Positions 1-64,000 of a stretch of DNA of 64,000 nt are shown here, piece after piece. Made by a program: the position numbers and the translations under genes. Source of the DNA: a virus. The first letter of the stretch is position 1. Each line of letters opens with the position of its first letter. The notes under the pieces are model-generated. The model was given only the letters and a program-made list of their open reading frames with translations, had not been told where the DNA came from and searched no databases. The stretch covers positions 2,095 through 66,094 of the IMG/VR virus record IMGVR_UViG_3300017917_003143; one strand, 5' to 3'.

Positions 1-1
1 A

Positions 2-30
2 GGCACCCGTAAAAAGGTGCCTGTTTTTTT
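2..30 (+). terminator. rho-independent terminator (GGCACC..GGTGCC hairpin followed by T7 run)
   Basis: Inverted repeat GGCACCcgtaaaaaGGTGCC followed by TGTTTTTTT, at the 5' edge of the window. Confidence 0.7.
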
Positions 31-56
31 GACTTCTTAAATAAGTGCTGTATAAT
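29..56 (+). promoter_or_regulatory. sigma70-like promoter (TTGACT-16-TATAAT) with extended TATAATAATAGAAT motif
   Basis: TTGACT at 29-34, 16 nt spacer, TATAAT at 51-56. The same 14-mer TATAATAATAGAAT recurs in the promoter at 29790. Confidence 0.65.
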
Positions 57-62
57 AATAGA

Positions 63-1532
63 ATGAGAACCGCACGACTAATAATCACTGACGAAGTCAA
101 TGTCAAAATCGAAGGACTTGAATTAGACGCTCGACGAGCTCTGGTCAACAAATTCAAATACGACGTTCCTTATGCTCGCTATCTACCAGCAGTACGCTTG
201 GGACGCTGGGATGGCAAAGTCTCGTTTTTCCAACTGGGCGGTAGCACTTATGTGAACCTCCTACCTGAGATCATACCCATACTGGAAGAATATGACTATG
301 ATATCGAGCTGGATGATCGCAGAGAGTATTCTACTACATTTGAGTTTGAACAGATACGAGAAGACAGTTTCAAAGATATCCTGTGGCCCAAAGGACACCC
401 GCAGGCCGGCGAACCCATAATGATGCGAGACTATCAAGTAGAGATCGTCAACAACTTCCTAAGCAACCCGCAGTGCCTGCAAGAAGTAGCCACCGGTGCG
501 GGCAAGACTATCATGACAGCCGCGCTGAGCCATGCCGTGACACCTTATGGTCGTTCTATAGTGATCGTGCCCAACAAGAGCTTGGTAACACAGACAGAAC
601 GAGATTATATCAACATGGAGTTGGATGTGGGTGTGTTCTTTGGTGACCGTAAAGAGTTTGGTCGCCAACACACTATCTGCACTTGGCAGAGCCTTAATGT
701 CCTCCTCAAGAACACAAAGAATCAATCAGCAGACATCACCATTGGCGAGTTCCTTGAAGGTGTGGTATGTGTCATAGTTGACGAAGTACACATGGCCAAG
801 GCTGATGCGCTGAAGACCTTGCTCACAGGCGTCATGGCAGAAGTGCCAATTCGCTGGGGACTTACAGGAACCATCCCCAAAGAGGACTTTGAGTTCCAGG
901 CCATACATGTCAGCATCGGGCCAGTGATCAATCGTTTGGCAGCCGCAGAACTACAAGACAAAGGTGTGTTGGCACAGTGCCATGTCAACATTGTGCAGTT
1001 GGTAGACCATGTTGAGTACAACAACTACCAGAGTGAGCTAAAATATCTCTTAGAAGAGTCGGGCAGGCTTGATACCATGGCCAGCCTAATAAAGCAAGTC
1101 AACGAAACAGGCAACACCTTGGTCTTGGTAGATCGCATCACTGCTGGACAAGAGTTGGTCAAACGCCTGGGCGAACGTGCTGTGTTTGTGTCAGGTGCTA
1201 CCAAAGCAAAGGATAGACAAGATGAATATGACGAAGTGGCTGAAGCTACCGATAAAATTATTGTTGCTACCTATGGCGTGGCTGCTGTTGGTATCAATAT
1301 TCCTAGGATTTTCAATCTGGTGCTTGTGGAACCCGGAAAGAGCTTTGTCCGAGTTATACAATCGATTGGGCGAGGTATTAGGAAAGCTGAAGACAAAGAC
1401 TTCGTCCAGATCTGGGACATAACATCCACCTGTAAGTTTGCCAAACGGCATCTAACCAAACGCAAGGCCTATTACAAAGAAGCCCGATATCCTTTCACAC
1501 AAGAAAAACTGGAGTGGATGAAACTTGGGTAA
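63..1532 (+). CDS. SF2 DEAD/DEAH-box helicase (UvsW-like)
   Basis: Walker A ATGAGKT, DEVH box (VIVDEVHMAK), motif III LTGT, motif VI QSIGRGIR. ATG at 63 is the likely start within ORF 45..1532. Confidence 0.8.
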   Translation: MRTARLIITDEVNVKIEGLELDARRALVNKFKYDVPYARYLPAVRLGRWDGKVSFFQLGGSTYVNLLPEIIPILEEYDYDIELDDRREYSTTFEFEQIREDSFKDILWPKGHPQAGEPIMMRDYQVEIVNNFLSNPQCLQEVATGAGKTIMTAALSHAVTPYGRSIVIVPNKSLVTQTERDYINMELDVGVFFGDRKEFGRQHTICTWQSLNVLLKNTKNQSADITIGEFLEGVVCVIVDEVHMAKADALKTLLTGVMAEVPIRWGLTGTIPKEDFEFQAIHVSIGPVINRLAAAELQDKGVLAQCHVNIVQLVDHVEYNNYQSELKYLLEESGRLDTMASLIKQVNETGNTLVLVDRITAGQELVKRLGERAVFVSGATKAKDRQDEYDEVAEATDKIIVATYGVAAVGINIPRIFNLVLVEPGKSFVRVIQSIGRGIRKAEDKDFVQIWDITSTCKFAKRHLTKRKAYYKEARYPFTQEKLEWMKLG

Positions 1533-2130
1533 GCTATATCAGCAAGTAGGACAGCATCTATTGGGATCTTTCTCCGGTGATGCGATAGTGGAAATAGGCA
1601 GTGACCGATGGGAAGGTAGCAGTGCCTACTTTGCCGATCTTGCCAACACACATGATATGAAATTTATATCTGTGGATCTCGACGAAGGTGCCAGGCAACG
1701 ATTGCGCAAAACTATCGCACCAGAACACAGTGGGCTCACAGAGTTTGTACAAGCCGAAGGTACCCAATGGACAGCACAGTATCAGGGACCTAAAATACGA
1801 GTTCTTTATTTGGATAACTTTGACTGGGACTGGCGCACAGACAGACAGCAACAAATGATCCAGGATCAAGTACAATGGTATCAGCAACGAGGATTGACCA
1901 TGAATAACATCAATTCTCAGACAGCTCATATCACGCAAATGGTCAACTTATTGCCGCACATGTCCGATCGTTGCGTGGTCTGTGTGGATGACACCTACGA
2001 ATACAACGGAGTGTTCATCGGCAAAGGTGGTGCAGTAGTGCCCTACTTGTTAGGGCAAGGATTTAACATATTGGCAGCTCGAGATTATGGTGTGATACTA
2101 GGTCGCGGCTACCGAAATTATATTGTATAA
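1525..2130 (+). CDS. hypothetical protein, possibly class I SAM-dependent methyltransferase (TylF-like)
   Basis: TTG start overlapping the upstream stop. VEIGSDRWEGS glycine-rich motif and an acidic VCVDDTY segment resemble the MTase fold. Weak call. Confidence 0.35.
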   Translation: MGKLYQQVGQHLLGSFSGDAIVEIGSDRWEGSSAYFADLANTHDMKFISVDLDEGARQRLRKTIAPEHSGLTEFVQAEGTQWTAQYQGPKIRVLYLDNFDWDWRTDRQQQMIQDQVQWYQQRGLTMNNINSQTAHITQMVNLLPHMSDRCVVCVDDTYEYNGVFIGKGGAVVPYLLGQGFNILAARDYGVILGRGYRNYIV

Positions 2131-2639
2131 TGAATAACATGAAAATACTAACATTAGATAACACAGCTTATGATCTAGACACGCTACCCGAAGAAGTAGA
2201 TGACATGCGGTTTGCGATCTTGGATAACAGTGATCCCAGCGATCCGGACTATCATTACATTCCGTTGATCTTCCTGGAAAGTTTCAACAGTCCGGCCTTG
2301 GTATTACGAGTGGGCGAACACAAGATCAAGATGCCCATAGATTGGCAGATACTGATTGGGGAACCCGATTTAGGCGATCTTGAAATGCTACCCTTGACAT
2401 CAATCAATGATCGAGGATTCAAAGCATTCCAGTTCAATCCACTGACATCATTCCGTCCAAGTTTTCTTGACATTGAAATAGTAGATGTGTATCATGATGT
2501 GGCTTGGTATGCGCCCAAACTAAAGAATGGACAGATACTGTGTATTCCGCTGACCAATGATCCAGAACCTGAATGTGTGTATTTCGTCAAAGACATTTCA
2601 AGGAACTGTGAAGTCATAGATTACAACAAAGCATGGTAA
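2130..2639 (+). CDS. hypothetical protein
   Basis: 169 aa ORF. ATG immediately follows the stop of the upstream gene; fits the co-directional packing. Confidence 0.5.
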   Translation: MNNMKILTLDNTAYDLDTLPEEVDDMRFAILDNSDPSDPDYHYIPLIFLESFNSPALVLRVGEHKIKMPIDWQILIGEPDLGDLEMLPLTSINDRGFKAFQFNPLTSFRPSFLDIEIVDVYHDVAWYAPKLKNGQILCIPLTNDPEPECVYFVKDISRNCEVIDYNKAW

Positions 2640-3085
2640 TGGAAAAGCTATCAATACAAAATGAAATGGCACAGTTCGATCGTAAGAATCGAGAGTTCTA
2701 CGATAGCCTCACAGATGAAGAACGCAAGAAGTTTTCAAACTATCTCATGATACGTTGGGGTAGCGCAGTGCATGGTAGCCCTGAGTTACAGGAGTTTTAT
2801 CTTATCGCCACCAACGAACGATTAAACAAACATTTCTTTGCTATCAATCGACATCCCAAGTTACAATGGCTTTGTGCCACCGCAGTGAGTCCTGGCATGG
2901 GCACTCATAGACATCAATGGATCGCTCCCAAGAAAAAAGAAACAGGATCCAATGAAATTAAAAAAGCCTTGTTGGATTTTTATCCCAACATGAAAACGTC
3001 AGACATAGAATACTTGGCACAATTTGTCACCAAGAAAGACCTCAAGGAGTTGTCTCGTGAACACGGTCTCCCAGACAAAGACTGA
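2633..3085 (+). CDS. hypothetical protein
   Basis: 150 aa ORF overlapping the upstream stop by 7 nt. No recognisable motifs. Confidence 0.5.
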   Translation: MVMEKLSIQNEMAQFDRKNREFYDSLTDEERKKFSNYLMIRWGSAVHGSPELQEFYLIATNERLNKHFFAINRHPKLQWLCATAVSPGMGTHRHQWIAPKKKETGSNEIKKALLDFYPNMKTSDIEYLAQFVTKKDLKELSREHGLPDKD

Positions 3086-3755
3086 ATTTGTTTGCAGATA
3101 TTGTGAAAAAAGTTTCCAGCGAGAGAATAGTCTCGCTGTGCATCTGTGTGAGGAAAAACGGAGATATCAAGAACAAAGCGAGCGTGGTGTACAGTTGGGC
3201 CTGCAGGCCTACTTGAGATTCTATGAAATGACACAGGGCAGTGCCCGTCTCAAAACATTTGATGATTTTGCAAAGAGTCCTTATTACAAAGCATTCGTCA
3301 AGTTTGGTCGCTATTGTGTGGCCATCAATGCAGTGAACACAGCAAGATTTATTGAGTGGGTAGTAGAGAAGAATAAGAAAATTGATCATTGGTGCCGCGA
3401 CTCAATCTATACAGAATATCTCACAGAATACCTACGCCGAGAGAATGTCAATGATGCATTGGCCAGGGCCCTGGAGTATAGTCTTGACTGGTCAGAAAAA
3501 ACACAACACCCATCACAGGATATCTTGCGCTACGGCAATGACAACGCTGTGACCTATGCTATATCCACAGGGCGTATCAGTGCATGGGTTTTGTATAACT
3601 GTGAAAGCGGACAGAAATTTTTAGATGATATGGATCCAGACCAGACCAAGATCGTGTGGCCTTGGATTGAACCGGAGTTCTGGCAGAAGAAGTTCCAGGA
3701 TTACCCAGCAGATCAAGAATATGCTCGGGAAATGTTAAGCAAGGCAGGCTGGTAA
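3024..3755 (+). CDS. hypothetical protein with C2H2-like zinc-binding motif
   Basis: CRYCEKSFQRENSLAVHLC (C-x2-C-x12-H-x-C) near the N-terminus. Annotated TTG start; true start is uncertain. Confidence 0.45.
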   Translation: MSPRKTSRSCLVNTVSQTKTEFVCRYCEKSFQRENSLAVHLCEEKRRYQEQSERGVQLGLQAYLRFYEMTQGSARLKTFDDFAKSPYYKAFVKFGRYCVAINAVNTARFIEWVVEKNKKIDHWCRDSIYTEYLTEYLRRENVNDALARALEYSLDWSEKTQHPSQDILRYGNDNAVTYAISTGRISAWVLYNCESGQKFLDDMDPDQTKIVWPWIEPEFWQKKFQDYPADQEYAREMLSKAGW

Positions 3756-4324
3756 TGAGCGCAGATATTGATATCGACTTGGCTGACAGAGATCAACTGA
3801 TCCGGTTGATACAATGTGTGCCAGCCAGACAAGAAAACGAGGGACAAGTCCGGCGCCACAATTCTGGTGTATACGTCACAGACATTCCACAGGATCCAAT
3901 CAACGGATGTGCTGCCATAGACTATCGCGAAGCAGAATCTCGAGGATATTTCAAGATAGATTTATTGCATATGAGTGTGTATGATCAGATCAAAAGCCCT
4001 GAACACTACCAACGGATGTTAGATGCAGACCCACCTTGGTCAAGACTTTGGACTGATCAAGCCTGGGCCTCGCAGTTGGTACACGTGGGCAATTATGTGG
4101 ATTTGTTGTGTTCAATGAAGCCCGATTCAATACCCAGGATGGCCGCGTTTATTTCCATCATACGCCCGGGCAAAGCGCATCTTCAAAATCAGCCCTGGGC
4201 AGATGTATTTGAATCAGTGTGGGACGGTGACGACAGTCGGGGCTATACTTTCAAGAAAAGTCATGCTGTGAGCTATGCGGCCTTGGTGGCCTTGCACATG
4301 AACTTACTCAATTCTTCGGACTAA
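3755..4324 (+). CDS. DnaE (Pol III alpha, C-family polymerase) fingers-domain-like fragment
   Basis: GYFKIDLLHMSVY resembles the DnaE K-x-DFLGL motif. RGYTFKKSHAVSYAALVALHMNL resembles DnaE [24 protein letters not shown]. Only 189 aa, so fragment-sized. Confidence 0.4.
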   Translation: MSADIDIDLADRDQLIRLIQCVPARQENEGQVRRHNSGVYVTDIPQDPINGCAAIDYREAESRGYFKIDLLHMSVYDQIKSPEHYQRMLDADPPWSRLWTDQAWASQLVHVGNYVDLLCSMKPDSIPRMAAFISIIRPGKAHLQNQPWADVFESVWDGDDSRGYTFKKSHAVSYAALVALHMNLLNSSD

Positions 4325-4681
4325 TGTAATACTCTTGCGCTTGCTCTTCTTGCGAGCTATGTCGGCAAGACTGGTAGCTGGTCCGTGTAAAATTTCAAGA
4401 TCTTTGTTGATAAAAGTGCGTAGATAAGGGCGGAATATCTCCCAGTCCTGTTTCAAGAAAATGTTTATGGGTATGCTACGATTGCTTTCCCACCACCAAA
4501 CATTGGCCAGTTCAAGGAACAGCTTTTTAAGCTCAGGGTGCGGAATATTACCAAAATCATAGATCGTCGTGACTGCGTCATCGCGATTTTGCACCACGCC
4601 AATGTATTCATTGCCTGCGTAGGTGCAAAAAGTTATAAAAGGGTATCGTTCTGCTATTTTGGTGAAGATCTCTGTGCCCAT
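4304..4681 (-). CDS. hypothetical protein
   Basis: 125 aa ORF exactly filling the gap between flanking + strand genes. Lone minus-strand gene. Confidence 0.45.
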   Translation of the reverse strand: MGTEIFTKIAERYPFITFCTYAGNEYIGVVQNRDDAVTTIYDFGNIPHPELKKLFLELANVWWWESNRSIPINIFLKQDWEIFRPYLRTFINKDLEILHGPATSLADIARKKSKRKSITLVRRIE

Positions 4682-4704
4682 AAATATCTTAAGGAATTAT
4701 TATA

Positions 4705-5700
4705 ATGTATTCTACCACTGCCTATTTATATCAGCAAAAACAACAGGTATTATTGATTGATACCAGTGGTGCTTACTTTGACCGGAGGTGGCAACCTGTG
4801 TACACAAAAAACTTAAAGATACATCGTGGCGTAGACAACGTCATACTGTTTGAATTCGTAAACCAAGACGAAAAGCCCGTGAACATCACGGGTAGCACTA
4901 TCACATTTAGACTGATCAGTACCAACGGAGATATCCTGTTGTTAAGCAAAGACTTGGAAATCCTGAATGCCACCTATGGACGAGCCAAAGTAACACTGCT
5001 TGAATCAGAATTAAACAGCATAGATTCGCAGCCTGTGGGCTGGAGTTTGGAACGCAACACCGTGACCAGCGCACTCTATGAGCCTGTGTTTACAGACGCC
5101 TATTCCGGCGGACGAGGTCGAGCAGACATCGTTGATAGTGTGTACCCAGGTTTCGTGCCCAGCGAAATCATGACCATACCTTCACAAAATCCACAGATCA
5201 ATGTGCAGAATCCCAACAGAGTACACACCAGTGCTGTGTATGTAGAAGGCAGAGAGTTGGTCACTTTCCAGATGGATTTTCTCACCTTTACAGGCAACCT
5301 CAAAGCACAGGCCAGTAAAACACAGTTGGGCCCATGGTATGATGTGGGTAGCCAGATCGAGTATTCAGCCCAGAATACCAGATCCTATATCAACGTAGAA
5401 GGCTATCATGATTACTTGCGTTTTGAAATAAACCAATATGGACAGACGGCCAATGCACAAGCAGTAGTGGCCGGTGGTGAAATCATATCCTTGAATCTCA
5501 CAGGAACTGGAAATCAATGGTATGGTACCACTACTCCTGCTGTGACCATACAGGGTCTTGGCACAGGCGCCACAGCAGTGGCCACAGCCAATTCCAACGT
5601 GGTCACCAGTGTCACGCTGGTCAATGCTGGAGAAGGTTATCTAACCAATCCACAAGTGGCCATCACCAATGGTAGTATCACCAGCATCACGTTTAGATAA
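4705..5700 (+). CDS. hypothetical protein (possibly virion structural)
   Basis: 331 aa. RBS AAGGAAT upstream. CATAAATA motif at 4679-4686 upstream. Thr/Asn/Gly-rich C-terminus. Confidence 0.5.
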   Translation: MYSTTAYLYQQKQQVLLIDTSGAYFDRRWQPVYTKNLKIHRGVDNVILFEFVNQDEKPVNITGSTITFRLISTNGDILLLSKDLEILNATYGRAKVTLLESELNSIDSQPVGWSLERNTVTSALYEPVFTDAYSGGRGRADIVDSVYPGFVPSEIMTIPSQNPQINVQNPNRVHTSAVYVEGRELVTFQMDFLTFTGNLKAQASKTQLGPWYDVGSQIEYSAQNTRSYINVEGYHDYLRFEINQYGQTANAQAVVAGGEIISLNLTGTGNQWYGTTTPAVTIQGLGTGATAVATANSNVVTSVTLVNAGEGYLTNPQVAITNGSITSITFR

Positions 5701-5765
5701 CAACGAATAATCTTTTTTGTCTTAAACCAGGATAAATTATAGGTACAAAGACAAGAAAGATTTAG

Positions 5766-6497
5766 ATGAAAAAATTCAAAAGAGTAGTGGCCCTGGGCTG
5801 TAGCTGTGCGTTCGGTGCAGAGCTCGAAGATCCTGATTTCTCTTCAGATGATCCGGGCATACAGTATCTCCATAACAAAGAATATCGCCTCAATCGTGTG
5901 TATGGAAAATTAGTGGCTGATTATTTTGGGGCAGAATTCGACATGTTCGCTTGCCCGGCAGCCAGTATAGGTCACATGAGATGGCAAGCACAAAACTGGT
6001 TGGAACAAACCCCTGACGTGTCAGACAGTTTGATACTGTCTGGATTCACCGGACCCAGCAGAGAAAGTTGGTTCTTCGCAGACTATGCGACCAGCTTCCA
6101 GCGGGCCGATGCCAACTTTAACAAACATGTACACAATCTTTCAATCAATCATCATTATGTTGACGAAAGACTGGACCCACAGTGGGTGGAACTCTATAAA
6201 AAGTGGCTGATGCTCAGCCACTGTGAGGAATGGGAAAGATATAACTTCCAACAAACTGTGTTGTTCCTTGACGGTATCGCCAAGCTCCGCGACATTGATG
6301 CGTTGCATTTTTATATGTTGCCTAACCAACACACCAGCGACAGCAAAAACTTTTGGAATTCCACTGACATGCTGACTAAACTGAAAAAACTGGATCAAGA
6401 AAAATTATTGTACATGCCCGGCGAACACCCGACAGAAGCAGGGCATCGGCTGATAGCCCAATGGATAATTGAAGAACTCGAACGCAGATATGATTAA
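5766..6497 (+). CDS. SGNH/GDSL-like hydrolase family protein, paralog 1
   Basis: N-terminus VVALGCSCAFGAEL is like the GDSL block I. Paralogous to 6490..7227 and 8203..8919. Confidence 0.55.
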   Translation: MKKFKRVVALGCSCAFGAELEDPDFSSDDPGIQYLHNKEYRLNRVYGKLVADYFGAEFDMFACPAASIGHMRWQAQNWLEQTPDVSDSLILSGFTGPSRESWFFADYATSFQRADANFNKHVHNLSINHHYVDERLDPQWVELYKKWLMLSHCEEWERYNFQQTVLFLDGIAKLRDIDALHFYMLPNQHTSDSKNFWNSTDMLTKLKKLDQEKLLYMPGEHPTEAGHRLIAQWIIEELERRYD

Positions 6498-7227
6498 AAA
6501 GATTGTTGCATTTGGATGTAGTTGGACCTATGGTGATGAACTGATAGCACCCGAGTTCCGTGATCTGTCTGAAGATGAATTCCGGGATCATTATGATCAG
6601 AACAAGCCCTATAGACTGGCCAACTGTTATGCGGGCTTGGTAGCCAAGCACTATGGACTTGAGTTAGAAAACATGGCGTTTCCAGGCTCCAGTCTTGAAA
6701 GCATGCGATGGAATCTCATGTGGTACTTGAGGAATGCACAAGACAGAGACAACGTTTTGTTTTTAGTAGGCCACACAGATGCCACCAGACAGAGCTGGTT
6801 CAATCCCTTGCATGAAATATCAATGAAAGATCCTCAGTGGAATCGACACATGCATGGAACCTGGCTCACACAGCCCAACCCAGACATCGACGACAATTGG
6901 TTTAAATTACAACGATTATGGCTGGGCATGAGTTTCCACATAGACTGGGCTGAGTATAACTTCCAACAGACCATAAATCTTTTTGATCAAGCACAGAGCC
7001 GTTATGGAATACCCGTGGTACAGTTTTCAGTGTTAGAAAACAGATATGGAGTCAACGTTCCTAGCTTGATCTATTCCGGAACCAATTTCCGAGATATATT
7101 GGTACAAAAGAAAAAAGATCTAGGAGTCAATCCTTTTGCATCCGGTGGTCATCCCAACGAAAAAGGCCATCAGATCATCGCAGATCACTTGATCGAACAC
7201 ATAAAGTATGCTAAAATGTTAGCGTGA
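6490..7227 (+). CDS. SGNH/GDSL-like hydrolase family protein, paralog 2
   Basis: MIKKIVAFGCSWTYGDEL N-terminus and a GGHPNEKGH C-terminal block mirroring paralog 1 (GEHPTEAGH). ATGA start/stop overlap. Confidence 0.55.
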   Translation: MIKKIVAFGCSWTYGDELIAPEFRDLSEDEFRDHYDQNKPYRLANCYAGLVAKHYGLELENMAFPGSSLESMRWNLMWYLRNAQDRDNVLFLVGHTDATRQSWFNPLHEISMKDPQWNRHMHGTWLTQPNPDIDDNWFKLQRLWLGMSFHIDWAEYNFQQTINLFDQAQSRYGIPVVQFSVLENRYGVNVPSLIYSGTNFRDILVQKKKDLGVNPFASGGHPNEKGHQIIADHLIEHIKYAKMLA

Positions 7228-8210
7228 TAGACATACTTTCTTACTTGCCAGGCAAACGAAAACAGACCAGTTCAGGCTGGATCAGTTTCAATGCGCCTTG
7301 TTGTGTACACAATGGTGAGTCAGCAGATCGACGTCAGCGTGGTGGTATCAAAGCAACAGATCAAGGCTGGAGCTATCATTGTTTTAATTGTGGCTTTACT
7401 GCGAGCTTTGTGTTGGGGCGCACACTGAGCTTCAAAGCACGTCGTTTCATGCAGTGGATCAATGTTCCACAAGAAGAAATAGAATACATCAATCTTGAAA
7501 GCCTCAAGCACAAGAACATTCAAGGTATCATTGACGATCGTCAGCGTACTGTTAATGTACTGCAAGGCATTGACTTTGAAGAAAAAGAATTACCGCCAGC
7601 GGCTGAGCTCGTGACTCCTGAACACAACTATGAATGGCAATACATTCGTGACCGCGGCGTACCCAACGACTTTCCGATGATGACTGTAAAGCTCAACGAC
7701 AACATACACTGGACAAGGCCGCAGGTCATTGTGCCCTTTACCTACAACAACACCATAGTAGGGTACACTTGTCGTATGTTAGATGACCGTACTCCCAAGT
7801 ACATACATGACACACAGCATGGGTATGTGTTTGGAATAGATTTACAACAACCCAACTGGCAACATGTCCTGGTCATGGAAGGTGTGTTTGATGCTCTCAG
7901 TATTGGTGGATTGGCTGTGCTACATGCCGAGATCAATGATGCGCAGGTGCGATTGATACGTTCGTTAGATAAAGAAATAACAGTGGTACCCGATCAAGAC
8001 GAAGCAGGAATCAAGTTGGTAGATCGTGCCCTGGAACTGGGCTGGGCAGTGAGCATACCGCGTTGGGAACAAGGTATCAAAGATGTCAACGATGCTGTCC
8101 GGCGCTATGGGAGAACAGCCACGTTGTTGAGTATATTTGAAGCAAGGAATACCAGCCGTATCAAAATAGAAATGGCCAAGAAAAATCTATCAAGGAAGAT
8201 CAATGGCTAA
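7224..8210 (+). CDS. DNA primase (zinc-binding domain + TOPRIM)
   Basis: Cys/His zinc ribbon (CCVHNG...HCFNCG). TOPRIM motifs EGVFDALS and DQDEAG. Confidence 0.8.
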   Translation: MIDILSYLPGKRKQTSSGWISFNAPCCVHNGESADRRQRGGIKATDQGWSYHCFNCGFTASFVLGRTLSFKARRFMQWINVPQEEIEYINLESLKHKNIQGIIDDRQRTVNVLQGIDFEEKELPPAAELVTPEHNYEWQYIRDRGVPNDFPMMTVKLNDNIHWTRPQVIVPFTYNNTIVGYTCRMLDDRTPKYIHDTQHGYVFGIDLQQPNWQHVLVMEGVFDALSIGGLAVLHAEINDAQVRLIRSLDKEITVVPDQDEAGIKLVDRALELGWAVSIPRWEQGIKDVNDAVRRYGRTATLLSIFEARNTSRIKIEMAKKNLSRKING

Positions 8211-8919
8211 GTTATACGTCTTTGGAGACAGCTACAGCACACCTGGATTCTGTGTGGGCCCGCAGGACTCTTGGTGGGGATTGTTGGCCAGAGCCATTGG
8301 CCACAAGATTGAAGGTGTGGATAACTATTCCTGGCCTGGCAACAACATCGACAGCATTGGACACGTAATCGTGGCCAATCAGGATCTATTCCAGCCAGAT
8401 GATTATCTTGTCATTGGAATTCCTCCTATAGAGCGTATGACAGTGTTTGATCCCGCCGCCAGGGCCAAACAGGTAGTAAAGTTTGATCCACTGCTGAAAG
8501 AAGTAGAGCGTGTGATGGTACCTAGACATGAAAGTCTTGGACAGCTCACAGCCCATCAACTGGATCGTGCCATAGTAGATCTTTGGAATCGCAGTTGGCA
8601 AGAAGCACAAGTGTTGCGCGGCATACTGACCTTGGCGGCTTATATCGAAAAGATAACCACACGTTATATGTTTTTAAATCTGGCAGAACCTTTACAGCCG
8701 CCCACCCAGTGGTCAGTGCTGGAGAGTTTGCAACAACAAGCAAAAGCACACCCACAAATGATCATTTTTGAAGATACATATTATTCGGTCAATTTCAATG
8801 TCAACAAACCTGCTGATTTTGAAACACACGGATGGTTCGGACATCAGGGTCCGATAGGTAACAAGCATTGGTTTGACACAGTGCTATCATCTAAATTAAA
8901 ACAGTTACAATGGATTTAA
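8203..8919 (+). CDS. SGNH/GDSL-like hydrolase family protein, paralog 3
   Basis: Canonical GDSL motif at the N-terminus (YVFGDSYSTPG). C-terminal GHQGPIGNKHW block. Confidence 0.6.
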   Translation: MAKLYVFGDSYSTPGFCVGPQDSWWGLLARAIGHKIEGVDNYSWPGNNIDSIGHVIVANQDLFQPDDYLVIGIPPIERMTVFDPAARAKQVVKFDPLLKEVERVMVPRHESLGQLTAHQLDRAIVDLWNRSWQEAQVLRGILTLAAYIEKITTRYMFLNLAEPLQPPTQWSVLESLQQQAKAHPQMIIFEDTYYSVNFNVNKPADFETHGWFGHQGPIGNKHWFDTVLSSKLKQLQWI

Positions 8920-8968
8920 AAATTACGGCCACCGACCTTGGGCTCATAGATACAACGAGAGAAGATAC

Positions 8969-10378
8969 ATGAAAGATTATTCAGTAGAAGTACAGCGACT
9001 ATTTTTAGAAATCATGATGCAAGATGCACAGAGTTTTGTGCGTGTGCAAAATATCTATAATGATGAAAACTTTGATCGCAGTTTGCGTAGTGCGGCCAAG
9101 TTCATCAAAGAGCATGCAGACAAGCACAAGACCCTGCCTGATCGCAAACAAGTGTCAGCGGTGACCAATGTCAAACTTGAAGAAATTCCTGATTTAAATG
9201 ACGGACACCTTGACTGGTTTATGGAAGAGTTTGAAGGCTTTACTCGACGCCAGGAACTGGAACGTGCTATCCTTAAATCAGCAGACTTGCTGGAGAAAGG
9301 TAACTTTGATCCGGTAGAAAAACTGATCAAGGATGCTGTGCAAATTAGTTTGACCAAGGACCTGGGCACAGATTACTTTGATGATCCTAGAGCCCGACTC
9401 ATGGCACTGAAAAACAACAACGGGCAAAACTCCACAGGTTGGCCTGCGCTGGATCGACTGCTGTATGGCGGATTCAATCGCGGCGAACTACAGATCTTTG
9501 CTGGCGGTTCAGGATCAGGCAAGAGCTTGTTCATGCAGAACTTGGCAGTGAACTGGGCGCAGGCAGGACTCAACGGCTGTTACATCACACTGGAACTTTC
9601 AGAAGGTCTGTGTTCAATGCGTATAGACTCTATGATGACCAATACATCAGCCAAGGAGATTTTCAAAGACATTGACACAGTGGAAATGAAAGTCAAGATG
9701 ATGCAGAAGAAGTCAGGCGGCTTGCAGATCAAATACATGCCAGCGCAATCAACAGTGAATGACATCCGTGCATACTTAAAAGAACTACAAGTCAAGACAG
9801 GCAAGAAGGTTGACTTTTTGTGTGTTGACTACTTGGACTTGATCATGCCCGTGAGTGCCAAAGTCAGCCCTAACGACTTGTTTGTTAAAGACAAGTATGT
9901 TTCAGAAGAACTGCGTAACTTGGCCAAAGAACTCAATGTGTTGTTTGTCACAGCGTCACAGTTGAACCGTGCGGCAGTGGAAGAGATTGAGTTTGACCAC
10001 AGTCATATTTCGGGCGGTATTTCTAAGATCAACACAGCAGACAACGTGTTTGGTATCTTTACTTCGAGAGCCATGCGTGAGCGTGGACGCTATCAGATCC
10101 AGCTAATGAAGACTCGTAGTTCGTCAGGCGTTGGACAAAAAGTAGATCTTGAGTTTGACATTGAGAGCTTGCGTATCCGAGACCTTGGAGAAGATCAACA
10201 GCAAAGTTCAGGCTTTGTCAAGAAGCCTAGCATCTACGAATCAATCAAGGCCAAGAGCCAGGTAAATTCTAAAAATGACGAAGCAGTAGATGAAGACACT
10301 GGAGAAGTCGCTAAGATCCCAGCCACGGTAGACAGTTCAAAGTTAAAAGATCTACTCAAACAAGTCAGGCCCAATTAA
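8969..10378 (+). CDS. DnaB-like replicative DNA helicase
   Basis: RecA-fold Walker A GGSGSGKS, Walker B region FLCVDYLDL, DnaB-type arginine-finger region. N-terminal helical domain. Confidence 0.85.
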   Translation: MKDYSVEVQRLFLEIMMQDAQSFVRVQNIYNDENFDRSLRSAAKFIKEHADKHKTLPDRKQVSAVTNVKLEEIPDLNDGHLDWFMEEFEGFTRRQELERAILKSADLLEKGNFDPVEKLIKDAVQISLTKDLGTDYFDDPRARLMALKNNNGQNSTGWPALDRLLYGGFNRGELQIFAGGSGSGKSLFMQNLAVNWAQAGLNGCYITLELSEGLCSMRIDSMMTNTSAKEIFKDIDTVEMKVKMMQKKSGGLQIKYMPAQSTVNDIRAYLKELQVKTGKKVDFLCVDYLDLIMPVSAKVSPNDLFVKDKYVSEELRNLAKELNVLFVTASQLNRAAVEEIEFDHSHISGGISKINTADNVFGIFTSRAMRERGRYQIQLMKTRSSSGVGQKVDLEFDIESLRIRDLGEDQQQSSGFVKKPSIYESIKAKSQVNSKNDEAVDEDTGEVAKIPATVDSSKLKDLLKQVRPN

Positions 10379-11434
10379 CTCACACAGTTCAGGCAGATAG
10401 TGCTTGATGCTGATTCCTTTGAGTTGGTCTTGTCGCTTTATCTGTTTTAAAAATTCTTCAAAGTTAGCTTGATCGGCGTCGGTATGAGTGTCGCCTATGT
10501 AGGTAGCATAGTCCACTGGACTCAGTACTGTTTTGAGGTGTTGTTTGACATGCTGAGGTAAAGCACGTGGTTGTAACCATGCTGGTCGATAGATTGGGTT
10601 GTTAGCGTATTCTATTTTTTGTTCATTGAACCATGCCACACTTTCATTGTGATACAGCACATTGAGATTGCTCAAGGTATAGTTTGCTGAAACCAAGTCG
10701 GTTAATTCTCGGAAAAACTTTAGATTTGATTCGAGCAGATCCCAAGCCAGTGGATATCGCACATATTCAAACACAGATCCTGTGCCATCTATGCTGACGC
10801 AAAAATTAAGATTTTTAAATTTTGACAGTATTTTTTTGTAATCTTCAGACAGTGCTACACTACCATTTGTGACCATGCTGATAAAACATCGTTCATTGCC
10901 TAATTCAAGTAACTTTTCTAAGATCTGGAAATTTTTTCTTTCATACAGCGGCTCTCCACCCAGCAAGGTCAGGGTCACAAGGCTTGAAAAATCTATTTCT
11001 TGATAGACTTTGTCCAGATCAATAAATTGATATTTCTTTATTTCTAATTTGGGGTTTCTTTTGCGATCAAGCTGTGCCCAACTGCTACTCGATCCAGAAT
11101 TACAACTCACACAAGTGGCGTTGCAAGTATAGCTGGTCAGCAGTTTGAGCATGAGTGTTTTTTCCATGCCCTGCGCCGCATCTTGTTTAATAAATTGCAG
11201 ATCTCTATCCCAGTACCAATCCAGCGCAGAATTTTTAAGTTGACGATCACTGGTCAACCCTTGATCTTCAAGATTCCAGCATTTTTGACATTCTGCAGGG
11301 CGTTTTCCAGCTATCATTTCCGCCTGGATCTTTTTTATATCATAGTCTTTGGGTAGCAAACAGCAATGGGTATCGTGGCGATCGTCCCAATTTAATTCAC
11401 GTCCAAACCAGGGTAAAACACAAAAATTGTCCAT
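10352..11434 (-). CDS. radical SAM domain protein (possible SPASM/Cys-rich auxiliary region)
   Basis: CX3CX2C motif (CNATCVSC). Additional Cys-rich N-terminal segment (CCLLP...CQKCW). Confidence 0.7.
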   Translation of the reverse strand: MDNFCVLPWFGRELNWDDRHDTHCCLLPKDYDIKKIQAEMIAGKRPAECQKCWNLEDQGLTSDRQLKNSALDWYWDRDLQFIKQDAAQGMEKTLMLKLLTSYTCNATCVSCNSGSSSSWAQLDRKRNPKLEIKKYQFIDLDKVYQEIDFSSLVTLTLLGGEPLYERKNFQILEKLLELGNERCFISMVTNGSVALSEDYKKILSKFKNLNFCVSIDGTGSVFEYVRYPLAWDLLESNLKFFRELTDLVSANYTLSNLNVLYHNESVAWFNEQKIEYANNPIYRPAWLQPRALPQHVKQHLKTVLSPVDYATYIGDTHTDADQANFEEFLKQIKRQDQLKGISIKHYLPELCELIGPDLFE

Positions 11435-11493
11435 GATCTATTTACGGAATTACATACACCAGAGCGATAAATATATTACAAAGGTTTAGGACC

Positions 11494-11739
11494 ATGCAAA
11501 AAAAGACTCGTAGCATATTAGAAGAACTCGATGCCATGTACATCGAGCGTGATAACAGGCACGTAATAGAAAATCGTGCCTCTAATGTTATTGCCAGCGC
11601 CATACGGCTTCTTGAACAAATTGAGCAGACCTACGATGCAGAACAGGCTGAAAATTTACAGCGCAAACTGCTCAATGCCATCCGTCTGCGGGATGCTTCC
11701 AAGTTTACTCGCACCGTGAGACGTACTGATGAAAATTAA
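11494..11739 (+). CDS. hypothetical protein
   Basis: 81 aa ORF downstream of the divergent intergenic region 11435-11493. Confidence 0.4.
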   Translation: MQKKTRSILEELDAMYIERDNRHVIENRASNVIASAIRLLEQIEQTYDAEQAENLQRKLLNAIRLRDASKFTRTVRRTDEN

Positions 11740-12391
11740 AGATGTATTAAACGAAGGAGTGTTTGACGATCTCCGAGCTCTTGGGCAACAGGCACAGCGT
11801 GATCAAGCCTTGGCAGCCAAGGCTGGTCTTGGCCGTAGATTGGGCGCACTCAAAGGCTCATTGACTCCTAAATTCTATCAAGATTTTGCTGACAAAGTAG
11901 CCACAGCTCGTAAGAGCAGAGATGTTGAAACACTGGCCGATGCCTGGGTCGCTGAGTGGGACAAATACTTTCGTGCCTTGGAAAAAAACACCGGTCCAAT
12001 GAGCGACGATGCTTATAGAAACAATTTCCGTGCTTGGCTGAGCAAGACAGCCAAAGTCAATGTTAACCCTGCTGAACTCGACTCTCGTGTGACAGTGCAA
12101 AGTCTTGAAGCAGTCAAAAAATATCTCACTGATTATTTTATTCCAACCTATCAAAAAATACAGAGCAATCCTGTGTACATCATACCTGACGGTAGCACAG
12201 TGGATGTGATATCTCGAGTAGGCTCTCACAACGCTACAGAAGTTTATACCTGGAGCACACAAAGAGGTCATTGGTATGACTCATCTGGCAATGAGGTAGC
12301 TGCCTTTAGCAATCTACACAATACTTTGGTGCAGGATGCTATGGACAAGGCCTCAGGAACAACAGGAGGCGGCGGTGCGGCTACTGTCTGA
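11729..12391 (+). CDS. hypothetical protein
   Basis: 220 aa ORF. Its 3' end overlaps the next ORF by 56 nt in another frame. Confidence 0.45.
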   Translation: MKIKDVLNEGVFDDLRALGQQAQRDQALAAKAGLGRRLGALKGSLTPKFYQDFADKVATARKSRDVETLADAWVAEWDKYFRALEKNTGPMSDDAYRNNFRAWLSKTAKVNVNPAELDSRVTVQSLEAVKKYLTDYFIPTYQKIQSNPVYIIPDGSTVDVISRVGSHNATEVYTWSTQRGHWYDSSGNEVAAFSNLHNTLVQDAMDKASGTTGGGGAATV

Positions 12392-14222
12392 AGGTGGCAA
12401 CGTCTTCAAAGATGCAGACGGAAACCCACTTACCCAACGAATCAATCAAAGCGATGTGGCTGCTACGATCATGTGGATCGAACAGCTCACTGGCATAGAG
12501 TTTCCCAGAGAACGCTGGCTTGGATCAACTGGCAAAGCCATCACTTCAGGAGACATGGACTTGGCAGTAGATGCCAGCCAGATAAACAAAGATCAATTGG
12601 CAGCCAAGCTCACACAGTGGGCACAGAGTCATGGTCAAGATCCCAAGCAATGGGTAAAGAAAGCAGGAGAAGTACATCTCCGTACTCCCATTGGAGGAGA
12701 TCCAAAACGTGGATTTGTGCAAACAGACTTCATGTTCTTGCCCAATCTTGATTGGGGCACTTTCTTTTACAATCAAGGTGAAGGATCAGCATACAAAGGA
12801 CTTGTACGTGCTGTGCTGATGAGTAGCATAGCCAAGACTCAGGGTCTCAAAGTTGGCATCAATGGTATGTTTGACAGAGAAACAAACAAGTTGCTGAGCC
12901 AGGATCCTGATCAAGTAGCACGTACCATATTAAACAAAAAAGCCACCCGCCGAGACCTGTCCACAGTAGAGACCATCTATGCGGCTCTGGCTCGCGATCC
13001 CCAACGTGATATCAAATTAAAAGATTTCCGTGAATATCTTGCCAAAGAAGGCTTGCCAGATCCTGACGCACCAGTGGCAGAAAATGACGTACACTTCTTG
13101 GCTCGACTGAGGGATCGCATCGTCAATCAAGGCATGGTCATGATCATGGAAGGTGTGCGAATCGAGCACCCTGAAGACATGGTGTTTGACATGGGCAGTC
13201 GAGGTATCGTCAGTGCTATAGATGGTATTGTTGCCACAGCACAACAGCCCAACACTGCCACAGTGAAATGGGATGGTCGACCTGCAATCATATTTGGTCG
13301 TAAGCCCAATGGCGATTTTGTGCTTACAGACAAAGCAGGCTTCTTGGCCAAGGGTTATGATGGTCTTGCTACCAGTCCACAACAGATTGAAAAGATCATG
13401 AGCCAACGTGGCGGCGAACGCGGCGAACTCGTGGCCTTGTATCAAAAGCTATTTCCATTGTTGAGAGCCGCAGTACCACAAAACTTCCGAGGGTACATAC
13501 AAGGTGACTTGCTGTACAGCGATACACCACCCGTGAACAATGGTGCCTATGTGTTCCAACCCAACACAGTGACCTATTCTGTTCCAACAAATTCTGAGTT
13601 AGGTAAAAAAGTTGGAGCCAGCCAAGTTGGTGTGGTCATACACACTGCGTTGGAAGCACCTGGAGCCACACCCGAGCCTATCAGGGCCGCTGCCTTGCAG
13701 TCGGTTCCAGGATTGTTGATTTTAGACCCCAGTCTCAAAGAGCCTAGAAATATCAAGCTCAACGCCAATACTGTAAAAGATCTAAAAAACATCGCTGCCA
13801 CACAAGGCGCCGCTATAGATCAGCTGTTTAATCCACAAGAGCTACGAGCACGGAAAATAACCAATCTTCCACAGCTGATGAAAACTTATATCAACAGCCG
13901 TGTGAGAGAAGGCAGCTTTGACAATCTCGTAGGCGGGTTCGGACCTTGGGTACAGGCCAAAGAGCCAACCAAAGCACCGCGCATATTTGAGTGGGCCACT
14001 GAAAACAAACAAGCAGTGGCCGCTGTGTTCCAAGCGTTTTTAGACATAAGCAGTCTCAAAAACGAACTGGTACGCCAGCTGGATTCGCAAGCTCATGACG
14101 TACAGGCCGCAGTCAACAACGAACCTGGACATGAGGGTTATGTAGGGCAAGGTATGAAATTTGTGGACCGCATGCGATTCAGCCAAGCTAATTTTGCCCG
14201 CAATAACCCAGATTTGGCCTGA
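12336..14222 (+). CDS. large hypothetical protein with nucleotidyltransferase (ligase-like) KxDG motif
   Basis: TVKWDGRPAIIFGRK resembles ligase motif I KxDG. C-terminal EGYVGQ...K resembles motifs IV/V. Start codon is uncertain. Confidence 0.4.
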   Translation: MLWTRPQEQQEAAVRLLSEGGNVFKDADGNPLTQRINQSDVAATIMWIEQLTGIEFPRERWLGSTGKAITSGDMDLAVDASQINKDQLAAKLTQWAQSHGQDPKQWVKKAGEVHLRTPIGGDPKRGFVQTDFMFLPNLDWGTFFYNQGEGSAYKGLVRAVLMSSIAKTQGLKVGINGMFDRETNKLLSQDPDQVARTILNKKATRRDLSTVETIYAALARDPQRDIKLKDFREYLAKEGLPDPDAPVAENDVHFLARLRDRIVNQGMVMIMEGVRIEHPEDMVFDMGSRGIVSAIDGIVATAQQPNTATVKWDGRPAIIFGRKPNGDFVLTDKAGFLAKGYDGLATSPQQIEKIMSQRGGERGELVALYQKLFPLLRAAVPQNFRGYIQGDLLYSDTPPVNNGAYVFQPNTVTYSVPTNSELGKKVGASQVGVVIHTALEAPGATPEPIRAAALQSVPGLLILDPSLKEPRNIKLNANTVKDLKNIAATQGAAIDQLFNPQELRARKITNLPQLMKTYINSRVREGSFDNLVGGFGPWVQAKEPTKAPRIFEWATENKQAVAAVFQAFLDISSLKNELVRQLDSQAHDVQAAVNNEPGHEGYVGQGMKFVDRMRFSQANFARNNPDLA

Positions 14223-14294
14223 TACTGACCGATTTCTCCGTTTTGATATAAATAAGTGTAGGGCAAAAGGCCCACAAATATAAGGAGATTTATC

Positions 14295-14705
14295 ATGGCA
14301 GGTTTTACACGTACAAGCGGTGACTTTCAACCAGTAGTAGTAATGGATCAAGGCGTTAACGCCACATCACCAGGTGCAGGTTGGAACACAGGTATCAACA
14401 CAGTAGTTAGCGGCGCAACCGTTAACGTAGCTGGTCCTAAGTTAGACTTTGGTACAGTTACATTCACAGGTAACGCAACAGTTAGCGGTGCTTCTTTGGC
14501 AATCGCTATCCAAACAATCCAGCAACAAGCTACTATCGCTATCTATGAATTCAACACAAACAGCTCTAACACAGCTACATTGTCGTTGGCTACATACCCA
14601 ACTGGCGCATGGAGCTATACTAACGGTGGTGACCTTGACGCAGCCTTGACAGCCGCTCTTGGTTATGCTGTTACTACAGCCGCTACAGCAACATTCACAA
14701 ACTAA
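14295..14705 (+). CDS. small Thr/Asn/Ala-rich protein, probably abundant virion-associated
   Basis: Strong RBS AAGGAGA 7 nt before ATG. TATAAATA at 14248-14255 upstream. Own rho-independent terminator directly downstream. Confidence 0.6.
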   Translation: MAGFTRTSGDFQPVVVMDQGVNATSPGAGWNTGINTVVSGATVNVAGPKLDFGTVTFTGNATVSGASLAIAIQTIQQQATIAIYEFNTNSSNTATLSLATYPTGAWSYTNGGDLDAALTAALGYAVTTAATATFTN

Positions 14706-14724
14706 TCCTTTAGTCAGTGAAAAA

Positions 14725-14757
14725 CAAAACCCTAGTTCTTTAACTAGGGTTTTTTTA
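14725..14757 (+). terminator. rho-independent terminator
   Basis: AAAACCCTAGTT-cttt-AACTAGGGTTTT hairpin followed by a T run. Confidence 0.85.
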
Positions 14758-14773
14758 CGGCTTAAATATCAGC

Positions 14774-15013
14774 ATGAGCGGAGAATACGTTTTTGAAAGT
14801 CCTGACGGTGGACACACTGTGTATCGTCGGCACGTGGGCAAACAGGATCGAGAACTGGTTTCTCAAGATCAATTCACACAAGATAAATTAGCGACAATAA
14901 AAGAAGACAAACTCTGGGGCAATATCAGACGTGCCGCCAAGATAGATCCTGCGCTTAAAGAAATGTTGGATCAGGTCAGAGTATATTACGAATTAAAACA
15001 TGAGAAAGATTAA
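14774..15013 (+). CDS. hypothetical protein
   Basis: 79 aa ORF immediately after the terminator. Confidence 0.4.
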   Translation: MSGEYVFESPDGGHTVYRRHVGKQDRELVSQDQFTQDKLATIKEDKLWGNIRRAAKIDPALKEMLDQVRVYYELKHEKD

Positions 15014-15449
15014 ATGCTACTGCCTGTTCGACATCACATCCACGGGAGTTACCGGACATCAAAGGCAATCAACATATCCTTTTACTACTAAAAAAGGGCA
15101 TGTCATCGTTGATCAACTGCACTTGACAAATGCCCGCAATCAACAAAGAAATTGGGATACTGTGCTACAGCTCATTGGATTGCGTACACAGGTATTTGAA
15201 ATAACTGATCCAGTGATCATCAAAAACGAAAACATTTTTTCCAACGCCAAGTCTGATGATCGGGTCTGGGCATTTACTTTTGAAATTGAACCGCAAGCAC
15301 AATGGTCAGTTGACAACGATGAATTCTGGATACTCAAACACGACAGCGAACGCACTCCAATGATAGTGGGTTTACAAGAAACCGCACTGTTAGAGCCCTG
15401 GATAACAGCCCTGGGCGCCGACGCCAACATCATTTATCATGCCCAATAA
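15000..15449 (+). CDS. hypothetical protein
   Basis: 149 aa ORF overlapping the upstream gene by 14 nt. Confidence 0.45.
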   Translation: MRKIKCYCLFDITSTGVTGHQRQSTYPFTTKKGHVIVDQLHLTNARNQQRNWDTVLQLIGLRTQVFEITDPVIIKNENIFSNAKSDDRVWAFTFEIEPQAQWSVDNDEFWILKHDSERTPMIVGLQETALLEPWITALGADANIIYHAQ

Positions 15450-15481
15450 AATAAATAAACAATCAACAAGGAAAGCTCCTA

Positions 15482-15742
15482 ATGGAAACAACGGACATCG
15501 AAAAGAAAAGTCTAGAAACTCACGTGGAACTGTGCGCCCAGAGGTACAAGTATCTGGAGGAAAAGCTGGAAACAGTGGAACAAACCGTGATCAATCTAAA
15601 CGCAGTGGTCCGAGAAGTCCACGATATGGTGCAAAGCATGAGCCAACGCAACACCGATCGCCTGATCAACTGGGGAGTGGGAATCATAGTGTTCCTGACA
15701 GGAATAGTGGGCTGGTTGCTCACACACTACGTCCTAAAATAA
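15482..15742 (+). CDS. small coiled-coil membrane protein
   Basis: RBS AGGAAAG. C-terminal TM helix GVGIIVFLTGIVGWLL. The competing long ORF 15439.. is low complexity here. Confidence 0.5.
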   Translation: METTDIEKKSLETHVELCAQRYKYLEEKLETVEQTVINLNAVVREVHDMVQSMSQRNTDRLINWGVGIIVFLTGIVGWLLTHYVLK

Positions 15743-15762
15743 GCGAACGCCAAGCTCAGCTC

Positions 15763-16221
15763 ATGCTGGAGCGGATCACCAAAGATCACTTATTAAATAA
15801 CCCTAACGCTATAATACGCATCGATAGCGCCATACGTGCCTTTGGCAAATACACTATCATTAGAAACAGCAAGTCTTTTCAAGTATATCGCAGTGCCACA
15901 TTGGCAGTAGAACCCAGTTCCAGCAAGGTAGCTATCAGCTGGTGTGTAGCAGACAAATACGGCAAGCATTCTTTGGCACACGATTTAATAACATACGATG
16001 CAGAAGTAGAACGCAGACAAGATGAAATAATGTATTACCGCAATACTTTAAACTGCGACCAGGATACTGTGCTTAAATCCGTGGTTGCAGACCGGTTGGC
16101 CGAAAGCATGGCACGACTAAAATACGCTCAAGAACAGTTGGATAAATGTGTAAATCTGGCTAAATACTGGCAACTAAAAGGATTCAAAGATGAAACTGCA
16201 AGAATTGGAATCAAGAACTAA
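15763..16221 (+). CDS. hypothetical protein
   Basis: First ATG after the stop of 15482..15742 within ORF 15439..16221. The upstream part of that ORF is low-complexity read-through. Confidence 0.45.
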   Translation: MLERITKDHLLNNPNAIIRIDSAIRAFGKYTIIRNSKSFQVYRSATLAVEPSSSKVAISWCVADKYGKHSLAHDLITYDAEVERRQDEIMYYRNTLNCDQDTVLKSVVADRLAESMARLKYAQEQLDKCVNLAKYWQLKGFKDETARIGIKN

Positions 16222-17188
16222 AATACAACAAAGCCTCAAGGTTTTTGAAAGTCATTTTGGACAAACTTTGGCCATCGATGCCATAACCGCACGTCAGGCA
16301 CAAGAGATGCTGAAAAAGGTGCGAGGACTTATACGTGAGCATCGTGCAACGCCCGAGTTTCATCGTAGCGAACAAAACCCCAGCTATCTAAAATTGGTTG
16401 TCATGGAACGTGCTCTCGAAGCTCGTGTTAAAGAATCTCAACCAGGCGCCGCTCCTGGCATGGCCATGGCACAACAAGATCCACGCCAACAGGCAGCCGA
16501 TGCACAGGCTTCAGCAGCCGCTACCAAGCGTATCGCTACCGGTACTGGACAAATGGGCAAAGCTGGTGTAGTAGGCAAGGCCATTGATTCCGCTATCCAA
16601 GGCAAGACATTGACACCCGCTGAAAAAGCAGTGATCGGTAAAACATTGTCCACAGTACAACAAGCCGCTGCCAAAGACACACGTCTACAGCAGATGTTGA
16701 AAACAGCCACTGCCATGGAAAGCAAAAAAGCACGTCGCTTGCGTGAAGCCAGTGAGCTACAACAAGCACAAGTGGTCTTGGCCGCACAAGACATGGTAGA
16801 CCAGATCCAGAAAATGATCGAGCAAGTGTCAGCCATGCAGTTCAAAGATCTTCCAGCCTTGGTGGATTCAATCCGCAATGACGTTGGCATGGATCAAGCA
16901 CAACAGTTTAACAATGATGTCACAGCCGCACTACAAGGTCTTATCCAGGGCCTCCAGGGTTCCAAAACCCAGCTGGAAACCGCACAAGGTGTGCTTACAG
17001 GTCAAGCCCCAGTGGTGCCCGGACAAGATGCTGGCGCCGCAGGAGCCGCTCCCCTTCCAGGAAGCACTCTACCCGGTGCTGGTCAGGGTGAAGTAGATGT
17101 TGATGCTGATCTCAGCCTTGACGCTAATCTTCCACCTGAGGATGACGAAGAGCTTCCAGCCAAGGCACTAGGTCGCGAGCGTAGATAA
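16190..17188 (+). CDS. Ala/Gln-rich coiled-coil protein (scaffold-like)
   Basis: 332 aa with long A/Q/K-rich predicted helices and an acidic C-terminus. Composition typical of scaffolding/internal proteins. Confidence 0.45.
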   Translation: MKLQELESRTKIQQSLKVFESHFGQTLAIDAITARQAQEMLKKVRGLIREHRATPEFHRSEQNPSYLKLVVMERALEARVKESQPGAAPGMAMAQQDPRQQAADAQASAAATKRIATGTGQMGKAGVVGKAIDSAIQGKTLTPAEKAVIGKTLSTVQQAAAKDTRLQQMLKTATAMESKKARRLREASELQQAQVVLAAQDMVDQIQKMIEQVSAMQFKDLPALVDSIRNDVGMDQAQQFNNDVTAALQGLIQGLQGSKTQLETAQGVLTGQAPVVPGQDAGAAGAAPLPGSTLPGAGQGEVDVDADLSLDANLPPEDDEELPAKALGRERR

Positions 17189-17189
17189 T

Positions 17190-17519
17190 ATGTTGATCCG
17201 AGAGTTCCAGGATCCGGACGCACTGAAACTGGCCGCCATAGGCCAGTTTTTGCTCAAGCGAGCACAAGACACAGATGCTATCAAACCCATGGACGTAACT
17301 GCGTTCATTGAGTTGGCTCGCCAGAATCAGATCAATTTGACTCCCGAGAGACTCAACCAACTGTCACAACGAGAGCCGCTCAATGGCGTGATTGATAGCA
17401 TACAAAATGACCAGATCATCTGGAAAGGTTCGCGTGTGCCCAGCGATCCTACAATGAGAGTGGACCAAGCTCGTAAAAAAGTCGACCAAATGGCCAAGCG
17501 AGCCATTGATCTCAAGTAA
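17190..17519 (+). CDS. hypothetical protein
   Basis: 109 aa ORF. ATG 2 nt after the upstream stop. Confidence 0.45.
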   Translation: MLIREFQDPDALKLAAIGQFLLKRAQDTDAIKPMDVTAFIELARQNQINLTPERLNQLSQREPLNGVIDSIQNDQIIWKGSRVPSDPTMRVDQARKKVDQMAKRAIDLK

Positions 17520-17531
17520 ATACCAAAACGG

Positions 17532-17560
17532 TTGACAAAGTCAACAAAAACAATTATAAT
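17532..17560 (+). promoter_or_regulatory. consensus sigma70 promoter TTGACA-17-TATAAT with palindrome GTTGACAAAGTCAAC over the -35
   Basis: Perfect -35 and -10 hexamers with a 17 nt spacer. 15-bp perfect inverted repeat overlaps the -35. RBS AGGAGA precedes iscU. Confidence 0.75.
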
Positions 17561-17578
17561 AGATCATAGGAGATCGGT

Positions 17579-17959
17579 ATGGCTTATTCTGACAAAGTTA
17601 TTGACCACTACGAAAACCCTCGCAACGTAGGGAGTTTTGATAAATCTGATGACAGCGTGGGCACCGGTATGGTGGGAGCACCTGCTTGCGGTGATGTCAT
17701 GAAATTACAAATAAAGGTAAACAACCATGGTATCATTGAGGACGCGAAATTCAAAACCTACGGTTGCGGTAGTGCCATCGCATCGTCCTCTCTTGTTACC
17801 GAGTGGGTTAAAGGCAAAACGCTGGACGAAGCCTCAACTATTAAAAATTCAGCGATTGCTGAAGAACTCGCCTTGCCACCAGTCAAAATACATTGTAGCA
17901 TCCTTGCTGAAGATGCGATCAAAGCGGCCATAGAGGATTATCGTAAAAAACATGGTTGA
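17579..17959 (+). CDS. iscU: Fe-S cluster assembly scaffold IscU
   Basis: GAPACGDVMKLQIKV, YGCGSAIASSSL and LPPVKIHCSILAEDAIKAA signature blocks. 126 aa. Confidence 0.9.
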   Translation: MAYSDKVIDHYENPRNVGSFDKSDDSVGTGMVGAPACGDVMKLQIKVNNHGIIEDAKFKTYGCGSAIASSSLVTEWVKGKTLDEASTIKNSAIAEELALPPVKIHCSILAEDAIKAAIEDYRKKHG

Positions 17960-18866
17960 TTGGACCAATTGCGAGGATTGGTTTCAAGAATGCCAACTCG
18001 ACCCTGACAAACACGAGCTTTGGTTGGGTGACAATCCGCCAAATGCGAAAAAAGGAAAACGTGTGTTCTGGGTCAGCCACGAGACTCGCGGCATGGCCAA
18101 CAAAGACAGATGCAAAGATCAGGACTTGATAATTTTTGATTCTGGTGTCGATGACAGTGGCATAGTGAATCCTTACATGTTACACTGGCATCTTTCTGCT
18201 GATGCCAACGCTGTTTACAAATTCACAGACCGCATAAAATATCAAGACTCCGGGTTGGTGTTTGATGCTTTGCTGGGTACCAGAAGACCGCACCGAGACT
18301 TTGTCTGGCAATGGTTTGAAAATGATACTGAGTTAAAAACCGCAGGATACATCACATATCATCGGGTGGCTGGAAACAAACAGGATTTCCATGTGGACCA
18401 GGATGTAGATCTGTCAGCGTTCAAGCGCAGTTCATCGACTGTAGAATATCAAGGAGAGTCTGTGGGTTACTGTTCTATGATACCCACAGAAATTTACAGC
18501 AAGACTTATGTCAGTCTTGTGGCAGAAACATATAAACCAGTCAATGATTGGTCATTTTTTACTGAAAAGATCAGCAAGCCCATGTTGGCGAGACGACCTT
18601 TTGTAGTGATATCCAATAGACATTATCTACGCAGACTGAGATCCATGGGTTTCAAAACCTTTGATAGCATCATTGACGAAAGTTATGATGAGCTACAAGA
18701 TGACACAGCACGATGGTCTGCGGCAATGACACAATTAAAAAAGATAGTCGAGATGCCCAGAGATCATTTGTTAGAACTATCCTCTGATATATTAGATCAC
18801 AATCGGCAGTTGATGAATCAACCTTGGATGAGGATTTTTAAAAATAAATTAAAGGAGTTGCGATGA
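17952..18866 (+). CDS. hypothetical protein, paralog of 50916..52007 (glycosyltransferase-like?)
   Basis: Shares the C-terminal block RPFVVISNRHYLRRLRSMGFKTFDSIIDESYDE with the other paralog's FILFAPPGSLQYLKDYGFKTFDHCWDESYDHE. Confidence 0.55.
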   Translation: MVDWTNCEDWFQECQLDPDKHELWLGDNPPNAKKGKRVFWVSHETRGMANKDRCKDQDLIIFDSGVDDSGIVNPYMLHWHLSADANAVYKFTDRIKYQDSGLVFDALLGTRRPHRDFVWQWFENDTELKTAGYITYHRVAGNKQDFHVDQDVDLSAFKRSSSTVEYQGESVGYCSMIPTEIYSKTYVSLVAETYKPVNDWSFFTEKISKPMLARRPFVVISNRHYLRRLRSMGFKTFDSIIDESYDELQDDTARWSAAMTQLKKIVEMPRDHLLELSSDILDHNRQLMNQPWMRIFKNKLKELR

Positions 18867-19192
18867 TCAATATAACTGAACAAGCGGCTTGCAAAGTCAA
18901 AGAAAATCTATCACGTAGAGGACACGGCGTGGGCATCAAGATAGGAGTCAAAACCACTGGATGCTCAGGCCTGGCCTATACGTTAGAGTATGTAGATGTC
19001 GAGCAAGGAAAAGAGCACTGCATGGCACACTATGATGTCAATGGTGTGCGCATCTATGTAGATCCCAAACATCGCCCTTATCTTGAAGGCATGACCATGG
19101 ATTGGATACGCCAAGGCCTCAACGAAGGTTTTGATTTTATTAACCCCAATGAAAAAGACCGCTGTGGATGCGGGGAAAGTTTCCGTGTATAA
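18863..19192 (+). CDS. iscA: Fe-S cluster insertion protein IscA/ErpA (HesB family)
   Basis: KIGVKTTGCSGLAY and C-terminal CGCGESF cysteine motifs. 109 aa. Confidence 0.85.
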   Translation: MINITEQAACKVKENLSRRGHGVGIKIGVKTTGCSGLAYTLEYVDVEQGKEHCMAHYDVNGVRIYVDPKHRPYLEGMTMDWIRQGLNEGFDFINPNEKDRCGCGESFRV

Positions 19193-19898
19193 CCCAAAAT
19201 TTGATTACCAACCCTTGAGCCGTACCAGCGAAGATGGACGACGATTGTATCTTACTCCCGACGGAAAAAAGCTACCCAGTGTTACGACTATTTTAGACAA
19301 GACCAAGCCCGAAGAAAAGAAAGCCGCGCTCAATGCCTGGAGAAACCGTGTGGGTCATGCACAAGCACAGGCCATAACCACTGAAGCGGCTAATCGTGGC
19401 ACCCGTATGCACACTTATCTTGAGCACTATGTCAAAACAGGTGAACTCAAAGAACGCGGGTCCAACCCATATTCTTGGGCCAGCCATGTCATGGCAGAAA
19501 CAGTGATCAGCCAGGGATTGAAAAACGTCACGGAATTCTGGGGTGTGGAGATACCCTTGTACTTTCCTAAATTATACGCAGGAACCACTGACGGTGCGGG
19601 CATACATTTAAATGACGAAAGTATCCTGGACTACAAGCAGACCAACAAACCCAAGCGCGAAGAGTGGATCGAAGACTATAAACTACAGCTCGTGGCCTAT
19701 GCCCTGGCACACAACGAAGTCTACGGTACAAAAATACGCAAAGGTGTGGTGCTGATGTGCGTCAAGCCCGAAGTTGATGCCATGGGAAATCCTATTACAG
19801 ACCCACAATATCAAGAATTTGTGTTAAAAGAAGCAGATTTTGACTACTGGGAACAGCAGTGGTGGAAGCGTCTTGAGCTGTATTACTTGACCAGCTAA
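19185..19898 (+). CDS. PD-(D/E)XK nuclease (RecB/Cas4-like fold)
   Basis: GTTDGAGIH, ILDYK and QLVAY (QxxxY) motif order typical of RecB-family nucleases. GTG start assumed. Confidence 0.5.
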   Translation: MYNPKFDYQPLSRTSEDGRRLYLTPDGKKLPSVTTILDKTKPEEKKAALNAWRNRVGHAQAQAITTEAANRGTRMHTYLEHYVKTGELKERGSNPYSWASHVMAETVISQGLKNVTEFWGVEIPLYFPKLYAGTTDGAGIHLNDESILDYKQTNKPKREEWIEDYKLQLVAYALAHNEVYGTKIRKGVVLMCVKPEVDAMGNPITDPQYQEFVLKEADFDYWEQQWWKRLELYYLTS

Positions 19899-19918
19899 AT
19901 ATAGCATCGGAGACAAGA

Positions 19919-21544
19919 ATGGCAATAGTACAGATATCACGCATCACCCAGCGCAAAGGACTCAGCGAAAACTTACCGCAATTAGCAGGCGCAGAGTTTG
20001 GGTGGGTCATAGACGAACGCAGATTGTTCATCGGTAATGGTACCTTACAAGAAGGTGCTCCTGCCATTGGCAACACTGAAATTTTAACAGAATATTCTGA
20101 TATCTTTGCCATCGCTGGGCTTTATACCTACAAGGGCGAAGCTGGCGGATACACAGTACAAACAGGCCCTACATCTGGCGATCCAGTCAGACGCACACTA
20201 CAAAGTGTACTGGACGAAATGGCGTCAGTTAAGGATTTTGGTGCCACGGGCGACGGTGAAACTGACGACACAGATGCTATCAATCGTGCCTTGTTCCAGA
20301 TGTTCTGTAGAGAAGCCAATCCACAGGTACGTCGTAGCTTGTTTTTCCCGGCCGGTGTGTACCGCGTCACAGACAGCATCAAGATTCCTCCCTATTGCAA
20401 AATTTATGGCGAAGGTCAGGACAGCTCTGTGATCTTCCTCAATGCGGCCACAGATTCTACCTTTGGTCCTTATGTGGCTCGTACAGCAGATAGCTTACAG
20501 CAGACAGGTGTCAACATTGGTAACAATGGTGCGGCACGTCCACAGAATATTGAAATCTATGACATGGGTTTCCAGAGCGATGAACAGATCGACTTATTCT
20601 TGGTCGAAGACGCAGAACAAGTCACATTCTATGACTGCGGATTTATTGGACCCTTTAGCCAGACGTACATCACTAACAACCCTGGCCTGGTCACCACAGC
20701 TGACATAGCTTGTGTTCGTTTTGACAGCACTGTGAGTTTAATAACTAACAACGTAGTGTTTGATAGCTGTCATTTTTCAGGCATGAGTTATGCCTTTGAT
20801 GCCGACGAACAGATACAAGGTATTACCGTACAGAATTCAAAATTTGATACATTGTATCAAGGTATCCTGTTGGGAACCAACACACCTATCAATGGTGGTC
20901 CAGTGGGTTTCCGTGTGATGCATAATCTCTTTGACAGCATCAGTCAAGAAGGTATCATCATAGGTGCTGTGGAAAACAACATGACTGGTTACAACATGTT
21001 CTTGGATGTGGCCACAGATTTCCAAGGCGGTAACTTTACACCCACTGCTCCTATCATTGACATACAGAACGATAACAATGTGTCCATAGGCGACATGTTT
21101 GAACGTGACGAAACATTCAACGCTATCGAGCCTCGCATCAAGATCAACAACAAAAAAGTCTTTGCGCTTGACAAAGGCGAACGCTATAAATTTGGTACCT
21201 ACACACAAAACGCTGGTGCCCAAGTTTATTTAGATCTTACCAACACTCCGGCAACAGTGATAACTATAAACACATCACAAGCACAGGCCTTTACCATGCA
21301 GTACAGATTTAGAGATGATTTAAACTTAACTACCAGAGTTGGAACATTACAGGTAGTCGCACAAGATGGCGACGACTCATCGGGTACATTAACTTACACC
21401 GATGACTACAGTGAAAACAATCCAACTGACCTGGTCCTCAGCGTGGTACAGAGCGGCTCGAACATGAATATCCAATATGTCTTGCCAACAGCCAGTGGTG
21501 CCTCCGGCGGTACTTTAAAATACTCAATCAGCTATCTGGGATAA
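19919..21544 (+). CDS. tailspike/depolymerase with pectate-lyase-like beta-helix
   Basis: VKDFGATGDGETDDTDAINRAL is the hallmark N-terminal motif of the pectate lyase superfamily fold used by phage tailspikes. Confidence 0.65.
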   Translation: MAIVQISRITQRKGLSENLPQLAGAEFGWVIDERRLFIGNGTLQEGAPAIGNTEILTEYSDIFAIAGLYTYKGEAGGYTVQTGPTSGDPVRRTLQSVLDEMASVKDFGATGDGETDDTDAINRALFQMFCREANPQVRRSLFFPAGVYRVTDSIKIPPYCKIYGEGQDSSVIFLNAATDSTFGPYVARTADSLQQTGVNIGNNGAARPQNIEIYDMGFQSDEQIDLFLVEDAEQVTFYDCGFIGPFSQTYITNNPGLVTTADIACVRFDSTVSLITNNVVFDSCHFSGMSYAFDADEQIQGITVQNSKFDTLYQGILLGTNTPINGGPVGFRVMHNLFDSISQEGIIIGAVENNMTGYNMFLDVATDFQGGNFTPTAPIIDIQNDNNVSIGDMFERDETFNAIEPRIKINNKKVFALDKGERYKFGTYTQNAGAQVYLDLTNTPATVITINTSQAQAFTMQYRFRDDLNLTTRVGTLQVVAQDGDDSSGTLTYTDDYSENNPTDLVLSVVQSGSNMNIQYVLPTASGASGGTLKYSISYLG

Positions 21545-21546
21545 CT

Positions 21547-21978
21547 GTGTGGCCTGACCGGTATGATGACCGGTTATCCCAGTGGTATCAGTTACGACAG
21601 GATAACCAAAACAACGATTTAGAAACAGCACTGTTGGCTGTCAATGATTGGTGGCAACGTGCTCCTGTGGTCAATCACTATCTCCATTGGGATGATTTGG
21701 AAACTTGGCCCGATCCCTGGGATCTTTTGGCTGATAATCACTATTGCAATCTTGCAAAAGCTCTGGGCATAGTGTATACTTTACACATGATTGGCCGAAG
21801 TGACATAACCACCATGGCAATAGCCGACAATGGCGATTCCGTGGACAATTTAGTCCTGGTCAATGAGGGAAAATATATACTGAATTGGGCTCCTGGCGAA
21901 CTGTTAAATATCACATCCAAACAAGTAAGCATCAAGAGAAGCGTAGATTCACAAGCGGTAACGAAAAAAATTAACTGA
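21547..21978 (+). CDS. hypothetical protein
   Basis: 143 aa Trp-rich ORF directly after the tailspike gene. Confidence 0.45.
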   Translation: MWPDRYDDRLSQWYQLRQDNQNNDLETALLAVNDWWQRAPVVNHYLHWDDLETWPDPWDLLADNHYCNLAKALGIVYTLHMIGRSDITTMAIADNGDSVDNLVLVNEGKYILNWAPGELLNITSKQVSIKRSVDSQAVTKKIN

Positions 21979-21985
21979 GGTAGCG

Positions 21986-24301
21986 ATGACACAGATACAA
22001 ATCACAAAAAGAGACGGACGCCGAGAGCCGCTGGATTTAGAAAAATTACACAAAGTAGTATTTTGGGCCACAGAAGGAATTACTGGGGTTTCAGCAAGTC
22101 AAGTAGAAATAAAATCACACATACAGTTTTACAACGGAATACAAACAGCCGATATCCAAGAAACACTGATCAAGTCAGCGGCTGATCTTATCACAGAAGA
22201 AACACCTAACTATCAATACGTTGCAGGGCGATTGATTTGTTATCATCTGCGTAAACAAGTTTATGGACAATTCCAGCCATGGCACATCCTTGACTTGGTC
22301 AAGAAAAACGTTGCCGCTGGGTTCTATGATTCAGAATTGCTAAAAGCATACAGCGACGACGAGTGGGAACGTATCAACAGTTTCATTCGCCACGATCGCG
22401 ATGAACAATTGACTTATGCGGCCATGGAACAGTTCCGTGGCAAGTATCTTGTACAGAACCGTGTGACAAAAGAAATCTATGAAACACCTCAGATGGCCTA
22501 TGCTTTGATCGCGGCCACGCTGTTCCAGCACTATCCACGAGACAGTCGCATGATGTGGGTGCGTGATTACTATGATGCTATCAGTCAACATCAAGTGAGT
22601 TTGCCTACTCCTGTCATGGCCGGTGTGCGTACACCCATGCGACAGTTTTCGAGCTGTGTGTTGATCGAGACCGGCGATAGTCTTGATAGTATCAACGCAA
22701 CGTCAAGCTCTATCGTAAAGTATGTGAGTCAAAAGGCTGGCATTGGTATCGGTGGCGGACGTATCCGCGCCTTGGGATCACCTATCCGTAACGGTGATGC
22801 GTACCATACCGGTGTTATTCCTTTTTACAAAATGTTTCAGGCGGCTACCCGCTCGTGTAGCCAAGGTGGTGTGCGCAATGGAGCCGCTACTCTTTATTAC
22901 CCTATCTGGCATTACGAAGTCGAAGATCTTTTAGTTCTCAAGAACAACAAAGGCACTGAAGACAATCGTGTGCGTCACATGGACTATGGTGTACAATTCA
23001 ATAAAGTCATGTATGAGCGACTGCTTGGCGGTGGCGACATTACCTTGTTCTCGCCACACGACGTGCCAGAGATGTACGAAGCTTTCTTCACTGATGTAGA
23101 TCGTTTCCGTGAACTGTATGAAACAGCCGAACGAAATACCAAACTCCGTAAGAAGAAGGTCAAGGCCATCGACCTGTTCACCGCATTCATGCAAGAGCGC
23201 AAAGATACCGGTCGTGTGTATCTACAAAACGTTGATCACGCCAACACTCATGGTAGTTTCAAACCGGACTTGGCGCCTGTTAAAATGAGCAACCTCTGCT
23301 GTGAAATCACACTACCTACCAAGCCTCTAGATGACATCCATGATGTCGATGGAGAAATCGCACTCTGCACGTTGAGTGCTATCAACTGGGGTGTGTTCCG
23401 TGATCCTGAGGACATGGAAAAAGCCTGTACCTTGGCAGTGCGTGGACTTGATGCGCTGTTGAGTTATCAAAACTATCCTATTATTGCGGCACAGTTGGCC
23501 ACTGAAGCACGTCGCCCATTGGGTGTTGGCATCATCAACTTTGCTTACTGGTTGGCCAAGAACGACTTGAGTTACAGTGATCCAGCCGCATTACCAGTGG
23601 TAGATCGTTGGGCACAGTACTGGTCATATTACTTGATCAAAGCATCAGCAGACCTTGCACGTGAATTTGGTGCATGCCCCAAGAGCAACGAAACCAAGTA
23701 CGGTGATGGCATCTTGCCTGTGGATACCTACAAGCGTGAAGTTGACGAACTCGTGCCTCATCAAGATGCAGTGGATTGGGCCGGTCTAAGAGAGCAGTTG
23801 AAACAGACTGGTATCCGTAACTCCACACTCATGGCCCTGATGCCAGCTGAGACATCAGCGCAGATTTCAAACTCTACCAATGGTGTTGAACCTCCACGTA
23901 GCTATGTGTCAATCAAACAAAGCAAGGATGGTGTTCTCAAGCAAGTAGTTCCTGAATACCGTAGATTAAAAAACAAATATGAATTGCTATGGGATCAAAA
24001 GAGTCCTGAAGGTTATCTCAAGATCATGGCCATTCTGCAGAAGTATATTGATCAGGGTATATCCGTAAATACCTCATATAACCCACAGTTCTTTGAGGAT
24101 GAGAAGATACCAATGAGCGAGATGCTGAAGCACATGATCATGTTCTACAAGTACGGTGGCAAACAACTCTATTATTTTAATACCTACGATGGTTCGGGCG
24201 AGATAGATGTTGATCGCATGAACAACAAAGAAATAATTATTGAATCAGTAGATACCAGTTTAGCCGCAGATGATGCCGACTGCGACAGTTGCAAAATATA
24301 A
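21986..24301 (+). CDS. nrdA: ribonucleotide reductase class Ia alpha subunit
   Basis: 771 aa. N-terminal ATP-cone (VIKRDGRREPLDLEK). Catalytic NLCCEI and C-terminal Cys pair. Confidence 0.95.
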   Translation: MTQIQITKRDGRREPLDLEKLHKVVFWATEGITGVSASQVEIKSHIQFYNGIQTADIQETLIKSAADLITEETPNYQYVAGRLICYHLRKQVYGQFQPWHILDLVKKNVAAGFYDSELLKAYSDDEWERINSFIRHDRDEQLTYAAMEQFRGKYLVQNRVTKEIYETPQMAYALIAATLFQHYPRDSRMMWVRDYYDAISQHQVSLPTPVMAGVRTPMRQFSSCVLIETGDSLDSINATSSSIVKYVSQKAGIGIGGGRIRALGSPIRNGDAYHTGVIPFYKMFQAATRSCSQGGVRNGAATLYYPIWHYEVEDLLVLKNNKGTEDNRVRHMDYGVQFNKVMYERLLGGGDITLFSPHDVPEMYEAFFTDVDRFRELYETAERNTKLRKKKVKAIDLFTAFMQERKDTGRVYLQNVDHANTHGSFKPDLAPVKMSNLCCEITLPTKPLDDIHDVDGEIALCTLSAINWGVFRDPEDMEKACTLAVRGLDALLSYQNYPIIAAQLATEARRPLGVGIINFAYWLAKNDLSYSDPAALPVVDRWAQYWSYYLIKASADLAREFGACPKSNETKYGDGILPVDTYKREVDELVPHQDAVDWAGLREQLKQTGIRNSTLMALMPAETSAQISNSTNGVEPPRSYVSIKQSKDGVLKQVVPEYRRLKNKYELLWDQKSPEGYLKIMAILQKYIDQGISVNTSYNPQFFEDEKIPMSEMLKHMIMFYKYGGKQLYYFNTYDGSGEIDVDRMNNKEIIIESVDTSLAADDADCDSCKI

Positions 24302-25437
24302 CCGAGAAAAACATGAGCGTATTAAATTTAAACAAGCGTGATCACACCACCAGCTTGGCTTTCCTTGATCCACAAGGTAGCCTGGGCATGCAGAGATACG
24401 ATACACTCAAGTATCGTCAATTTGACAAACTCACCGACAAGCAGTTGGGATTCTTTTGGCGTCCAGAAGAAGTTGATGTACTCCGTGATGCCAAGGACTT
24501 CAAAGATCTCACACCCTTTGAACAGCATATTTTTACAGCCAACCTCAAGCGCCAGATCCTATTGGATTCTGTGCAAGGTCGCTCGCCAAACCTGGCTTTC
24601 TTGCCTATCGTCACACTGCCTGAACTTGAAACTTGGATAGAAACTTGGGCTTTCTCAGAGACCATCCACTCACGTTCATACACTCACATCATCCGTAACG
24701 TGTATTCAGATCCTGGGCGTGTGTTTGAAGAGATGCTCGAAATCGATGACATCATCGCCTGCGGCAACGACATTTCTAAATACTATGACGACTTGATTCG
24801 GTACAGCCAGTGGTATCTGTTGCTGGGTGCTGGCGAGCATGAATGTAATGGCACCAAGTTTGAAGTATCCGAATACGAGCTCAAGAAGAAACTATGGCTG
24901 TGCCTTAACTCTGTCAACGTGTTGGAAGGTATTCGTTTCTATGTGAGCTTTGCTTGCTCATGGGCCTTTGCTGAACTCAAGAAGATGGAAGGCAATGCCA
25001 AGATCATCAAATTGATCGCACGTGACGAAAATGTGCATCTCGGATTCACACAAAGCCTGCTAAAGATTCTACCACAAGACGACCCAGATTTTGCCAAGAT
25101 CCGCAAAGAGACCGAAGCCGAAGTCGTTGCTATGTTTGAGGACGCAGTCAAACAAGAAGAAGCCTGGGCCGATTACTTGTTCAAAGATGGATCTATGATT
25201 GGTCTCAACAAACAATTACTCTGTGACTATGTAGAATGGATTGCCCACAAGCGCATGACTGCACTTGGACTACCAAATCATTATCGTGGTGGTTCTAACC
25301 CATTGCCCTGGACACAAAAATGGATTGCAGGCGGCGATGTTCAAGTGGCCCCACAGGAAACTGAGATAACTAGTTATGTTATCGGCGGCACTAAACAAGA
25401 CGTCGACTCTAATACATTTACAGGAATGAGTTTATAA
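24289..25437 (+). CDS. nrdB: ribonucleotide reductase class Ia beta subunit
   Basis: 382 aa with di-iron ligand helices. Tyrosyl radical region. Adjacent to nrdA. Confidence 0.9.
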   Translation: MQNITEKNMSVLNLNKRDHTTSLAFLDPQGSLGMQRYDTLKYRQFDKLTDKQLGFFWRPEEVDVLRDAKDFKDLTPFEQHIFTANLKRQILLDSVQGRSPNLAFLPIVTLPELETWIETWAFSETIHSRSYTHIIRNVYSDPGRVFEEMLEIDDIIACGNDISKYYDDLIRYSQWYLLLGAGEHECNGTKFEVSEYELKKKLWLCLNSVNVLEGIRFYVSFACSWAFAELKKMEGNAKIIKLIARDENVHLGFTQSLLKILPQDDPDFAKIRKETEAEVVAMFEDAVKQEEAWADYLFKDGSMIGLNKQLLCDYVEWIAHKRMTALGLPNHYRGGSNPLPWTQKWIAGGDVQVAPQETEITSYVIGGTKQDVDSNTFTGMSL

Positions 25438-26649
25438 ATGAAAAAACGGAACTACACACAAGAGGATGTAAAGAAGTTACAAGGTAGTTTAAAGATTGAA
25501 TACACACTGGCAAAACGAGGCGCAACAAAATTGCGTGAATTGCTAGCCACAGAACCATTTGTTCCTACACTAGGAGCATACAATGGACAGCAGGCAGTAC
25601 AACATGCCAAAGCTGGACTTAAAGCAATCTATCTATCAGGTTGGCAAGTGGCCGCTGCCGCAAATACCAGTGGTCGTGTTTATCCAGACCAATCACTATA
25701 CCCAGTTGACTCAGTGCCTAGTGTTGTTAAAGAAATCAACAACGCACTTCGCCGTGCTGATCAAATCCAAACACTAGAAGGAGTCGGTACAACAGACTAC
25801 TACTTGCCTATCATCGCAGACTGTGAAGCAGGCTTTGGTGGAGCACTAAACGCATACGAACTAACACTGAGCTGTATCGAAGCAGGTGCGGCCGCTGTTC
25901 ACTTTGAAGATCAATTGAGTTCAGAAAAGAAATGCGGACACCTGGGTGGTAAAGTATTGATTCCAACCAAACAGGCTATTCGTAACTTAAATGCCGCACG
26001 ACTGGCCGCTGATGTTGCAGAAGTAGACACAGTTATTCTTGCTCGCACAGACGCAGAGTCAGGCACATTGATTACCAGTGACATTGATCCTGTGGATCAA
26101 CCATTTGTTGACTACACAAAAGAACGTACTGAAGAAGGCTTCTATCACTTTAAGAATGGTCTAGGTGCTTGTATTGCTCGTGGTCTTGCTTATGCTGAAT
26201 ACGCAGACTTGTTATGGTTTGAAACATCAACTCCTGACCTGGCACAAGCTCAAGCATTCGCTGATGCTATCCATGAAAAGTTTCCAAATCAACAGTTGGC
26301 CTACAACTGCTCACCTAGCTTCAACTGGCGCAAGTATTTGACAGAAGAACAATGTGAGAGCTTCCAAGCAGAGATTGGTCGGATGGGCTATGCTTATCAG
26401 TTCATTACACTTGCTGGCTTCCACTGCAACAACTTGGCTACTTTTGAAATGGCAGAAGCCTATCAAAAGACAGGCATGCGTGGCTATTCAGAAATGCAAC
26501 AACGTGAGTTCGCCGCACAAGAGCGTGGCTTTACCACAGTTAAGCATCAGCGTGAAGCAGGCGTTCCATACTTTGATGCTATCGCTACAGCAGTTGGCGC
26601 AACATCAACAACAGCATTGGCACACTCAACAGAAGCGGATCAGTTTTAA
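25438..26649 (+). CDS. aceA: isocitrate lyase
   Basis: ICL signature KKCGHLGGK within a 403 aa ICL/PEP-mutase-fold protein. N-terminus typical of ICL. Confidence 0.8.
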
Positions 26650-26658
26650 GGAAAATAT

Positions 26659-26928
26659 ATGTTAACCGTTTATTCAAAAAAACATTGCCCATTTTGTGAT
26701 CAAGCCAAGGCCCTGTTAAAAAATAAAAACATTGCTTTTGAAGAAGTTAAAATCGATGAAGATAACACAGCACGTGAGTTTATCATGGAGCAAGGGCACC
26801 GTACAGTTCCACAGATCTATCACAACGGCAAATTATTTGTAGAAGGTGGTTTCCAAGGTTTAAGTAAGCTGAGCACAGACGAAATACGCACTCGTTTGGG
26901 CCTTACTGAAAATCTAGGAACCTTATGA
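26659..26928 (+). CDS. glutaredoxin/NrdH-like redoxin
   Basis: CPFC active site at the N-terminus. 89 aa. Located with nrdAB. Confidence 0.85.
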   Translation: MLTVYSKKHCPFCDQAKALLKNKNIAFEEVKIDEDNTAREFIMEQGHRTVPQIYHNGKLFVEGGFQGLSKLSTDEIRTRLGLTENLGTL

Positions 26929-27233
26929 ATCATTTTTTACAACTCAACGAAATTTACACTTTCAAAATGGTCAGCGGTGAGGAAATCACCGCTAAAGTAT
27001 TCAATAAAACTTCGGACTCAATAGAAGTTACCCAACCCATCAGCATGGTACTGGGTCCACAAGGGCTACAAATGATGCCCAGTTTGTTCTCTGCAAATCA
27101 GGACAAAAATGTCCATATAAATACTGCTACAATAGCCATGGCCGCGGAAACACGAGAAGATGTAAGAGCCAAATATTTAGAGGCCACTACAGGAATCGTG
27201 ACTCCTCCAGCCAAGCAAATTATAACAGGATAA
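26925..27233 (+). CDS. hypothetical protein
   Basis: 102 aa ORF with ATGA overlap with the redoxin gene. Confidence 0.45.
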   Translation: MNHFLQLNEIYTFKMVSGEEITAKVFNKTSDSIEVTQPISMVLGPQGLQMMPSLFSANQDKNVHINTATIAMAAETREDVRAKYLEATTGIVTPPAKQIITG

Positions 27234-27237
27234 ATTT

Positions 27238-27522
27238 ATGCCACCAGCAGTACGAATCGGAGATCCAAACATAGCAGGAGGACTCGCAGTCTTTCCTGGT
27301 GCGATGAGTGTTCTTATCAATGGCCGTCCGGCCTGTACTACAGGCACCATCGTCACGCCACACCCACCTTGCCCAAAAAGCAAAATACACTGTGTGGCCG
27401 CGACTACCATTGGTAGTTTGTCAGTCCTGGCCGAAGGAAAACCCATTAACTATGTTGGTAGTCCAGACACTTGTTTTCACCCTAGAGCCTTTGGCAGCCT
27501 TGATGTCATAGTAGGAAGCTGA
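27238..27522 (+). CDS. PAAR-repeat spike-tip protein (gp5.4-like)
   Basis: RIGDP...INGRPACTTGT...HPPC...C blocks match PAAR-domain conical tip proteins. 94 aa. Confidence 0.75.
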   Translation: MPPAVRIGDPNIAGGLAVFPGAMSVLINGRPACTTGTIVTPHPPCPKSKIHCVAATTIGSLSVLAEGKPINYVGSPDTCFHPRAFGSLDVIVGS

Positions 27523-27524
27523 CC

Positions 27525-29711
27525 ATGGCCTGCGCTGGTGCCTTAACCTCCATAGTCATGACCGCGGCCGGGGCATTTATTGCCAACGGAGGCCTCAGTG
27601 AAGTATTTGGATCAGCACCTATTAGTTCGGCCGCAGGTGCAGTAGGTGCCGAAACAGTGGTATCAGCAGGCGGTAGCACCATGTCTACTGCGGCCAGTAC
27701 TGTTTCTGGTGCAGTGGCCACGACCAACACCAGCTGGTTCGGAGAACTCTCTAACACACTGACATCAATGAAAGATTCATTGATTGAATTTACTGCACCC
27801 ATGCGCGAAGCCTGGAGCAATATCGCCAATGCCCCAGTGGCAGCAGGTAATGAAGTATTTTTAAGCACCGTGGGCACATACGGTCCAAAGACAGCTCAAT
27901 TTTTATCAAGCATCACACAAAATGCGTTCCAGACAGCTATCCAGCAAGGTATAACCTGGGCTGGTCAAACCTTGGGCGGTACTGGTCAACTGGTCGCTGG
28001 AATAGTCACAGGTGATCCTAACAAACTTGGGAGCATATTTTCTGCGGCGCAAAGTTATGTTGGCACAGCCAATTCCTTTGTCAACGCGGCCAAGAATGCA
28101 GAAACCTATCTCAACAAAACATTTACTAGCCTTGACAACACTATCACAGCTGGTGTTACCGGAGTATCAAACTGGGTGCAAGGCCTAGGTGATGACATTG
28201 GCAAGTTGGGAGATACTGTCAGTTGGGAGAATCTTAAAAATCTTGGAAGTCCGGGACAACTCATGGCCAACCTTGAAAGCACTGGCAATTTGGGTCCCAT
28301 GTACGAAAAATTAGGCAACATTCCAATAGATCAAAAAACTGCCCAGGAGTTGGGGTATAGATTTGTTACATCAGCCTACGGCTTGGCCACCGGAGCTAAA
28401 AGTACCATCAGGCTGTCAGACTTGGGCATAGATCTCAACACCATAGCTCGACAAGGTGCTAACTTACCGCCATCGTTGCAAAAAGATATCTATGCTACTC
28501 TGGGAACATTAAACTCCACAGAAGTTTCTCAAGTCAAATCACTTTTGAACAATCGTCAGTCATCGGTGATTACTGGACAAGACTTGTTGAACCCACAAAA
28601 ACTTTTTAACAAGAGCTATACTACCTTGACCACACCCATAAGAACAGCCAGTGTGGGATTCCGTGCCATCTACGAAAATGAAACAGGATCTGTAAACCCC
28701 GAGCTGGAGTTTCTTGGTGAAGATCTCAAAGGAATCGTTCCTGATGATATAGCAGTGGCTAACGGTGCGCTGAGTCGCAGTTTCTTGCAGATCAAAGGCA
28801 TACAAAATACCAGCACTGACAGATTGGCTGTTGTTGTTTCTGAAATGGAAAATCTCAAGGATCTTCCTGAATTACAAGATCAAACTGAGTATGTCACGCA
28901 AGGTGTAATTGATTTCTGGCAAGACTATTACGGCAGCGACTACGACATTCCTTTACAGACAGGCAACAACAATACCTTGGTCATTTCTGATGTGATAGGA
29001 TTCGCTGGCGGTTACAACAGTGGCAAACCTATCAATGACAATCTTCCTCTGTACGATGACTTAGTAGCCCAAGGCGCTTTCAACGAGTTCACACAAAGCC
29101 AAGGAATATACGAAACCATACAGACTTTCTGTACAGGCGTATGGACAGCAGAAGATCTCATGGTTCCAGGAGATTGGTACACTACGATTCCGCCAGGATA
29201 CGCTGCCGCTGGTGTATATGGACCTTTTCCTACTCAGGAAGAAGCATTTGAAGATGCTTGGCTCAACGGTATCATACCATACACTGCATTGGCCAACGTG
29301 GATATCTACAATAACTATCAGAAAGCCAAGACAGTGTATAACAATGAAATCACTTGGCAAGATCAGCTCGGTCGCGAATACCTCAACAGACAACGTATAG
29401 ATCTTGATGTCACTGCCATACCACCCAACAACAACACTGCTATCAGTTTCGCAGAAGGTCTTGCATCATATGGCACAGAAACAGAATTTGGCGGACCTGC
29501 CATGTGGTTGGAACGTGTGGCTAACACAGACAGTCTTGGTGGGCAAAGCATAATCGCGGCCATGCGTGAAGGGCGTAACCTCAAGCGATTGAGTGATGCG
29601 AACTTACAGCAAGATGCTCCTATCAGTACCGAAGGCATACAATATCCAGGATCCTTGGTACCAAATCAATACAGCGAGCAAGAAGCCAACGATTTGGTCA
29701 TACGCACATAA
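27525..29711 (+). CDS. large virion structural protein (baseplate/tail-associated)
   Basis: 728 aa. Ala/Gly/Ser/Thr-rich N-terminus. Immediately follows PAAR and is followed by a terminator. Confidence 0.5.
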   Translation: MACAGALTSIVMTAAGAFIANGGLSEVFGSAPISSAAGAVGAETVVSAGGSTMSTAASTVSGAVATTNTSWFGELSNTLTSMKDSLIEFTAPMREAWSNIANAPVAAGNEVFLSTVGTYGPKTAQFLSSITQNAFQTAIQQGITWAGQTLGGTGQLVAGIVTGDPNKLGSIFSAAQSYVGTANSFVNAAKNAETYLNKTFTSLDNTITAGVTGVSNWVQGLGDDIGKLGDTVSWENLKNLGSPGQLMANLESTGNLGPMYEKLGNIPIDQKTAQELGYRFVTSAYGLATGAKSTIRLSDLGIDLNTIARQGANLPPSLQKDIYATLGTLNSTEVSQVKSLLNNRQSSVITGQDLLNPQKLFNKSYTTLTTPIRTASVGFRAIYENETGSVNPELEFLGEDLKGIVPDDIAVANGALSRSFLQIKGIQNTSTDRLAVVVSEMENLKDLPELQDQTEYVTQGVIDFWQDYYGSDYDIPLQTGNNNTLVISDVIGFAGGYNSGKPINDNLPLYDDLVAQGAFNEFTQSQGIYETIQTFCTGVWTAEDLMVPGDWYTTIPPGYAAAGVYGPFPTQEEAFEDAWLNGIIPYTALANVDIYNNYQKAKTVYNNEITWQDQLGREYLNRQRIDLDVTAIPPNNNTAISFAEGLASYGTETEFGGPAMWLERVANTDSLGGQSIIAAMREGRNLKRLSDANLQQDAPISTEGIQYPGSLVPNQYSEQEANDLVIRT

Positions 29712-29733
29712 GTTAGTGCTCACTGACCTTGCT

Positions 29734-29761
29734 AAAACCCTGCTATCAACAGGGTTTTTTT
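29734..29761 (+). terminator. rho-independent terminator
   Basis: AAAACCCTG-ctatcaa-CAGGGTTTT plus T run. Stem sequence related to the 14725 terminator. Confidence 0.85.
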
Positions 29762-29766
29762 GTGGT

Positions 29767-29795
29767 TGACCAGAAATAGCCATTTCGTTATAATA
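29767..29795 (+). promoter_or_regulatory. sigma70-like promoter TTGACC-17-TATAAT with extended TATAATAATAGAAT
   Basis: -35 TTGACC at 29767-29772 and -10 TATAAT at 29790-29795. Same 14-mer as the promoter at 51-64. Confidence 0.7.
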
Positions 29796-29826
29796 ATAGA
29801 ATACAGTAGCAAAACAGGAGCCAGAC

Positions 29827-30075
29827 ATGCGTGAAAAACGAATCATTGCAGGACTAAACAACAGCCAACGAATCCGTGTCATCGTCAATGGTGTGGGCTT
29901 CTATACCACTGTCAAAGGCATGACTGAAATGTGCTTCACCGATCAGCGTGTAGCGGTATGGACTGCTCTCGAACGCATCGCACGTGAAGGCATCCGAGGT
30001 TTCGCAAGTCATATGTCTGTGTATGACAACAACATGAAAAAAACTAACATTGATTTCCAGGTAGACTTGGTTTAA
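29827..30075 (+). CDS. hypothetical protein
   Basis: 82 aa. RBS AGGAG upstream. First gene after the promoter. Confidence 0.45.
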   Translation: MREKRIIAGLNNSQRIRVIVNGVGFYTTVKGMTEMCFTDQRVAVWTALERIAREGIRGFASHMSVYDNNMKKTNIDFQVDLV

Positions 30076-30091
30076 ATAAAAAGGTACAGGC

Positions 30092-31474
30092 ATGACACAG
30101 GCTCGCAATTGGCAAAGTGAAGAATACAACGGACTCAAAGTGGCAGTAGATTGGATACAAGATCTCGAAGGCTCAGACTCTAGGCTACACAAAGAAGCAG
30201 TGATCGAAAAGGCTCTTGTGGCCGCCCGCTTGGGCTCAGCAGGTGCTCAGTGTTTTTTATACAACTGTTACCTGGCCTACAATCCTTATTTCGTCTATGG
30301 TGTTAAGAAGGTTCCTGAAACCTCAGGACTCACAGGCAAGGAAAATCCTTGGACCGAGTTCTGGGCTCTAACAGAAGCTCTGCGTACCCGTAGCATCACT
30401 GGCGGTAAAGCAAAGGACAAGATAGAAGATCTGGCCAACCGTTTCGACTCTGAGGAGTGGAACGGTCTGGCCCGACGTGTGCTAATCAAAGACCTGCGCT
30501 GTGGCATTTCAGAAAAAACCCTCAACAAAGTGCTGGGTAACAGTGAATGGAAGATTCCTGTGTTTACCTGCCAACTGGCGCAGGATTCGGGTGATCACCC
30601 GGCCAAGATGCGAGGCAAGAAGCGCATTGAGTGTAAGCTCGACGGTGTGCGTGTGCTGGCTGTAGTCAGCGGCACCACGGTGAATCTTTACAGTCGCAAT
30701 GGCAAACCCTTTGACAACTTTCCGCAGATCGCAGAAGCCATCGTTGATAGTCGCAAATACTTCCAGCATGGATTGGCGTCAGCAGGACGGTTCGTTCTTG
30801 ATGGCGAAATCGTAGGTGAATCGTTCCAGAAGCTCATGAGAGAAGCGCATCGTAAAAGCGATGCTCGGACCGAAGGCATGGTGTACCATATCTTTGACAT
30901 TATTCCTTTGGAAGATTTCGAACGTGGGTACTGGAACGCACAGCAACACAAACGCCTTGCGCTACTTGATCAGGCAACTGATCGATTGAAAGAAGAAACC
31001 AACTGCTTGCGTATCATGCCAGGCATGGAAGTGGATCTTGACACAGCTGAAGGTCATGACATCATGCGGCGATTCGCTGAAGATGCTGTGGCGGCAGGGT
31101 ATGAAGGTATCATGATCAAGGATGTTGGCGCACCCTATGAATGTAAGCGTAGCAGTTTTTGGATGAAGTGGAAGCCTACTATTACTGTGGATTTGAATAT
31201 TGTTGGTCTCGAAGAAGGCACCGGTCGAAACCAAGGACGTTTAGGTGCTCTGATTTGTGAAGGAGTTGACAATGGACGTGACATTCGGGTTAATGTTGGT
31301 AGCGGTCTTACTGATAGCAATCGTGATGAGTATTGGAACGCCCGCGATGACCTTGTTGGTCGAGTGGTTGAGGTCGAAGCTGACGCGGTAACCCAAAATC
31401 AGGATGGAACCTACAGTCTCCGCTTCCCTAGGTTCATCCGTTTCCGTGGTTGGGAAGCAGGAGAAAAAATATGA
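30092..31474 (+). CDS. ATP-dependent DNA ligase
   Basis: Motif I ECKLDGVR (KxDG), motif IV DGEIV, motif V region. 460 aa. Confidence 0.9.
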   Translation: MTQARNWQSEEYNGLKVAVDWIQDLEGSDSRLHKEAVIEKALVAARLGSAGAQCFLYNCYLAYNPYFVYGVKKVPETSGLTGKENPWTEFWALTEALRTRSITGGKAKDKIEDLANRFDSEEWNGLARRVLIKDLRCGISEKTLNKVLGNSEWKIPVFTCQLAQDSGDHPAKMRGKKRIECKLDGVRVLAVVSGTTVNLYSRNGKPFDNFPQIAEAIVDSRKYFQHGLASAGRFVLDGEIVGESFQKLMREAHRKSDARTEGMVYHIFDIIPLEDFERGYWNAQQHKRLALLDQATDRLKEETNCLRIMPGMEVDLDTAEGHDIMRRFAEDAVAAGYEGIMIKDVGAPYECKRSSFWMKWKPTITVDLNIVGLEEGTGRNQGRLGALICEGVDNGRDIRVNVGSGLTDSNRDEYWNARDDLVGRVVEVEADAVTQNQDGTYSLRFPRFIRFRGWEAGEKI

Positions 31475-31647
31475 TCAGAATGCTGGGTGTTTGGGTTTTA
31501 GTCAGCGTGGTAATCGGTATCCTTATTGTGGCTTTTAGAGAAGCTACTAAAAAGGAAAGATGGGAGTTGACAAAAACTGTGGTCTTTGCTACAATGTGTG
31601 GACTCATTGCCTCAATCCTGTTGGGGTTTATTGTAATACTCTTTTAA
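31471..31647 (+). CDS. small two-TM membrane protein
   Basis: ATGA overlap with the ligase stop. Two hydrophobic helices. 58 aa. Confidence 0.4.
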   Translation: MIRMLGVWVLVSVVIGILIVAFREATKKERWELTKTVVFATMCGLIASILLGFIVILF

Positions 31648-31655
31648 GGAATCTC

Positions 31656-32453
31656 ATGAAACGATCTTTTGCTACTCTTAGCCTCGTTGCCGCCGCAGTT
31701 CTTGCCACCGGTTGTACTCGCATTGAAACCGGTGAGGTTGGTGTGCGTGTTGGGTTTGATAAACAGGTCAAACCAGGTGAACTGCTACCTGGTTCCTTCA
31801 ACCAAGTCATTATCGGTGATGTTCTTACATTCCCTGTCAAGGACGTCAACGTCAAGTTGGACGATATGACTCCTGTTGCTAAAGACAACTCGACTATGAA
31901 GGACCTTGATGCTGTGGTCATTTACAACATCAACCAAGCACAGGTCGCCGAACTGTATAGCCAGAAGAGTCAAGCCTTCCACGCCAAACACAATGGTGAT
32001 ATCTACTTGATGTACAACTACATTGTGCAAACTGCTCGCAACGCTATCTACAAAGAAGCTCGCAAGTATGAAGCTCTGGACATGGCAGACAATCGACAGT
32101 CTATGGAACAGGCTATCAAAGAGCAGATCCAAAAGAGTCTTGCCGAAGAAAAACTCGATGGCAGTTTGGTTGTAAGCCAGGTCTTGATCCGCAACATCGT
32201 ACCTGCTGATAGTGTGGTTGAAAGCGCCAACGCTCTTGTTCGTGCTAAGAACGAATACAAGCAAAAGGAAGTTGAAGTGGCCACTGCCAAGAAAGAAGCA
32301 GAGCGTATGGCCGCCCTGGCTAACAACTCTGCCAGTTCTATCGCGTTCATGAACGCACAGGCCGCACTGAATATCAGTGAAGGTATCAAGAATGGCAAGG
32401 TACAGACCATTGTTGTTCCCAGCAACATGACTGGCTTGATGATTGGCAAGTAA
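31656..32453 (+). CDS. lipoprotein, possibly SPFH/band-7-like
   Basis: Lipobox LATGC after the signal peptide. RBS AAGGA. Ala/Glu-rich C-terminal helices. Confidence 0.5.
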   Translation: MKRSFATLSLVAAAVLATGCTRIETGEVGVRVGFDKQVKPGELLPGSFNQVIIGDVLTFPVKDVNVKLDDMTPVAKDNSTMKDLDAVVIYNINQAQVAELYSQKSQAFHAKHNGDIYLMYNYIVQTARNAIYKEARKYEALDMADNRQSMEQAIKEQIQKSLAEEKLDGSLVVSQVLIRNIVPADSVVESANALVRAKNEYKQKEVEVATAKKEAERMAALANNSASSIAFMNAQAALNISEGIKNGKVQTIVVPSNMTGLMIGK

Positions 32454-32640
32454 TATGTTGTGGACTTTGATACTATTTGCCCATGTTGGTATGATGAGTG
32501 ACAAGGACTCTATGGCATTGACCAATGTCACGGGTTTTAGGACTCAGCAGGAGTGCCGGACTGCTGGCGAAGAAGCCAAGAAAATGGCCGGTGGTACTAC
32601 CAAGGTAATCAAGTTCACCTGCGTTGAAGTGCAACGATGA
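32443..32640 (+). CDS. hypothetical small protein
   Basis: 65 aa ORF bridging neighbours with overlaps. Confidence 0.35.
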   Translation: MASNMLWTLILFAHVGMMSDKDSMALTNVTGFRTQQECRTAGEEAKKMAGGTTKVIKFTCVEVQR

Positions 32641-33113
32641 AACTGTTTGAGAGACACGGCGGTTACTGGTTATTCTGGTGGAGCGCCGTGTATCTCACAG
32701 TGGGATTGTACTGTGCGCTCTATTATAAAGACATACCAGCGGCCGCTGTACAACTACCTTGGTTGTTTGTGATCGCTGGACCTTTGCTTATTCCGCCACT
32801 GGGTAGATGGCTTAACATGTCAGTAGATTGGGATCGTAAAATGTTTGACTGGTTTAAAAAGAAACAATCCAATGTAGTGCCGTTTCCTACTGAGAAGCGA
32901 ACAGAGCAACCACCTGCTCCTCCGCCAGAGCCAGAAAAAGAAAAGCCAACCACAGTTTATTACCGTATTGGAATGGCCAGTGACAATCGTGTCAGTGTAC
33001 AAGTAGGCTATGGTGAGATTACCATGAATGCTCAAGGCGTACAGAACATGATTGATCAACTTGAGTTATTCAAAAGTCAAATCCAAAACAACGAATCTCG
33101 GGGGGACGTCTGA
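32637..33113 (+). CDS. membrane protein with Pro-rich linker
   Basis: Two N-terminal TM helices. PPAPPPEPEKEKP linker. Confidence 0.45.
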   Translation: MKLFERHGGYWLFWWSAVYLTVGLYCALYYKDIPAAAVQLPWLFVIAGPLLIPPLGRWLNMSVDWDRKMFDWFKKKQSNVVPFPTEKRTEQPPAPPPEPEKEKPTTVYYRIGMASDNRVSVQVGYGEITMNAQGVQNMIDQLELFKSQIQNNESRGDV

Positions 33114-33409
33114 TGATTGATTTTGGCATACGACTTCGCAATCCTTTTCCTTGTCGACCGTTTAGGAATATCTGGGCTGGTGCTCGCCAACTTTCAACCT
33201 ACAAGTTTGTTGAACTACAGTTCAGTCGTTACATGTTCAACTGGTTTGAGTTAGCCGTGGACCTCAACTGGCGGCAAACAGATCATGCAGGACCTTGGAT
33301 CACGCTTAACATATTTGGATGGACCATGGATCTGCGTTTGGTAGACAGTCGGCACTGGAATGATGAAACCAATGATTGGGAAACATATGAAAGCTCTACA
33401 GGACCCTAA
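33113..33409 (+). CDS. hypothetical protein
   Basis: 98 aa Trp-rich ORF with ATGA overlap. Confidence 0.4.
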   Translation: MIDFGIRLRNPFPCRPFRNIWAGARQLSTYKFVELQFSRYMFNWFELAVDLNWRQTDHAGPWITLNIFGWTMDLRLVDSRHWNDETNDWETYESSTGP

Positions 33410-33887
33410 TCTAAACTTAGATCAGAAACGATTTCTCAATGAGATCCAAGGCGTCCGCTATGTTGTTATAAACACACAACATGGCGGTTTTGGTTTAAGT
33501 CAACTGGGAATAGAACGCTACCTTGAGATTAAAGGATTAAAGTTTTGGCCGGAAGAGAATGAAAGATTTGGTAGGCTTGTTGGCCCTAGATACTGGCTGG
33601 TGCCTGAAGATCAAAGGCTTGACGATCCCGACGCTACAGAGTGGCATTCCATGACGTTGGCAGAAAGACAACAGCATAATCAACTTTACGGCCAACAGGT
33701 ATTTTGCGATCGTGATTTAGATCGCGATGATCCAGTGTTAGTACAAGTGGTACAGGAGTTGGGTGAAGAAGCCAATACTAGATACAGCAATCTCAAAGTG
33801 GTAGAAATACCTGCTGATGTAGAGTGGCAGATTGAAGAATACGATGGCCTGGAGTGGGTTGCCGAAAAGCATCGTACTTGGGACTGA
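33386..33887 (+). CDS. hypothetical protein
   Basis: ATG with a GGGAAACAT upstream within ORF 33360..33887. Confidence 0.45.
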
Positions 33888-33890
33888 TTT

Positions 33891-34178
33891 GTGTTACAAT
33901 ACAACATGGAACAAAATAAACTACATCGGATCTATGTGACCATTACCACACAGGACCAGTGGTATGCTGTCATGCGAGAGTGCCGCAGTTGGTTTGGAAA
34001 GAATTGGCGCACACAAGGTCGGGTCAAACGCAAATTATCTGAAAACAGTCGGTATGGTCGATCTGCGCCAGCGATTCCGGTGTGGTTTGAAGTACCTGAT
34101 CTAAAGATCGCCACATGGCTGTCAGTGAAATTGAGCCTGCAGGTGGCAGGGGAGGACAAGCATAAAGCCGGTAAATAA
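33891..34178 (+). CDS. hypothetical protein
   Basis: 95 aa basic ORF. Confidence 0.4.
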   Translation: MLQYNMEQNKLHRIYVTITTQDQWYAVMRECRSWFGKNWRTQGRVKRKLSENSRYGRSAPAIPVWFEVPDLKIATWLSVKLSLQVAGEDKHKAGK

Positions 34179-34182
34179 CTCT

Positions 34183-35598
34183 ATGCTCTTGACATATCTT
34201 ATGCTGGGCGTGGCCTTGTGCTTGAGTGCCATCGCTGCCTTTTACTCCATCGTAGGCCTCATGGCTATTTTCGCCGCGGCCGCTATACCCATCGCGATCA
34301 TGGGATCCATATTGGAGATAGCCAAGCTCACGGTCACAGTATGGCTACACGAATACTGGACACAGGTCAAGCGTAGCATGAAACTTTACTTGGTGCCGGC
34401 AGTGGCTGTGTTGATGTTGATTACCTCGATGGGTATTTTTGGTTTCCTATCAAAGGCACACTTAGATCAAGCTGTACCCACAGGCGATGTAGCCGCCAAG
34501 GTAGCACTGATAGATGAAAAGATCAAAACAGAACGAGACAACATAGAAGCCGCTCGCAAGGCCTTGCGACAGATGGATGATGCTGTGGATCAGACCATGG
34601 CACGAAGCAACGATGAAAAAGGTGCCGACAAGGCTGCCAACCTACGTCGTAGTCAGGCACGTGAGAGAACAAATCTACAAAATGACATAGCCCGAGCACA
34701 AGGCGTAATCGCCAAGCTCAATGAAGAAAGAGCACCCATAGCCTCCGAACTGCGTAAGGTCGAAGCTGAAGTAGGACCAGTTAAATATATCGCGGCCTTG
34801 ATCTATGGCGACAATCCTGACACTAACTTACTGGAAAAAGCAGTGCGTTGGGTGATAATCATTTTAGTTTTCGTGTTTGATCCCCTGGCTGTGATGATGT
34901 TGTTGGCTGCCACAGAATCAATAAAATGGGAAAAAGAGCGATCAGCACAACCTCGAAAGGAGGATGAAGATGCCGGCAAATTGGATGATAATGCTGAACC
35001 TGATGCCAAGGATTTGGTTGGATTGGTACCAGCACCTGATGATGACATCAAACCCGTGGCTAATGATCTGGATATCCCCAAAGAACAATGGGGCGGACAA
35101 GACCTGATCCAACGTATAACCACACAACAGCAATCACCTGAACCTGGCCCAGAAGATGATTCTGAAACAGACCCAGAAAAAATAGCTCGCAGGACTTGGA
35201 AAGAACTCAATCCTGACGATACTATACATCGTCAAGAACTATTGTTTGAGCAAGGAAAAATTTCTCAATTACCCTGGAAAGAGTTAATGATCGCTCAAGC
35301 AGATGATGTTGAACACTTTAATAACATTGACTTCGGTACTAAATTTCCTGAGAACCCAGCCAAGGGCGATGCATATATAAGAGTAGATTACCTTCCAACA
35401 AAATTATTCAAATGGAATGGGGTCAAGTGGATAGAAGTAGATAAAAACATAACAGACACCTTTGCCTACAATGACAACTACATAGATCATCTCATAGCCA
35501 AGATCGGATCTGGCGAATACGATCCAGATCTCTTAAATCCCAGTGAACGCGATCAGATTGAACAGCGTTTGCGTAGCAACAACAACCTCAACGGGTAA
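34183..35598 (+). CDS. membrane-anchored coiled-coil protein with acidic C-terminal domain
   Basis: TM helices at the N-terminus and at ~220. Long coiled-coil segment. 471 aa. Confidence 0.5.
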   Translation: MLLTYLMLGVALCLSAIAAFYSIVGLMAIFAAAAIPIAIMGSILEIAKLTVTVWLHEYWTQVKRSMKLYLVPAVAVLMLITSMGIFGFLSKAHLDQAVPTGDVAAKVALIDEKIKTERDNIEAARKALRQMDDAVDQTMARSNDEKGADKAANLRRSQARERTNLQNDIARAQGVIAKLNEERAPIASELRKVEAEVGPVKYIAALIYGDNPDTNLLEKAVRWVIIILVFVFDPLAVMMLLAATESIKWEKERSAQPRKEDEDAGKLDDNAEPDAKDLVGLVPAPDDDIKPVANDLDIPKEQWGGQDLIQRITTQQQSPEPGPEDDSETDPEKIARRTWKELNPDDTIHRQELLFEQGKISQLPWKELMIAQADDVEHFNNIDFGTKFPENPAKGDAYIRVDYLPTKLFKWNGVKWIEVDKNITDTFAYNDNYIDHLIAKIGSGEYDPDLLNPSERDQIEQRLRSNNNLNG

Positions 35599-35601
35599 AC
35601 A

Positions 35602-36801
35602 ATGAATGAATCGTCTCAATATGAAAATTGCAGTTTTTGTAACAAACACAAAGACGAAGTAAAGAAACTGATAGTTGGCAATGGTGTAGCTATATGCAAT
35701 GAATGTGTCGACCTTTGCCAGAGTTTATTGGATGAAGACATCAAGGAAAGACCCAAGGATCTCACTGACATAGATCCACAAGAACTTAAATCCTATCTTG
35801 ATCAATATGTGATAGGTCAGGATCGCGCAAAGATGGTACTGAGCGTGGCCATCTCCAATCATTACAAGCGAATCCAACATCGCGATTCTGATGTAGAAAT
35901 TGACAAAGCCAACATCCTCATGCTTGGACCCACTGGGTCGGGCAAAACCTTGTTGGCCAAAACTGTGGCACGGTATCTCGACGTGCCGTTTGCCATAGCA
36001 GATGCCACATCTGTGACCGAAGCCGGATATGTAGGCGATGATGTAGAAAGCCTGATCCAGCGCCTGCTTACTGCCGCTGGTGGCGATGTAGAAAAATGCC
36101 AACGTGGTATCATATTTGTCGACGAGATCGACAAGATCGCTCGCAAGAGTGAGTCAGCATCAATCACAAGAGATGTTTCGGGAGAAGGTGTACAACAGGC
36201 CTTGCTTAAAATGGTCGAGGGCACTGTTTGTCGCATACCAGCCGCAGGTGGCCGCAAGCATCCAGGCGGTGAAATGCTTGAAGTTGATACCCGTAACATA
36301 CTGTTTATCGCAGGCGGTGCGTTTGTTGGTCTAGACCAGATAGTTAAAAAACGCATGTACGGTACCAGCATGGGCTTTGGTGCCACAGTGAGCCAACCCA
36401 AAGAAATCAGTCTTGAGCACGTGGTACCCGACGACCTTGTGAAGTTTGGATTGATTCCTGAATTCGTGGGTCGATTCCCTAGCTGGGTCAATCTGGATGA
36501 ACTCACCACAGAAGATCTTATCCATGTGCTCACAGATACTAAAAACTCATTGGTCAAGCAATATCAGCACCTTTTTGCCGCAGACAAAGTCGACCTTGAT
36601 TTTGAGCATGAAGCTCTAGAAACTATCGCGAAGAGATCAGCAGATTTTGGAACCGGTGCCCGTGCTCTGCACAGCGAACTTGAGCGTGTGTTGATGCCAC
36701 ACATGTTCAATATCAAACGCTACCGAGACCGTGGAATAAACCGCGTAGTTATTAACAAAGAACAAATAAATAATCCTACACCCGTTTACAAGGAGGAATA
36801 G
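35602..36801 (+). CDS. clpX: ATP-dependent protease ATPase subunit ClpX
   Basis: N-terminal C4 zinc-binding domain (CSFCNK...CNEC). Walker A GPTGSGKTLLAKT, Walker B IFVDEIDKI, sensor and IGF-loop region. Confidence 0.95.
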   Translation: MNESSQYENCSFCNKHKDEVKKLIVGNGVAICNECVDLCQSLLDEDIKERPKDLTDIDPQELKSYLDQYVIGQDRAKMVLSVAISNHYKRIQHRDSDVEIDKANILMLGPTGSGKTLLAKTVARYLDVPFAIADATSVTEAGYVGDDVESLIQRLLTAAGGDVEKCQRGIIFVDEIDKIARKSESASITRDVSGEGVQQALLKMVEGTVCRIPAAGGRKHPGGEMLEVDTRNILFIAGGAFVGLDQIVKKRMYGTSMGFGATVSQPKEISLEHVVPDDLVKFGLIPEFVGRFPSWVNLDELTTEDLIHVLTDTKNSLVKQYQHLFAADKVDLDFEHEALETIAKRSADFGTGARALHSELERVLMPHMFNIKRYRDRGINRVVINKEQINNPTPVYKEE

Positions 36802-36802
36802 T

Positions 36803-37015
36803 TTGGGAAAAAGTGTAGAAGTCCGCGATGGTAATGTAGAAAAAGCTCTACGAAAATTCAAGAAAAAGATACAGAATTCTGGCCTGTTGTTTGAGTTAAA
36901 AGAACGTGAACAGTATGTCAAGCCCACTACAAGACGCAAGCTCAAAGCATCAGCGGCCAAAAAACGCTGGCAAAAATATCTACGTAGCCAACAGCTTCCA
37001 CCCAAACTGTTTTAA
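36803..37015 (+). CDS. rpsU: 30S ribosomal protein S21
   Basis: VEVRDGNVEKALRKFKKK...YVKPTTRRKLKASAAKKR aligns along the full length with bacterial S21. TTG start after AAGGAGG RBS. Confidence 0.9.
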   Translation: MGKSVEVRDGNVEKALRKFKKKIQNSGLLFELKEREQYVKPTTRRKLKASAAKKRWQKYLRSQQLPPKLF

Positions 37016-37233
37016 TGTACATTGTCTTTGATGTCAGATTCCAGCACGAATTAGACACAGTCAAACAGCAGATAGCCGCCTGGGCTGAACGATATCAAAT
37101 ACAGTACACACAAAAAACCATAAAGTATCAGCACCGCCTTGGGCTCAATCGCGACAAAGAATTCACTCTTTTTTCCATGACTTGGGAAGGCATGCCCTAC
37201 AAAATAGTCAATATCGGCAACGAAGGATATTGA
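37015..37233 (+). CDS. hypothetical protein
   Basis: 72 aa ORF with TAATG overlap with rpsU. Confidence 0.4.
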   Translation: MYIVFDVRFQHELDTVKQQIAAWAERYQIQYTQKTIKYQHRLGLNRDKEFTLFSMTWEGMPYKIVNIGNEGY

Positions 37234-37260
37234 CAATCCCAAGAAAATCTGTTATAAATA
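37230..37260 (+). promoter_or_regulatory. sigma70-like promoter TTGACA-17-TATAAATA upstream of hsp20
   Basis: TTGACA at 37230-37235, 17 nt spacer, TATAAATA at 37253-37260. Followed by a conserved ~50 nt leader shared with the gene at 62250. Confidence 0.65.
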
Positions 37261-37321
37261 TACATGTAGGTGCCGATGGTCGGGCCTACATAGTCAAACT
37301 TGCTTAACAAAGGAGAAAATT

Positions 37322-37762
37322 ATGACTAAACTTACATCTCTAGATCTCACACCTTTCTACCGCCAAGCTATTGGCATTGACAGCCTATTCGATAGACTCA
37401 TGCACAATATCGATGTGGCCAGCTCACAGGCCAATAACTATCCTCCCTACAATATCATTAAAACTGGTGAGGACGCCTATCAAATCCAGATAGCAATCGC
37501 AGGATTTGCCGAAGGTGAAGTGGAGATCAATTTCCACGAAGGACAGCTCGTGATCACTGGTGAAAAGAACACAGATGACAGCGACACACAATATCTACAT
37601 CGAGGTATCAGTGCCCGCAAATTCATCCGTACTTTCCAACTCAGCGATTATGTAGAGGTCAAAGAAGCCGCTATGAAAGATGGTATTTTGACAGTGAGCC
37701 TGCAACGCATTGTGCCCGAAGAAATGAAGCCAAAGCGTATTGCAATCTCCTACGCAAAATAA
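37322..37762 (+). CDS. ibpA: small heat shock protein Hsp20 (IbpA-like)
   Basis: Near full-length match to IbpA architecture: LTPFYRQAIG...YPPYNI...IAIAGFAE...alpha-crystallin domain...KPKRIAI. Confidence 0.95.
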   Translation: MTKLTSLDLTPFYRQAIGIDSLFDRLMHNIDVASSQANNYPPYNIIKTGEDAYQIQIAIAGFAEGEVEINFHEGQLVITGEKNTDDSDTQYLHRGISARKFIRTFQLSDYVEVKEAAMKDGILTVSLQRIVPEEMKPKRIAISYAK

Positions 37763-37823
37763 TATAATAGCGTAAATACAGTGGAGGGCATGTTGCTCTC
37801 CACTCACTTACCAAGGGAAAAAG

Positions 37824-38138
37824 ATGTCAGATACTGCAACCCAGACAAAAACTACAATAAAACCCAGAGAGGATCTCAAAGAGCCTCCGATGTTCAAGGT
37901 GATCTATCTTAACGATAATCAAACTGCCATGGAATTTGTTATAGGAAGTCTGATTGAGCATTTTGATTACAGTCCTGTGACTGCTGAAAAACTCACGATA
38001 GATATCCACGAAGAAGGCTCAGCAGTGGTAGCTGTATTGCCATATGAACTGGCCGAACAAAAAGGCATCGAAGTCACTGTGACAGCCCGCAGTGCAGGCT
38101 ATCCTTTACAAGTCAAGCTCGAGCCTGAATCAGCTTAA
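37824..38138 (+). CDS. clpS: ClpS adaptor protein (N-end rule)
   Basis: PPMFKVIYLNDNQTAMEFVI matches the ClpS core (YKVILLNDDYTPMEFV). 104 aa. Confidence 0.8.
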   Translation: MSDTATQTKTTIKPREDLKEPPMFKVIYLNDNQTAMEFVIGSLIEHFDYSPVTAEKLTIDIHEEGSAVVAVLPYELAEQKGIEVTVTARSAGYPLQVKLEPESA

Positions 38139-38929
38139 ATAACGATCTCTATTCTTTTGGGGTAATACACACTTTTTGACCAAGGTGTGTTTCCTCGGCC
38201 TCGACAGTTGTTGACGTATCTTACACTGCCGCCCAAGTCCGTGTCAACATCACCGTGATAGTGTCCAAAGCACCAAGCCGCGACTTTGTTTTCAGTGTCC
38301 CCGGCCAGTGATCTTAATATGTAGGCATTGCCTGTGGTATTCATGCGATAGGTATCACTGAGCTCAAGATCGTGATTGACCAGTTCTAACATGGGCACAG
38401 TATGTGTGACCAACACTATCTTTTTCACGTCACGATAGGTCTGTAATCGCTGTACAGATTTGGCCAAGTAAGAAAAATCTTGTAGTGCCATGGCTTCAAT
38501 GGCATCGGCTATCTGCCGTGTGGTTTGATATCTATCTTGGAACCAGAGTTTGGTTTGATCGTAATCAATATGGGCATCAAGATCATAGGTCCACCATCCG
38601 TTGGTCCCTAAGAAAGCCACACCGTCTATGATGCATACATTGTCCTGTAGATAGGTAACATTGGGTATGTTTTCCAATTCTTCGGCCAGGCTCTTGTAAC
38701 TTTCACCAAGATCGTCTAAACTATAACGATGTTCATCATTGCCATCGATAAAAAATACGGCTCGATAGCACTCACCCAAGTGGCGCAAAGTATCTACCAA
38801 TATAGTCCGGTCTCTGCTGACATCTCCAGCTACCACACACATAGGGCTGGTGGCCATGCCAGTCCAGTCTATGGGCTCGTCCCATGTTTCGACATGTAAG
38901 TCTGAAATTAAATCAAATGCAAGTTTCAT
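38135..38929 (-). CDS. calcineurin-like metallophosphoesterase
   Basis: GDVSRDR, GNDEHR and GHYHGD metal-binding motifs in canonical order. Confidence 0.7.
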   Translation of the reverse strand: MKLAFDLISDLHVETWDEPIDWTGMATSPMCVVAGDVSRDRTILVDTLRHLGECYRAVFFIDGNDEHRYSLDDLGESYKSLAEELENIPNVTYLQDNVCIIDGVAFLGTNGWWTYDLDAHIDYDQTKLWFQDRYQTTRQIADAIEAMALQDFSYLAKSVQRLQTYRDVKKIVLVTHTVPMLELVNHDLELSDTYRMNTTGNAYILRSLAGDTENKVAAWCFGHYHGDVDTDLGGSVRYVNNCRGRGNTPWSKSVYYPKRIEIVI

Positions 38930-38953
38930 GATACATATTTAAAAGGAAATTAT

Positions 38954-39328
38954 ATGCACATAATATTTGGCAGCCAGTCTGCACAAGAAGCCTCGGAAAA
39001 ATACACAGTATTGCCCCTGGATCAGATACAGATAGAACCCAACGGTCCTGTTATTGATACCTACTGTATCATTGAAAAAGAACAGGTCACCTTGGAAGAA
39101 ATTGGGCAGATGGAAAATTTTTCTAAACTGCATGTCAAGCTCATGGAAAATTATCGCAAAAAGAATTGGAACTTTTGTGAACAAGCCTTGGAACACTTGC
39201 ATGGTCGTTGGGGTGGCACAGTAAACACATTCTACGATGAAATTTCTCGCAGAGTAGCTAAGTACAAAGAACAGGACCCAGGTCCGGATTGGAACGGCGT
39301 TTATGAAAAATACAATCGCGGCAATTAG
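38954..39328 (+). CDS. hypothetical protein
   Basis: 124 aa. RBS AAGGAAAT. Confidence 0.45.
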   Translation: MHIIFGSQSAQEASEKYTVLPLDQIQIEPNGPVIDTYCIIEKEQVTLEEIGQMENFSKLHVKLMENYRKKNWNFCEQALEHLHGRWGGTVNTFYDEISRRVAKYKEQDPGPDWNGVYEKYNRGN

Positions 39329-39695
39329 TGTCGCACTTGCACTATCGGCCTGCGCATTATTTCCCAGTTATTTTGACACCAACGAGCAAGCTCGTATCAC
39401 TGATATCATCCTGCTGAGCCAGGATGATTCTGTTTGTAGCCAACCAAACATAGCCACCATCGCACAAGATATAGATCATTCTGCACAGTGGTTGAAAATA
39501 TACAGTGCATCGATCCCACGCAACAATGCACTCACAGACATGACACGCAATCTTGCGGCAGTGACACAGGATTTCAAAAACAGTTACAAACGAGATAAAC
39601 CACCCAGTCAGTTTTATTGTAAATCCAAGATAAAAATAATAAATGAGGCCACGACTCGCATGCTCGAAGTCAGTGGAAGGAGACCCAGATCATGA
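39303..39695 (+). CDS. lipoprotein
   Basis: Signal peptide with lipobox LALSAC. First gene of the curli-like block. Confidence 0.5.
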   Translation: MKNTIAAISVALALSACALFPSYFDTNEQARITDIILLSQDDSVCSQPNIATIAQDIDHSAQWLKIYSASIPRNNALTDMTRNLAAVTQDFKNSYKRDKPPSQFYCKSKIKIINEATTRMLEVSGRRPRS

Positions 39696-39934
39696 GCTTA
39701 ATAGATGTAGTTAATAATTTTTGCAACAGCGAAGGCGAGCTTGGCAATCGTGTTCGCATGGCAGTGAGTTATCGAGATGCCTTGGCACGAGGAGATATCG
39801 ATGATGCTGAGTACCAAGAATTATTGGTTGATTTACAAAGATTAGAGAACATACAACTCAAGGCCGCCGAACTTGATGCGCAAATCGCGTTCAATGAATG
39901 CATTGAATTGCTGAAAAATCTTCCAATTAGATAG
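39692..39934 (+). CDS. hypothetical small protein
   Basis: 80 aa acidic helical ORF with ATGA overlap. Confidence 0.4.
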   Translation: MSLIDVVNNFCNSEGELGNRVRMAVSYRDALARGDIDDAEYQELLVDLQRLENIQLKAAELDAQIAFNECIELLKNLPIR

Positions 39935-40017
39935 TCTTTTCTTGTTCTAGATTAAAAGCCCGGATAACATTTGTCTGTCTCCGATTAAATAATGTAGTCG
40001 AAGTCTAGGAGCAGACT

Positions 40018-40464
40018 ATGAACAAATGGCTGGTCGCCATAATAACAAATCTGATAATGACCAGCATCGCAGTAAGTGGTGAGCTGGTACATCAATTCAA
40101 TAGCCCGTCCTTTAGTGGTCAAGGCTACAGTTCTCACGTCTTGACAATAGAACAATTAGAAGCCACGAGAAAAAAGGCCATAGCCGATGCACAACGAGCG
40201 GCACAAGACAAAGCCGAACGCGATGCAAAAAATACCAACTTGGCCAAGTTCTTGGTCAACGTTGAAAGTCGTATCTACGCACAGCTTTCCAAACAGTTAG
40301 CAGATGCTATGTTTACCGAAAGTGGTGCGTCATCGGGTGCCATGGATTTCCAAGGTACCAATATCAGTTGGGTCAAGACAGGTACAGATGTCACGCTGAC
40401 CATTATGGAATCCAACGGTAATCGCACAGAGATTACAGTACCTATAGCGAGCTTCAGTTTCTGA
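40018..40464 (+). CDS. csgF: curli assembly protein CsgF-like
   Basis: Signal peptide. Mature N-terminus HQFNSPSFSGQG matches the CsgF QFRNPNFGG motif. Adjacent to csgG. RBS AGGAG. Confidence 0.7.
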   Translation: MNKWLVAIITNLIMTSIAVSGELVHQFNSPSFSGQGYSSHVLTIEQLEATRKKAIADAQRAAQDKAERDAKNTNLAKFLVNVESRIYAQLSKQLADAMFTESGASSGAMDFQGTNISWVKTGTDVTLTIMESNGNRTEITVPIASFSF

Positions 40465-41591
40465 TGAAAAAACTACTCATGATCATGCTCGCTACCGCTC
40501 TCTCAGGTTGTGCCAGTTTTCAAATGGATCTGCTCAAAGAAGAACCAGTGGCCGTGGCGCCAAGGCAAGATCTCATTGCCAAGCTACCTGACCTAGATGG
40601 TCCTCCTATAACCATCGCTGTATACGGATTCCGCGACCTTACAGGACAAAACAAAGCCAACGATAAACTGGCCTTGTTTTCCAAGGCTGTCACCCAAGGC
40701 GCAGAAACATTCCTAATCAAGAGCTTACAGGACAGTAAAAATTGGTTCCGTGTTGTAGAGCGTGTGGGTTTAGATAATCTCATCAAAGAACGACAGCTCA
40801 TACGCAACCAGCGTGAAGTTTATGAAGGAAAAGAAGCCAGGCCTCTCAAGCCACTCACTGTGGCCGGTGTGATGATCGAAGGCGGTATCATCGGGTATGA
40901 TTCAAACATACGCTCAGGTGGTAACGGTGCTCGTTGGTTGGGCATAGGAGCTAGCCAGCAATACAGAGTAGATGAAGTCATAATCAGTTTGAGATTGGTC
41001 AGTATCAACTCGGGCGAAGTTCTAATGTCAACCGCTGTGAGCAAGACCATATATTCCACTGCCCATAATGTGGGAGTGTTCAAGTTCTTTGATCAAGGTA
41101 CCAGGAGCCTTGAGTTAGAGAATGGTGCGGCCTTGAATGAGCCCACCACTTATGCTGTGAGAGTGGCCATTGAGCAAGGTGTTTATGAAATGATCATGGC
41201 CGGAGAGAAGAAGGGACTATGGAGATTCCGTACTGAAAAGCCCGCAGTTTCGATAGCCCCTCCTGCTGTCATTGAGGAGAAAAAAGATGATGTCAAACCT
41301 GTTGCAACAGTTGTTGCGCCCGAAGGCACAGAAAAAACAAGAACGGTCGAAGTTGCACCCGCCGCGGTCGCATCAACTAATGTACGAGTACCTAAAACAC
41401 AAACACGACGAGCTACCGTCGTTGAGTGGAGCAACATTAGAAAAAGCCAAGACATCCAAAGCGAAAAAATAACAAATCTTCGCCCAGGAGTCGAGGTCGA
41501 AATTCTAACAGAAGAAAAAAACTTTTATAACGTCCGGGCGGACGGGAAAGAGGGGTGGGTAGCAAAGCGGTTTATTAAGGCACACCAATAA
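40464..41591 (+). CDS. csgG: curli secretion channel lipoprotein CsgG-like with C-terminal SH3b-like domain
   Basis: Lipobox LSGC. VMIEGGIIGYDSNIRSGGNGARWLGIGASQQYRVDEVIISLRLVSINSGEVL closely matches the E. coli CsgG core. Extra C-terminal SH3-like domain. Confidence 0.95.
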   Translation: MKKLLMIMLATALSGCASFQMDLLKEEPVAVAPRQDLIAKLPDLDGPPITIAVYGFRDLTGQNKANDKLALFSKAVTQGAETFLIKSLQDSKNWFRVVERVGLDNLIKERQLIRNQREVYEGKEARPLKPLTVAGVMIEGGIIGYDSNIRSGGNGARWLGIGASQQYRVDEVIISLRLVSINSGEVLMSTAVSKTIYSTAHNVGVFKFFDQGTRSLELENGAALNEPTTYAVRVAIEQGVYEMIMAGEKKGLWRFRTEKPAVSIAPPAVIEEKKDDVKPVATVVAPEGTEKTRTVEVAPAAVASTNVRVPKTQTRRATVVEWSNIRKSQDIQSEKITNLRPGVEVEILTEEKNFYNVRADGKEGWVAKRFIKAHQ

Positions 41592-41617
41592 AAATTATAA
41601 AGTGCCAGAGGAAAAAA

Positions 41618-42256
41618 ATGAAAATGAAATCAAGTATGACAGGCGCTAGTAAGTTGTCGAGTAAATTACTTACCAACTTCATGTTCATAGCCATGATCAG
41701 CAGTACCACCATGGCGGTGGCCAACGAAGTTTACATAGAGCAGGTAGGAGATAATTCTACCATTGCCATCACACAGGATGGTAGCAGTAATCGTATAGGC
41801 ACAGCATTGAATCCAGCTTATATCGGTTCAGGATCCAACACAGTGACCATAGATCAGATCGGCGGAAGCAACGAATTAGACATGATCGTCAATGGATCAG
41901 CCACAAATGTCACAGTCAGTGTGACAGGTAGCAACAACATACAAACCATTGATTGTGGAACCACTGTGTCTGCTGGATGTAGTGGCAGCTCTATCACGCA
42001 GAACATCACAGGCGATAACAACACGCTGGTCGCCAATCTTGGTGGTGGTGCTAATCATACCAGCACTATGAATGTCACTGGTGATTACAACTCTGTGACA
42101 CATACCAGCACCAATACAGGAACAACATCAGCAAATATCACTGTGAGTGGAAATACCAACACTATAGGAGTCACACAAAGTGGCACGACGGCTAAGAGCG
42201 TTACTGTTAATAGCACTGGCAATCTTAACAATATTACTATCAATCAGACCAACTGA
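41618..42256 (+). CDS. curlin-repeat (CsgA/CsgB-like) secreted amyloid subunit candidate
   Basis: Signal peptide. About 6 imperfect ~20-aa repeats of the form Q-x-G-x-x-N-x...-V/I-x-Q-x-G. Confidence 0.6.
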   Translation: MKMKSSMTGASKLSSKLLTNFMFIAMISSTTMAVANEVYIEQVGDNSTIAITQDGSSNRIGTALNPAYIGSGSNTVTIDQIGGSNELDMIVNGSATNVTVSVTGSNNIQTIDCGTTVSAGCSGSSITQNITGDNNTLVANLGGGANHTSTMNVTGDYNSVTHTSTNTGTTSANITVSGNTNTIGVTQSGTTAKSVTVNSTGNLNNITINQTN

Positions 42257-43280
42257 GGCAGCAGTAGGGCGAGTTTCTGAACAAACTGGCCCTACTGAAA
42301 TAGTTAGAAATCAAAAATCATTGCCCAGCCGGGTTAATACCGCTGTTGAAAGCAATGACACCATAATTACTGCTCGGGCAAGGGCACAGTTGACCTTTGA
42401 CGACAATACCACAGTTAAAATAACTGAACAGAGTAAATTGGTCATTGATGATTTTGTGTATGATCCTCGAAAAGGATCAGGCAAGTTAGCACTCAAAATG
42501 GCGCTGGGCACTGCTAGATATGCATCAGGACAGATAGCCAAAAACAATCCACAACAGGTAGCAGTGAAAACACCCACAGCAAGTATCGCAGTTCGTGGTA
42601 CAGACTTTTCCATGACTGTGGATGAGTTAGGTCGTAGTCTTGTGATGTTGTTGCCTAGCTGTGACAACCGAGGCTGTGTCACGGGTGCTATAGAAGTATC
42701 TAACGAAGCAGGTACTGTGTTATTGGAACAAGCATATCAAGCTACCTTGGTCCGGAGTATATCAACACCACCTACTGCTCCTGTGATCGTTTCTATAGAT
42801 CAAGCCAATATCAATAACTTGTTGATTGTTGCTCCACCGCCACAAATCAAACAAGAAGAAATACAACAGGAAACCAAAACAGCTCTGGACATAAATTTCC
42901 TAAACAAAGACTTCTTAAAATACAATGCTTTAGATGAAGACGAGCTTAAAAAATTCAGCGCATTAGACCAAAATTTTCTTGACGGAGAGTTCCTGGTCAA
43001 TATGTTAGACATCAGCAACGCACAGCTGGCCATGAGCCAAGAACAGTTTGCCATGCAGAATCAGATGTTGCCAGGGTACAATGCAGCCACTGAATTAAAA
43101 TATTACATCGATGCTGATGATGACAGCAAGTTAGTGTTAGATAGATCTGTAGGGCACATCGCTAGAGTCATTGTGAATAGAGAACACAATATGATTCTCA
43201 ATATCACACAAGATGGTGTGGCCATCACACAACCGGTAAACCGTAGCGGTTCTACCACAATTACCATCGTACAAAAATAA
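42180..43280 (+). CDS. FecR-domain secreted protein
   Basis: GTG start gives a textbook signal peptide (RRLRALLLIALAILTILLS...TEA-AVG) overlapping the previous gene's 3' end. FecR-like block ASIAVRGTDFSMTV. Confidence 0.45.
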   Translation: MARRLRALLLIALAILTILLSIRPTEAAVGRVSEQTGPTEIVRNQKSLPSRVNTAVESNDTIITARARAQLTFDDNTTVKITEQSKLVIDDFVYDPRKGSGKLALKMALGTARYASGQIAKNNPQQVAVKTPTASIAVRGTDFSMTVDELGRSLVMLLPSCDNRGCVTGAIEVSNEAGTVLLEQAYQATLVRSISTPPTAPVIVSIDQANINNLLIVAPPPQIKQEEIQQETKTALDINFLNKDFLKYNALDEDELKKFSALDQNFLDGEFLVNMLDISNAQLAMSQEQFAMQNQMLPGYNAATELKYYIDADDDSKLVLDRSVGHIARVIVNREHNMILNITQDGVAITQPVNRSGSTTITIVQK

Positions 43281-43361
43281 AAGCTCATAGAATTTAATCA
43301 ATTTTTGCTGTAAATATTTCTAGCACTCTGATAATCAGAATAACAAAACGGGAGCTAGACA

Positions 43362-45356
43362 ATGAGATTTAAACAACTGCTGATGGCCGCGGCCATCGTT
43401 ATGACTTCGTCGGTGTCTGTGGCGCAAAACGCTATACTGATCAACGAATATGTCAAAGCCGGTGTAAACCAAACAACCGGCACCTTGGGTTCAGGTGGCA
43501 ATACCAATCCAGGCATACAGTATGATAGCACAGGCACAGGCACATTCAATGCCGCTTACGACTACCTAACACCTGGATCACCATTTGAAGGATTCACGGT
43601 CAAACTAGATGGCACATCCTATCGCAACAACAACGCAGGCAACCTTGCGCAGATTACAGGCACCTGGACAGGTACACCCACTGCCTCTAGTGCTGTATGG
43701 GACGGTGCTGTGAGTGGAGTGTTTGGATTGAGACATACCTATACTCTAAACTCTGGACAACAGTGGTTAGGCATACAGACTCGTATCACCGTGAACAATC
43801 CAGTGGCCAATATGTATTTTGCTCGTTACATAGATCCTGATGCACGAGCCGCTGCCGGTGACAGCAGTTCTACAGACAATGTGCGTGGTTACTCTGGTAT
43901 TCCTGGAACTAATGTGATATTCTCTGAAGCTTTGAGTTCGCGTTATGCACTAGGATTGTATACCAGCCAGGCCACAGGAACCAACACTGGGCCCAGCAAC
44001 ACCTGGAGCACTGATCCTCAAACTTATTACACAGGAGGAAGTTACACTGTAGGCCAAGGTGACCATACCATTGGTATCGCTTTTTACAGTGCTGGCTTGT
44101 CAGCCGGTGACATAGTGACTTACAACTATGCTTATATCTTTGGTCCTAACGCATTTGGTGCAGCCACAGTGGCCACTACCTCTTATGATCCCAGTGCCAC
44201 ATTTGCTGTGACTGATGTAGGTTCGGCTACTTCTGCCGCAACCACTCCAAGTGCGCCCACAGTGACTGGTACATCTACAGCAACTATAACAGTGAGCGAT
44301 ACCACTTCAGTGAACACAGCGTTGCCCGTGATCACAGGAGCAGTAGCACACCATGTCGCATCAGAAGCCACTGGAGTACAGACTATCGCTCGTGAAACCA
44401 CTACAACAACTACCACTCCTATGCGTCGTGACGTGGTGACCAAAGTACGCACCACAACTACCTACAGTGACAGTACCACAACAACCAGTGACAGTGCTCC
44501 AAGCACAGCCACTACATACAGCAACAGCGTGTCTTCCAGTGTGGCTAACGACAGTTTCTCTGGACGTGTTGATCAGATGAGTGTGTTGAGTGACTTGAAC
44601 TCTGCTATCAATCGTGGTTTGAACATGAACGCATTCCGCGGTGATGGCATACGAGGAGAAACAGGTACGCTATACATCAATGGTGCTGGTAGCAAGACTT
44701 CAGCGGCCAATGGATATCGTGCCACAGGTGACATCTATGGCATAGGCGCCGCTGTTGATGTGGATCGCGACTGGCGTGTGGGCTTGCAGTACAATCGAGC
44801 GCACACTCGTTTGGATGGTACAGACAGTAACACCAAACAGAACAAAGACCATGTTGGCTTGTTCAGCGTTTACAACATCGAAGGTGCTGTGTTAGAAACC
44901 AACATCGGACATGCTCGCAACACTATCTCAAACAATCGACGCATATCTGGCATAGACTTCTCCAACAGTCACAGTACCAACGGTGCAGACACATGGATCA
45001 GTAATCGTTTGTATTCACCTAGCATAGAAGGATTCCGTCCTTTTGTTGGTTACACCACTGGTCGTAGTACAGTCAATGGCTATAACGAAAACGGTAGCAT
45101 ACAGAGTGCTCGCAGTGTGGCCAAGGTCGCAAATAACTATGACTATGGTGAGTTGGGTGTGCGTTATGATGCCCAGATCAATGATTTTGTGTTGAGCGGA
45201 CAAGTGTCAACTACCACAGACAACTTCAAAACAGCTGGAGTGCGTGTGGCCTACAACGTGACCAAAGACGGACAGATCGCTGTGTCAGGCACACGTCAAG
45301 CCTACAACGATCAGACTACCAATACTGTCACAGTAATGGGTGTGGTTAGATTTTAA
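43362..45356 (+). CDS. Thr-rich secreted/outer-membrane protein (beta-barrel C-terminus)
   Basis: Signal peptide. Poly-Thr linkers. C-terminal alternating-hydrophobic strands ending in aromatic ...VMGVVRF, typical of OMP/autotransporter barrels. Confidence 0.5.
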   Translation: MRFKQLLMAAAIVMTSSVSVAQNAILINEYVKAGVNQTTGTLGSGGNTNPGIQYDSTGTGTFNAAYDYLTPGSPFEGFTVKLDGTSYRNNNAGNLAQITGTWTGTPTASSAVWDGAVSGVFGLRHTYTLNSGQQWLGIQTRITVNNPVANMYFARYIDPDARAAAGDSSSTDNVRGYSGIPGTNVIFSEALSSRYALGLYTSQATGTNTGPSNTWSTDPQTYYTGGSYTVGQGDHTIGIAFYSAGLSAGDIVTYNYAYIFGPNAFGAATVATTSYDPSATFAVTDVGSATSAATTPSAPTVTGTSTATITVSDTTSVNTALPVITGAVAHHVASEATGVQTIARETTTTTTTPMRRDVVTKVRTTTTYSDSTTTTSDSAPSTATTYSNSVSSSVANDSFSGRVDQMSVLSDLNSAINRGLNMNAFRGDGIRGETGTLYINGAGSKTSAANGYRATGDIYGIGAAVDVDRDWRVGLQYNRAHTRLDGTDSNTKQNKDHVGLFSVYNIEGAVLETNIGHARNTISNNRRISGIDFSNSHSTNGADTWISNRLYSPSIEGFRPFVGYTTGRSTVNGYNENGSIQSARSVAKVANNYDYGELGVRYDAQINDFVLSGQVSTTTDNFKTAGVRVAYNVTKDGQIAVSGTRQAYNDQTTNTVTVMGVVRF

Positions 45357-45358
45357 TT

Positions 45359-45529
45359 GTTAACGGCCCCAGTTGATTTTCAACCAAAGTCTTTCGTGTA
45401 CATAGTGGACTATAGTCATCACAATGTTGATGGCTATGGCTCCCTGTATACCGGTGAATGCGGCTGTGACTGCTGTTGCTGTGATACGCCATGAGGCAGC
45501 TCTTACGATTGTTCTCTTGTGTGTTTCCA
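45359..45529 (-). CDS. small membrane protein (DUF2061-like), not in ORF track
   Basis: 57 aa METHKRTIVRAASWRITATAVT...HYVHERLW. GGAG RBS 6 nt upstream on the minus strand. Found by reverse-complementing the sequence by hand. Confidence 0.35.
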
Positions 45530-45545
45530 TTTTTACTCCATTAAA

Positions 45546-45575
45546 AAAGCCCCTTACGGGGCTTTGATTATTTCT
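45546..45575. terminator. bidirectional rho-independent terminator
   Basis: AAAGCCCC-ttac-GGGGCTTT hairpin flanked by T runs on both strands. Sits between convergent genes. Confidence 0.65.
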
Positions 45576-46239
45576 TTCTTATTTCTGTTCGATAATACTG
45601 TTTGGCAGTAAGAATCACAGCACCAACGAATGGCAGTATCTTTTCTACAAAATCATGTAGCGGATCATTCCATTTGTCAATAAAAGGTTCGTGTACTATC
45701 ATATTGCCAGCTACGTAATATAAAACAAACGCACCAATATAAATCGTGCTGGGATATTTATCAAGCAGGCGTGAAACCATGGTGCTACCAAACAAGATGA
45801 TAGGTACGCTGACCAGCAAGCCGATAATGATTAGTGTCCAGTTACCACCTGCGGCTCCTGCAATGGCCAAAGCATTGTCTAGACCCATTACAGCATCTGC
45901 CATCACGATAGTGCCCATAGCACCCCAGAAGGTTGCGGCGGCTCGAACATTACTGTGATCGTTATTGTTTTGGGTAAGTTTCCAAGCAATATAGATCAAC
46001 ATGAGTCCACCGACTAGTCTTAGTCCAGGAATCATTAGCAAATAGGTCAGTGCGGCAACACAGGCAAAGCGCACAGCTACAGCACCAAAGGTACCCCAAA
46101 GCATGGCACGTTTGCGTAGGTGTTCTGGTAGTTGCTTAGACGCCATTGCTATGACGAGTGCGTTTTCACCGCCTAAGACAACGTCTATTAAGATAATGGC
46201 CACAAGAGCCCACAAGAATTGAAGCGAGAGTAATTCCAT
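45568..46239 (-). CDS. TerC-family integral membrane protein
   Basis: 223 aa with ~7 TM helices. Conserved TerC blocks (GENALVIAMA; DNALAIAGA). Confidence 0.75.
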   Translation of the reverse strand: MELLSLQFLWALVAIILIDVVLGGENALVIAMASKQLPEHLRKRAMLWGTFGAVAVRFACVAALTYLLMIPGLRLVGGLMLIYIAWKLTQNNNDHSNVRAAATFWGAMGTIVMADAVMGLDNALAIAGAAGGNWTLIIIGLLVSVPIILFGSTMVSRLLDKYPSTIYIGAFVLYYVAGNMIVHEPFIDKWNDPLHDFVEKILPFVGAVILTAKQYYRTEIRKK

Positions 46240-46365
46240 TTTAGTTCCTTTTAAAATTAAAATGGTCTCGTCTCTTTGTTTGTATACCGGGCTGGGCCGT
46301 GTTGACGATATACAAAGCCCGTTATAGGCTGACTACTCCCCGTCAAATATTTAGTTAAATATCTG

Positions 46366-48432
46366 ATGCTGAAAAAATCCACCATTAAAAAACTGTTAGT
46401 TAGCCCTTGGACTGCGCTGATCACATTGGCGCTGATTATTGGATTGAGAGTAGCCGATCCTACTTTTGTAGAAAGTGTAAGACTGCGCTATTTTGATACC
46501 TTGATCACTGCCCAAGAACCCACGACCAATGATATCTACACTGTAAACATCGATGAGGATACTATTGCCAAGTACGGACAGTGGCCGTTTGATCGTCGTG
46601 TGTATGCTAACCTTATTGAAGACTTGTACAAAAGAAATGCTGGTCTAGTCATATTTAATGTTATGATGCCTGAGCGCGATCGGTCAGGCGGCGATGGATC
46701 CTTGGCAGCCACACTCAACGAACTAGATGTCATACTGCCTAACTTGCCTGCAGATCGTATGAAAAATACACCAAGACAGCCGGGCACTGCTGTGATAGGA
46801 GCAGAATTCTCTGATCAGATAGTACAATATCCTGGCATCATAGCCAACATTGACATGCTGGAAAAACGAGCCCGAGGTGTAGGCATAGTGGCTACCTTGC
46901 CTGAAGTGGACGGTGTCAACCGTAGGATGCCTTTGGTCGTGGCAGTGGACGGCAGAGTATATCCCAGCCTGGCCATGGAAGTGTTACGAGTTTCAGCCGG
47001 CGATAGTACCACACAGATCAAGCTCAATGAACTGGGTGTGGAAAAGATGCGCATACCTGCATTTGGCCCCATCGCCACCGACAGCCTGGGACGTATATGG
47101 ATTGACTGGAGCCAGCGCAGTCACAGTGTGTCGGCTGCAAACTTGCCCAAAGATTTTGGTGGTGCTGATGTCATAGTGGGCGTGGCCGCAGGTGGATTAG
47201 GTAATCCTGTGCCCACTCCTCGTGGTGCTGTGTGGCCACATGAAGTACAGGCCGCTGTGATAGCCACAATGTTCAACGGTGTCACGATTGAACGACCTGA
47301 CTATGCTGATGGTGTTGAAATCATATTCATAGCGGTCATAGGATTGATTATTATTGGAATGTCGAGGTGGACTTATGCAGGTATTCTTATATCTATTATT
47401 GGGATCATTGCCCCTATTGTTGCCAGTAGCCTGGCTTACAGTGAATGGCGAATCCTGGCGGACGCGACAGCAAGCACGGTTGGTCTTGTTCTCGTGGCTC
47501 TGCATACTTACGGGGTTAAGTTTGTAAGCGAGTTCTTGCAAAAGCAACAGATCAAAAAACAATTTGGAACTTATCTAAGCCCAGATCTTGTAGCACAACT
47601 GCAACGCAACCCTGATCTACTGGTATTAGGTGGAGACAGTCGTGAGTTAAGTATCATGTTCACAGATGTGCGTGGCTTTACAAGTATCAGCGAACACTAT
47701 GGTAAAGACGTTCAAGGACTTACAAAGATCATGAACCGCTATATGACAGCCATGACTAAAAAGATCTTGGAAAACAAAGGTACATTAGACAAGTACATCG
47801 GTGATGCACAGATGGCATTCTGGAACGCACCCTTGGACAACACACAGCATGCCAAGGATGCTGTAAAAACAGCTTTAGAAATGTTAGGGAGTTTGGATGA
47901 GTTCAATAGAGAAGTTCAAGCAGAAGGCGTACCACCTTTTGGTATGGGCCTTGGGATCAATACTGACACCGTTGTGGTGGGTAACATGGGAAGTGATCAG
48001 CGTTTTGACTATACTTGTCTTGGTGATGGCGTCAATTTGGCTAGCCGACTGGAGGGCCAGAGTAAACCGTACGGTGTCAAAATCGTGGTGGGGGCAAAAA
48101 CTGCTGAATATGTAGCAGACGAATACCTTGTGCTGGAGCTGGATTGTATCGCTGTCAAAGGCAAAAAAGAAGGTGTCAACATCTATACTGTGTTAGGGCG
48201 TATTGATGAGTTAAACATAGCCACCGCTGACATACAGATGCACGAGTCTATGTTGGCGCTGTATCGTCAGCAGAAGTTTGATCAAGCTGCCAAGGCCTGC
48301 AACAACTTGATGGGCCGCTTTGGGGGTGCCATGGATCACTATTATGAAATGTGGATAGAGCGTTGTGGGGAAATGAAGTCTGCTGGCTTGCCCTTAGATT
48401 GGGACGGTATCTATCGAGCAACCAGCAAGTGA
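46366..48432 (+). CDS. CHASE2 sensor domain + class III adenylyl/guanylyl cyclase
   Basis: N-terminal TM with periplasmic CHASE2-like domain. Multi-TM segment. Cyclase catalytic domain (IMFTDVRGFTSISE; KYIGDAQMAFWNAP; metal-binding Asp). Confidence 0.8.
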   Translation: MLKKSTIKKLLVSPWTALITLALIIGLRVADPTFVESVRLRYFDTLITAQEPTTNDIYTVNIDEDTIAKYGQWPFDRRVYANLIEDLYKRNAGLVIFNVMMPERDRSGGDGSLAATLNELDVILPNLPADRMKNTPRQPGTAVIGAEFSDQIVQYPGIIANIDMLEKRARGVGIVATLPEVDGVNRRMPLVVAVDGRVYPSLAMEVLRVSAGDSTTQIKLNELGVEKMRIPAFGPIATDSLGRIWIDWSQRSHSVSAANLPKDFGGADVIVGVAAGGLGNPVPTPRGAVWPHEVQAAVIATMFNGVTIERPDYADGVEIIFIAVIGLIIIGMSRWTYAGILISIIGIIAPIVASSLAYSEWRILADATASTVGLVLVALHTYGVKFVSEFLQKQQIKKQFGTYLSPDLVAQLQRNPDLLVLGGDSRELSIMFTDVRGFTSISEHYGKDVQGLTKIMNRYMTAMTKKILENKGTLDKYIGDAQMAFWNAPLDNTQHAKDAVKTALEMLGSLDEFNREVQAEGVPPFGMGLGINTDTVVVGNMGSDQRFDYTCLGDGVNLASRLEGQSKPYGVKIVVGAKTAEYVADEYLVLELDCIAVKGKKEGVNIYTVLGRIDELNIATADIQMHESMLALYRQQKFDQAAKACNNLMGRFGGAMDHYYEMWIERCGEMKSAGLPLDWDGIYRATSK

Positions 48433-48783
48433 TTAGCCTTCGCCGGCAGAGGCAGTTTTTTTGTCGTCTTCGTCGGCTTTGAGGGCTTCACGGAATTTGG
48501 CATCAGCTTCGCGCTCGGTTTTTTGTTGTTCGATAACACGTTCACCTTCGATGATTTTACCACGAAGATGTAACACAACATCAACCTTTTGATTTAAACG
48601 AATTAAATCATTGTCCAGCATACGGATACGATCGATCAAGGCGATCAGCACAGTATTGGCTTCTTTTAATATGGGTTTAACTTCTTTGGTTGCCCAAGTC
48701 CACACATAGTAAATCATATAACCCATGCCGCCCGCGGCCACGATAGGGAATCCGTATTTGTTAATCAGTGCTACTAAATCCAT
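48433..48783 (-). CDS. holin-like single-TM protein, paralog A
   Basis: N-terminal MDLVALINKYGFPIVAAGGMGY TM segment then coiled coil. Paralogous to 49492..49770. Confidence 0.5.
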   Translation of the reverse strand: MDLVALINKYGFPIVAAGGMGYMIYYVWTWATKEVKPILKEANTVLIALIDRIRMLDNDLIRLNQKVDVVLHLRGKIIEGERVIEQQKTEREADAKFREALKADEDDKKTASAGEG

Positions 48784-48924
48784 TTATTTCTCCTGTTTCC
48801 AAAAACCCCAAGGGTCGTGTATTTTCTTTTGTTCTGGTTTGGGCTCATGACAATACCATATAGCTACTGATATCAAGGTCAGGCATTCTATCAGATAAAA
48901 AACCATAAAAGCTTCAAATAACAT

Positions 48925-49071
48925 TATATTGCAAGCCCTATTAAAGTGCCCACAAATATTCCAACAACAAACGCCTTAAACATATCGATGTCGTACCACA
49001 GTGGTTGATTTTTTAGATATGCTTTGGTATGCGCTGGCAAACTGTCATACCATGTGTCCCATTTACTCATG
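48925..49071 (-). CDS. small C-terminal-TM protein, not in ORF track
   Basis: 48 aa MSKWDTWYDSLPAHTKAYLKNQPLWYDIDMFKAFVVGIFVGTLIGLAI. AAGGAAAT RBS on the minus strand. Confidence 0.35.
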
Positions 49072-49347
49072 TTATTTCCTTTTTAAGATATCAAAAGTAT
49101 CTTGCGGTGTAGGTGCATTTATAAAATGCACAGTGTCGTCTTCTTCGTTGACTATGCCCATTACAGCAGGCCCATAACCACGTACAAATTTTTCCAGCGC
49201 ATCGACTTTGACCAATTGTACCTTTCCGTTGACATTGGTTAGCTTGAAAAGATCACCAGCCTGCCAGCCCAGTTTGTCAATGTTCAACTCTTCGTCCAGG
49301 ATGATGCGATTTTCTGATAAATCCCACGTATAGTCCACGTAGAGCAT
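49072..49347 (-). CDS. hypothetical protein
   Basis: 91 aa ORF in the minus-strand block. Confidence 0.4.
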   Translation of the reverse strand: MLYVDYTWDLSENRIILDEELNIDKLGWQAGDLFKLTNVNGKVQLVKVDALEKFVRGYGPAVMGIVNEEDDTVHFINAPTPQDTFDILKRK

Positions 49348-49491
49348 TTTTCTTCCTTTTTCGTTGTTACAAAATCAACTAATTTCTTGATATTCTTTTC
49401 TTGGTCGTGGTAATCTATGCACATCTGTGTCCACTCGTTCCTGTTGCAAAAAACGTGTGTGCGTTCTTGCGGGGTCCAGGTACGGGGATCT

Positions 49492-49770
49492 TTAGTCACG
49501 TCGGGCATCATTTTTGCCGTCCGCTCTAGCAATACGATTGGTGTCGGGTTTTAAACCCAATGCGTTGCTCACAACGGTATCAATACGGATAACGTCGTGG
49601 TTCATTGTTTTTACACGATTGTCTAGAGCAGTGATTATGCCCGAAAGTCCTTGCACACTGCTCATGACTCCAGCGAGTATGAATTTCAGTGTGAGGAAAA
49701 TGAAGTAACCACCAGCGCATGCCGCCGCGATCGGGAAACCGACTTCGGCCACGAGTTTGAAAAAGTCCAT
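49492..49770 (-). CDS. holin-like single-TM protein, paralog B
   Basis: MDFFKLVAEVGFPIAAACAGGYFIFL TM segment. The following VKTMNHDVIRID block parallels paralog A's IRMLDNDLIRLN. Confidence 0.5.
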   Translation of the reverse strand: MDFFKLVAEVGFPIAAACAGGYFIFLTLKFILAGVMSSVQGLSGIITALDNRVKTMNHDVIRIDTVVSNALGLKPDTNRIARADGKNDARRD

Positions 49771-49851
49771 CTTAGCTCCTTTGATCCTCTTGCGGGATTC
49801 TTTGGAGTATTTACCAAAATCTTGGTGTATTATCTATCAGGCGAAAAAAAA

Positions 49852-49880
49852 TTTGACATCAATGGAAAAATCGGCTAAAA
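49852..49880 (+). promoter_or_regulatory. strong sigma70-like promoter TTGACA-17-TAAAAT
   Basis: Perfect -35 hexamer, 17 nt spacer, TAAAAT -10. 137 nt upstream of the lysin gene in a 246 nt intergenic region. Confidence 0.75.
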
Positions 49881-50016
49881 TATAGCTTGTGTCTGTTTCT
49901 TTTGGAGCGGTTTGATTAAATATAGCTCTTTTGGAAATGTGCGCAGTTATCCGTGGGTGTGTATCTATTACATATTACTACGGTAAAAAAATAAACCTGT
50001 AAACAAGGAGGAAGTT

Positions 50017-50622
50017 ATGACAGAGACAATATCAAAGTCAGGAACGCACCAAGTTGACATGGTCAAACTTTTTGTAAGTCTGCCCCGTGTGATCGGTTTG
50101 TTGATCGTAGCATCGATCCTGATCACAGTCACAAATTTGCGTCTGGATGCTCTTGCGTCCGATATCGAAAGCCAGGCCCAGCGCCAGGGTTTCGTCAGTG
50201 TTAGCGACCGCACTCGTCAGTTAGAGTGCTTGGCTCGTAACATCTATTGGGAGTCCGCCAACCAGCCTTTTGAAGGCAAAGTAGGTGTGGCCCAAGTAAC
50301 CATGAACCGTGTGGATGATGGACGTTTTGGAAAAGACGTCTGCGGTGTGGTATATCAGAAAAACATCATCTATGAAAAGGTAGTGTGCCAATTCTCTTGG
50401 TACTGCGAACCTACTCACAAAGTACGACCCGTACACCCTGCACTGTGGGATGAAAGCATGGAAGTGGCCAAGAAGGTTCTATTAGAAGGATTCCGTCTGC
50501 CCAGCTTGAAAGAAGCTCTTTATTTCCATGCTGACTATGTAAGCCCGGGTTGGCCCAACATGATACGAGTTGCCCATTTCGGCAATCATATTTTCTACAA
50601 GAAAAAGGAATCCAAACAATGA
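50017..50622 (+). CDS. cell wall hydrolase, SleB/CwlJ family, with N-terminal membrane anchor
   Basis: NIYWESANQPFEGKVGVAQVTMNRV...FSWYC hydrolase core. N-terminal TM helix. RBS AAGGAGG. Confidence 0.8.
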   Translation: MTETISKSGTHQVDMVKLFVSLPRVIGLLIVASILITVTNLRLDALASDIESQAQRQGFVSVSDRTRQLECLARNIYWESANQPFEGKVGVAQVTMNRVDDGRFGKDVCGVVYQKNIIYEKVVCQFSWYCEPTHKVRPVHPALWDESMEVAKKVLLEGFRLPSLKEALYFHADYVSPGWPNMIRVAHFGNHIFYKKKESKQ

Positions 50623-50942
50623 GTAAGTTCTTTAACTTTTTCAGCAACCTACGTGCTAACTTTAGTCAGTGGTTGAGCGAGAGCTTGCACACAGTATCAG
50701 CAGAAACTCTGGGCTGGTTGGCAGTGATCTTGATACACGGTGCCACGGTGCCTACATTATTGGCCATACTCACCGGACTCAGTGATCGCACTCCATCAGT
50801 TGATATCATCTTGTTGATGTGGGGCGGCCTGGTGCTGTTGTTTGGTCGTGCAGTGGTGCTCAAAGATTCATTGAACATCATCACCATTGGCGCAGGCTTT
50901 ATCGTACAAGCTGTGTTAATGGCCTTGATTTTGTTCAAGTAA
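50619..50942 (+). CDS. holin-like 3-TM membrane protein
   Basis: ATGA overlap with the lysin stop. 107 aa with three hydrophobic helices. Confidence 0.45.
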   Translation: MSKFFNFFSNLRANFSQWLSESLHTVSAETLGWLAVILIHGATVPTLLAILTGLSDRTPSVDIILLMWGGLVLLFGRAVVLKDSLNIITIGAGFIVQAVLMALILFK

Positions 50943-52007
50943 AGCCCGATCCATATTGGTGCGTAATTCCAGGAGCAGGTCATCCTGGAATTCTTTACTG
51001 AAAAATCTTTTCCTATTGTGTTCGATCACAGGCAAGGCTTGCTGATAGAGATCTTGGAATTTGTCCTGAGACATGTTGGCAAGCTGATCGATCAATTCCA
51101 ACAACAACGACATGCGTTTGGTTGAATCAGTTTCATGATCGTAGCTCTCATCCCAGCAGTGATCAAACGTTTTGAAACCGTAGTCCTTTAGATACTGCAA
51201 ACTGCCCGGTGGCGCAAACAAAATAAAAGGCTGGCTCATGACCATGGGCTTGAATACCTTTTCGGTAAGATAGATTTTGTCAGTGTCAAACAGCGTTTCG
51301 GCTACCAAGTGTACCGCGGAATCCACAGCATCTGGAATGTCAATCTTGGCACTGTATGTTGGGTCCACTTGTGTGCCGTCCCAGTTGTGCCGTATCATGT
51401 TCTGATATTGGCGACAGTGCGCCAGCAATTCTTTTCTATAGATACGTGTTCCGTCCTGGGCACGACTGTATAATAGGAATCTGTGTTGGCAATTGGATTT
51501 GTCAATGGGTGCTAAATCTTGATAATGTTCCCAATGCCGGAACCAGTCACGGGCAGTCAGTCCGTGCCACCAATAGTAACAGTCAACAAATCCATGCTCG
51601 TTTAAGATCCTGATGTCTTGGCTGTTTAACTCACTGTGGCAGATGATGGGCCGATCTTCCATGACTAAACGCATGAACTCAAAAACATCACAGTCATTGG
51701 CATGTTTTTTAAGATTGAATTCTATGGCCTTTCTTTGGTTTTCTCCTTGGATCAGTAGATTTTTTTGGTCACACAGAGTTTTTCTATAAGTATCCATATA
51801 ATTAAGATCCAATGGTTCCTGATCATGCATGACGATCCTTTTGAAGCTGATAAAGTCTTTGTTAAAGTCGGATTGAGTGACTGCAAATGGTTCTAAATTA
51901 TGGAGATCTTTTGCCCCATGTGGGCGGAATATCATCACAAGGTTATTGGTTTTTTCGTGTCCGTATTCATGGACGAAAAAATCGTAAAAGTTATCAACGG
52001 AGAACAT
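50916..52007 (-). CDS. hypothetical protein, paralog of 17952..18866 (glycosyltransferase-like?)
   Basis: Shares the GFKTFD...DESYD C-terminal block and several upstream blocks with 17952..18866. Confidence 0.55.
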   Translation of the reverse strand: MFSVDNFYDFFVHEYGHEKTNNLVMIFRPHGAKDLHNLEPFAVTQSDFNKDFISFKRIVMHDQEPLDLNYMDTYRKTLCDQKNLLIQGENQRKAIEFNLKKHANDCDVFEFMRLVMEDRPIICHSELNSQDIRILNEHGFVDCYYWWHGLTARDWFRHWEHYQDLAPIDKSNCQHRFLLYSRAQDGTRIYRKELLAHCRQYQNMIRHNWDGTQVDPTYSAKIDIPDAVDSAVHLVAETLFDTDKIYLTEKVFKPMVMSQPFILFAPPGSLQYLKDYGFKTFDHCWDESYDHETDSTKRMSLLLELIDQLANMSQDKFQDLYQQALPVIEHNRKRFFSKEFQDDLLLELRTNMDRALLEQNQGH

Positions 52008-52009
52008 AA

Positions 52010-53245
52010 ATGAATATCGGTTTTATTGGCTTAGGTAAATTAGGTTTAGACTGCGCAGAAGTCTTTGCAGAACGCTACTCAGTCTATGGTTATGATATAT
52101 ATCCACGCTACAGCGACACAGTCAAAGTTTGCACCAATGTGGAAGAAGTCATTGACCACAGTGACTGGTTGTTCATTGCTGTACCTACTCCACATGCCGA
52201 AGGCTATGATGGGTCAGTACCGAGCTCACACATGGAACCCCGGGATTTTGGCCATGAAGCTGTCAAGCAAGCCATTGAGTATGTGAATGCCTATGCCAAG
52301 GAACCCAAGCGTGTTGTATTGATCTCTACTGTGCTACCAGGCACCACCCGACGCCACTTTGCTACTCTGTTGGACAAGCGTCACCAGTTCTTATACAACC
52401 CGTATTTGATTGCCATGGGTTCTGTGAAGTGGGACATGGCCAATCCTGAGATGGTAATGATTGGTACAGAAACAGGTGATCCTAGTGAAATGCGTGATCT
52501 CATTGATTTGTACCGACCATTGATGAAAAACAACCCACGCTATGTCACAGGTACCTGGGACGAATGCGAAGCCATCAAGATTTTCTACAACACATTCATC
52601 TCAGCCAAGGTTGGTTTGGTAAACATGATCCAAGACTTTGCCTTAAAAATTGGCAACATCAACGTAGACGTTGTGACAGATGCCTTGGCACAATCCACCA
52701 TGCGTATCATGGGACCCAAGTACATGACAGCAGGCATGGGTGATGCAGGTGCTTGCCACCCACGTGATAACATCGCCCTGCGTTGGTTGGCCGAAGAATA
52801 CGACATTGGATATGACTTGTTTGATACCATCATGCATGCTCGTGAAGTGCAGGCCAAGAACCTTGCGCTGTTCTTGGTAGATCAAGCTAAAACAAACAAT
52901 CTGCCTATCGTGATACACGGCAAAGCATACAAGCCAGATGTTCCCTACTGTATTGGAAGCTATTCTACGCTGATTGGATACTACATCAATGAAGCAGGTT
53001 TCACAGTGAAATACCTGGATCCCTTGGCCGATGACAGCACTGACGTGATCGAAGCTGTCAAAGGTGCTTGTGTATTGCTCATGGCACACAATCGACAGAT
53101 CACATACGGTTACACCGGAGATGTGCGTGATGACACTTTTTATGCACCCATAGAAGCAGGATCTATCATCGTAGATCCATGGCGCAAACTCAATGACATA
53201 GCAGGATACAAAATTATCCATTATGGTAATACAAGAAAAAACTAA
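52010..53245 (+). CDS. nucleotide-sugar dehydrogenase (UDP-glucose/GDP-mannose dehydrogenase family)
   Basis: N-terminal Rossmann IGFIGLGKLGL. VVLISTVLPGTT block. Catalytic Cys region GMGDAGACHPRD resembles GGxCFxKD. Confidence 0.65.
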   Translation: MNIGFIGLGKLGLDCAEVFAERYSVYGYDIYPRYSDTVKVCTNVEEVIDHSDWLFIAVPTPHAEGYDGSVPSSHMEPRDFGHEAVKQAIEYVNAYAKEPKRVVLISTVLPGTTRRHFATLLDKRHQFLYNPYLIAMGSVKWDMANPEMVMIGTETGDPSEMRDLIDLYRPLMKNNPRYVTGTWDECEAIKIFYNTFISAKVGLVNMIQDFALKIGNINVDVVTDALAQSTMRIMGPKYMTAGMGDAGACHPRDNIALRWLAEEYDIGYDLFDTIMHAREVQAKNLALFLVDQAKTNNLPIVIHGKAYKPDVPYCIGSYSTLIGYYINEAGFTVKYLDPLADDSTDVIEAVKGACVLLMAHNRQITYGYTGDVRDDTFYAPIEAGSIIVDPWRKLNDIAGYKIIHYGNTRKN

Positions 53246-53759
53246 ATCCTGGGGTAAATCCTGGGTAGAACCCTGGTGGGTCAGTCATCGTGATTTACCC
53301 TATGTCAATGAGCCATTCAATGATCCAGAAAGCCTGGACCTGTGGCGCAGTCTAGGGTACACACAGACCAGATTCACTGGCGATATGTATGACATGCGTA
53401 ATCCTGAGCCTTCTTGGATAGCACCGTTTCGTTTTGTTTTTCCTTGGTTGCATTTTTCATGGTCAGTGTATCGCATGGGTCCCGGTACTGTGTTGCCCAA
53501 CCACAGTGATACCTATGCTCGATTCAAAGAAATATACAACATCACTGACAGTGACAAGATATATCGTGCCATAGTCATGCTGGAAGATTGGCAGAGTGGT
53601 CACTATTTAGAGATAGATGGCACACCAGTGACCAAGTGGATCGCAGGAGACATTTATATCTGGCAGAATGATGTCCAGCATCTTGCGGCCAACATGGGCA
53701 TGACCGATCGTTATACATTACAAATCACAGGAGTCCCCATTGAAGATCCATTCCTATAA
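53223..53759 (+). CDS. hypothetical protein (cupin-like?)
   Basis: 178 aa. HSDTYARF and GDIYIWQNDVQH segments suggest a cupin/double-stranded beta-helix fold. Weak call. Confidence 0.35.
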   Translation: MVIQEKTKSWGKSWVEPWWVSHRDLPYVNEPFNDPESLDLWRSLGYTQTRFTGDMYDMRNPEPSWIAPFRFVFPWLHFSWSVYRMGPGTVLPNHSDTYARFKEIYNITDSDKIYRAIVMLEDWQSGHYLEIDGTPVTKWIAGDIYIWQNDVQHLAANMGMTDRYTLQITGVPIEDPFL

Positions 53760-54660
53760 CGAGTGGGATCCACTGCGCAGTATCGTAGTGGGTAGCGCAA
53801 AACATGCCAACTGGCCCTCTACAGATCCTGTGTTTTCAAAAGAAAGCGAAAAGACTCTGTGGAAAGAAACTCCTGTGCCCTCAGGGCCTGTGCCACAGTG
53901 GATCGTAGACGAAGCTGAAGCTGAACTAGACGATCTTGCTAAAAAACTACAGCAGTTGGGTGTGGAGGTGCATCGTCCTCAGGAAATAGATTTTGTAGCT
54001 CTGGACGGCATGTATAACTATTGCCCCAGAGATCGATTGTTAGTAGCTGGTACTGCCATAGTTGACCCTGCCATGATGTATCCCTGCAGAGACATGGAGT
54101 TGGCTGCCTACTACGACATAGTCGATAGCTGTGAAAGATACTTGCACATGCCCAGGAACGAAGGCATGGTGTTGGATGCGGCCAATGTCTGTAGACTTGG
54201 GGATACTTGGTTGTACTTGGAATCAGCATCGGGCAACCGTGCAGCCTATGAATGGCTGTGCGACCAGTTTCCAGAGATCACTATAGAGCTCTGCAATTTT
54301 TATGCGGGCGTACACATAGATTCAACCATTGTGCCCTTGAGAGAAGGCTTGGTCTTGGTCAATGCGGCCCGTGTAACGCCCGACACATTGCCCAGTGCGT
54401 TCAAAAACTGGGAAGTGCTGTATGTAGATCACGTGACAGAACAGGGCTTTTATCAGTACCCTTACGCTTCAAAATGGATTGCGTTAAATATGTTAGTGGT
54501 TGATCCTAACACAGTGATCATGGATCAGGATCAAAAGCTATTGATACGTGAGATTGAAAAATACGGAATCACAGTGATACCACACAAATTAAGCCATAGT
54601 CGCACCCTGGGTGGAGGATTCCACTGTGTGACTTTGGATCTATGGAGAGAACATGCTTGA
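53740..54660 (+). CDS. amidinotransferase-superfamily enzyme (GATM/StrB1-like), paralog 1
   Basis: C-terminal catalytic block GGGFHCVTLDLWRE matches the GGxFHC.T.D..R nucleophile motif. TTG start after AGGAG. Confidence 0.6.
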   Translation: MKIHSYNEWDPLRSIVVGSAKHANWPSTDPVFSKESEKTLWKETPVPSGPVPQWIVDEAEAELDDLAKKLQQLGVEVHRPQEIDFVALDGMYNYCPRDRLLVAGTAIVDPAMMYPCRDMELAAYYDIVDSCERYLHMPRNEGMVLDAANVCRLGDTWLYLESASGNRAAYEWLCDQFPEITIELCNFYAGVHIDSTIVPLREGLVLVNAARVTPDTLPSAFKNWEVLYVDHVTEQGFYQYPYASKWIALNMLVVDPNTVIMDQDQKLLIREIEKYGITVIPHKLSHSRTLGGGFHCVTLDLWREHA

Positions 54661-55948
54661 CGCAAATTTAGTAGCACAGATGGTAGAACAAGAGATACGT
54701 TCTGCTGTCAACCAACAGGTCAAAGAAGCAGTGAGCCAAACTGCCTGGATCCAAGATCTTGAGGAACAGATCGTACAATTCGTACAGGACCGTATCACTG
54801 CTCGTTTCAGCAACATTGGCACCATACCAGATCTCGTGACCACAGTAGAAAAAAGTGTGGGCAAGATGTTTGAACAAGGATTCGTTCCGGATCTTGAAAG
54901 TTATGTTGATTCAGTGAAAATACAACAGACCGTGGATCAAGCAGTGGAACAATTTGTTTCCAATACTATAGACTCCTTGACCTTGGATCCGCAATGGGTC
55001 AAGAAAATTGAAACTTTAGTCGAACAAAAAATAGCAGAGCGTCTGGTACATCGCATCAGAGATCTTGATGTCAGTGATGAGATGCAAAAAGTATTGCTCA
55101 CACACAAGGAAATAATCCTTGACGAGCTGAAGAAAGATTTTAACTCAACTGGTATCGCAGATCAATCTACAGATTTACAGCTCACAGTCATGGACGGTGT
55201 AGTGGTAGTCGAGCATGAAACAGTCACACATGATCTCACAGTAGAACGCAACAGCGTACTCAAAGGCGATGTGCTGATACAAGGCAGCCTGGGCGTACAA
55301 GGAAAAATCAACACAGACAACGAAACCTGGCACGAACTCAGTGAACAAGTTGGTCGAGTCACATATGATCGTATCAAAAACGACTTTGCCAAAGAACTGA
55401 TCGATACCGTGGTAGAATCTACCAAGGAAGGTATCGATGTTGCCAACATCACCGTGGATGGAGAACCTTTCGTGACTGGTGAGCGCCTGAGCCACGGTAT
55501 AACAAAAAGCAATCTGAAAGAAGTAGGCACCTTGGAATCGTTGGCTGTCAAAGGAACAGCCAACCTGCATGATACCATGCATGTGGTCAAGAATAGGGTG
55601 GGTATCAATACCGAAGACCCAGATTCAGCCCTGGCTATCTGGGACGAAGAAGTCAATGTCAGCGCAGGCAAGCTCAGCAAGAATGTTGGCTTTGTTGGCA
55701 CAGGAAGGAAACAAAATCTTGTGTTAGGAACCAATAGACAGAACCATATCGAGATCGATGCAGAAGGACTGACTACTATACAACGATTACGTATAGGCCG
55801 CAACAACATCTCCTGGTCCACAGAAGTGCCCAACTACAGTGGAACCAAAGGCGACATAGTGTTCAATCTCAATGTCGCGCCCGACGCACCTTTTGCCTGG
55901 GCCTGTCTTGGTGCATTCCGTTGGCAAGCGTTAAAGGCAGCTCGATGA
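54653..55948 (+). CDS. hypothetical protein (possible fibrous structural protein)
   Basis: 431 aa. Coiled N-terminal half and beta-rich Gly/Thr/Asn C-terminal half. Confidence 0.45.
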   Translation: MLDANLVAQMVEQEIRSAVNQQVKEAVSQTAWIQDLEEQIVQFVQDRITARFSNIGTIPDLVTTVEKSVGKMFEQGFVPDLESYVDSVKIQQTVDQAVEQFVSNTIDSLTLDPQWVKKIETLVEQKIAERLVHRIRDLDVSDEMQKVLLTHKEIILDELKKDFNSTGIADQSTDLQLTVMDGVVVVEHETVTHDLTVERNSVLKGDVLIQGSLGVQGKINTDNETWHELSEQVGRVTYDRIKNDFAKELIDTVVESTKEGIDVANITVDGEPFVTGERLSHGITKSNLKEVGTLESLAVKGTANLHDTMHVVKNRVGINTEDPDSALAIWDEEVNVSAGKLSKNVGFVGTGRKQNLVLGTNRQNHIEIDAEGLTTIQRLRIGRNNISWSTEVPNYSGTKGDIVFNLNVAPDAPFAWACLGAFRWQALKAAR

Positions 55949-56499
55949 GAACCTGTTGGATCATAGCAGACGATTTTGCCAGTCCACACATTGAGCCTGA
56001 ACAAATAAAAAAAATAGCACCTGTGTGGGGTTCCTGGCGTACCTGGCGTGCCTGGCACACAGATAATGTGCTGTGTGACGATTTACCCAAGGCAAAAGAA
56101 CTAGTACAACGTGCTTTCCATTCTGTCTGTAATTTTTATACAGCCAACAAGAACTTTGCCGAACTAGGCAGACTCAATAAAATCAATCTCTATGAAGGAG
56201 AATTTCCTGGAGAACTAGATCATCGTGAACAAATCATAGCCATGCACCTTGTTGCTGAGAACAACGATTTGGTGTTGTTGTTGGGATTTGATTTGACCGA
56301 TAAAAAATTTGATGACAAGTTTGAAAGTCACAAACATCTAAACTACATCAATGCTTTTAGAGCTACTCTCAATACCTATCCAGAAACCCAATGGGTACTG
56401 ATCGATCATCCAGGAGAGGTGTCCAAAAAAATAACGCCGCCAAATCTAACAAAAGATAGTTTTGACAGCGTTATACAGTTGTTGACTGCTAATTCTTAA
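55945..56499 (+). CDS. hypothetical protein
   Basis: ATGA overlap with the upstream stop. Contains a WRTWRAWHT segment encoded by three tandem 9-bp repeats. Confidence 0.45.
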   Translation: MRTCWIIADDFASPHIEPEQIKKIAPVWGSWRTWRAWHTDNVLCDDLPKAKELVQRAFHSVCNFYTANKNFAELGRLNKINLYEGEFPGELDHREQIIAMHLVAENNDLVLLLGFDLTDKKFDDKFESHKHLNYINAFRATLNTYPETQWVLIDHPGEVSKKITPPNLTKDSFDSVIQLLTANS

Positions 56500-56801
56500 G
56501 GTACTATAGTAAAGTTTTGATTGATATATGATGTTGGGTTACTAGCGAACCAAGCATTCCAATCAGATATAAAAGTTTGAGCCGCAGTTGCATCTTGCCA
56601 AAGTCTGGTAGCTGTAAAAAGTCCAGATGTTGGAGTAGGAACCGTTGTTCCTGGATTAGATGGAGACCAATCTGGAATATTTGTGATTATTCCAGCATCT
56701 TTATATGGCTTCAAAAGAGTCAGAATTTTCTGGGCCGCGGCATCTCTGCTTGGACCAGTTGCTGAGTAATCGTATACGACTTGTGTGGTTGCTGTTGCCA
56801 T
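56496..56801 (-). CDS. hypothetical small protein
   Basis: 101 aa. Minus-strand AAGGAAG RBS. Minus-strand TATAAATA motif 21 nt upstream of the start. Confidence 0.5.
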   Translation of the reverse strand: MATATTQVVYDYSATGPSRDAAAQKILTLLKPYKDAGIITNIPDWSPSNPGTTVPTPTSGLFTATRLWQDATAAQTFISDWNAWFASNPTSYINQNFTIVP

Positions 56802-56886
56802 TTTGTTTCTTCCTTTATGAATATTTATACCAAAACTACCAGTTTTGATACTTGACTGTTAATGTTATTTATAGTAAAATTATCCA

Positions 56887-57915
56887 ATGAATACTACAAA
56901 ACGCATCGGTTTTTGCTGTAAATGGATTGATGATCCTAGCGAAACAGCTGGCCGCAAACTCACTACAGAAAGTCGTGATCTAAACGGGCGTTCAACTACC
57001 ATGCGTTGGTTGCGTGAGCACCCTGAGGAAGCTGAACAACGCCAGTGGGACATCATGAATCACAATGCTCGAGCCGCGCTGAACATGGTCGAGCGTGTGG
57101 GCAATCTACCTGAGCATCTGCGCCTGGTACGCTTGGGCAGTGAAATGCTACAGGGCTACACCGAGCCCAACTGGATCGACTGGTGGCAACAAGCAGACAT
57201 CCAACGTCATCTAGAACAGATTTTCGCTCCTGTGGGTGCTCGTGCTAGAGAACTGGGTGTGCGACTCAGCTTCCATCCTGGGCAGTTTTGTGTGTTGGCA
57301 TCTGCAGATGATGGTATCGTAGAGCGCAGTATTCTTGAGTTTGAATATCATGCAGACATGGCTCGTTGGATGGGCTACGGCAAAGAATGGCACGATCATG
57401 GATTCCATATCAATGTTCACCTAAGTGGCAAGGGCGGTCCTGAAAAGTTCCTGCGAACCCTTGGCAAACTTTCTCCTGAGGCCCGCAACCTCATAACTAT
57501 CGAAAACGACGAGATATCAAATGGTTTGGACATTACTCTTCTTGTGGCTGATCGTGTGGCTCTTGTGCTGGACGTTCATCACCATTGGGTCAACACCGGC
57601 GAGTACATCTCGCCAACGGACGCTCGTGTTCAGCGTGTGGTTGAGTCTTGGCGTGACACTCGCCCTGTTATGCATTACAGTGTTAGTCGCGAAGATATTC
57701 TTGTTGATCATGATCCCGGACTTCGCCCAGATCTTAGTGGACTTCTTGCACGAGGTTATAAAAAACAGCAGTTACGGGCACACTCCGACTTCTACTGGAA
57801 TCACGCTGTAAACGAGTGGGCGGCAGACTTTACACAAATTGCCGACATTGAATGCGAAGCCAAGGGTAAAAATCTAGCTCGTGACGGATTTGTGAAATTT
57901 GTAAACCTAGCATGA
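56887..57915 (+). CDS. uvdE: UV damage endonuclease UvdE
   Basis: Collinear UvdE blocks VRLSFHPGQFCVLAS, INVHLSGKGG, ITIENDE and VLDVHHHW. Confidence 0.8.
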   Translation: MNTTKRIGFCCKWIDDPSETAGRKLTTESRDLNGRSTTMRWLREHPEEAEQRQWDIMNHNARAALNMVERVGNLPEHLRLVRLGSEMLQGYTEPNWIDWWQQADIQRHLEQIFAPVGARARELGVRLSFHPGQFCVLASADDGIVERSILEFEYHADMARWMGYGKEWHDHGFHINVHLSGKGGPEKFLRTLGKLSPEARNLITIENDEISNGLDITLLVADRVALVLDVHHHWVNTGEYISPTDARVQRVVESWRDTRPVMHYSVSREDILVDHDPGLRPDLSGLLARGYKKQQLRAHSDFYWNHAVNEWAADFTQIADIECEAKGKNLARDGFVKFVNLA

Positions 57916-58208
57916 TTAGTAAAGAAAATTTTCAAGCCACTTGGTCCTACATCGTGAGAGATCACGAATCGTGGCCTTTAAGGTTCTGGCTGGAAGTATT
58001 AGCGTGGGCTATGAGTATTGGTGCCGCTGTCTTGTTTGCGCTGACTGTACCAAATATTCCGTTTATCTTGTATCTGACCATCACTGTCAGCGGATGTGCC
58101 ATATATGCCTGGGCCGCTTGGACCCGAGGCAGTGTTGGCATGTTGGCCAATTATGTGTTGTTGACGATAATTGACTCAGTGGGACTGGCCCGGGTTATTT
58201 TTTCTTAG
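57912..58208 (+). CDS. small 3-TM membrane protein
   Basis: 98 aa with three hydrophobic helices. ATGA overlap with uvdE. Confidence 0.45.
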   Translation: MISKENFQATWSYIVRDHESWPLRFWLEVLAWAMSIGAAVLFALTVPNIPFILYLTITVSGCAIYAWAAWTRGSVGMLANYVLLTIIDSVGLARVIFS

Positions 58209-58416
58209 TTCTGGCAGTCTTGGCTCGTACAGCAGGCTTCTTCTCACCAGCAGGTTTTTTGGCGGCTGGTTTTTTCTTGGGTTCGGCTGCTGGCTCTATA
58301 TACTGTGTGGTCATTGGTACTGTGCCCACTGTGGACTGTGGTGCTTCGACCTTGTAAGGTGCTTCGGGTGTAGTTTTAGGTTTCGAAACAAAAAACTTTT
58401 TAAGAAATGTCAACAT
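58195..58416 (-). CDS. lysine/alanine/proline-rich basic protein (histone H1-like repeats)
   Basis: C-terminus PAAEPKKKPAAKKPAGEKKPAVRAKTARTKKK. Strong minus-strand RBS AGGAGA. Confidence 0.55.
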   Translation of the reverse strand: MLTFLKKFFVSKPKTTPEAPYKVEAPQSTVGTVPMTTQYIEPAAEPKKKPAAKKPAGEKKPAVRAKTARTKKK

Positions 58417-58507
58417 TTTTATCTCCTGTGTTGGTCAACTATTTAACGCCAATCCTTAAAAATACATTATAATGGACACCTAAAAACCACTCACTAAATA
58501 CTTTCCA

Positions 58508-58777
58508 ATGAACGACACACTTTTTAAGCTCTATATAATTGATGAGTTTCTGAAAAAAACACAGGAACATAGAAAAATTTTAATCCAGGAGTTAATCGAC
58601 GGGGCTTGCGACCCAGTGATCAAAAAGCGTCGATTCAGGATGTTAAGAAACTTGTCTGAGTACGAGTCATCAGTTATAAAAAAGATTGCTGATTTTGAAA
58701 CAGATGATATTCGAGACCTGCTTTGTCCTGATATTTTCGATTTTGAAATTGAGTTTTTACTAGATCGATCAGCATGA
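58508..58777 (+). CDS. hypothetical protein
   Basis: 89 aa acidic ORF. Confidence 0.4.
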   Translation: MNDTLFKLYIIDEFLKKTQEHRKILIQELIDGACDPVIKKRRFRMLRNLSEYESSVIKKIADFETDDIRDLLCPDIFDFEIEFLLDRSA

Positions 58778-59922
58778 ATAAAATATCTCAGGCTAATTTA
58801 TTCTTTACTCCGACATTATTGAGTTGGTATGGTCGCGACACCGAGTATGAAGCTGACATTCTGAGATTCAAAGGATTCGATCAGTACAATTATCTAGTAG
58901 AAATAAATCGCATGTTTTCAAACGGTCCAAAAGGACAGCCGTTGGATCGTACCGGAAACATACATCTTCCACTCAAATACGATACACGCCGCCCTTGGAA
59001 ATTTATCAACACCCCTATGAGTTTAGAAGACGCTTTGTCTGCCCGAGTGTCTGATCTTTTGTCTCGTGGCGTCAAAGTCAATTTGTTATGGAGCGGAGGG
59101 ATCGACTCGACCACCATGGTCAATGCTTTTTTATCCAATGCCCAAGACCACAGTCAGTTACGGGTTCTATACTCACCTTACTCGAGTTACGAGCATAGAG
59201 AATACCTAACAGATTTTCTGCCCAAGTTTCCAGCGGTTGAACTAGTAGACATCAGCGGGGATGTTTATCTCAATCAGCAGTTTGACGGAATTTTTGTCAC
59301 CGGAGACACCGGAGACGAAACCCACGCCAGCATGGATGAAAGCTTCTTGGCAGAATTTGGTTATGATGTGCTGTCACAACCCTGGCGAGACTTTTTCTTC
59401 AAAAGAACACAGGATGAAAAGTTCATTGAATTCTGCGACACATATTTTAGCTGGGCAGGTCGCCCCATCGACACTGTGCTCGAAGCAAGATGGTGGTTCT
59501 ATATCAACTCTAAGATGTATTGTATGCTGGCAACAAAGTTGTCTTTCTTTACCGATTATAAAAATTTCTCGCCCGACATGGTGCACGGTTTTTTTGATTG
59601 TGATGAATTTGAAAATTACATATCTCACAATGTGGACCGTATCATGACCACACCAGATTATGCGTCGTGGAAGCAAGACCTTAAAGATTACTGTAGGAAT
59701 TTTGACGGATTCGATCAATGGGCCAAAGAAACCATAAAGAACGGAAGTTCCCAGTTGCACGCCTACATTTATAAAAAGACCGTGCTCAACGATCAGCGAT
59801 TTATTTTCATCCTCAACGATGGAACACGGGTACACACACCAAGTTTGCCACTGTTGAGCCGCAAAGAATTTAATAATCGTTACGGAAATAGTCTGGACTA
59901 TTTGTTAAATGACCCAATTTAA
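58774..59922 (+). CDS. PP-loop ATP pyrophosphatase (asparagine synthase-like / QueC-like)
   Basis: SGGIDSTT PP-loop motif in LLWSGGIDSTTMVNAF. 382 aa. Confidence 0.6.
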   Translation: MNKISQANLFFTPTLLSWYGRDTEYEADILRFKGFDQYNYLVEINRMFSNGPKGQPLDRTGNIHLPLKYDTRRPWKFINTPMSLEDALSARVSDLLSRGVKVNLLWSGGIDSTTMVNAFLSNAQDHSQLRVLYSPYSSYEHREYLTDFLPKFPAVELVDISGDVYLNQQFDGIFVTGDTGDETHASMDESFLAEFGYDVLSQPWRDFFFKRTQDEKFIEFCDTYFSWAGRPIDTVLEARWWFYINSKMYCMLATKLSFFTDYKNFSPDMVHGFFDCDEFENYISHNVDRIMTTPDYASWKQDLKDYCRNFDGFDQWAKETIKNGSSQLHAYIYKKTVLNDQRFIFILNDGTRVHTPSLPLLSRKEFNNRYGNSLDYLLNDPI

Positions 59923-60913
59923 ATTCAATGCCCCTTGGGACACTCTCAAACATACCTGGGTCGGTTGCACTTACGGTCCGGAGTTTTTCCAGCCCATACG
60001 CAATTCCAAGATACGAGAGTCTTTGCAAAAAATCGTACAAGAAACAGAAGAAGATTATCAAACATTGATTTCTACCCTGACCACATTTGGCATCAAGGTA
60101 TCACGTCCTGTGATCGACTCCAATCTTACGATCATGGACTATATCAACGATCAAGGAAAATTAAATTTCCAAGATTCAAAAAGTTTTACTCTGATACCCA
60201 GACCTCCCATGCAACCTCGAGACAGCATGTTGGTAATCGGTGATCAAGCGATATCCACTCTTGAAGAGTCTTCGTGGTTTTACCCTGACTTGGAAAAATC
60301 GCCCTTGCCGTTTGATGCACCCTTGGTCACAGTGGTCGGAAAACATGTCATAGTTGATTGCAGGGATCATCCGTGGTTGGCAGAATATATACAGCAAAGG
60401 TTTCCAGATCGCAAGGTGATTCCTGTTTATATCGGCGGGCATAACGATGCTGTGTTTTGTCCAGTCAAACCAGGAGTCATTATCAGTACCTATCATCACG
60501 ACAACTACACTGACACTTTTCCTGGCTGGGAAGTCAAGTATATTGAAAACCAGAGTTGGAATGCCATACCTGGATGGAGAAAGTTTAAACATTCCAATGT
60601 TGACAAATGGTGGGTGCCTGACGCAGACAACAATCCTGAATTTGCGAATTTTGTAGACACCTGGTTGAGTCAATGGGTGGGCTATGTCAAAGAAACTGTG
60701 TTTGATGTCAATATGTTGCAAATCAACGAACACACTGTGCTGGTCAACAATTATAATCAGGAGATGTTTGATTTTTTTAAAACACATGGCATTGAAGCCA
60801 TAGTGACGCCCTTCCGTCATAGATTTTTTTGGGATGGTGGGATACATTGTATCACTGGAGACATATACCGAGAAGGAGAAGCCGATGTGGCATTCATTAA
60901 CGCCCAAGGGTAA
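59909..60913 (+). CDS. amidinotransferase-superfamily enzyme (GATM/StrB1-like), paralog 2
   Basis: C-terminal DGGIHCITGDIYRE catalytic Cys block. Overall collinear with 53740..54660. Confidence 0.6.
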   Translation: MTQFKFNAPWDTLKHTWVGCTYGPEFFQPIRNSKIRESLQKIVQETEEDYQTLISTLTTFGIKVSRPVIDSNLTIMDYINDQGKLNFQDSKSFTLIPRPPMQPRDSMLVIGDQAISTLEESSWFYPDLEKSPLPFDAPLVTVVGKHVIVDCRDHPWLAEYIQQRFPDRKVIPVYIGGHNDAVFCPVKPGVIISTYHHDNYTDTFPGWEVKYIENQSWNAIPGWRKFKHSNVDKWWVPDADNNPEFANFVDTWLSQWVGYVKETVFDVNMLQINEHTVLVNNYNQEMFDFFKTHGIEAIVTPFRHRFFWDGGIHCITGDIYREGEADVAFINAQG

Positions 60914-61409
60914 GATACCTTATGTGCCTAAATGGAATCTGTGGTGCAAAATATCCCCAGTGATCACAGTGGGTGATGATGTCCTTGATGCTGATCGATT
61001 GGGAGAGTTTGGATCAGACCTACACGGATTTGAAGAGTTCAAGATATCAATACTGTATGACAACCAGGTTCTGTATTCAGGAACGTTTGATCAACACCAG
61101 CCCATAGTTGTTGATGTAGATTTATTAGACGATAAAGAAAATACAGATCATGTACTGTGCATCGGACTTGAGGGCAAGACTGACGATCACAGTTGTTTTC
61201 ATCAGGGCAAAAGCGTTTCATTGGCCGCGAAAATCAACCTAAGCATAGAACAGATGCCCTTGGATCTCCATGTCATGGCAACAGGTATAAAAACCATCGC
61301 AGGCGAAAACGGCGTACAGAATTTTTCTATTAGCACACCTATCTATCGTTGGCTACTGAAAAATCATGAGCATATAACGGCTGATTTATATTCGATATAT
61401 AAAGAATGA
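60885..61409 (+). CDS. hypothetical protein
   Basis: ATG preceded by GAAGGAGAAG within ORF 60834..61409. 174 aa. Confidence 0.45.
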   Translation: MWHSLTPKGKIPYVPKWNLWCKISPVITVGDDVLDADRLGEFGSDLHGFEEFKISILYDNQVLYSGTFDQHQPIVVDVDLLDDKENTDHVLCIGLEGKTDDHSCFHQGKSVSLAAKINLSIEQMPLDLHVMATGIKTIAGENGVQNFSISTPIYRWLLKNHEHITADLYSIYKE

Positions 61410-62116
61410 CCCTATTTTTATACATCCTGGTGATGACACATATCACCATAGCCTGTGTTACCCTTTATTTGCATCGTAGCCAAGCTCATCGTGGCGTCAC
61501 GTTTGACCCACGTGTGAGTCATTTCATGCGTTTTTGGCTGTGGTTGACCACAGGCATGGTTACCAAACAATGGGTAGCCACACATCGCAAACATCATAGA
61601 TTCACCGACGCAGAAGGCGATCCGCACAGTCCTAGAAACGAAGGCATCTGGCAAATCTTGCTGGGCGGTGCCTTTTACTATGCCTGGGCCGCAAAAGATC
61701 GGGCCATGGTCGAACAATACGGAGCAGGAACACCCGATGATTGGATGGAACGCAACATATACACTCCATTCAATTGGTTGGGTGTGACACTAATGTTCTT
61801 TATCAACTGCATGATCTGGGGATGGGCTTGGGGGTGGTTGCCTTGGCTATGGCAGATGATCTGGATTCCGCTATGGGCCGCAGGAGTCATAAACGGGCTT
61901 GGACACTGGTGGGGCTACCGCAACACACAGACCCGAGACTATTCAACCAATATAGTACCTTGGGCGTTTTTTATCGGCGGCGAAGAACTGCACAACAATC
62001 ACCATGCTGATCCTGCCAGTCCCAAACTCAGCCAAAAGCGTTGGGAATGGGATCTGGGTTGGACCTATATCCGTATTTTAGAACGCTGTAAATTGGCTAC
62101 ATTACGGACAAACTAA
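61406..62116 (+). CDS. membrane fatty-acid desaturase (delta-9/stearoyl-CoA desaturase-like)
   Basis: Three His boxes HRSQAH, HRKHHRFTDAEGDPHSP and HNNHH with SCD-like spacing. Multiple TM helices. Confidence 0.7.
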   Translation: MTLFLYILVMTHITIACVTLYLHRSQAHRGVTFDPRVSHFMRFWLWLTTGMVTKQWVATHRKHHRFTDAEGDPHSPRNEGIWQILLGGAFYYAWAAKDRAMVEQYGAGTPDDWMERNIYTPFNWLGVTLMFFINCMIWGWAWGWLPWLWQMIWIPLWAAGVINGLGHWWGYRNTQTRDYSTNIVPWAFFIGGEELHNNHHADPASPKLSQKRWEWDLGWTYIRILERCKLATLRTN

Positions 62117-62249
62117 TTTGCTCAAAATCGTCAAATAGACGTAGATTTTTGTTGCGTTGCAACATAAATATCATATATAATAATGCAACACCAAGACGCT
62201 GGATGGTCCGGGTCTTGTACCGTAAACTCGCTTAACTAAGGAGAAAAAC

Positions 62250-62525
62250 ATGTTTACATTTGATTCAACAATCGACGCAGTACAAACAGGCAAGAAGCAG
62301 TTCGTAAAGACTTTCGTAACAGACGAAAAGATCGCTGATGCTTTAAACCAATTCATTGACAACCAAACTGAGTACACCAAAAAAGCTGTCAAAGCCACAG
62401 TGGACGCAGGTACCACAGTTGCTCAAGAGTCTATCAAGCACATCCAAGAAGCCGCTAAATTTGATTATACCAAATTTGGTGAAGGCATCATGAAGGCCTA
62501 CACAGCGCAAACCAAAACCAAGTAA
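62250..62525 (+). CDS. phasin-like small helical protein
   Basis: 91 aa Lys/Thr-rich helical protein. Leader shares a ~50 nt conserved motif with the hsp20 leader. Strong RBS AAGGAGA. Confidence 0.4.
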   Translation: MFTFDSTIDAVQTGKKQFVKTFVTDEKIADALNQFIDNQTEYTKKAVKATVDAGTTVAQESIKHIQEAAKFDYTKFGEGIMKAYTAQTKTK

Positions 62526-62560
62526 TTTGGGCAAAAAACGGTAAAGCTCGCGCTAGACCA

Positions 62561-62605
62561 GAAAATCCTACTTGTGTAATAATACACACATAGTAGGATT
62601 TTTTA
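62561..62605 (+). terminator. rho-independent terminator
   Basis: AAAATCCTACT-[TGTGTAataatACACA]-TAGTAGGATTTT nested hairpin followed by a T run. Confidence 0.75.
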
Positions 62606-62628
62606 TGACCAATCTTTTAGGAGAAGCT

Positions 62629-62751
62629 ATGAAGCACTTGGTTATCGCATTATTCGTGGCCTGTTTGACAGGTTGTGGTACGATTGGAGGCATGGTTTCC
62701 GGTGCCGGTTCCGATCTTTCTAAAGCCGGGGAATGGATCAAATCTAAATGA
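62629..62751 (+). CDS. entericidin-like small lipoprotein, not in ORF track
   Basis: 40 aa MKHLVIALFVACLTGCGTIGGMVSGAGSDLSKAGEWIKSK. Lipobox LTGC. RBS TAGGAGAAG. Overlaps the next gene as ATGA. Confidence 0.5.
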   Translation: MKHLVIALFVACLTGCGTIGGMVSGAGSDLSKAGEWIKSK

Positions 62752-63428
62752 AAAAGACAGCACTTTATCTTGCCGTGATCACGACTCTTGGCCTCACTGC
62801 CTGTAGCTCAACCAAGGTCGCAGACGTAGGATCGGGCACCGCAGTCCCTCCTGGCACACAACAAGCCATCTCTGAACAACGTGCGGCTTCTGATTTCAAG
62901 CGCGAAGGTGTGCGTGTGATTTATAGTTTCACTGGCAATCTTGAAGCCGTAGAAGCCGTAGGCTATGCTCCAGTCTGGGGCAACAGCCAGAATGCTGTGC
63001 AACAGGCCTATGAAACTGCCTATGTATTGGCCAAGGATCGCATGAGTTCTTTCTTGCATCCAGAGACTATCACTTCTAAGCGTTTTGTAGATACCATCGC
63101 AAAGAACTTGGAAAAGGCACGTGACAACAAGACCAACAAGTTTGCTACCAACAAGAACAATGACTTCTCTTTTGAAACCGCGGACACTGAAGCCGCTCGA
63201 GAGGGCGAAGTCAATCGCGAAGAAAACACTGCGGTACGCAACGATGCTGTCAATATCGCATCTAACATCCGTACCACAGTGAGCATCCAACGTTCAGGTA
63301 TCCTGGGCGGTGTAGTGCTCAAAGAAGGTCGTGTTATCAACGACGGTAAGAATGTACAGGTGATTGTGCGTTGGGATCGCAAAGACAACAGTCAGCGTCG
63401 TGTGATCCTTAAAGAAATGATGCAGTGA
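62748..63428 (+). CDS. lipoprotein
   Basis: Signal peptide with lipobox LGLTACSS. 226 aa. Confidence 0.5.
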   Translation: MKKTALYLAVITTLGLTACSSTKVADVGSGTAVPPGTQQAISEQRAASDFKREGVRVIYSFTGNLEAVEAVGYAPVWGNSQNAVQQAYETAYVLAKDRMSSFLHPETITSKRFVDTIAKNLEKARDNKTNKFATNKNNDFSFETADTEAAREGEVNREENTAVRNDAVNIASNIRTTVSIQRSGILGGVVLKEGRVINDGKNVQVIVRWDRKDNSQRRVILKEMMQ

Positions 63429-64000
63429 TGCGGCACCTAGCACTGGCACTGGCTGTGTTGCTTTCGGCCAGTGTGTCAGCGCAGACTGCTGACACTACTG
63501 CTATCTTAAAGCCGAACCCTGTGAGTGTGGTGATCACAGTGGTGCCTTGGTTGCTCAAGGACAGTGAACGCTACTACTTTGTCACTGCCAAGGGCTATGG
63601 CCGGACCACTGAAGAAGCCAGGACCGAAGCCCTTAGGGCCGCTGTGGATCAGGCAGTGGGATCTGTGGTTAACTCAGAACGTGAAGTAGAAAATCAAAGA
63701 CTCCGGCGCAGTGAAGTGGTACAGTATGCCGCGGGCTTTGTAGACCGTTATGAAGTCCGGCGCATCGAACAAGAAAATGGTTTCGTGGCCATGACGGTAG
63801 ATGTGTATGTCAAGCGTAGCCGCCTCACTGACCGGTTGTTGGGAGATCATCGTACTCCAGGCAAGATAGATGGTGAGCGGTTACAAGCGCAAACTGAAAC
63901 TCTCAATCATAGCAGACAACAAGGAGATCGGCTGTTGGGCATGGTCCTGGCTGATTTTCCCCGGCGAGCGTTTGACATCGAGCAAGGCCCCAGCAGAGTT
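63428..64000 (+). CDS. secreted protein (partial, runs off window)
   Basis: ATGA overlap. N-terminal signal peptide LALALAVLLSASVSAQTA. ORF continues beyond the window end. Confidence 0.4.
   Translation, partial: MRHLALALAVLLSASVSAQTADTTAILKPNPVSVVITVVPWLLKDSERYYFVTAKGYGRTTEEARTEALRAAVDQAVGSVVNSEREVENQRLRRSEVVQYAAGFVDRYEVRRIEQENGFVAMTVDVYVKRSRLTDRLLGDHRTPGKIDGERLQAQTETLNHSRQQGDRLLGMVLADFPRRAFDIEQGPSRV

What the first reader, a model, noticed from the sequence alone, without database searches (positions are those of the whole stretch)
61406..62116. Virus-encoded delta-9-type fatty-acid desaturase
Three histidine boxes (HRSQAH / HRKHHRFTD...DPHSP / HNNHH) with stearoyl-CoA-desaturase-like spacing in a 236-aa multi-TM protein. 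The phage may adjust host membrane fluidity during infection, for instance under cold or stress.
Basis: partly seen in the sequence, partly recalled or inferred. Interest (0 to 1): 0.55.

Follow-up and report, generated by a model that had tools for sequence, protein, structure and literature searches.

The report
Huge-phage membrane fatty-acid desaturase gene
A roughly 344-kb freshwater phage carries an intact, strongly conserved membrane fatty-acid desaturase, probably used to add double bonds to host membrane lipids during infection; phage desaturases are a known class, so this is a well-supported but unsurprising new member.

Summary
ORF 61406-62116 (+) encodes a 236-aa protein with HRSQAH, HRKHH and HNNHH boxes, plus the extra Asn/His pair (N163/H167) of the SCD1 di-iron site.

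- **Family and fold:** it matches Pfam FA_desaturase (E=4e-16) and the core of NCBIfam DesA family (369 bits). The AlphaFold model superposes on mouse SCD1 (TM 0.70).
- **Virus origin:** the window is phage. The exact protein lies on a 343,632-bp contig, and at least 598 IMG/VR contigs encode relatives, the closest (84-93%) on 209-357 kb contigs.
- **Constraint:** purifying selection is strong (dN/dS about 0.03-0.05, with dS near saturation).
- **What differs:** all 79 viral relatives with a complete C-terminus are 220-299 aa. They lack the ~150-aa "DesA/ISL3 alpha-bundle tail" found in 57 of 58 bacterial relatives. They group apart from bacteria, with at most 65% identity, so this is an old phage lineage, not a recent host capture.
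- **Inferred, not shown:** Δ9 specificity, phospholipid substrate, use of host electron donors and the fluidity benefit. The host is unknown.

Phage desaturases are already published (cyanophages, tested in yeast; Arctic brine and Lake Baikal viruses), and IMG already auto-annotates this cluster as Δ9 desaturase. Verdict: new member of a known kind, moderate-to-low interest.

The parts
61406..62116 (+). Desaturase ORF, 236 aa plus stop (tail-less DesA-like membrane fatty-acid desaturase)
   Evidence: ORF call. Pfam PF00487 E=4e-16. NCBIfam NF049918 369 bits, profile positions 10-240 of 385. SCD1 fold, TM 0.70. dN/dS 0.03-0.05.
61409..61486 (+). N-terminal membrane helix (residues 2-27), leading into His box 1; equivalent to SCD1 TM2, with no TM1 equivalent
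   Evidence: Model helix H2-27. Hydropathy peak 2.04. Alignment to 4ymk begins at chain residue 88.
61472..61489 (+). His box 1, HRSQAH (H23, H28)
   Evidence: Sequence. H23, R24, Q26, A27 and H28 are invariant in 26 relatives. Aligned to SCD1 HRLWSH.
61583..61597 (+). His box 2, HRKHH (H60, H63, H64)
   Evidence: Invariant H60, R61, H63, H64. Aligned to SCD1 HRAHH.
61619..61633 (+). Conserved DPHSP motif (D72-P76) after box 2
   Evidence: G71, D72, P73, H74, S75 and P76 are invariant. Aligned to SCD1 DPHN.
61772..61879 (+). Trp-rich membrane hairpin (residues 123-158), equivalent to SCD1 TM3/TM4
   Evidence: Model helices 123-138 and 144-158. Hydropathy peaks.
61892..61906 (+). NGLGH (N163, H167): the ninth His ligand and the water-bridging Asn of the SCD1-type di-iron site
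   Evidence: N163 and H167 are invariant. Aligned to SCD1 NSAAH.
61991..62005 (+). His box 3, HNNHH (H196, H199, H200)
   Evidence: H196, N198, H199 and H200 are invariant. Aligned to SCD1 HNYHH.
61406..61409 (+). ATGA start/stop overlap with the upstream ORF (60834 or 60885 to 61409), implying co-transcription and translational coupling
   Evidence: The upstream ORF is not a conserved partner: it is seen only in L092, at 31%.
62117..62249 (+). Intergenic spacer after the desaturase, with a weak promoter-like site (62157-62184) before the next gene. The protein ends here; no tail domain is encoded downstream.
   Evidence: consensus match only. tblastn with 57 bacterial tails found nothing in the window.

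Best explanation
The ORF encodes a functional, oxygen-dependent, di-iron integral-membrane acyl-lipid desaturase of the bacterial DesA type, reduced to its catalytic core. It is carried as an auxiliary metabolic gene by a ~344-kb freshwater tailed phage.

Shown:
- The gene is intact and sits in a phage genome.
- All nine His ligands and the Asn of the SCD1-type di-iron site are present and invariant in relatives.
- The predicted fold is SCD1-like.
- It is under strong purifying selection.
- It belongs to a large phage-borne clade that lacks the bacterial DesA/ISL3 tail.

Inferred:
- After infection the protein inserts into the host inner membrane, with the N-terminus outside and the His boxes on the cytoplasmic face.
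- It takes electrons from generic host carriers of the ferredoxin/flavodoxin type. No carrier gene is seen in the window or beside the gene in relatives.
- It uses O2 to introduce a cis double bond, most likely Δ9, into saturated C16/C18 chains already esterified in phospholipids.
- This raises or maintains membrane unsaturation while host lipid synthesis is shut down, over what is probably a long infection cycle in cold lake water.
For: - ORF and motifs.
- Family: Pfam FA_desaturase above cutoff. NCBIfam DesA family E=2e-110 over profile positions 10-240 of 385.
- Sequence match to solved structures: phmmer to mouse and human SCD1, with all ligands aligned.
- Conservation: 26-sequence alignment with H23, H28, H60, H63, H64, N163, H167, H196, H199 and H200 invariant.
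- Fold: AF2 model pLDDT 81, pTM 0.81. Foldseek top hits are SCD1 4ymk, 6wf2 and 4zyo, probability 1.00, TM 0.70.
- Selection: dN/dS 0.03-0.05 against L092, L093, L096 and L099.
- Phage context: helicase, primase, RNR, ligase, tail-spike, baseplate and virion proteins. The exact protein is on a 343,632-bp contig. At least 598 IMG/VR contigs carry relatives, the best 84-93% identical on 209-357 kb contigs. Long-contig contexts are all phage-like and partly syntenic.
- Closest cellular proteins: 55-60% identical DesA-family enzymes of Pseudomonadota, one of which I checked and which scores as a full DesA (643 bits).
- Biochemistry of that family: P. aeruginosa DesA makes Δ9 bonds in 16:0 at sn-2 of existing phospholipids (PMC10634369). 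A 394-aa Pseudomonas DesA raises unsaturated fatty acids when expressed alone in E. coli (PMC4975390), so generic host donors can suffice.
- Precedent: cyanophage desaturases shown to be Δ9 enzymes in yeast ole1 (PMC5776448).
Against: - No activity, substrate, regiospecificity or expression timing is measured here.
- The protein scores below the DesA equivalog cutoff (369 against 400) and lacks the ~150-aa tail present in 57 of 58 bacterial relatives. The tail's function is unknown, so tail-less activity is an assumption. It is supported only indirectly, by purifying selection and by DesC and SCD enzymes working without such a tail.
- dS is near saturation (1.5-2.0), so the dN/dS values are approximate.
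- The host is unknown, so whether it already has a desaturase or lives in oxic, cold water is unknown.
- The electron donor of DesA is not established even in Pseudomonas (DesC does not serve P. putida DesA).
- The superfamily also contains hydroxylases and desaturases of other regiospecificity.
Confidence: 0.72

Rival explanations
1. It is an acyl-CoA (stearoyl-CoA-type, DesB/SCD-like) desaturase. It would act on free acyl-CoA pools, for example scavenged fatty acids, rather than on phospholipid-bound chains.
For: The fold and ligand set are those of SCD1. IMG's automatic name for the cluster is 'stearoyl-CoA desaturase (delta-9)'. The Lake Baikal viral genes were called acyl-CoA desaturases.
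Against: Identity to SCD1 is only about 19%, against 55-60% to the bacterial DesA family, whose characterised member acts on phospholipids. SCD's TM1 is absent. No DesC-like oxidoreductase partner is adjacent, whereas DesB needs one.
Confidence: 0.1
2. It has the same fold but different chemistry or target. It could be a desaturase of other regiospecificity, a hydroxylase, or an enzyme acting on another envelope lipid such as lipid A acyl chains, ornithine lipids or hopanoids. In that case the phage clade has diverged functionally from DesA.
For: The viral clade is old and separate: at most 65% identity to any bacterial sequence sampled, and a bacteria-free clade holding at least 90% of viral sequences in 85 of 100 bootstraps. 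It lacks the tail. The window protein scores below the equivalog cutoff. The FA_desaturase superfamily is functionally diverse (general knowledge).
Against: More than 55% identity across the whole core to Δ9 DesA enzymes usually preserves regiospecificity. All motif variants are of the Δ9 'first desaturase' type (HX4H, HX2HH, HX2HH plus NX3H). Other viral desaturases that were tested are Δ9 enzymes.
Confidence: 0.12
3. It is a passenger or decaying gene with no role in infection: a truncated remnant of a bacterial desA picked up by chance.
For: It is about 150 aa shorter than bacterial DesA. Its immediate neighbours vary between related phages.
Against: The same short length occurs in all 79 viral relatives with complete ends and in hundreds of IMG/VR contigs. 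The 90%-identity cluster has 750 members. dN/dS is 0.03-0.05. All catalytic residues are invariant. Composition is within the range of other window genes: GC 0.49 against 0.43-0.50. There is no tail remnant downstream.
Confidence: 0.03
4. The contig is cellular rather than viral, so the gene is an ordinary bacterial desaturase.
For: The window holds many metabolic genes: isocitrate lyase, RNR, ClpX, UDP-glucose dehydrogenase and lipoproteins.
Against: PHROG hits to tail-spike, baseplate and virion structural proteins, plus phage-type replication genes. Nearly all genes are on one strand and most ORFs lack a Pfam match. Syntenic relatives are IMG/VR viral genomes of 209-357 kb. Shared genes with Methylophilales phage Melnitz and Pelagibacter phage HTVC008M. 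No tRNA genes were found and no ribosomal or other core cellular genes turned up among the ORFs scanned.
Confidence: 0.03

Closest known systems
Bacterial DesA family (NCBIfam NF049918; P. aeruginosa PA0286 DesA, Pseudomonas sp. A3 PA3FAD9)
   Same: The catalytic core is 55-60% identical. The N-terminal single helix, the His boxes, their spacing (37 and about 135 residues) and the NX3H motif are the same. The likely reaction is also the same: Δ9 desaturation of phospholipid-bound 16:0.
   Different: It lacks the ~150-aa C-terminal DesA/ISL3 alpha-bundle tail (NF049919/PF01610). It scores 369 against the 400-bit equivalog cutoff. It is encoded by a phage and belongs to a separate, old clade.
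Cyanophage vFADs (DesC-like Δ9 lipid desaturases; Roitman et al. 2018, PMC5776448)
   Same: A phage-borne auxiliary gene for a membrane Δ9-type acyl-lipid desaturase, with the same proposed role in keeping host membranes unsaturated.
   Different: They belong to a different subfamily (cyanobacterial DesC clades, against proteobacterial DesA-like here). They sit in ~200-kb cyanomyophages rather than ~340-kb freshwater phages. Their activity was shown experimentally; here it was not.
vFADs of Arctic cryopeg/sea-ice viruses and acyl-CoA desaturases of Lake Baikal Nitrospirota viruses (PMC7300359, PMC7678222)
   Same: Metagenomic viral desaturases with three His boxes, modelled on SCD1, under purifying selection, and proposed to raise fluidity in the cold.
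   Different: Several of those are close to host genes (up to 93.6% identical, or with best hits to the host). This clade is at most 65% identical to any bacterial sequence sampled. I could not compare them directly because their sequences are not held in the tools.
Mammalian stearoyl-CoA desaturase 1 (PDB 4YMK, 6WF2, 4ZYO)
   Same: The fold matches (TM 0.70). All nine His ligands and the Asn of the di-iron centre align, with the same box order and spacing.
   Different: About 19% identity. SCD1 has an extra TM1 and a longer C-terminus. It uses acyl-CoA substrate and cytochrome b5 as electron donor.
Pelagibacter phage Mosig EXVC030M 'putative FA_desaturase domain protein'
   Same: It is the only isolated phage in the 50,697-record collection with a detectable homolog. 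Its close relatives (HTVC008M, Melnitz) share a CHASE2-cyclase gene with this window.
   Different: Only 27% identity over 66% of the query (E=1e-4), so it is a different desaturase lineage.

Membership tests
Membrane-bound fatty-acid desaturase superfamily (Pfam PF00487) | Profile HMM score above the gathering threshold | tested here: met
   59.9 bits against 29.7, E=4.3e-16, residues 5-205.
Membrane-bound fatty-acid desaturase superfamily (Pfam PF00487) | Three His boxes (HX3-4H, HX2-3HH, HX2-3HH) in the canonical order and spacing | tested here: met
   HRSQAH at 23, HRKHH at 60, HNNHH at 196. Spacing is 37 and 136, against 37 and 135 in Pseudomonas DesA. The boxes are invariant in 26 relatives.
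Membrane-bound fatty-acid desaturase superfamily (Pfam PF00487) | SCD1-type fold with the ninth His and the Asn on the helix preceding box 3 | tested here: met
   N163 and H167 align to SCD1 NSAAH. The AF2 model against 4ymk_A gives TM 0.70, probability 1.00. The structure is predicted, not experimental.
Membrane-bound fatty-acid desaturase superfamily (Pfam PF00487) | Di-iron binding and O2- and electron-donor-dependent desaturation | not testable with these tools
   Needs biochemistry.
DesA family desaturase (NCBIfam NF049918, equivalog) | Whole-protein score at or above the 400-bit curated cutoff | tested here: not met
   369.4 bits, covering profile positions 10-240 of 385. A bacterial relative scores 642.8. 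Some other tail-less proteins just pass (P0108 400.5; P0121 410.8; L013 418.4).
DesA family desaturase (NCBIfam NF049918, equivalog) | C-terminal DesA/ISL3 alpha-bundle tail (NF049919; PF01610-like) | tested here: not met
   The protein ends 36 residues after box 3. tblastn with 57 bacterial tails finds nothing in the window or in any viral locus. The tail is present in 57 of 58 bacterial relatives.
DesA family desaturase (NCBIfam NF049918, equivalog) | Δ9 desaturation of 16:0 at sn-2 of existing phospholipids | not testable with these tools
   This property of P. aeruginosa DesA is taken from PMC10634369 and is inferred here by 55-60% core identity.
Virus-encoded fatty-acid desaturase AMGs (vFAD) | Encoded within a bona fide viral genome and flanked by viral genes | tested here: met
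Virus-encoded fatty-acid desaturase AMGs (vFAD) | Intact catalytic motifs and purifying selection | tested here: met
   (dN/dS 0.03-0.05; dS high).
Virus-encoded fatty-acid desaturase AMGs (vFAD) | Homology to the published cyanophage DesC-like vFAD clades | tested here: inconclusive
   tblastn against 50,697 phage records gives no hit at 1e-5. Only Pelagibacter phage Mosig appears, at 27%, E=1e-4. The Tara vFAD contigs are probably not in that collection, so no direct comparison was possible.
Stearoyl-CoA desaturase (SCD/OLE1, acyl-CoA type) | Four transmembrane helices (TM1-TM4) with both termini cytosolic | tested here: not met
   The alignment begins at chain residue 88 of 4ymk. Only one helix precedes box 1.
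Stearoyl-CoA desaturase (SCD/OLE1, acyl-CoA type) | Acyl-CoA substrate with cytochrome b5 as donor | not testable with these tools
   No cytochrome b5 (HPGG) motif ORF in the window. The substrate is unknown.

The most novel reading that the evidence does not exclude
The tail-less DesA-like desaturases form an ancient lineage maintained by phages: at least 598 IMG/VR contigs, thousands of metagenomic proteins, and at most 65% identity to any sampled bacterial protein. Under this reading, loss or absence of the ISL3-derived tail reflects a phage-specific mode of action. For example, the enzyme could be unregulated and always active, remodelling the inner membrane to support the long, large-burst assembly of ~340-kb phages. 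It might also have shifted in substrate or regiospecificity. That would be different from simply topping up a host stress response.
Probability: 0.15. Interest if true: 0.6.

Novelty: new member of a known kind. Interest (0 to 1): 0.33.

Why it matters
If active, this gene shows that abundant freshwater huge phages directly rewrite host membrane lipid composition. That extends a strategy shown so far only for marine cyanophages and proposed for polar and Lake Baikal viruses. The clade is very large, and it is a natural minimal-core version of DesA. It therefore offers a simple test of what the ISL3-derived tail of bacterial DesA does, and a compact desaturase for engineering. It does not overturn any current view.

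Tried and rejected
- **Conserved partner protein:** the upstream 191-aa ORF overlaps the start codon, but tblastn across 171 loci finds it only in L092, at 31%. Rejected.
- **Tail encoded separately or as a pseudogene remnant:** 57 bacterial tails give no hit in the window or in any viral locus. Rejected.
- **Multiple desaturase copies, as in the cryopeg viruses:** none in the window or the loci.
- **Phage-encoded electron carrier:** motif scans for ferredoxin, rubredoxin, flavodoxin and cytochrome b5 found nothing convincing in the 64-kb window. The other ~280 kb of the genome could not be read.
- **Host inference:**
  - No tRNAs in the window.
  - The isocitrate lyase search returned only phage relatives at 91-100% identity.
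  - The genome-collection scan gave only bacterial matches at 55-60% (Burkholderiales, Xanthomonadales, Legionella, Chromatiales).
  - The host stays unknown. A Pseudomonadota host is a weak guess.
- **Known isolated relatives:** megablast of 14 kb and tblastn against the phage collection found none. The 'moraphage' paper describes a different, Bacteroidota-infecting lineage.
- **Direction of tail gain or loss:** the midpoint-rooted NJ tree places the viral clade inside a broader short-form group, but without an outgroup the polarity is unresolved.
- **Source contig:** the first bootstrap script timed out. The source-contig look-up returned only a 5.8-kb Logan copy, not the 343,632-bp JGI contig.

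Full report
**Observation.**
- It carries HRSQAH (residues 23-28), HRKHHRFTDAEGDPHSP (60-76) and HNNHH (196-200).
- Hydropathy and the structural model give one N-terminal membrane helix (2-27) and a Trp-rich hairpin (123-158).
- The start codon overlaps the stop of the upstream ORF (ATGA). A 133-nt spacer follows the gene.

**What it is.** All lines of evidence point to a membrane di-iron desaturase.
- Pfam FA_desaturase matches above its gathering score (E=4.3e-16).
- NCBIfam's DesA-family model matches at E=2e-110, but only over profile positions 10-240 of 385. The score is 369 bits, against a cutoff of 400.
- phmmer against PDB sequences finds mouse and human SCD1. The alignment puts H23/H28, H60/H63/H64, N163/H167 and H196/H199/H200 onto the SCD1 ligand motifs HRLWSH, HRAHH, NSAAH and HNYHH.
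- Box spacing is 37 and 136 residues, against 37 and 135 reported for a Pseudomonas DesA.
- In an alignment of 26 relatives, all nine His and the Asn are invariant.
- An AlphaFold2 model (pLDDT 81, pTM 0.81) retrieves only SCD1 structures from the PDB (4ymk, 6wf2, 4zyo; probability 1.00, TM 0.70).

**Is it viral?** Yes.
- The window encodes phage-type helicases, primase, DnaB, RNR, ligase, tail-spike-like, baseplate-like and virion structural proteins. Nearly all genes sit on one strand and most ORFs have no Pfam match.
- Composition is uniform at about 45% GC.
- The exact desaturase protein and the window's isocitrate lyase are both recorded on a 343,632-bp JGI contig.
The closest (84-93% identity) lie on contigs of 209-357 kb.
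- Several of these share the upstream block (306-aa, 431-aa and 192-aa genes plus UvdE) and the downstream lipoprotein genes.
- Other long contigs (58-457 kb) carrying 65-78% relatives look equally phage-like.
- The only isolated phages with any link are distant. Melnitz and HTVC008M share a CHASE2-cyclase at 37-40%. Pelagibacter phage Mosig has a 27%-identical desaturase.

**Is it functional?**
- Pairwise Nei-Gojobori dN/dS against the closest relatives is 0.03-0.05. dS is near saturation, so these figures are approximate.
- The 90%-identity cluster has 750 members.
- Gene composition (GC 0.49) is within the range of other window genes, so it is not a fresh import from a high-GC bacterium.

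**What differs from the bacterial enzyme.**
- The species-representative genome scan returned at least 594 bacterial loci, the best only 55-60% identical. They come from Burkholderiales, Rhodanobacteraceae, Stenotrophomonas, Legionella and Chromatiales.
- ORF lengths split cleanly. Of 58 bacterial proteins, 57 are 380-500 aa, while all 79 viral ones with complete ends are 220-299 aa.
- The bacterial extra region matches Pfam DDE_Tnp_ISL3. NCBI already curates it as the 'DesA/ISL3 alpha bundle tail' (NF049919).
- No trace of that tail exists in the window or in any viral locus.
- On NJ trees the viral sequences group together. At least 90% of them fall in a bacteria-free clade in 85 of 100 bootstraps. 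At least 56 of 58 bacterial sequences form a virus-free clade in all 100.
- Maximum viral-bacterial identity is 65%.
- An exhaustive search of 1.84 billion cluster representatives shows further, more distant tail-less forms (37-47% identity). These cluster next to the viral clade.
- Tail-less forms are not strictly viral. L013 is a 256-aa version in a genuine bacterial context, beside purL and a PlsC-like acyltransferase.
- Whether the tail was lost by phages or gained by bacteria is unresolved.

**How it most likely works.**
- *Established for relatives:* P. aeruginosa DesA introduces a Δ9 double bond into 16:0 at sn-2 of existing phospholipids (PMC10634369). A 394-aa Pseudomonas DesA raises unsaturated fatty acids when expressed alone in E. 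coli (PMC4975390).
- *Inferred for the phage protein:*
  - It inserts in the host inner membrane.
  - It draws electrons from host carriers, since none is encoded nearby.
  - It desaturates phospholipid-bound saturated chains using O2.
- *Benefit:* maintaining or raising fluidity during a long infection, possibly in cold water. This is the same hypothesis published for other viral desaturases and is untested here.
- *Rivals:* acyl-CoA substrate, altered chemistry, passenger gene, or cellular contig. These are scored in their own section; the last two are effectively excluded.

**Comparison with what is known.**
- Phage desaturases are established. Cyanophage DesC-like vFADs were shown to be Δ9/C16 enzymes in yeast (PMC5776448).
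- A pelagiphage scaffold carries one (PMC11480375).
- Arctic brine viruses carry twelve (PMC7300359).
- Lake Baikal Nitrospirota viruses carry one alongside ferredoxins (PMC7678222).
- A relative at 65% identity is already in GenBank as 'OLE1 Fatty-acid desaturase [uncultured Caudovirales phage]' (CAB4133305.1). IMG auto-labels this cluster 'stearoyl-CoA desaturase (delta-9)'.
- I found no paper describing this particular tail-less DesA-like clade or its association with ~340-kb freshwater phages. That is the modest new element.

**Verdict.** It is a new member of a known kind. Interest is moderate-to-low.

Noticed in passing
window 25438-26649 (+), directly after RNR large/small subunits 21986-25437: Phage-encoded isocitrate lyase (Pfam ICL E=3e-100). 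It is 91-96% identical across more than 100 relatives on 240-370 kb contigs, far more conserved than the desaturase. Huge-phage ICL genes are mentioned in a 2025 preprint (10.1101/2025.02.27.640493).
   Followed up: partly
window 46366-48432 (+): CHASE2 sensor fused to an adenylate/guanylate cyclase domain. It is 40% identical to Methylophilales phage Melnitz and 37% to Pelagibacter phage HTVC008M proteins. In relative L001 the homolog lies right next to the desaturase.
   Followed up: partly
window 35602-36801 (+); L001 3151-3771, L004 14891-15484: The phage encodes a ClpX-like unfoldase with a zinc finger. Related huge-phage contigs encode ClpP, suggesting a phage-borne protease system.
   Followed up: no
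window 53740-54660 (+) and 59909-60913 (+): Two paralogous proteins end in a GGIHC-type motif, with a weak arginine-deiminase (guanidino-group-modifying enzyme) match. One of them is part of the conserved block upstream of the desaturase. Function unknown.
   Followed up: no
window 62250-63428 (+): Three small genes lie downstream of the desaturase: a 91-aa protein, a ~40-aa lipoprotein with an LTGC lipobox and a weak Entericidin match (E=0.11), and a 226-aa lipoprotein. They are conserved with the desaturase in the closest relatives (L092-L095, 78-94%) and may form an envelope-targeting gene cluster.
   Followed up: partly
bacterial loci L012-L091, e.g. L018 residues 279-404 of the 407-aa protein: The C-terminal ~125 aa of bacterial DesA desaturases are homologous to part of ISL3-family transposases (PF01610, 34.5 bits; NCBIfam NF049919 'DesA/ISL3 alpha bundle tail'). 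This is a domesticated transposase fragment of unknown function. It is already curated by NCBI.
   Followed up: yes
L013 3959-4729: A rare, genuinely bacterial tail-less DesA-like gene (256 aa; box 1 HRAMAH) in a gammaproteobacterial MAG. It is flanked by purL and a PlsC-like acyltransferase.
   Followed up: partly
window 56887-57915 (+) and 52010-53245 (+); 10352-11434 (-): A UV-damage endonuclease UvdE, a UDP-glucose/GDP-mannose dehydrogenase-like gene and a radical-SAM protein. UvdE sits upstream of the desaturase in many relatives. In L006 the desaturase instead sits beside the primase / DnaB / radical-SAM block, so the gene has moved within this phage lineage.
   Followed up: partly
L009 6011-6445 (relative's locus): A ferritin-like gene lies about 1.5 kb upstream of the desaturase in one related phage contig. 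That is suggestive for iron supply to a di-iron enzyme, but it is not seen in the window.
   Followed up: no
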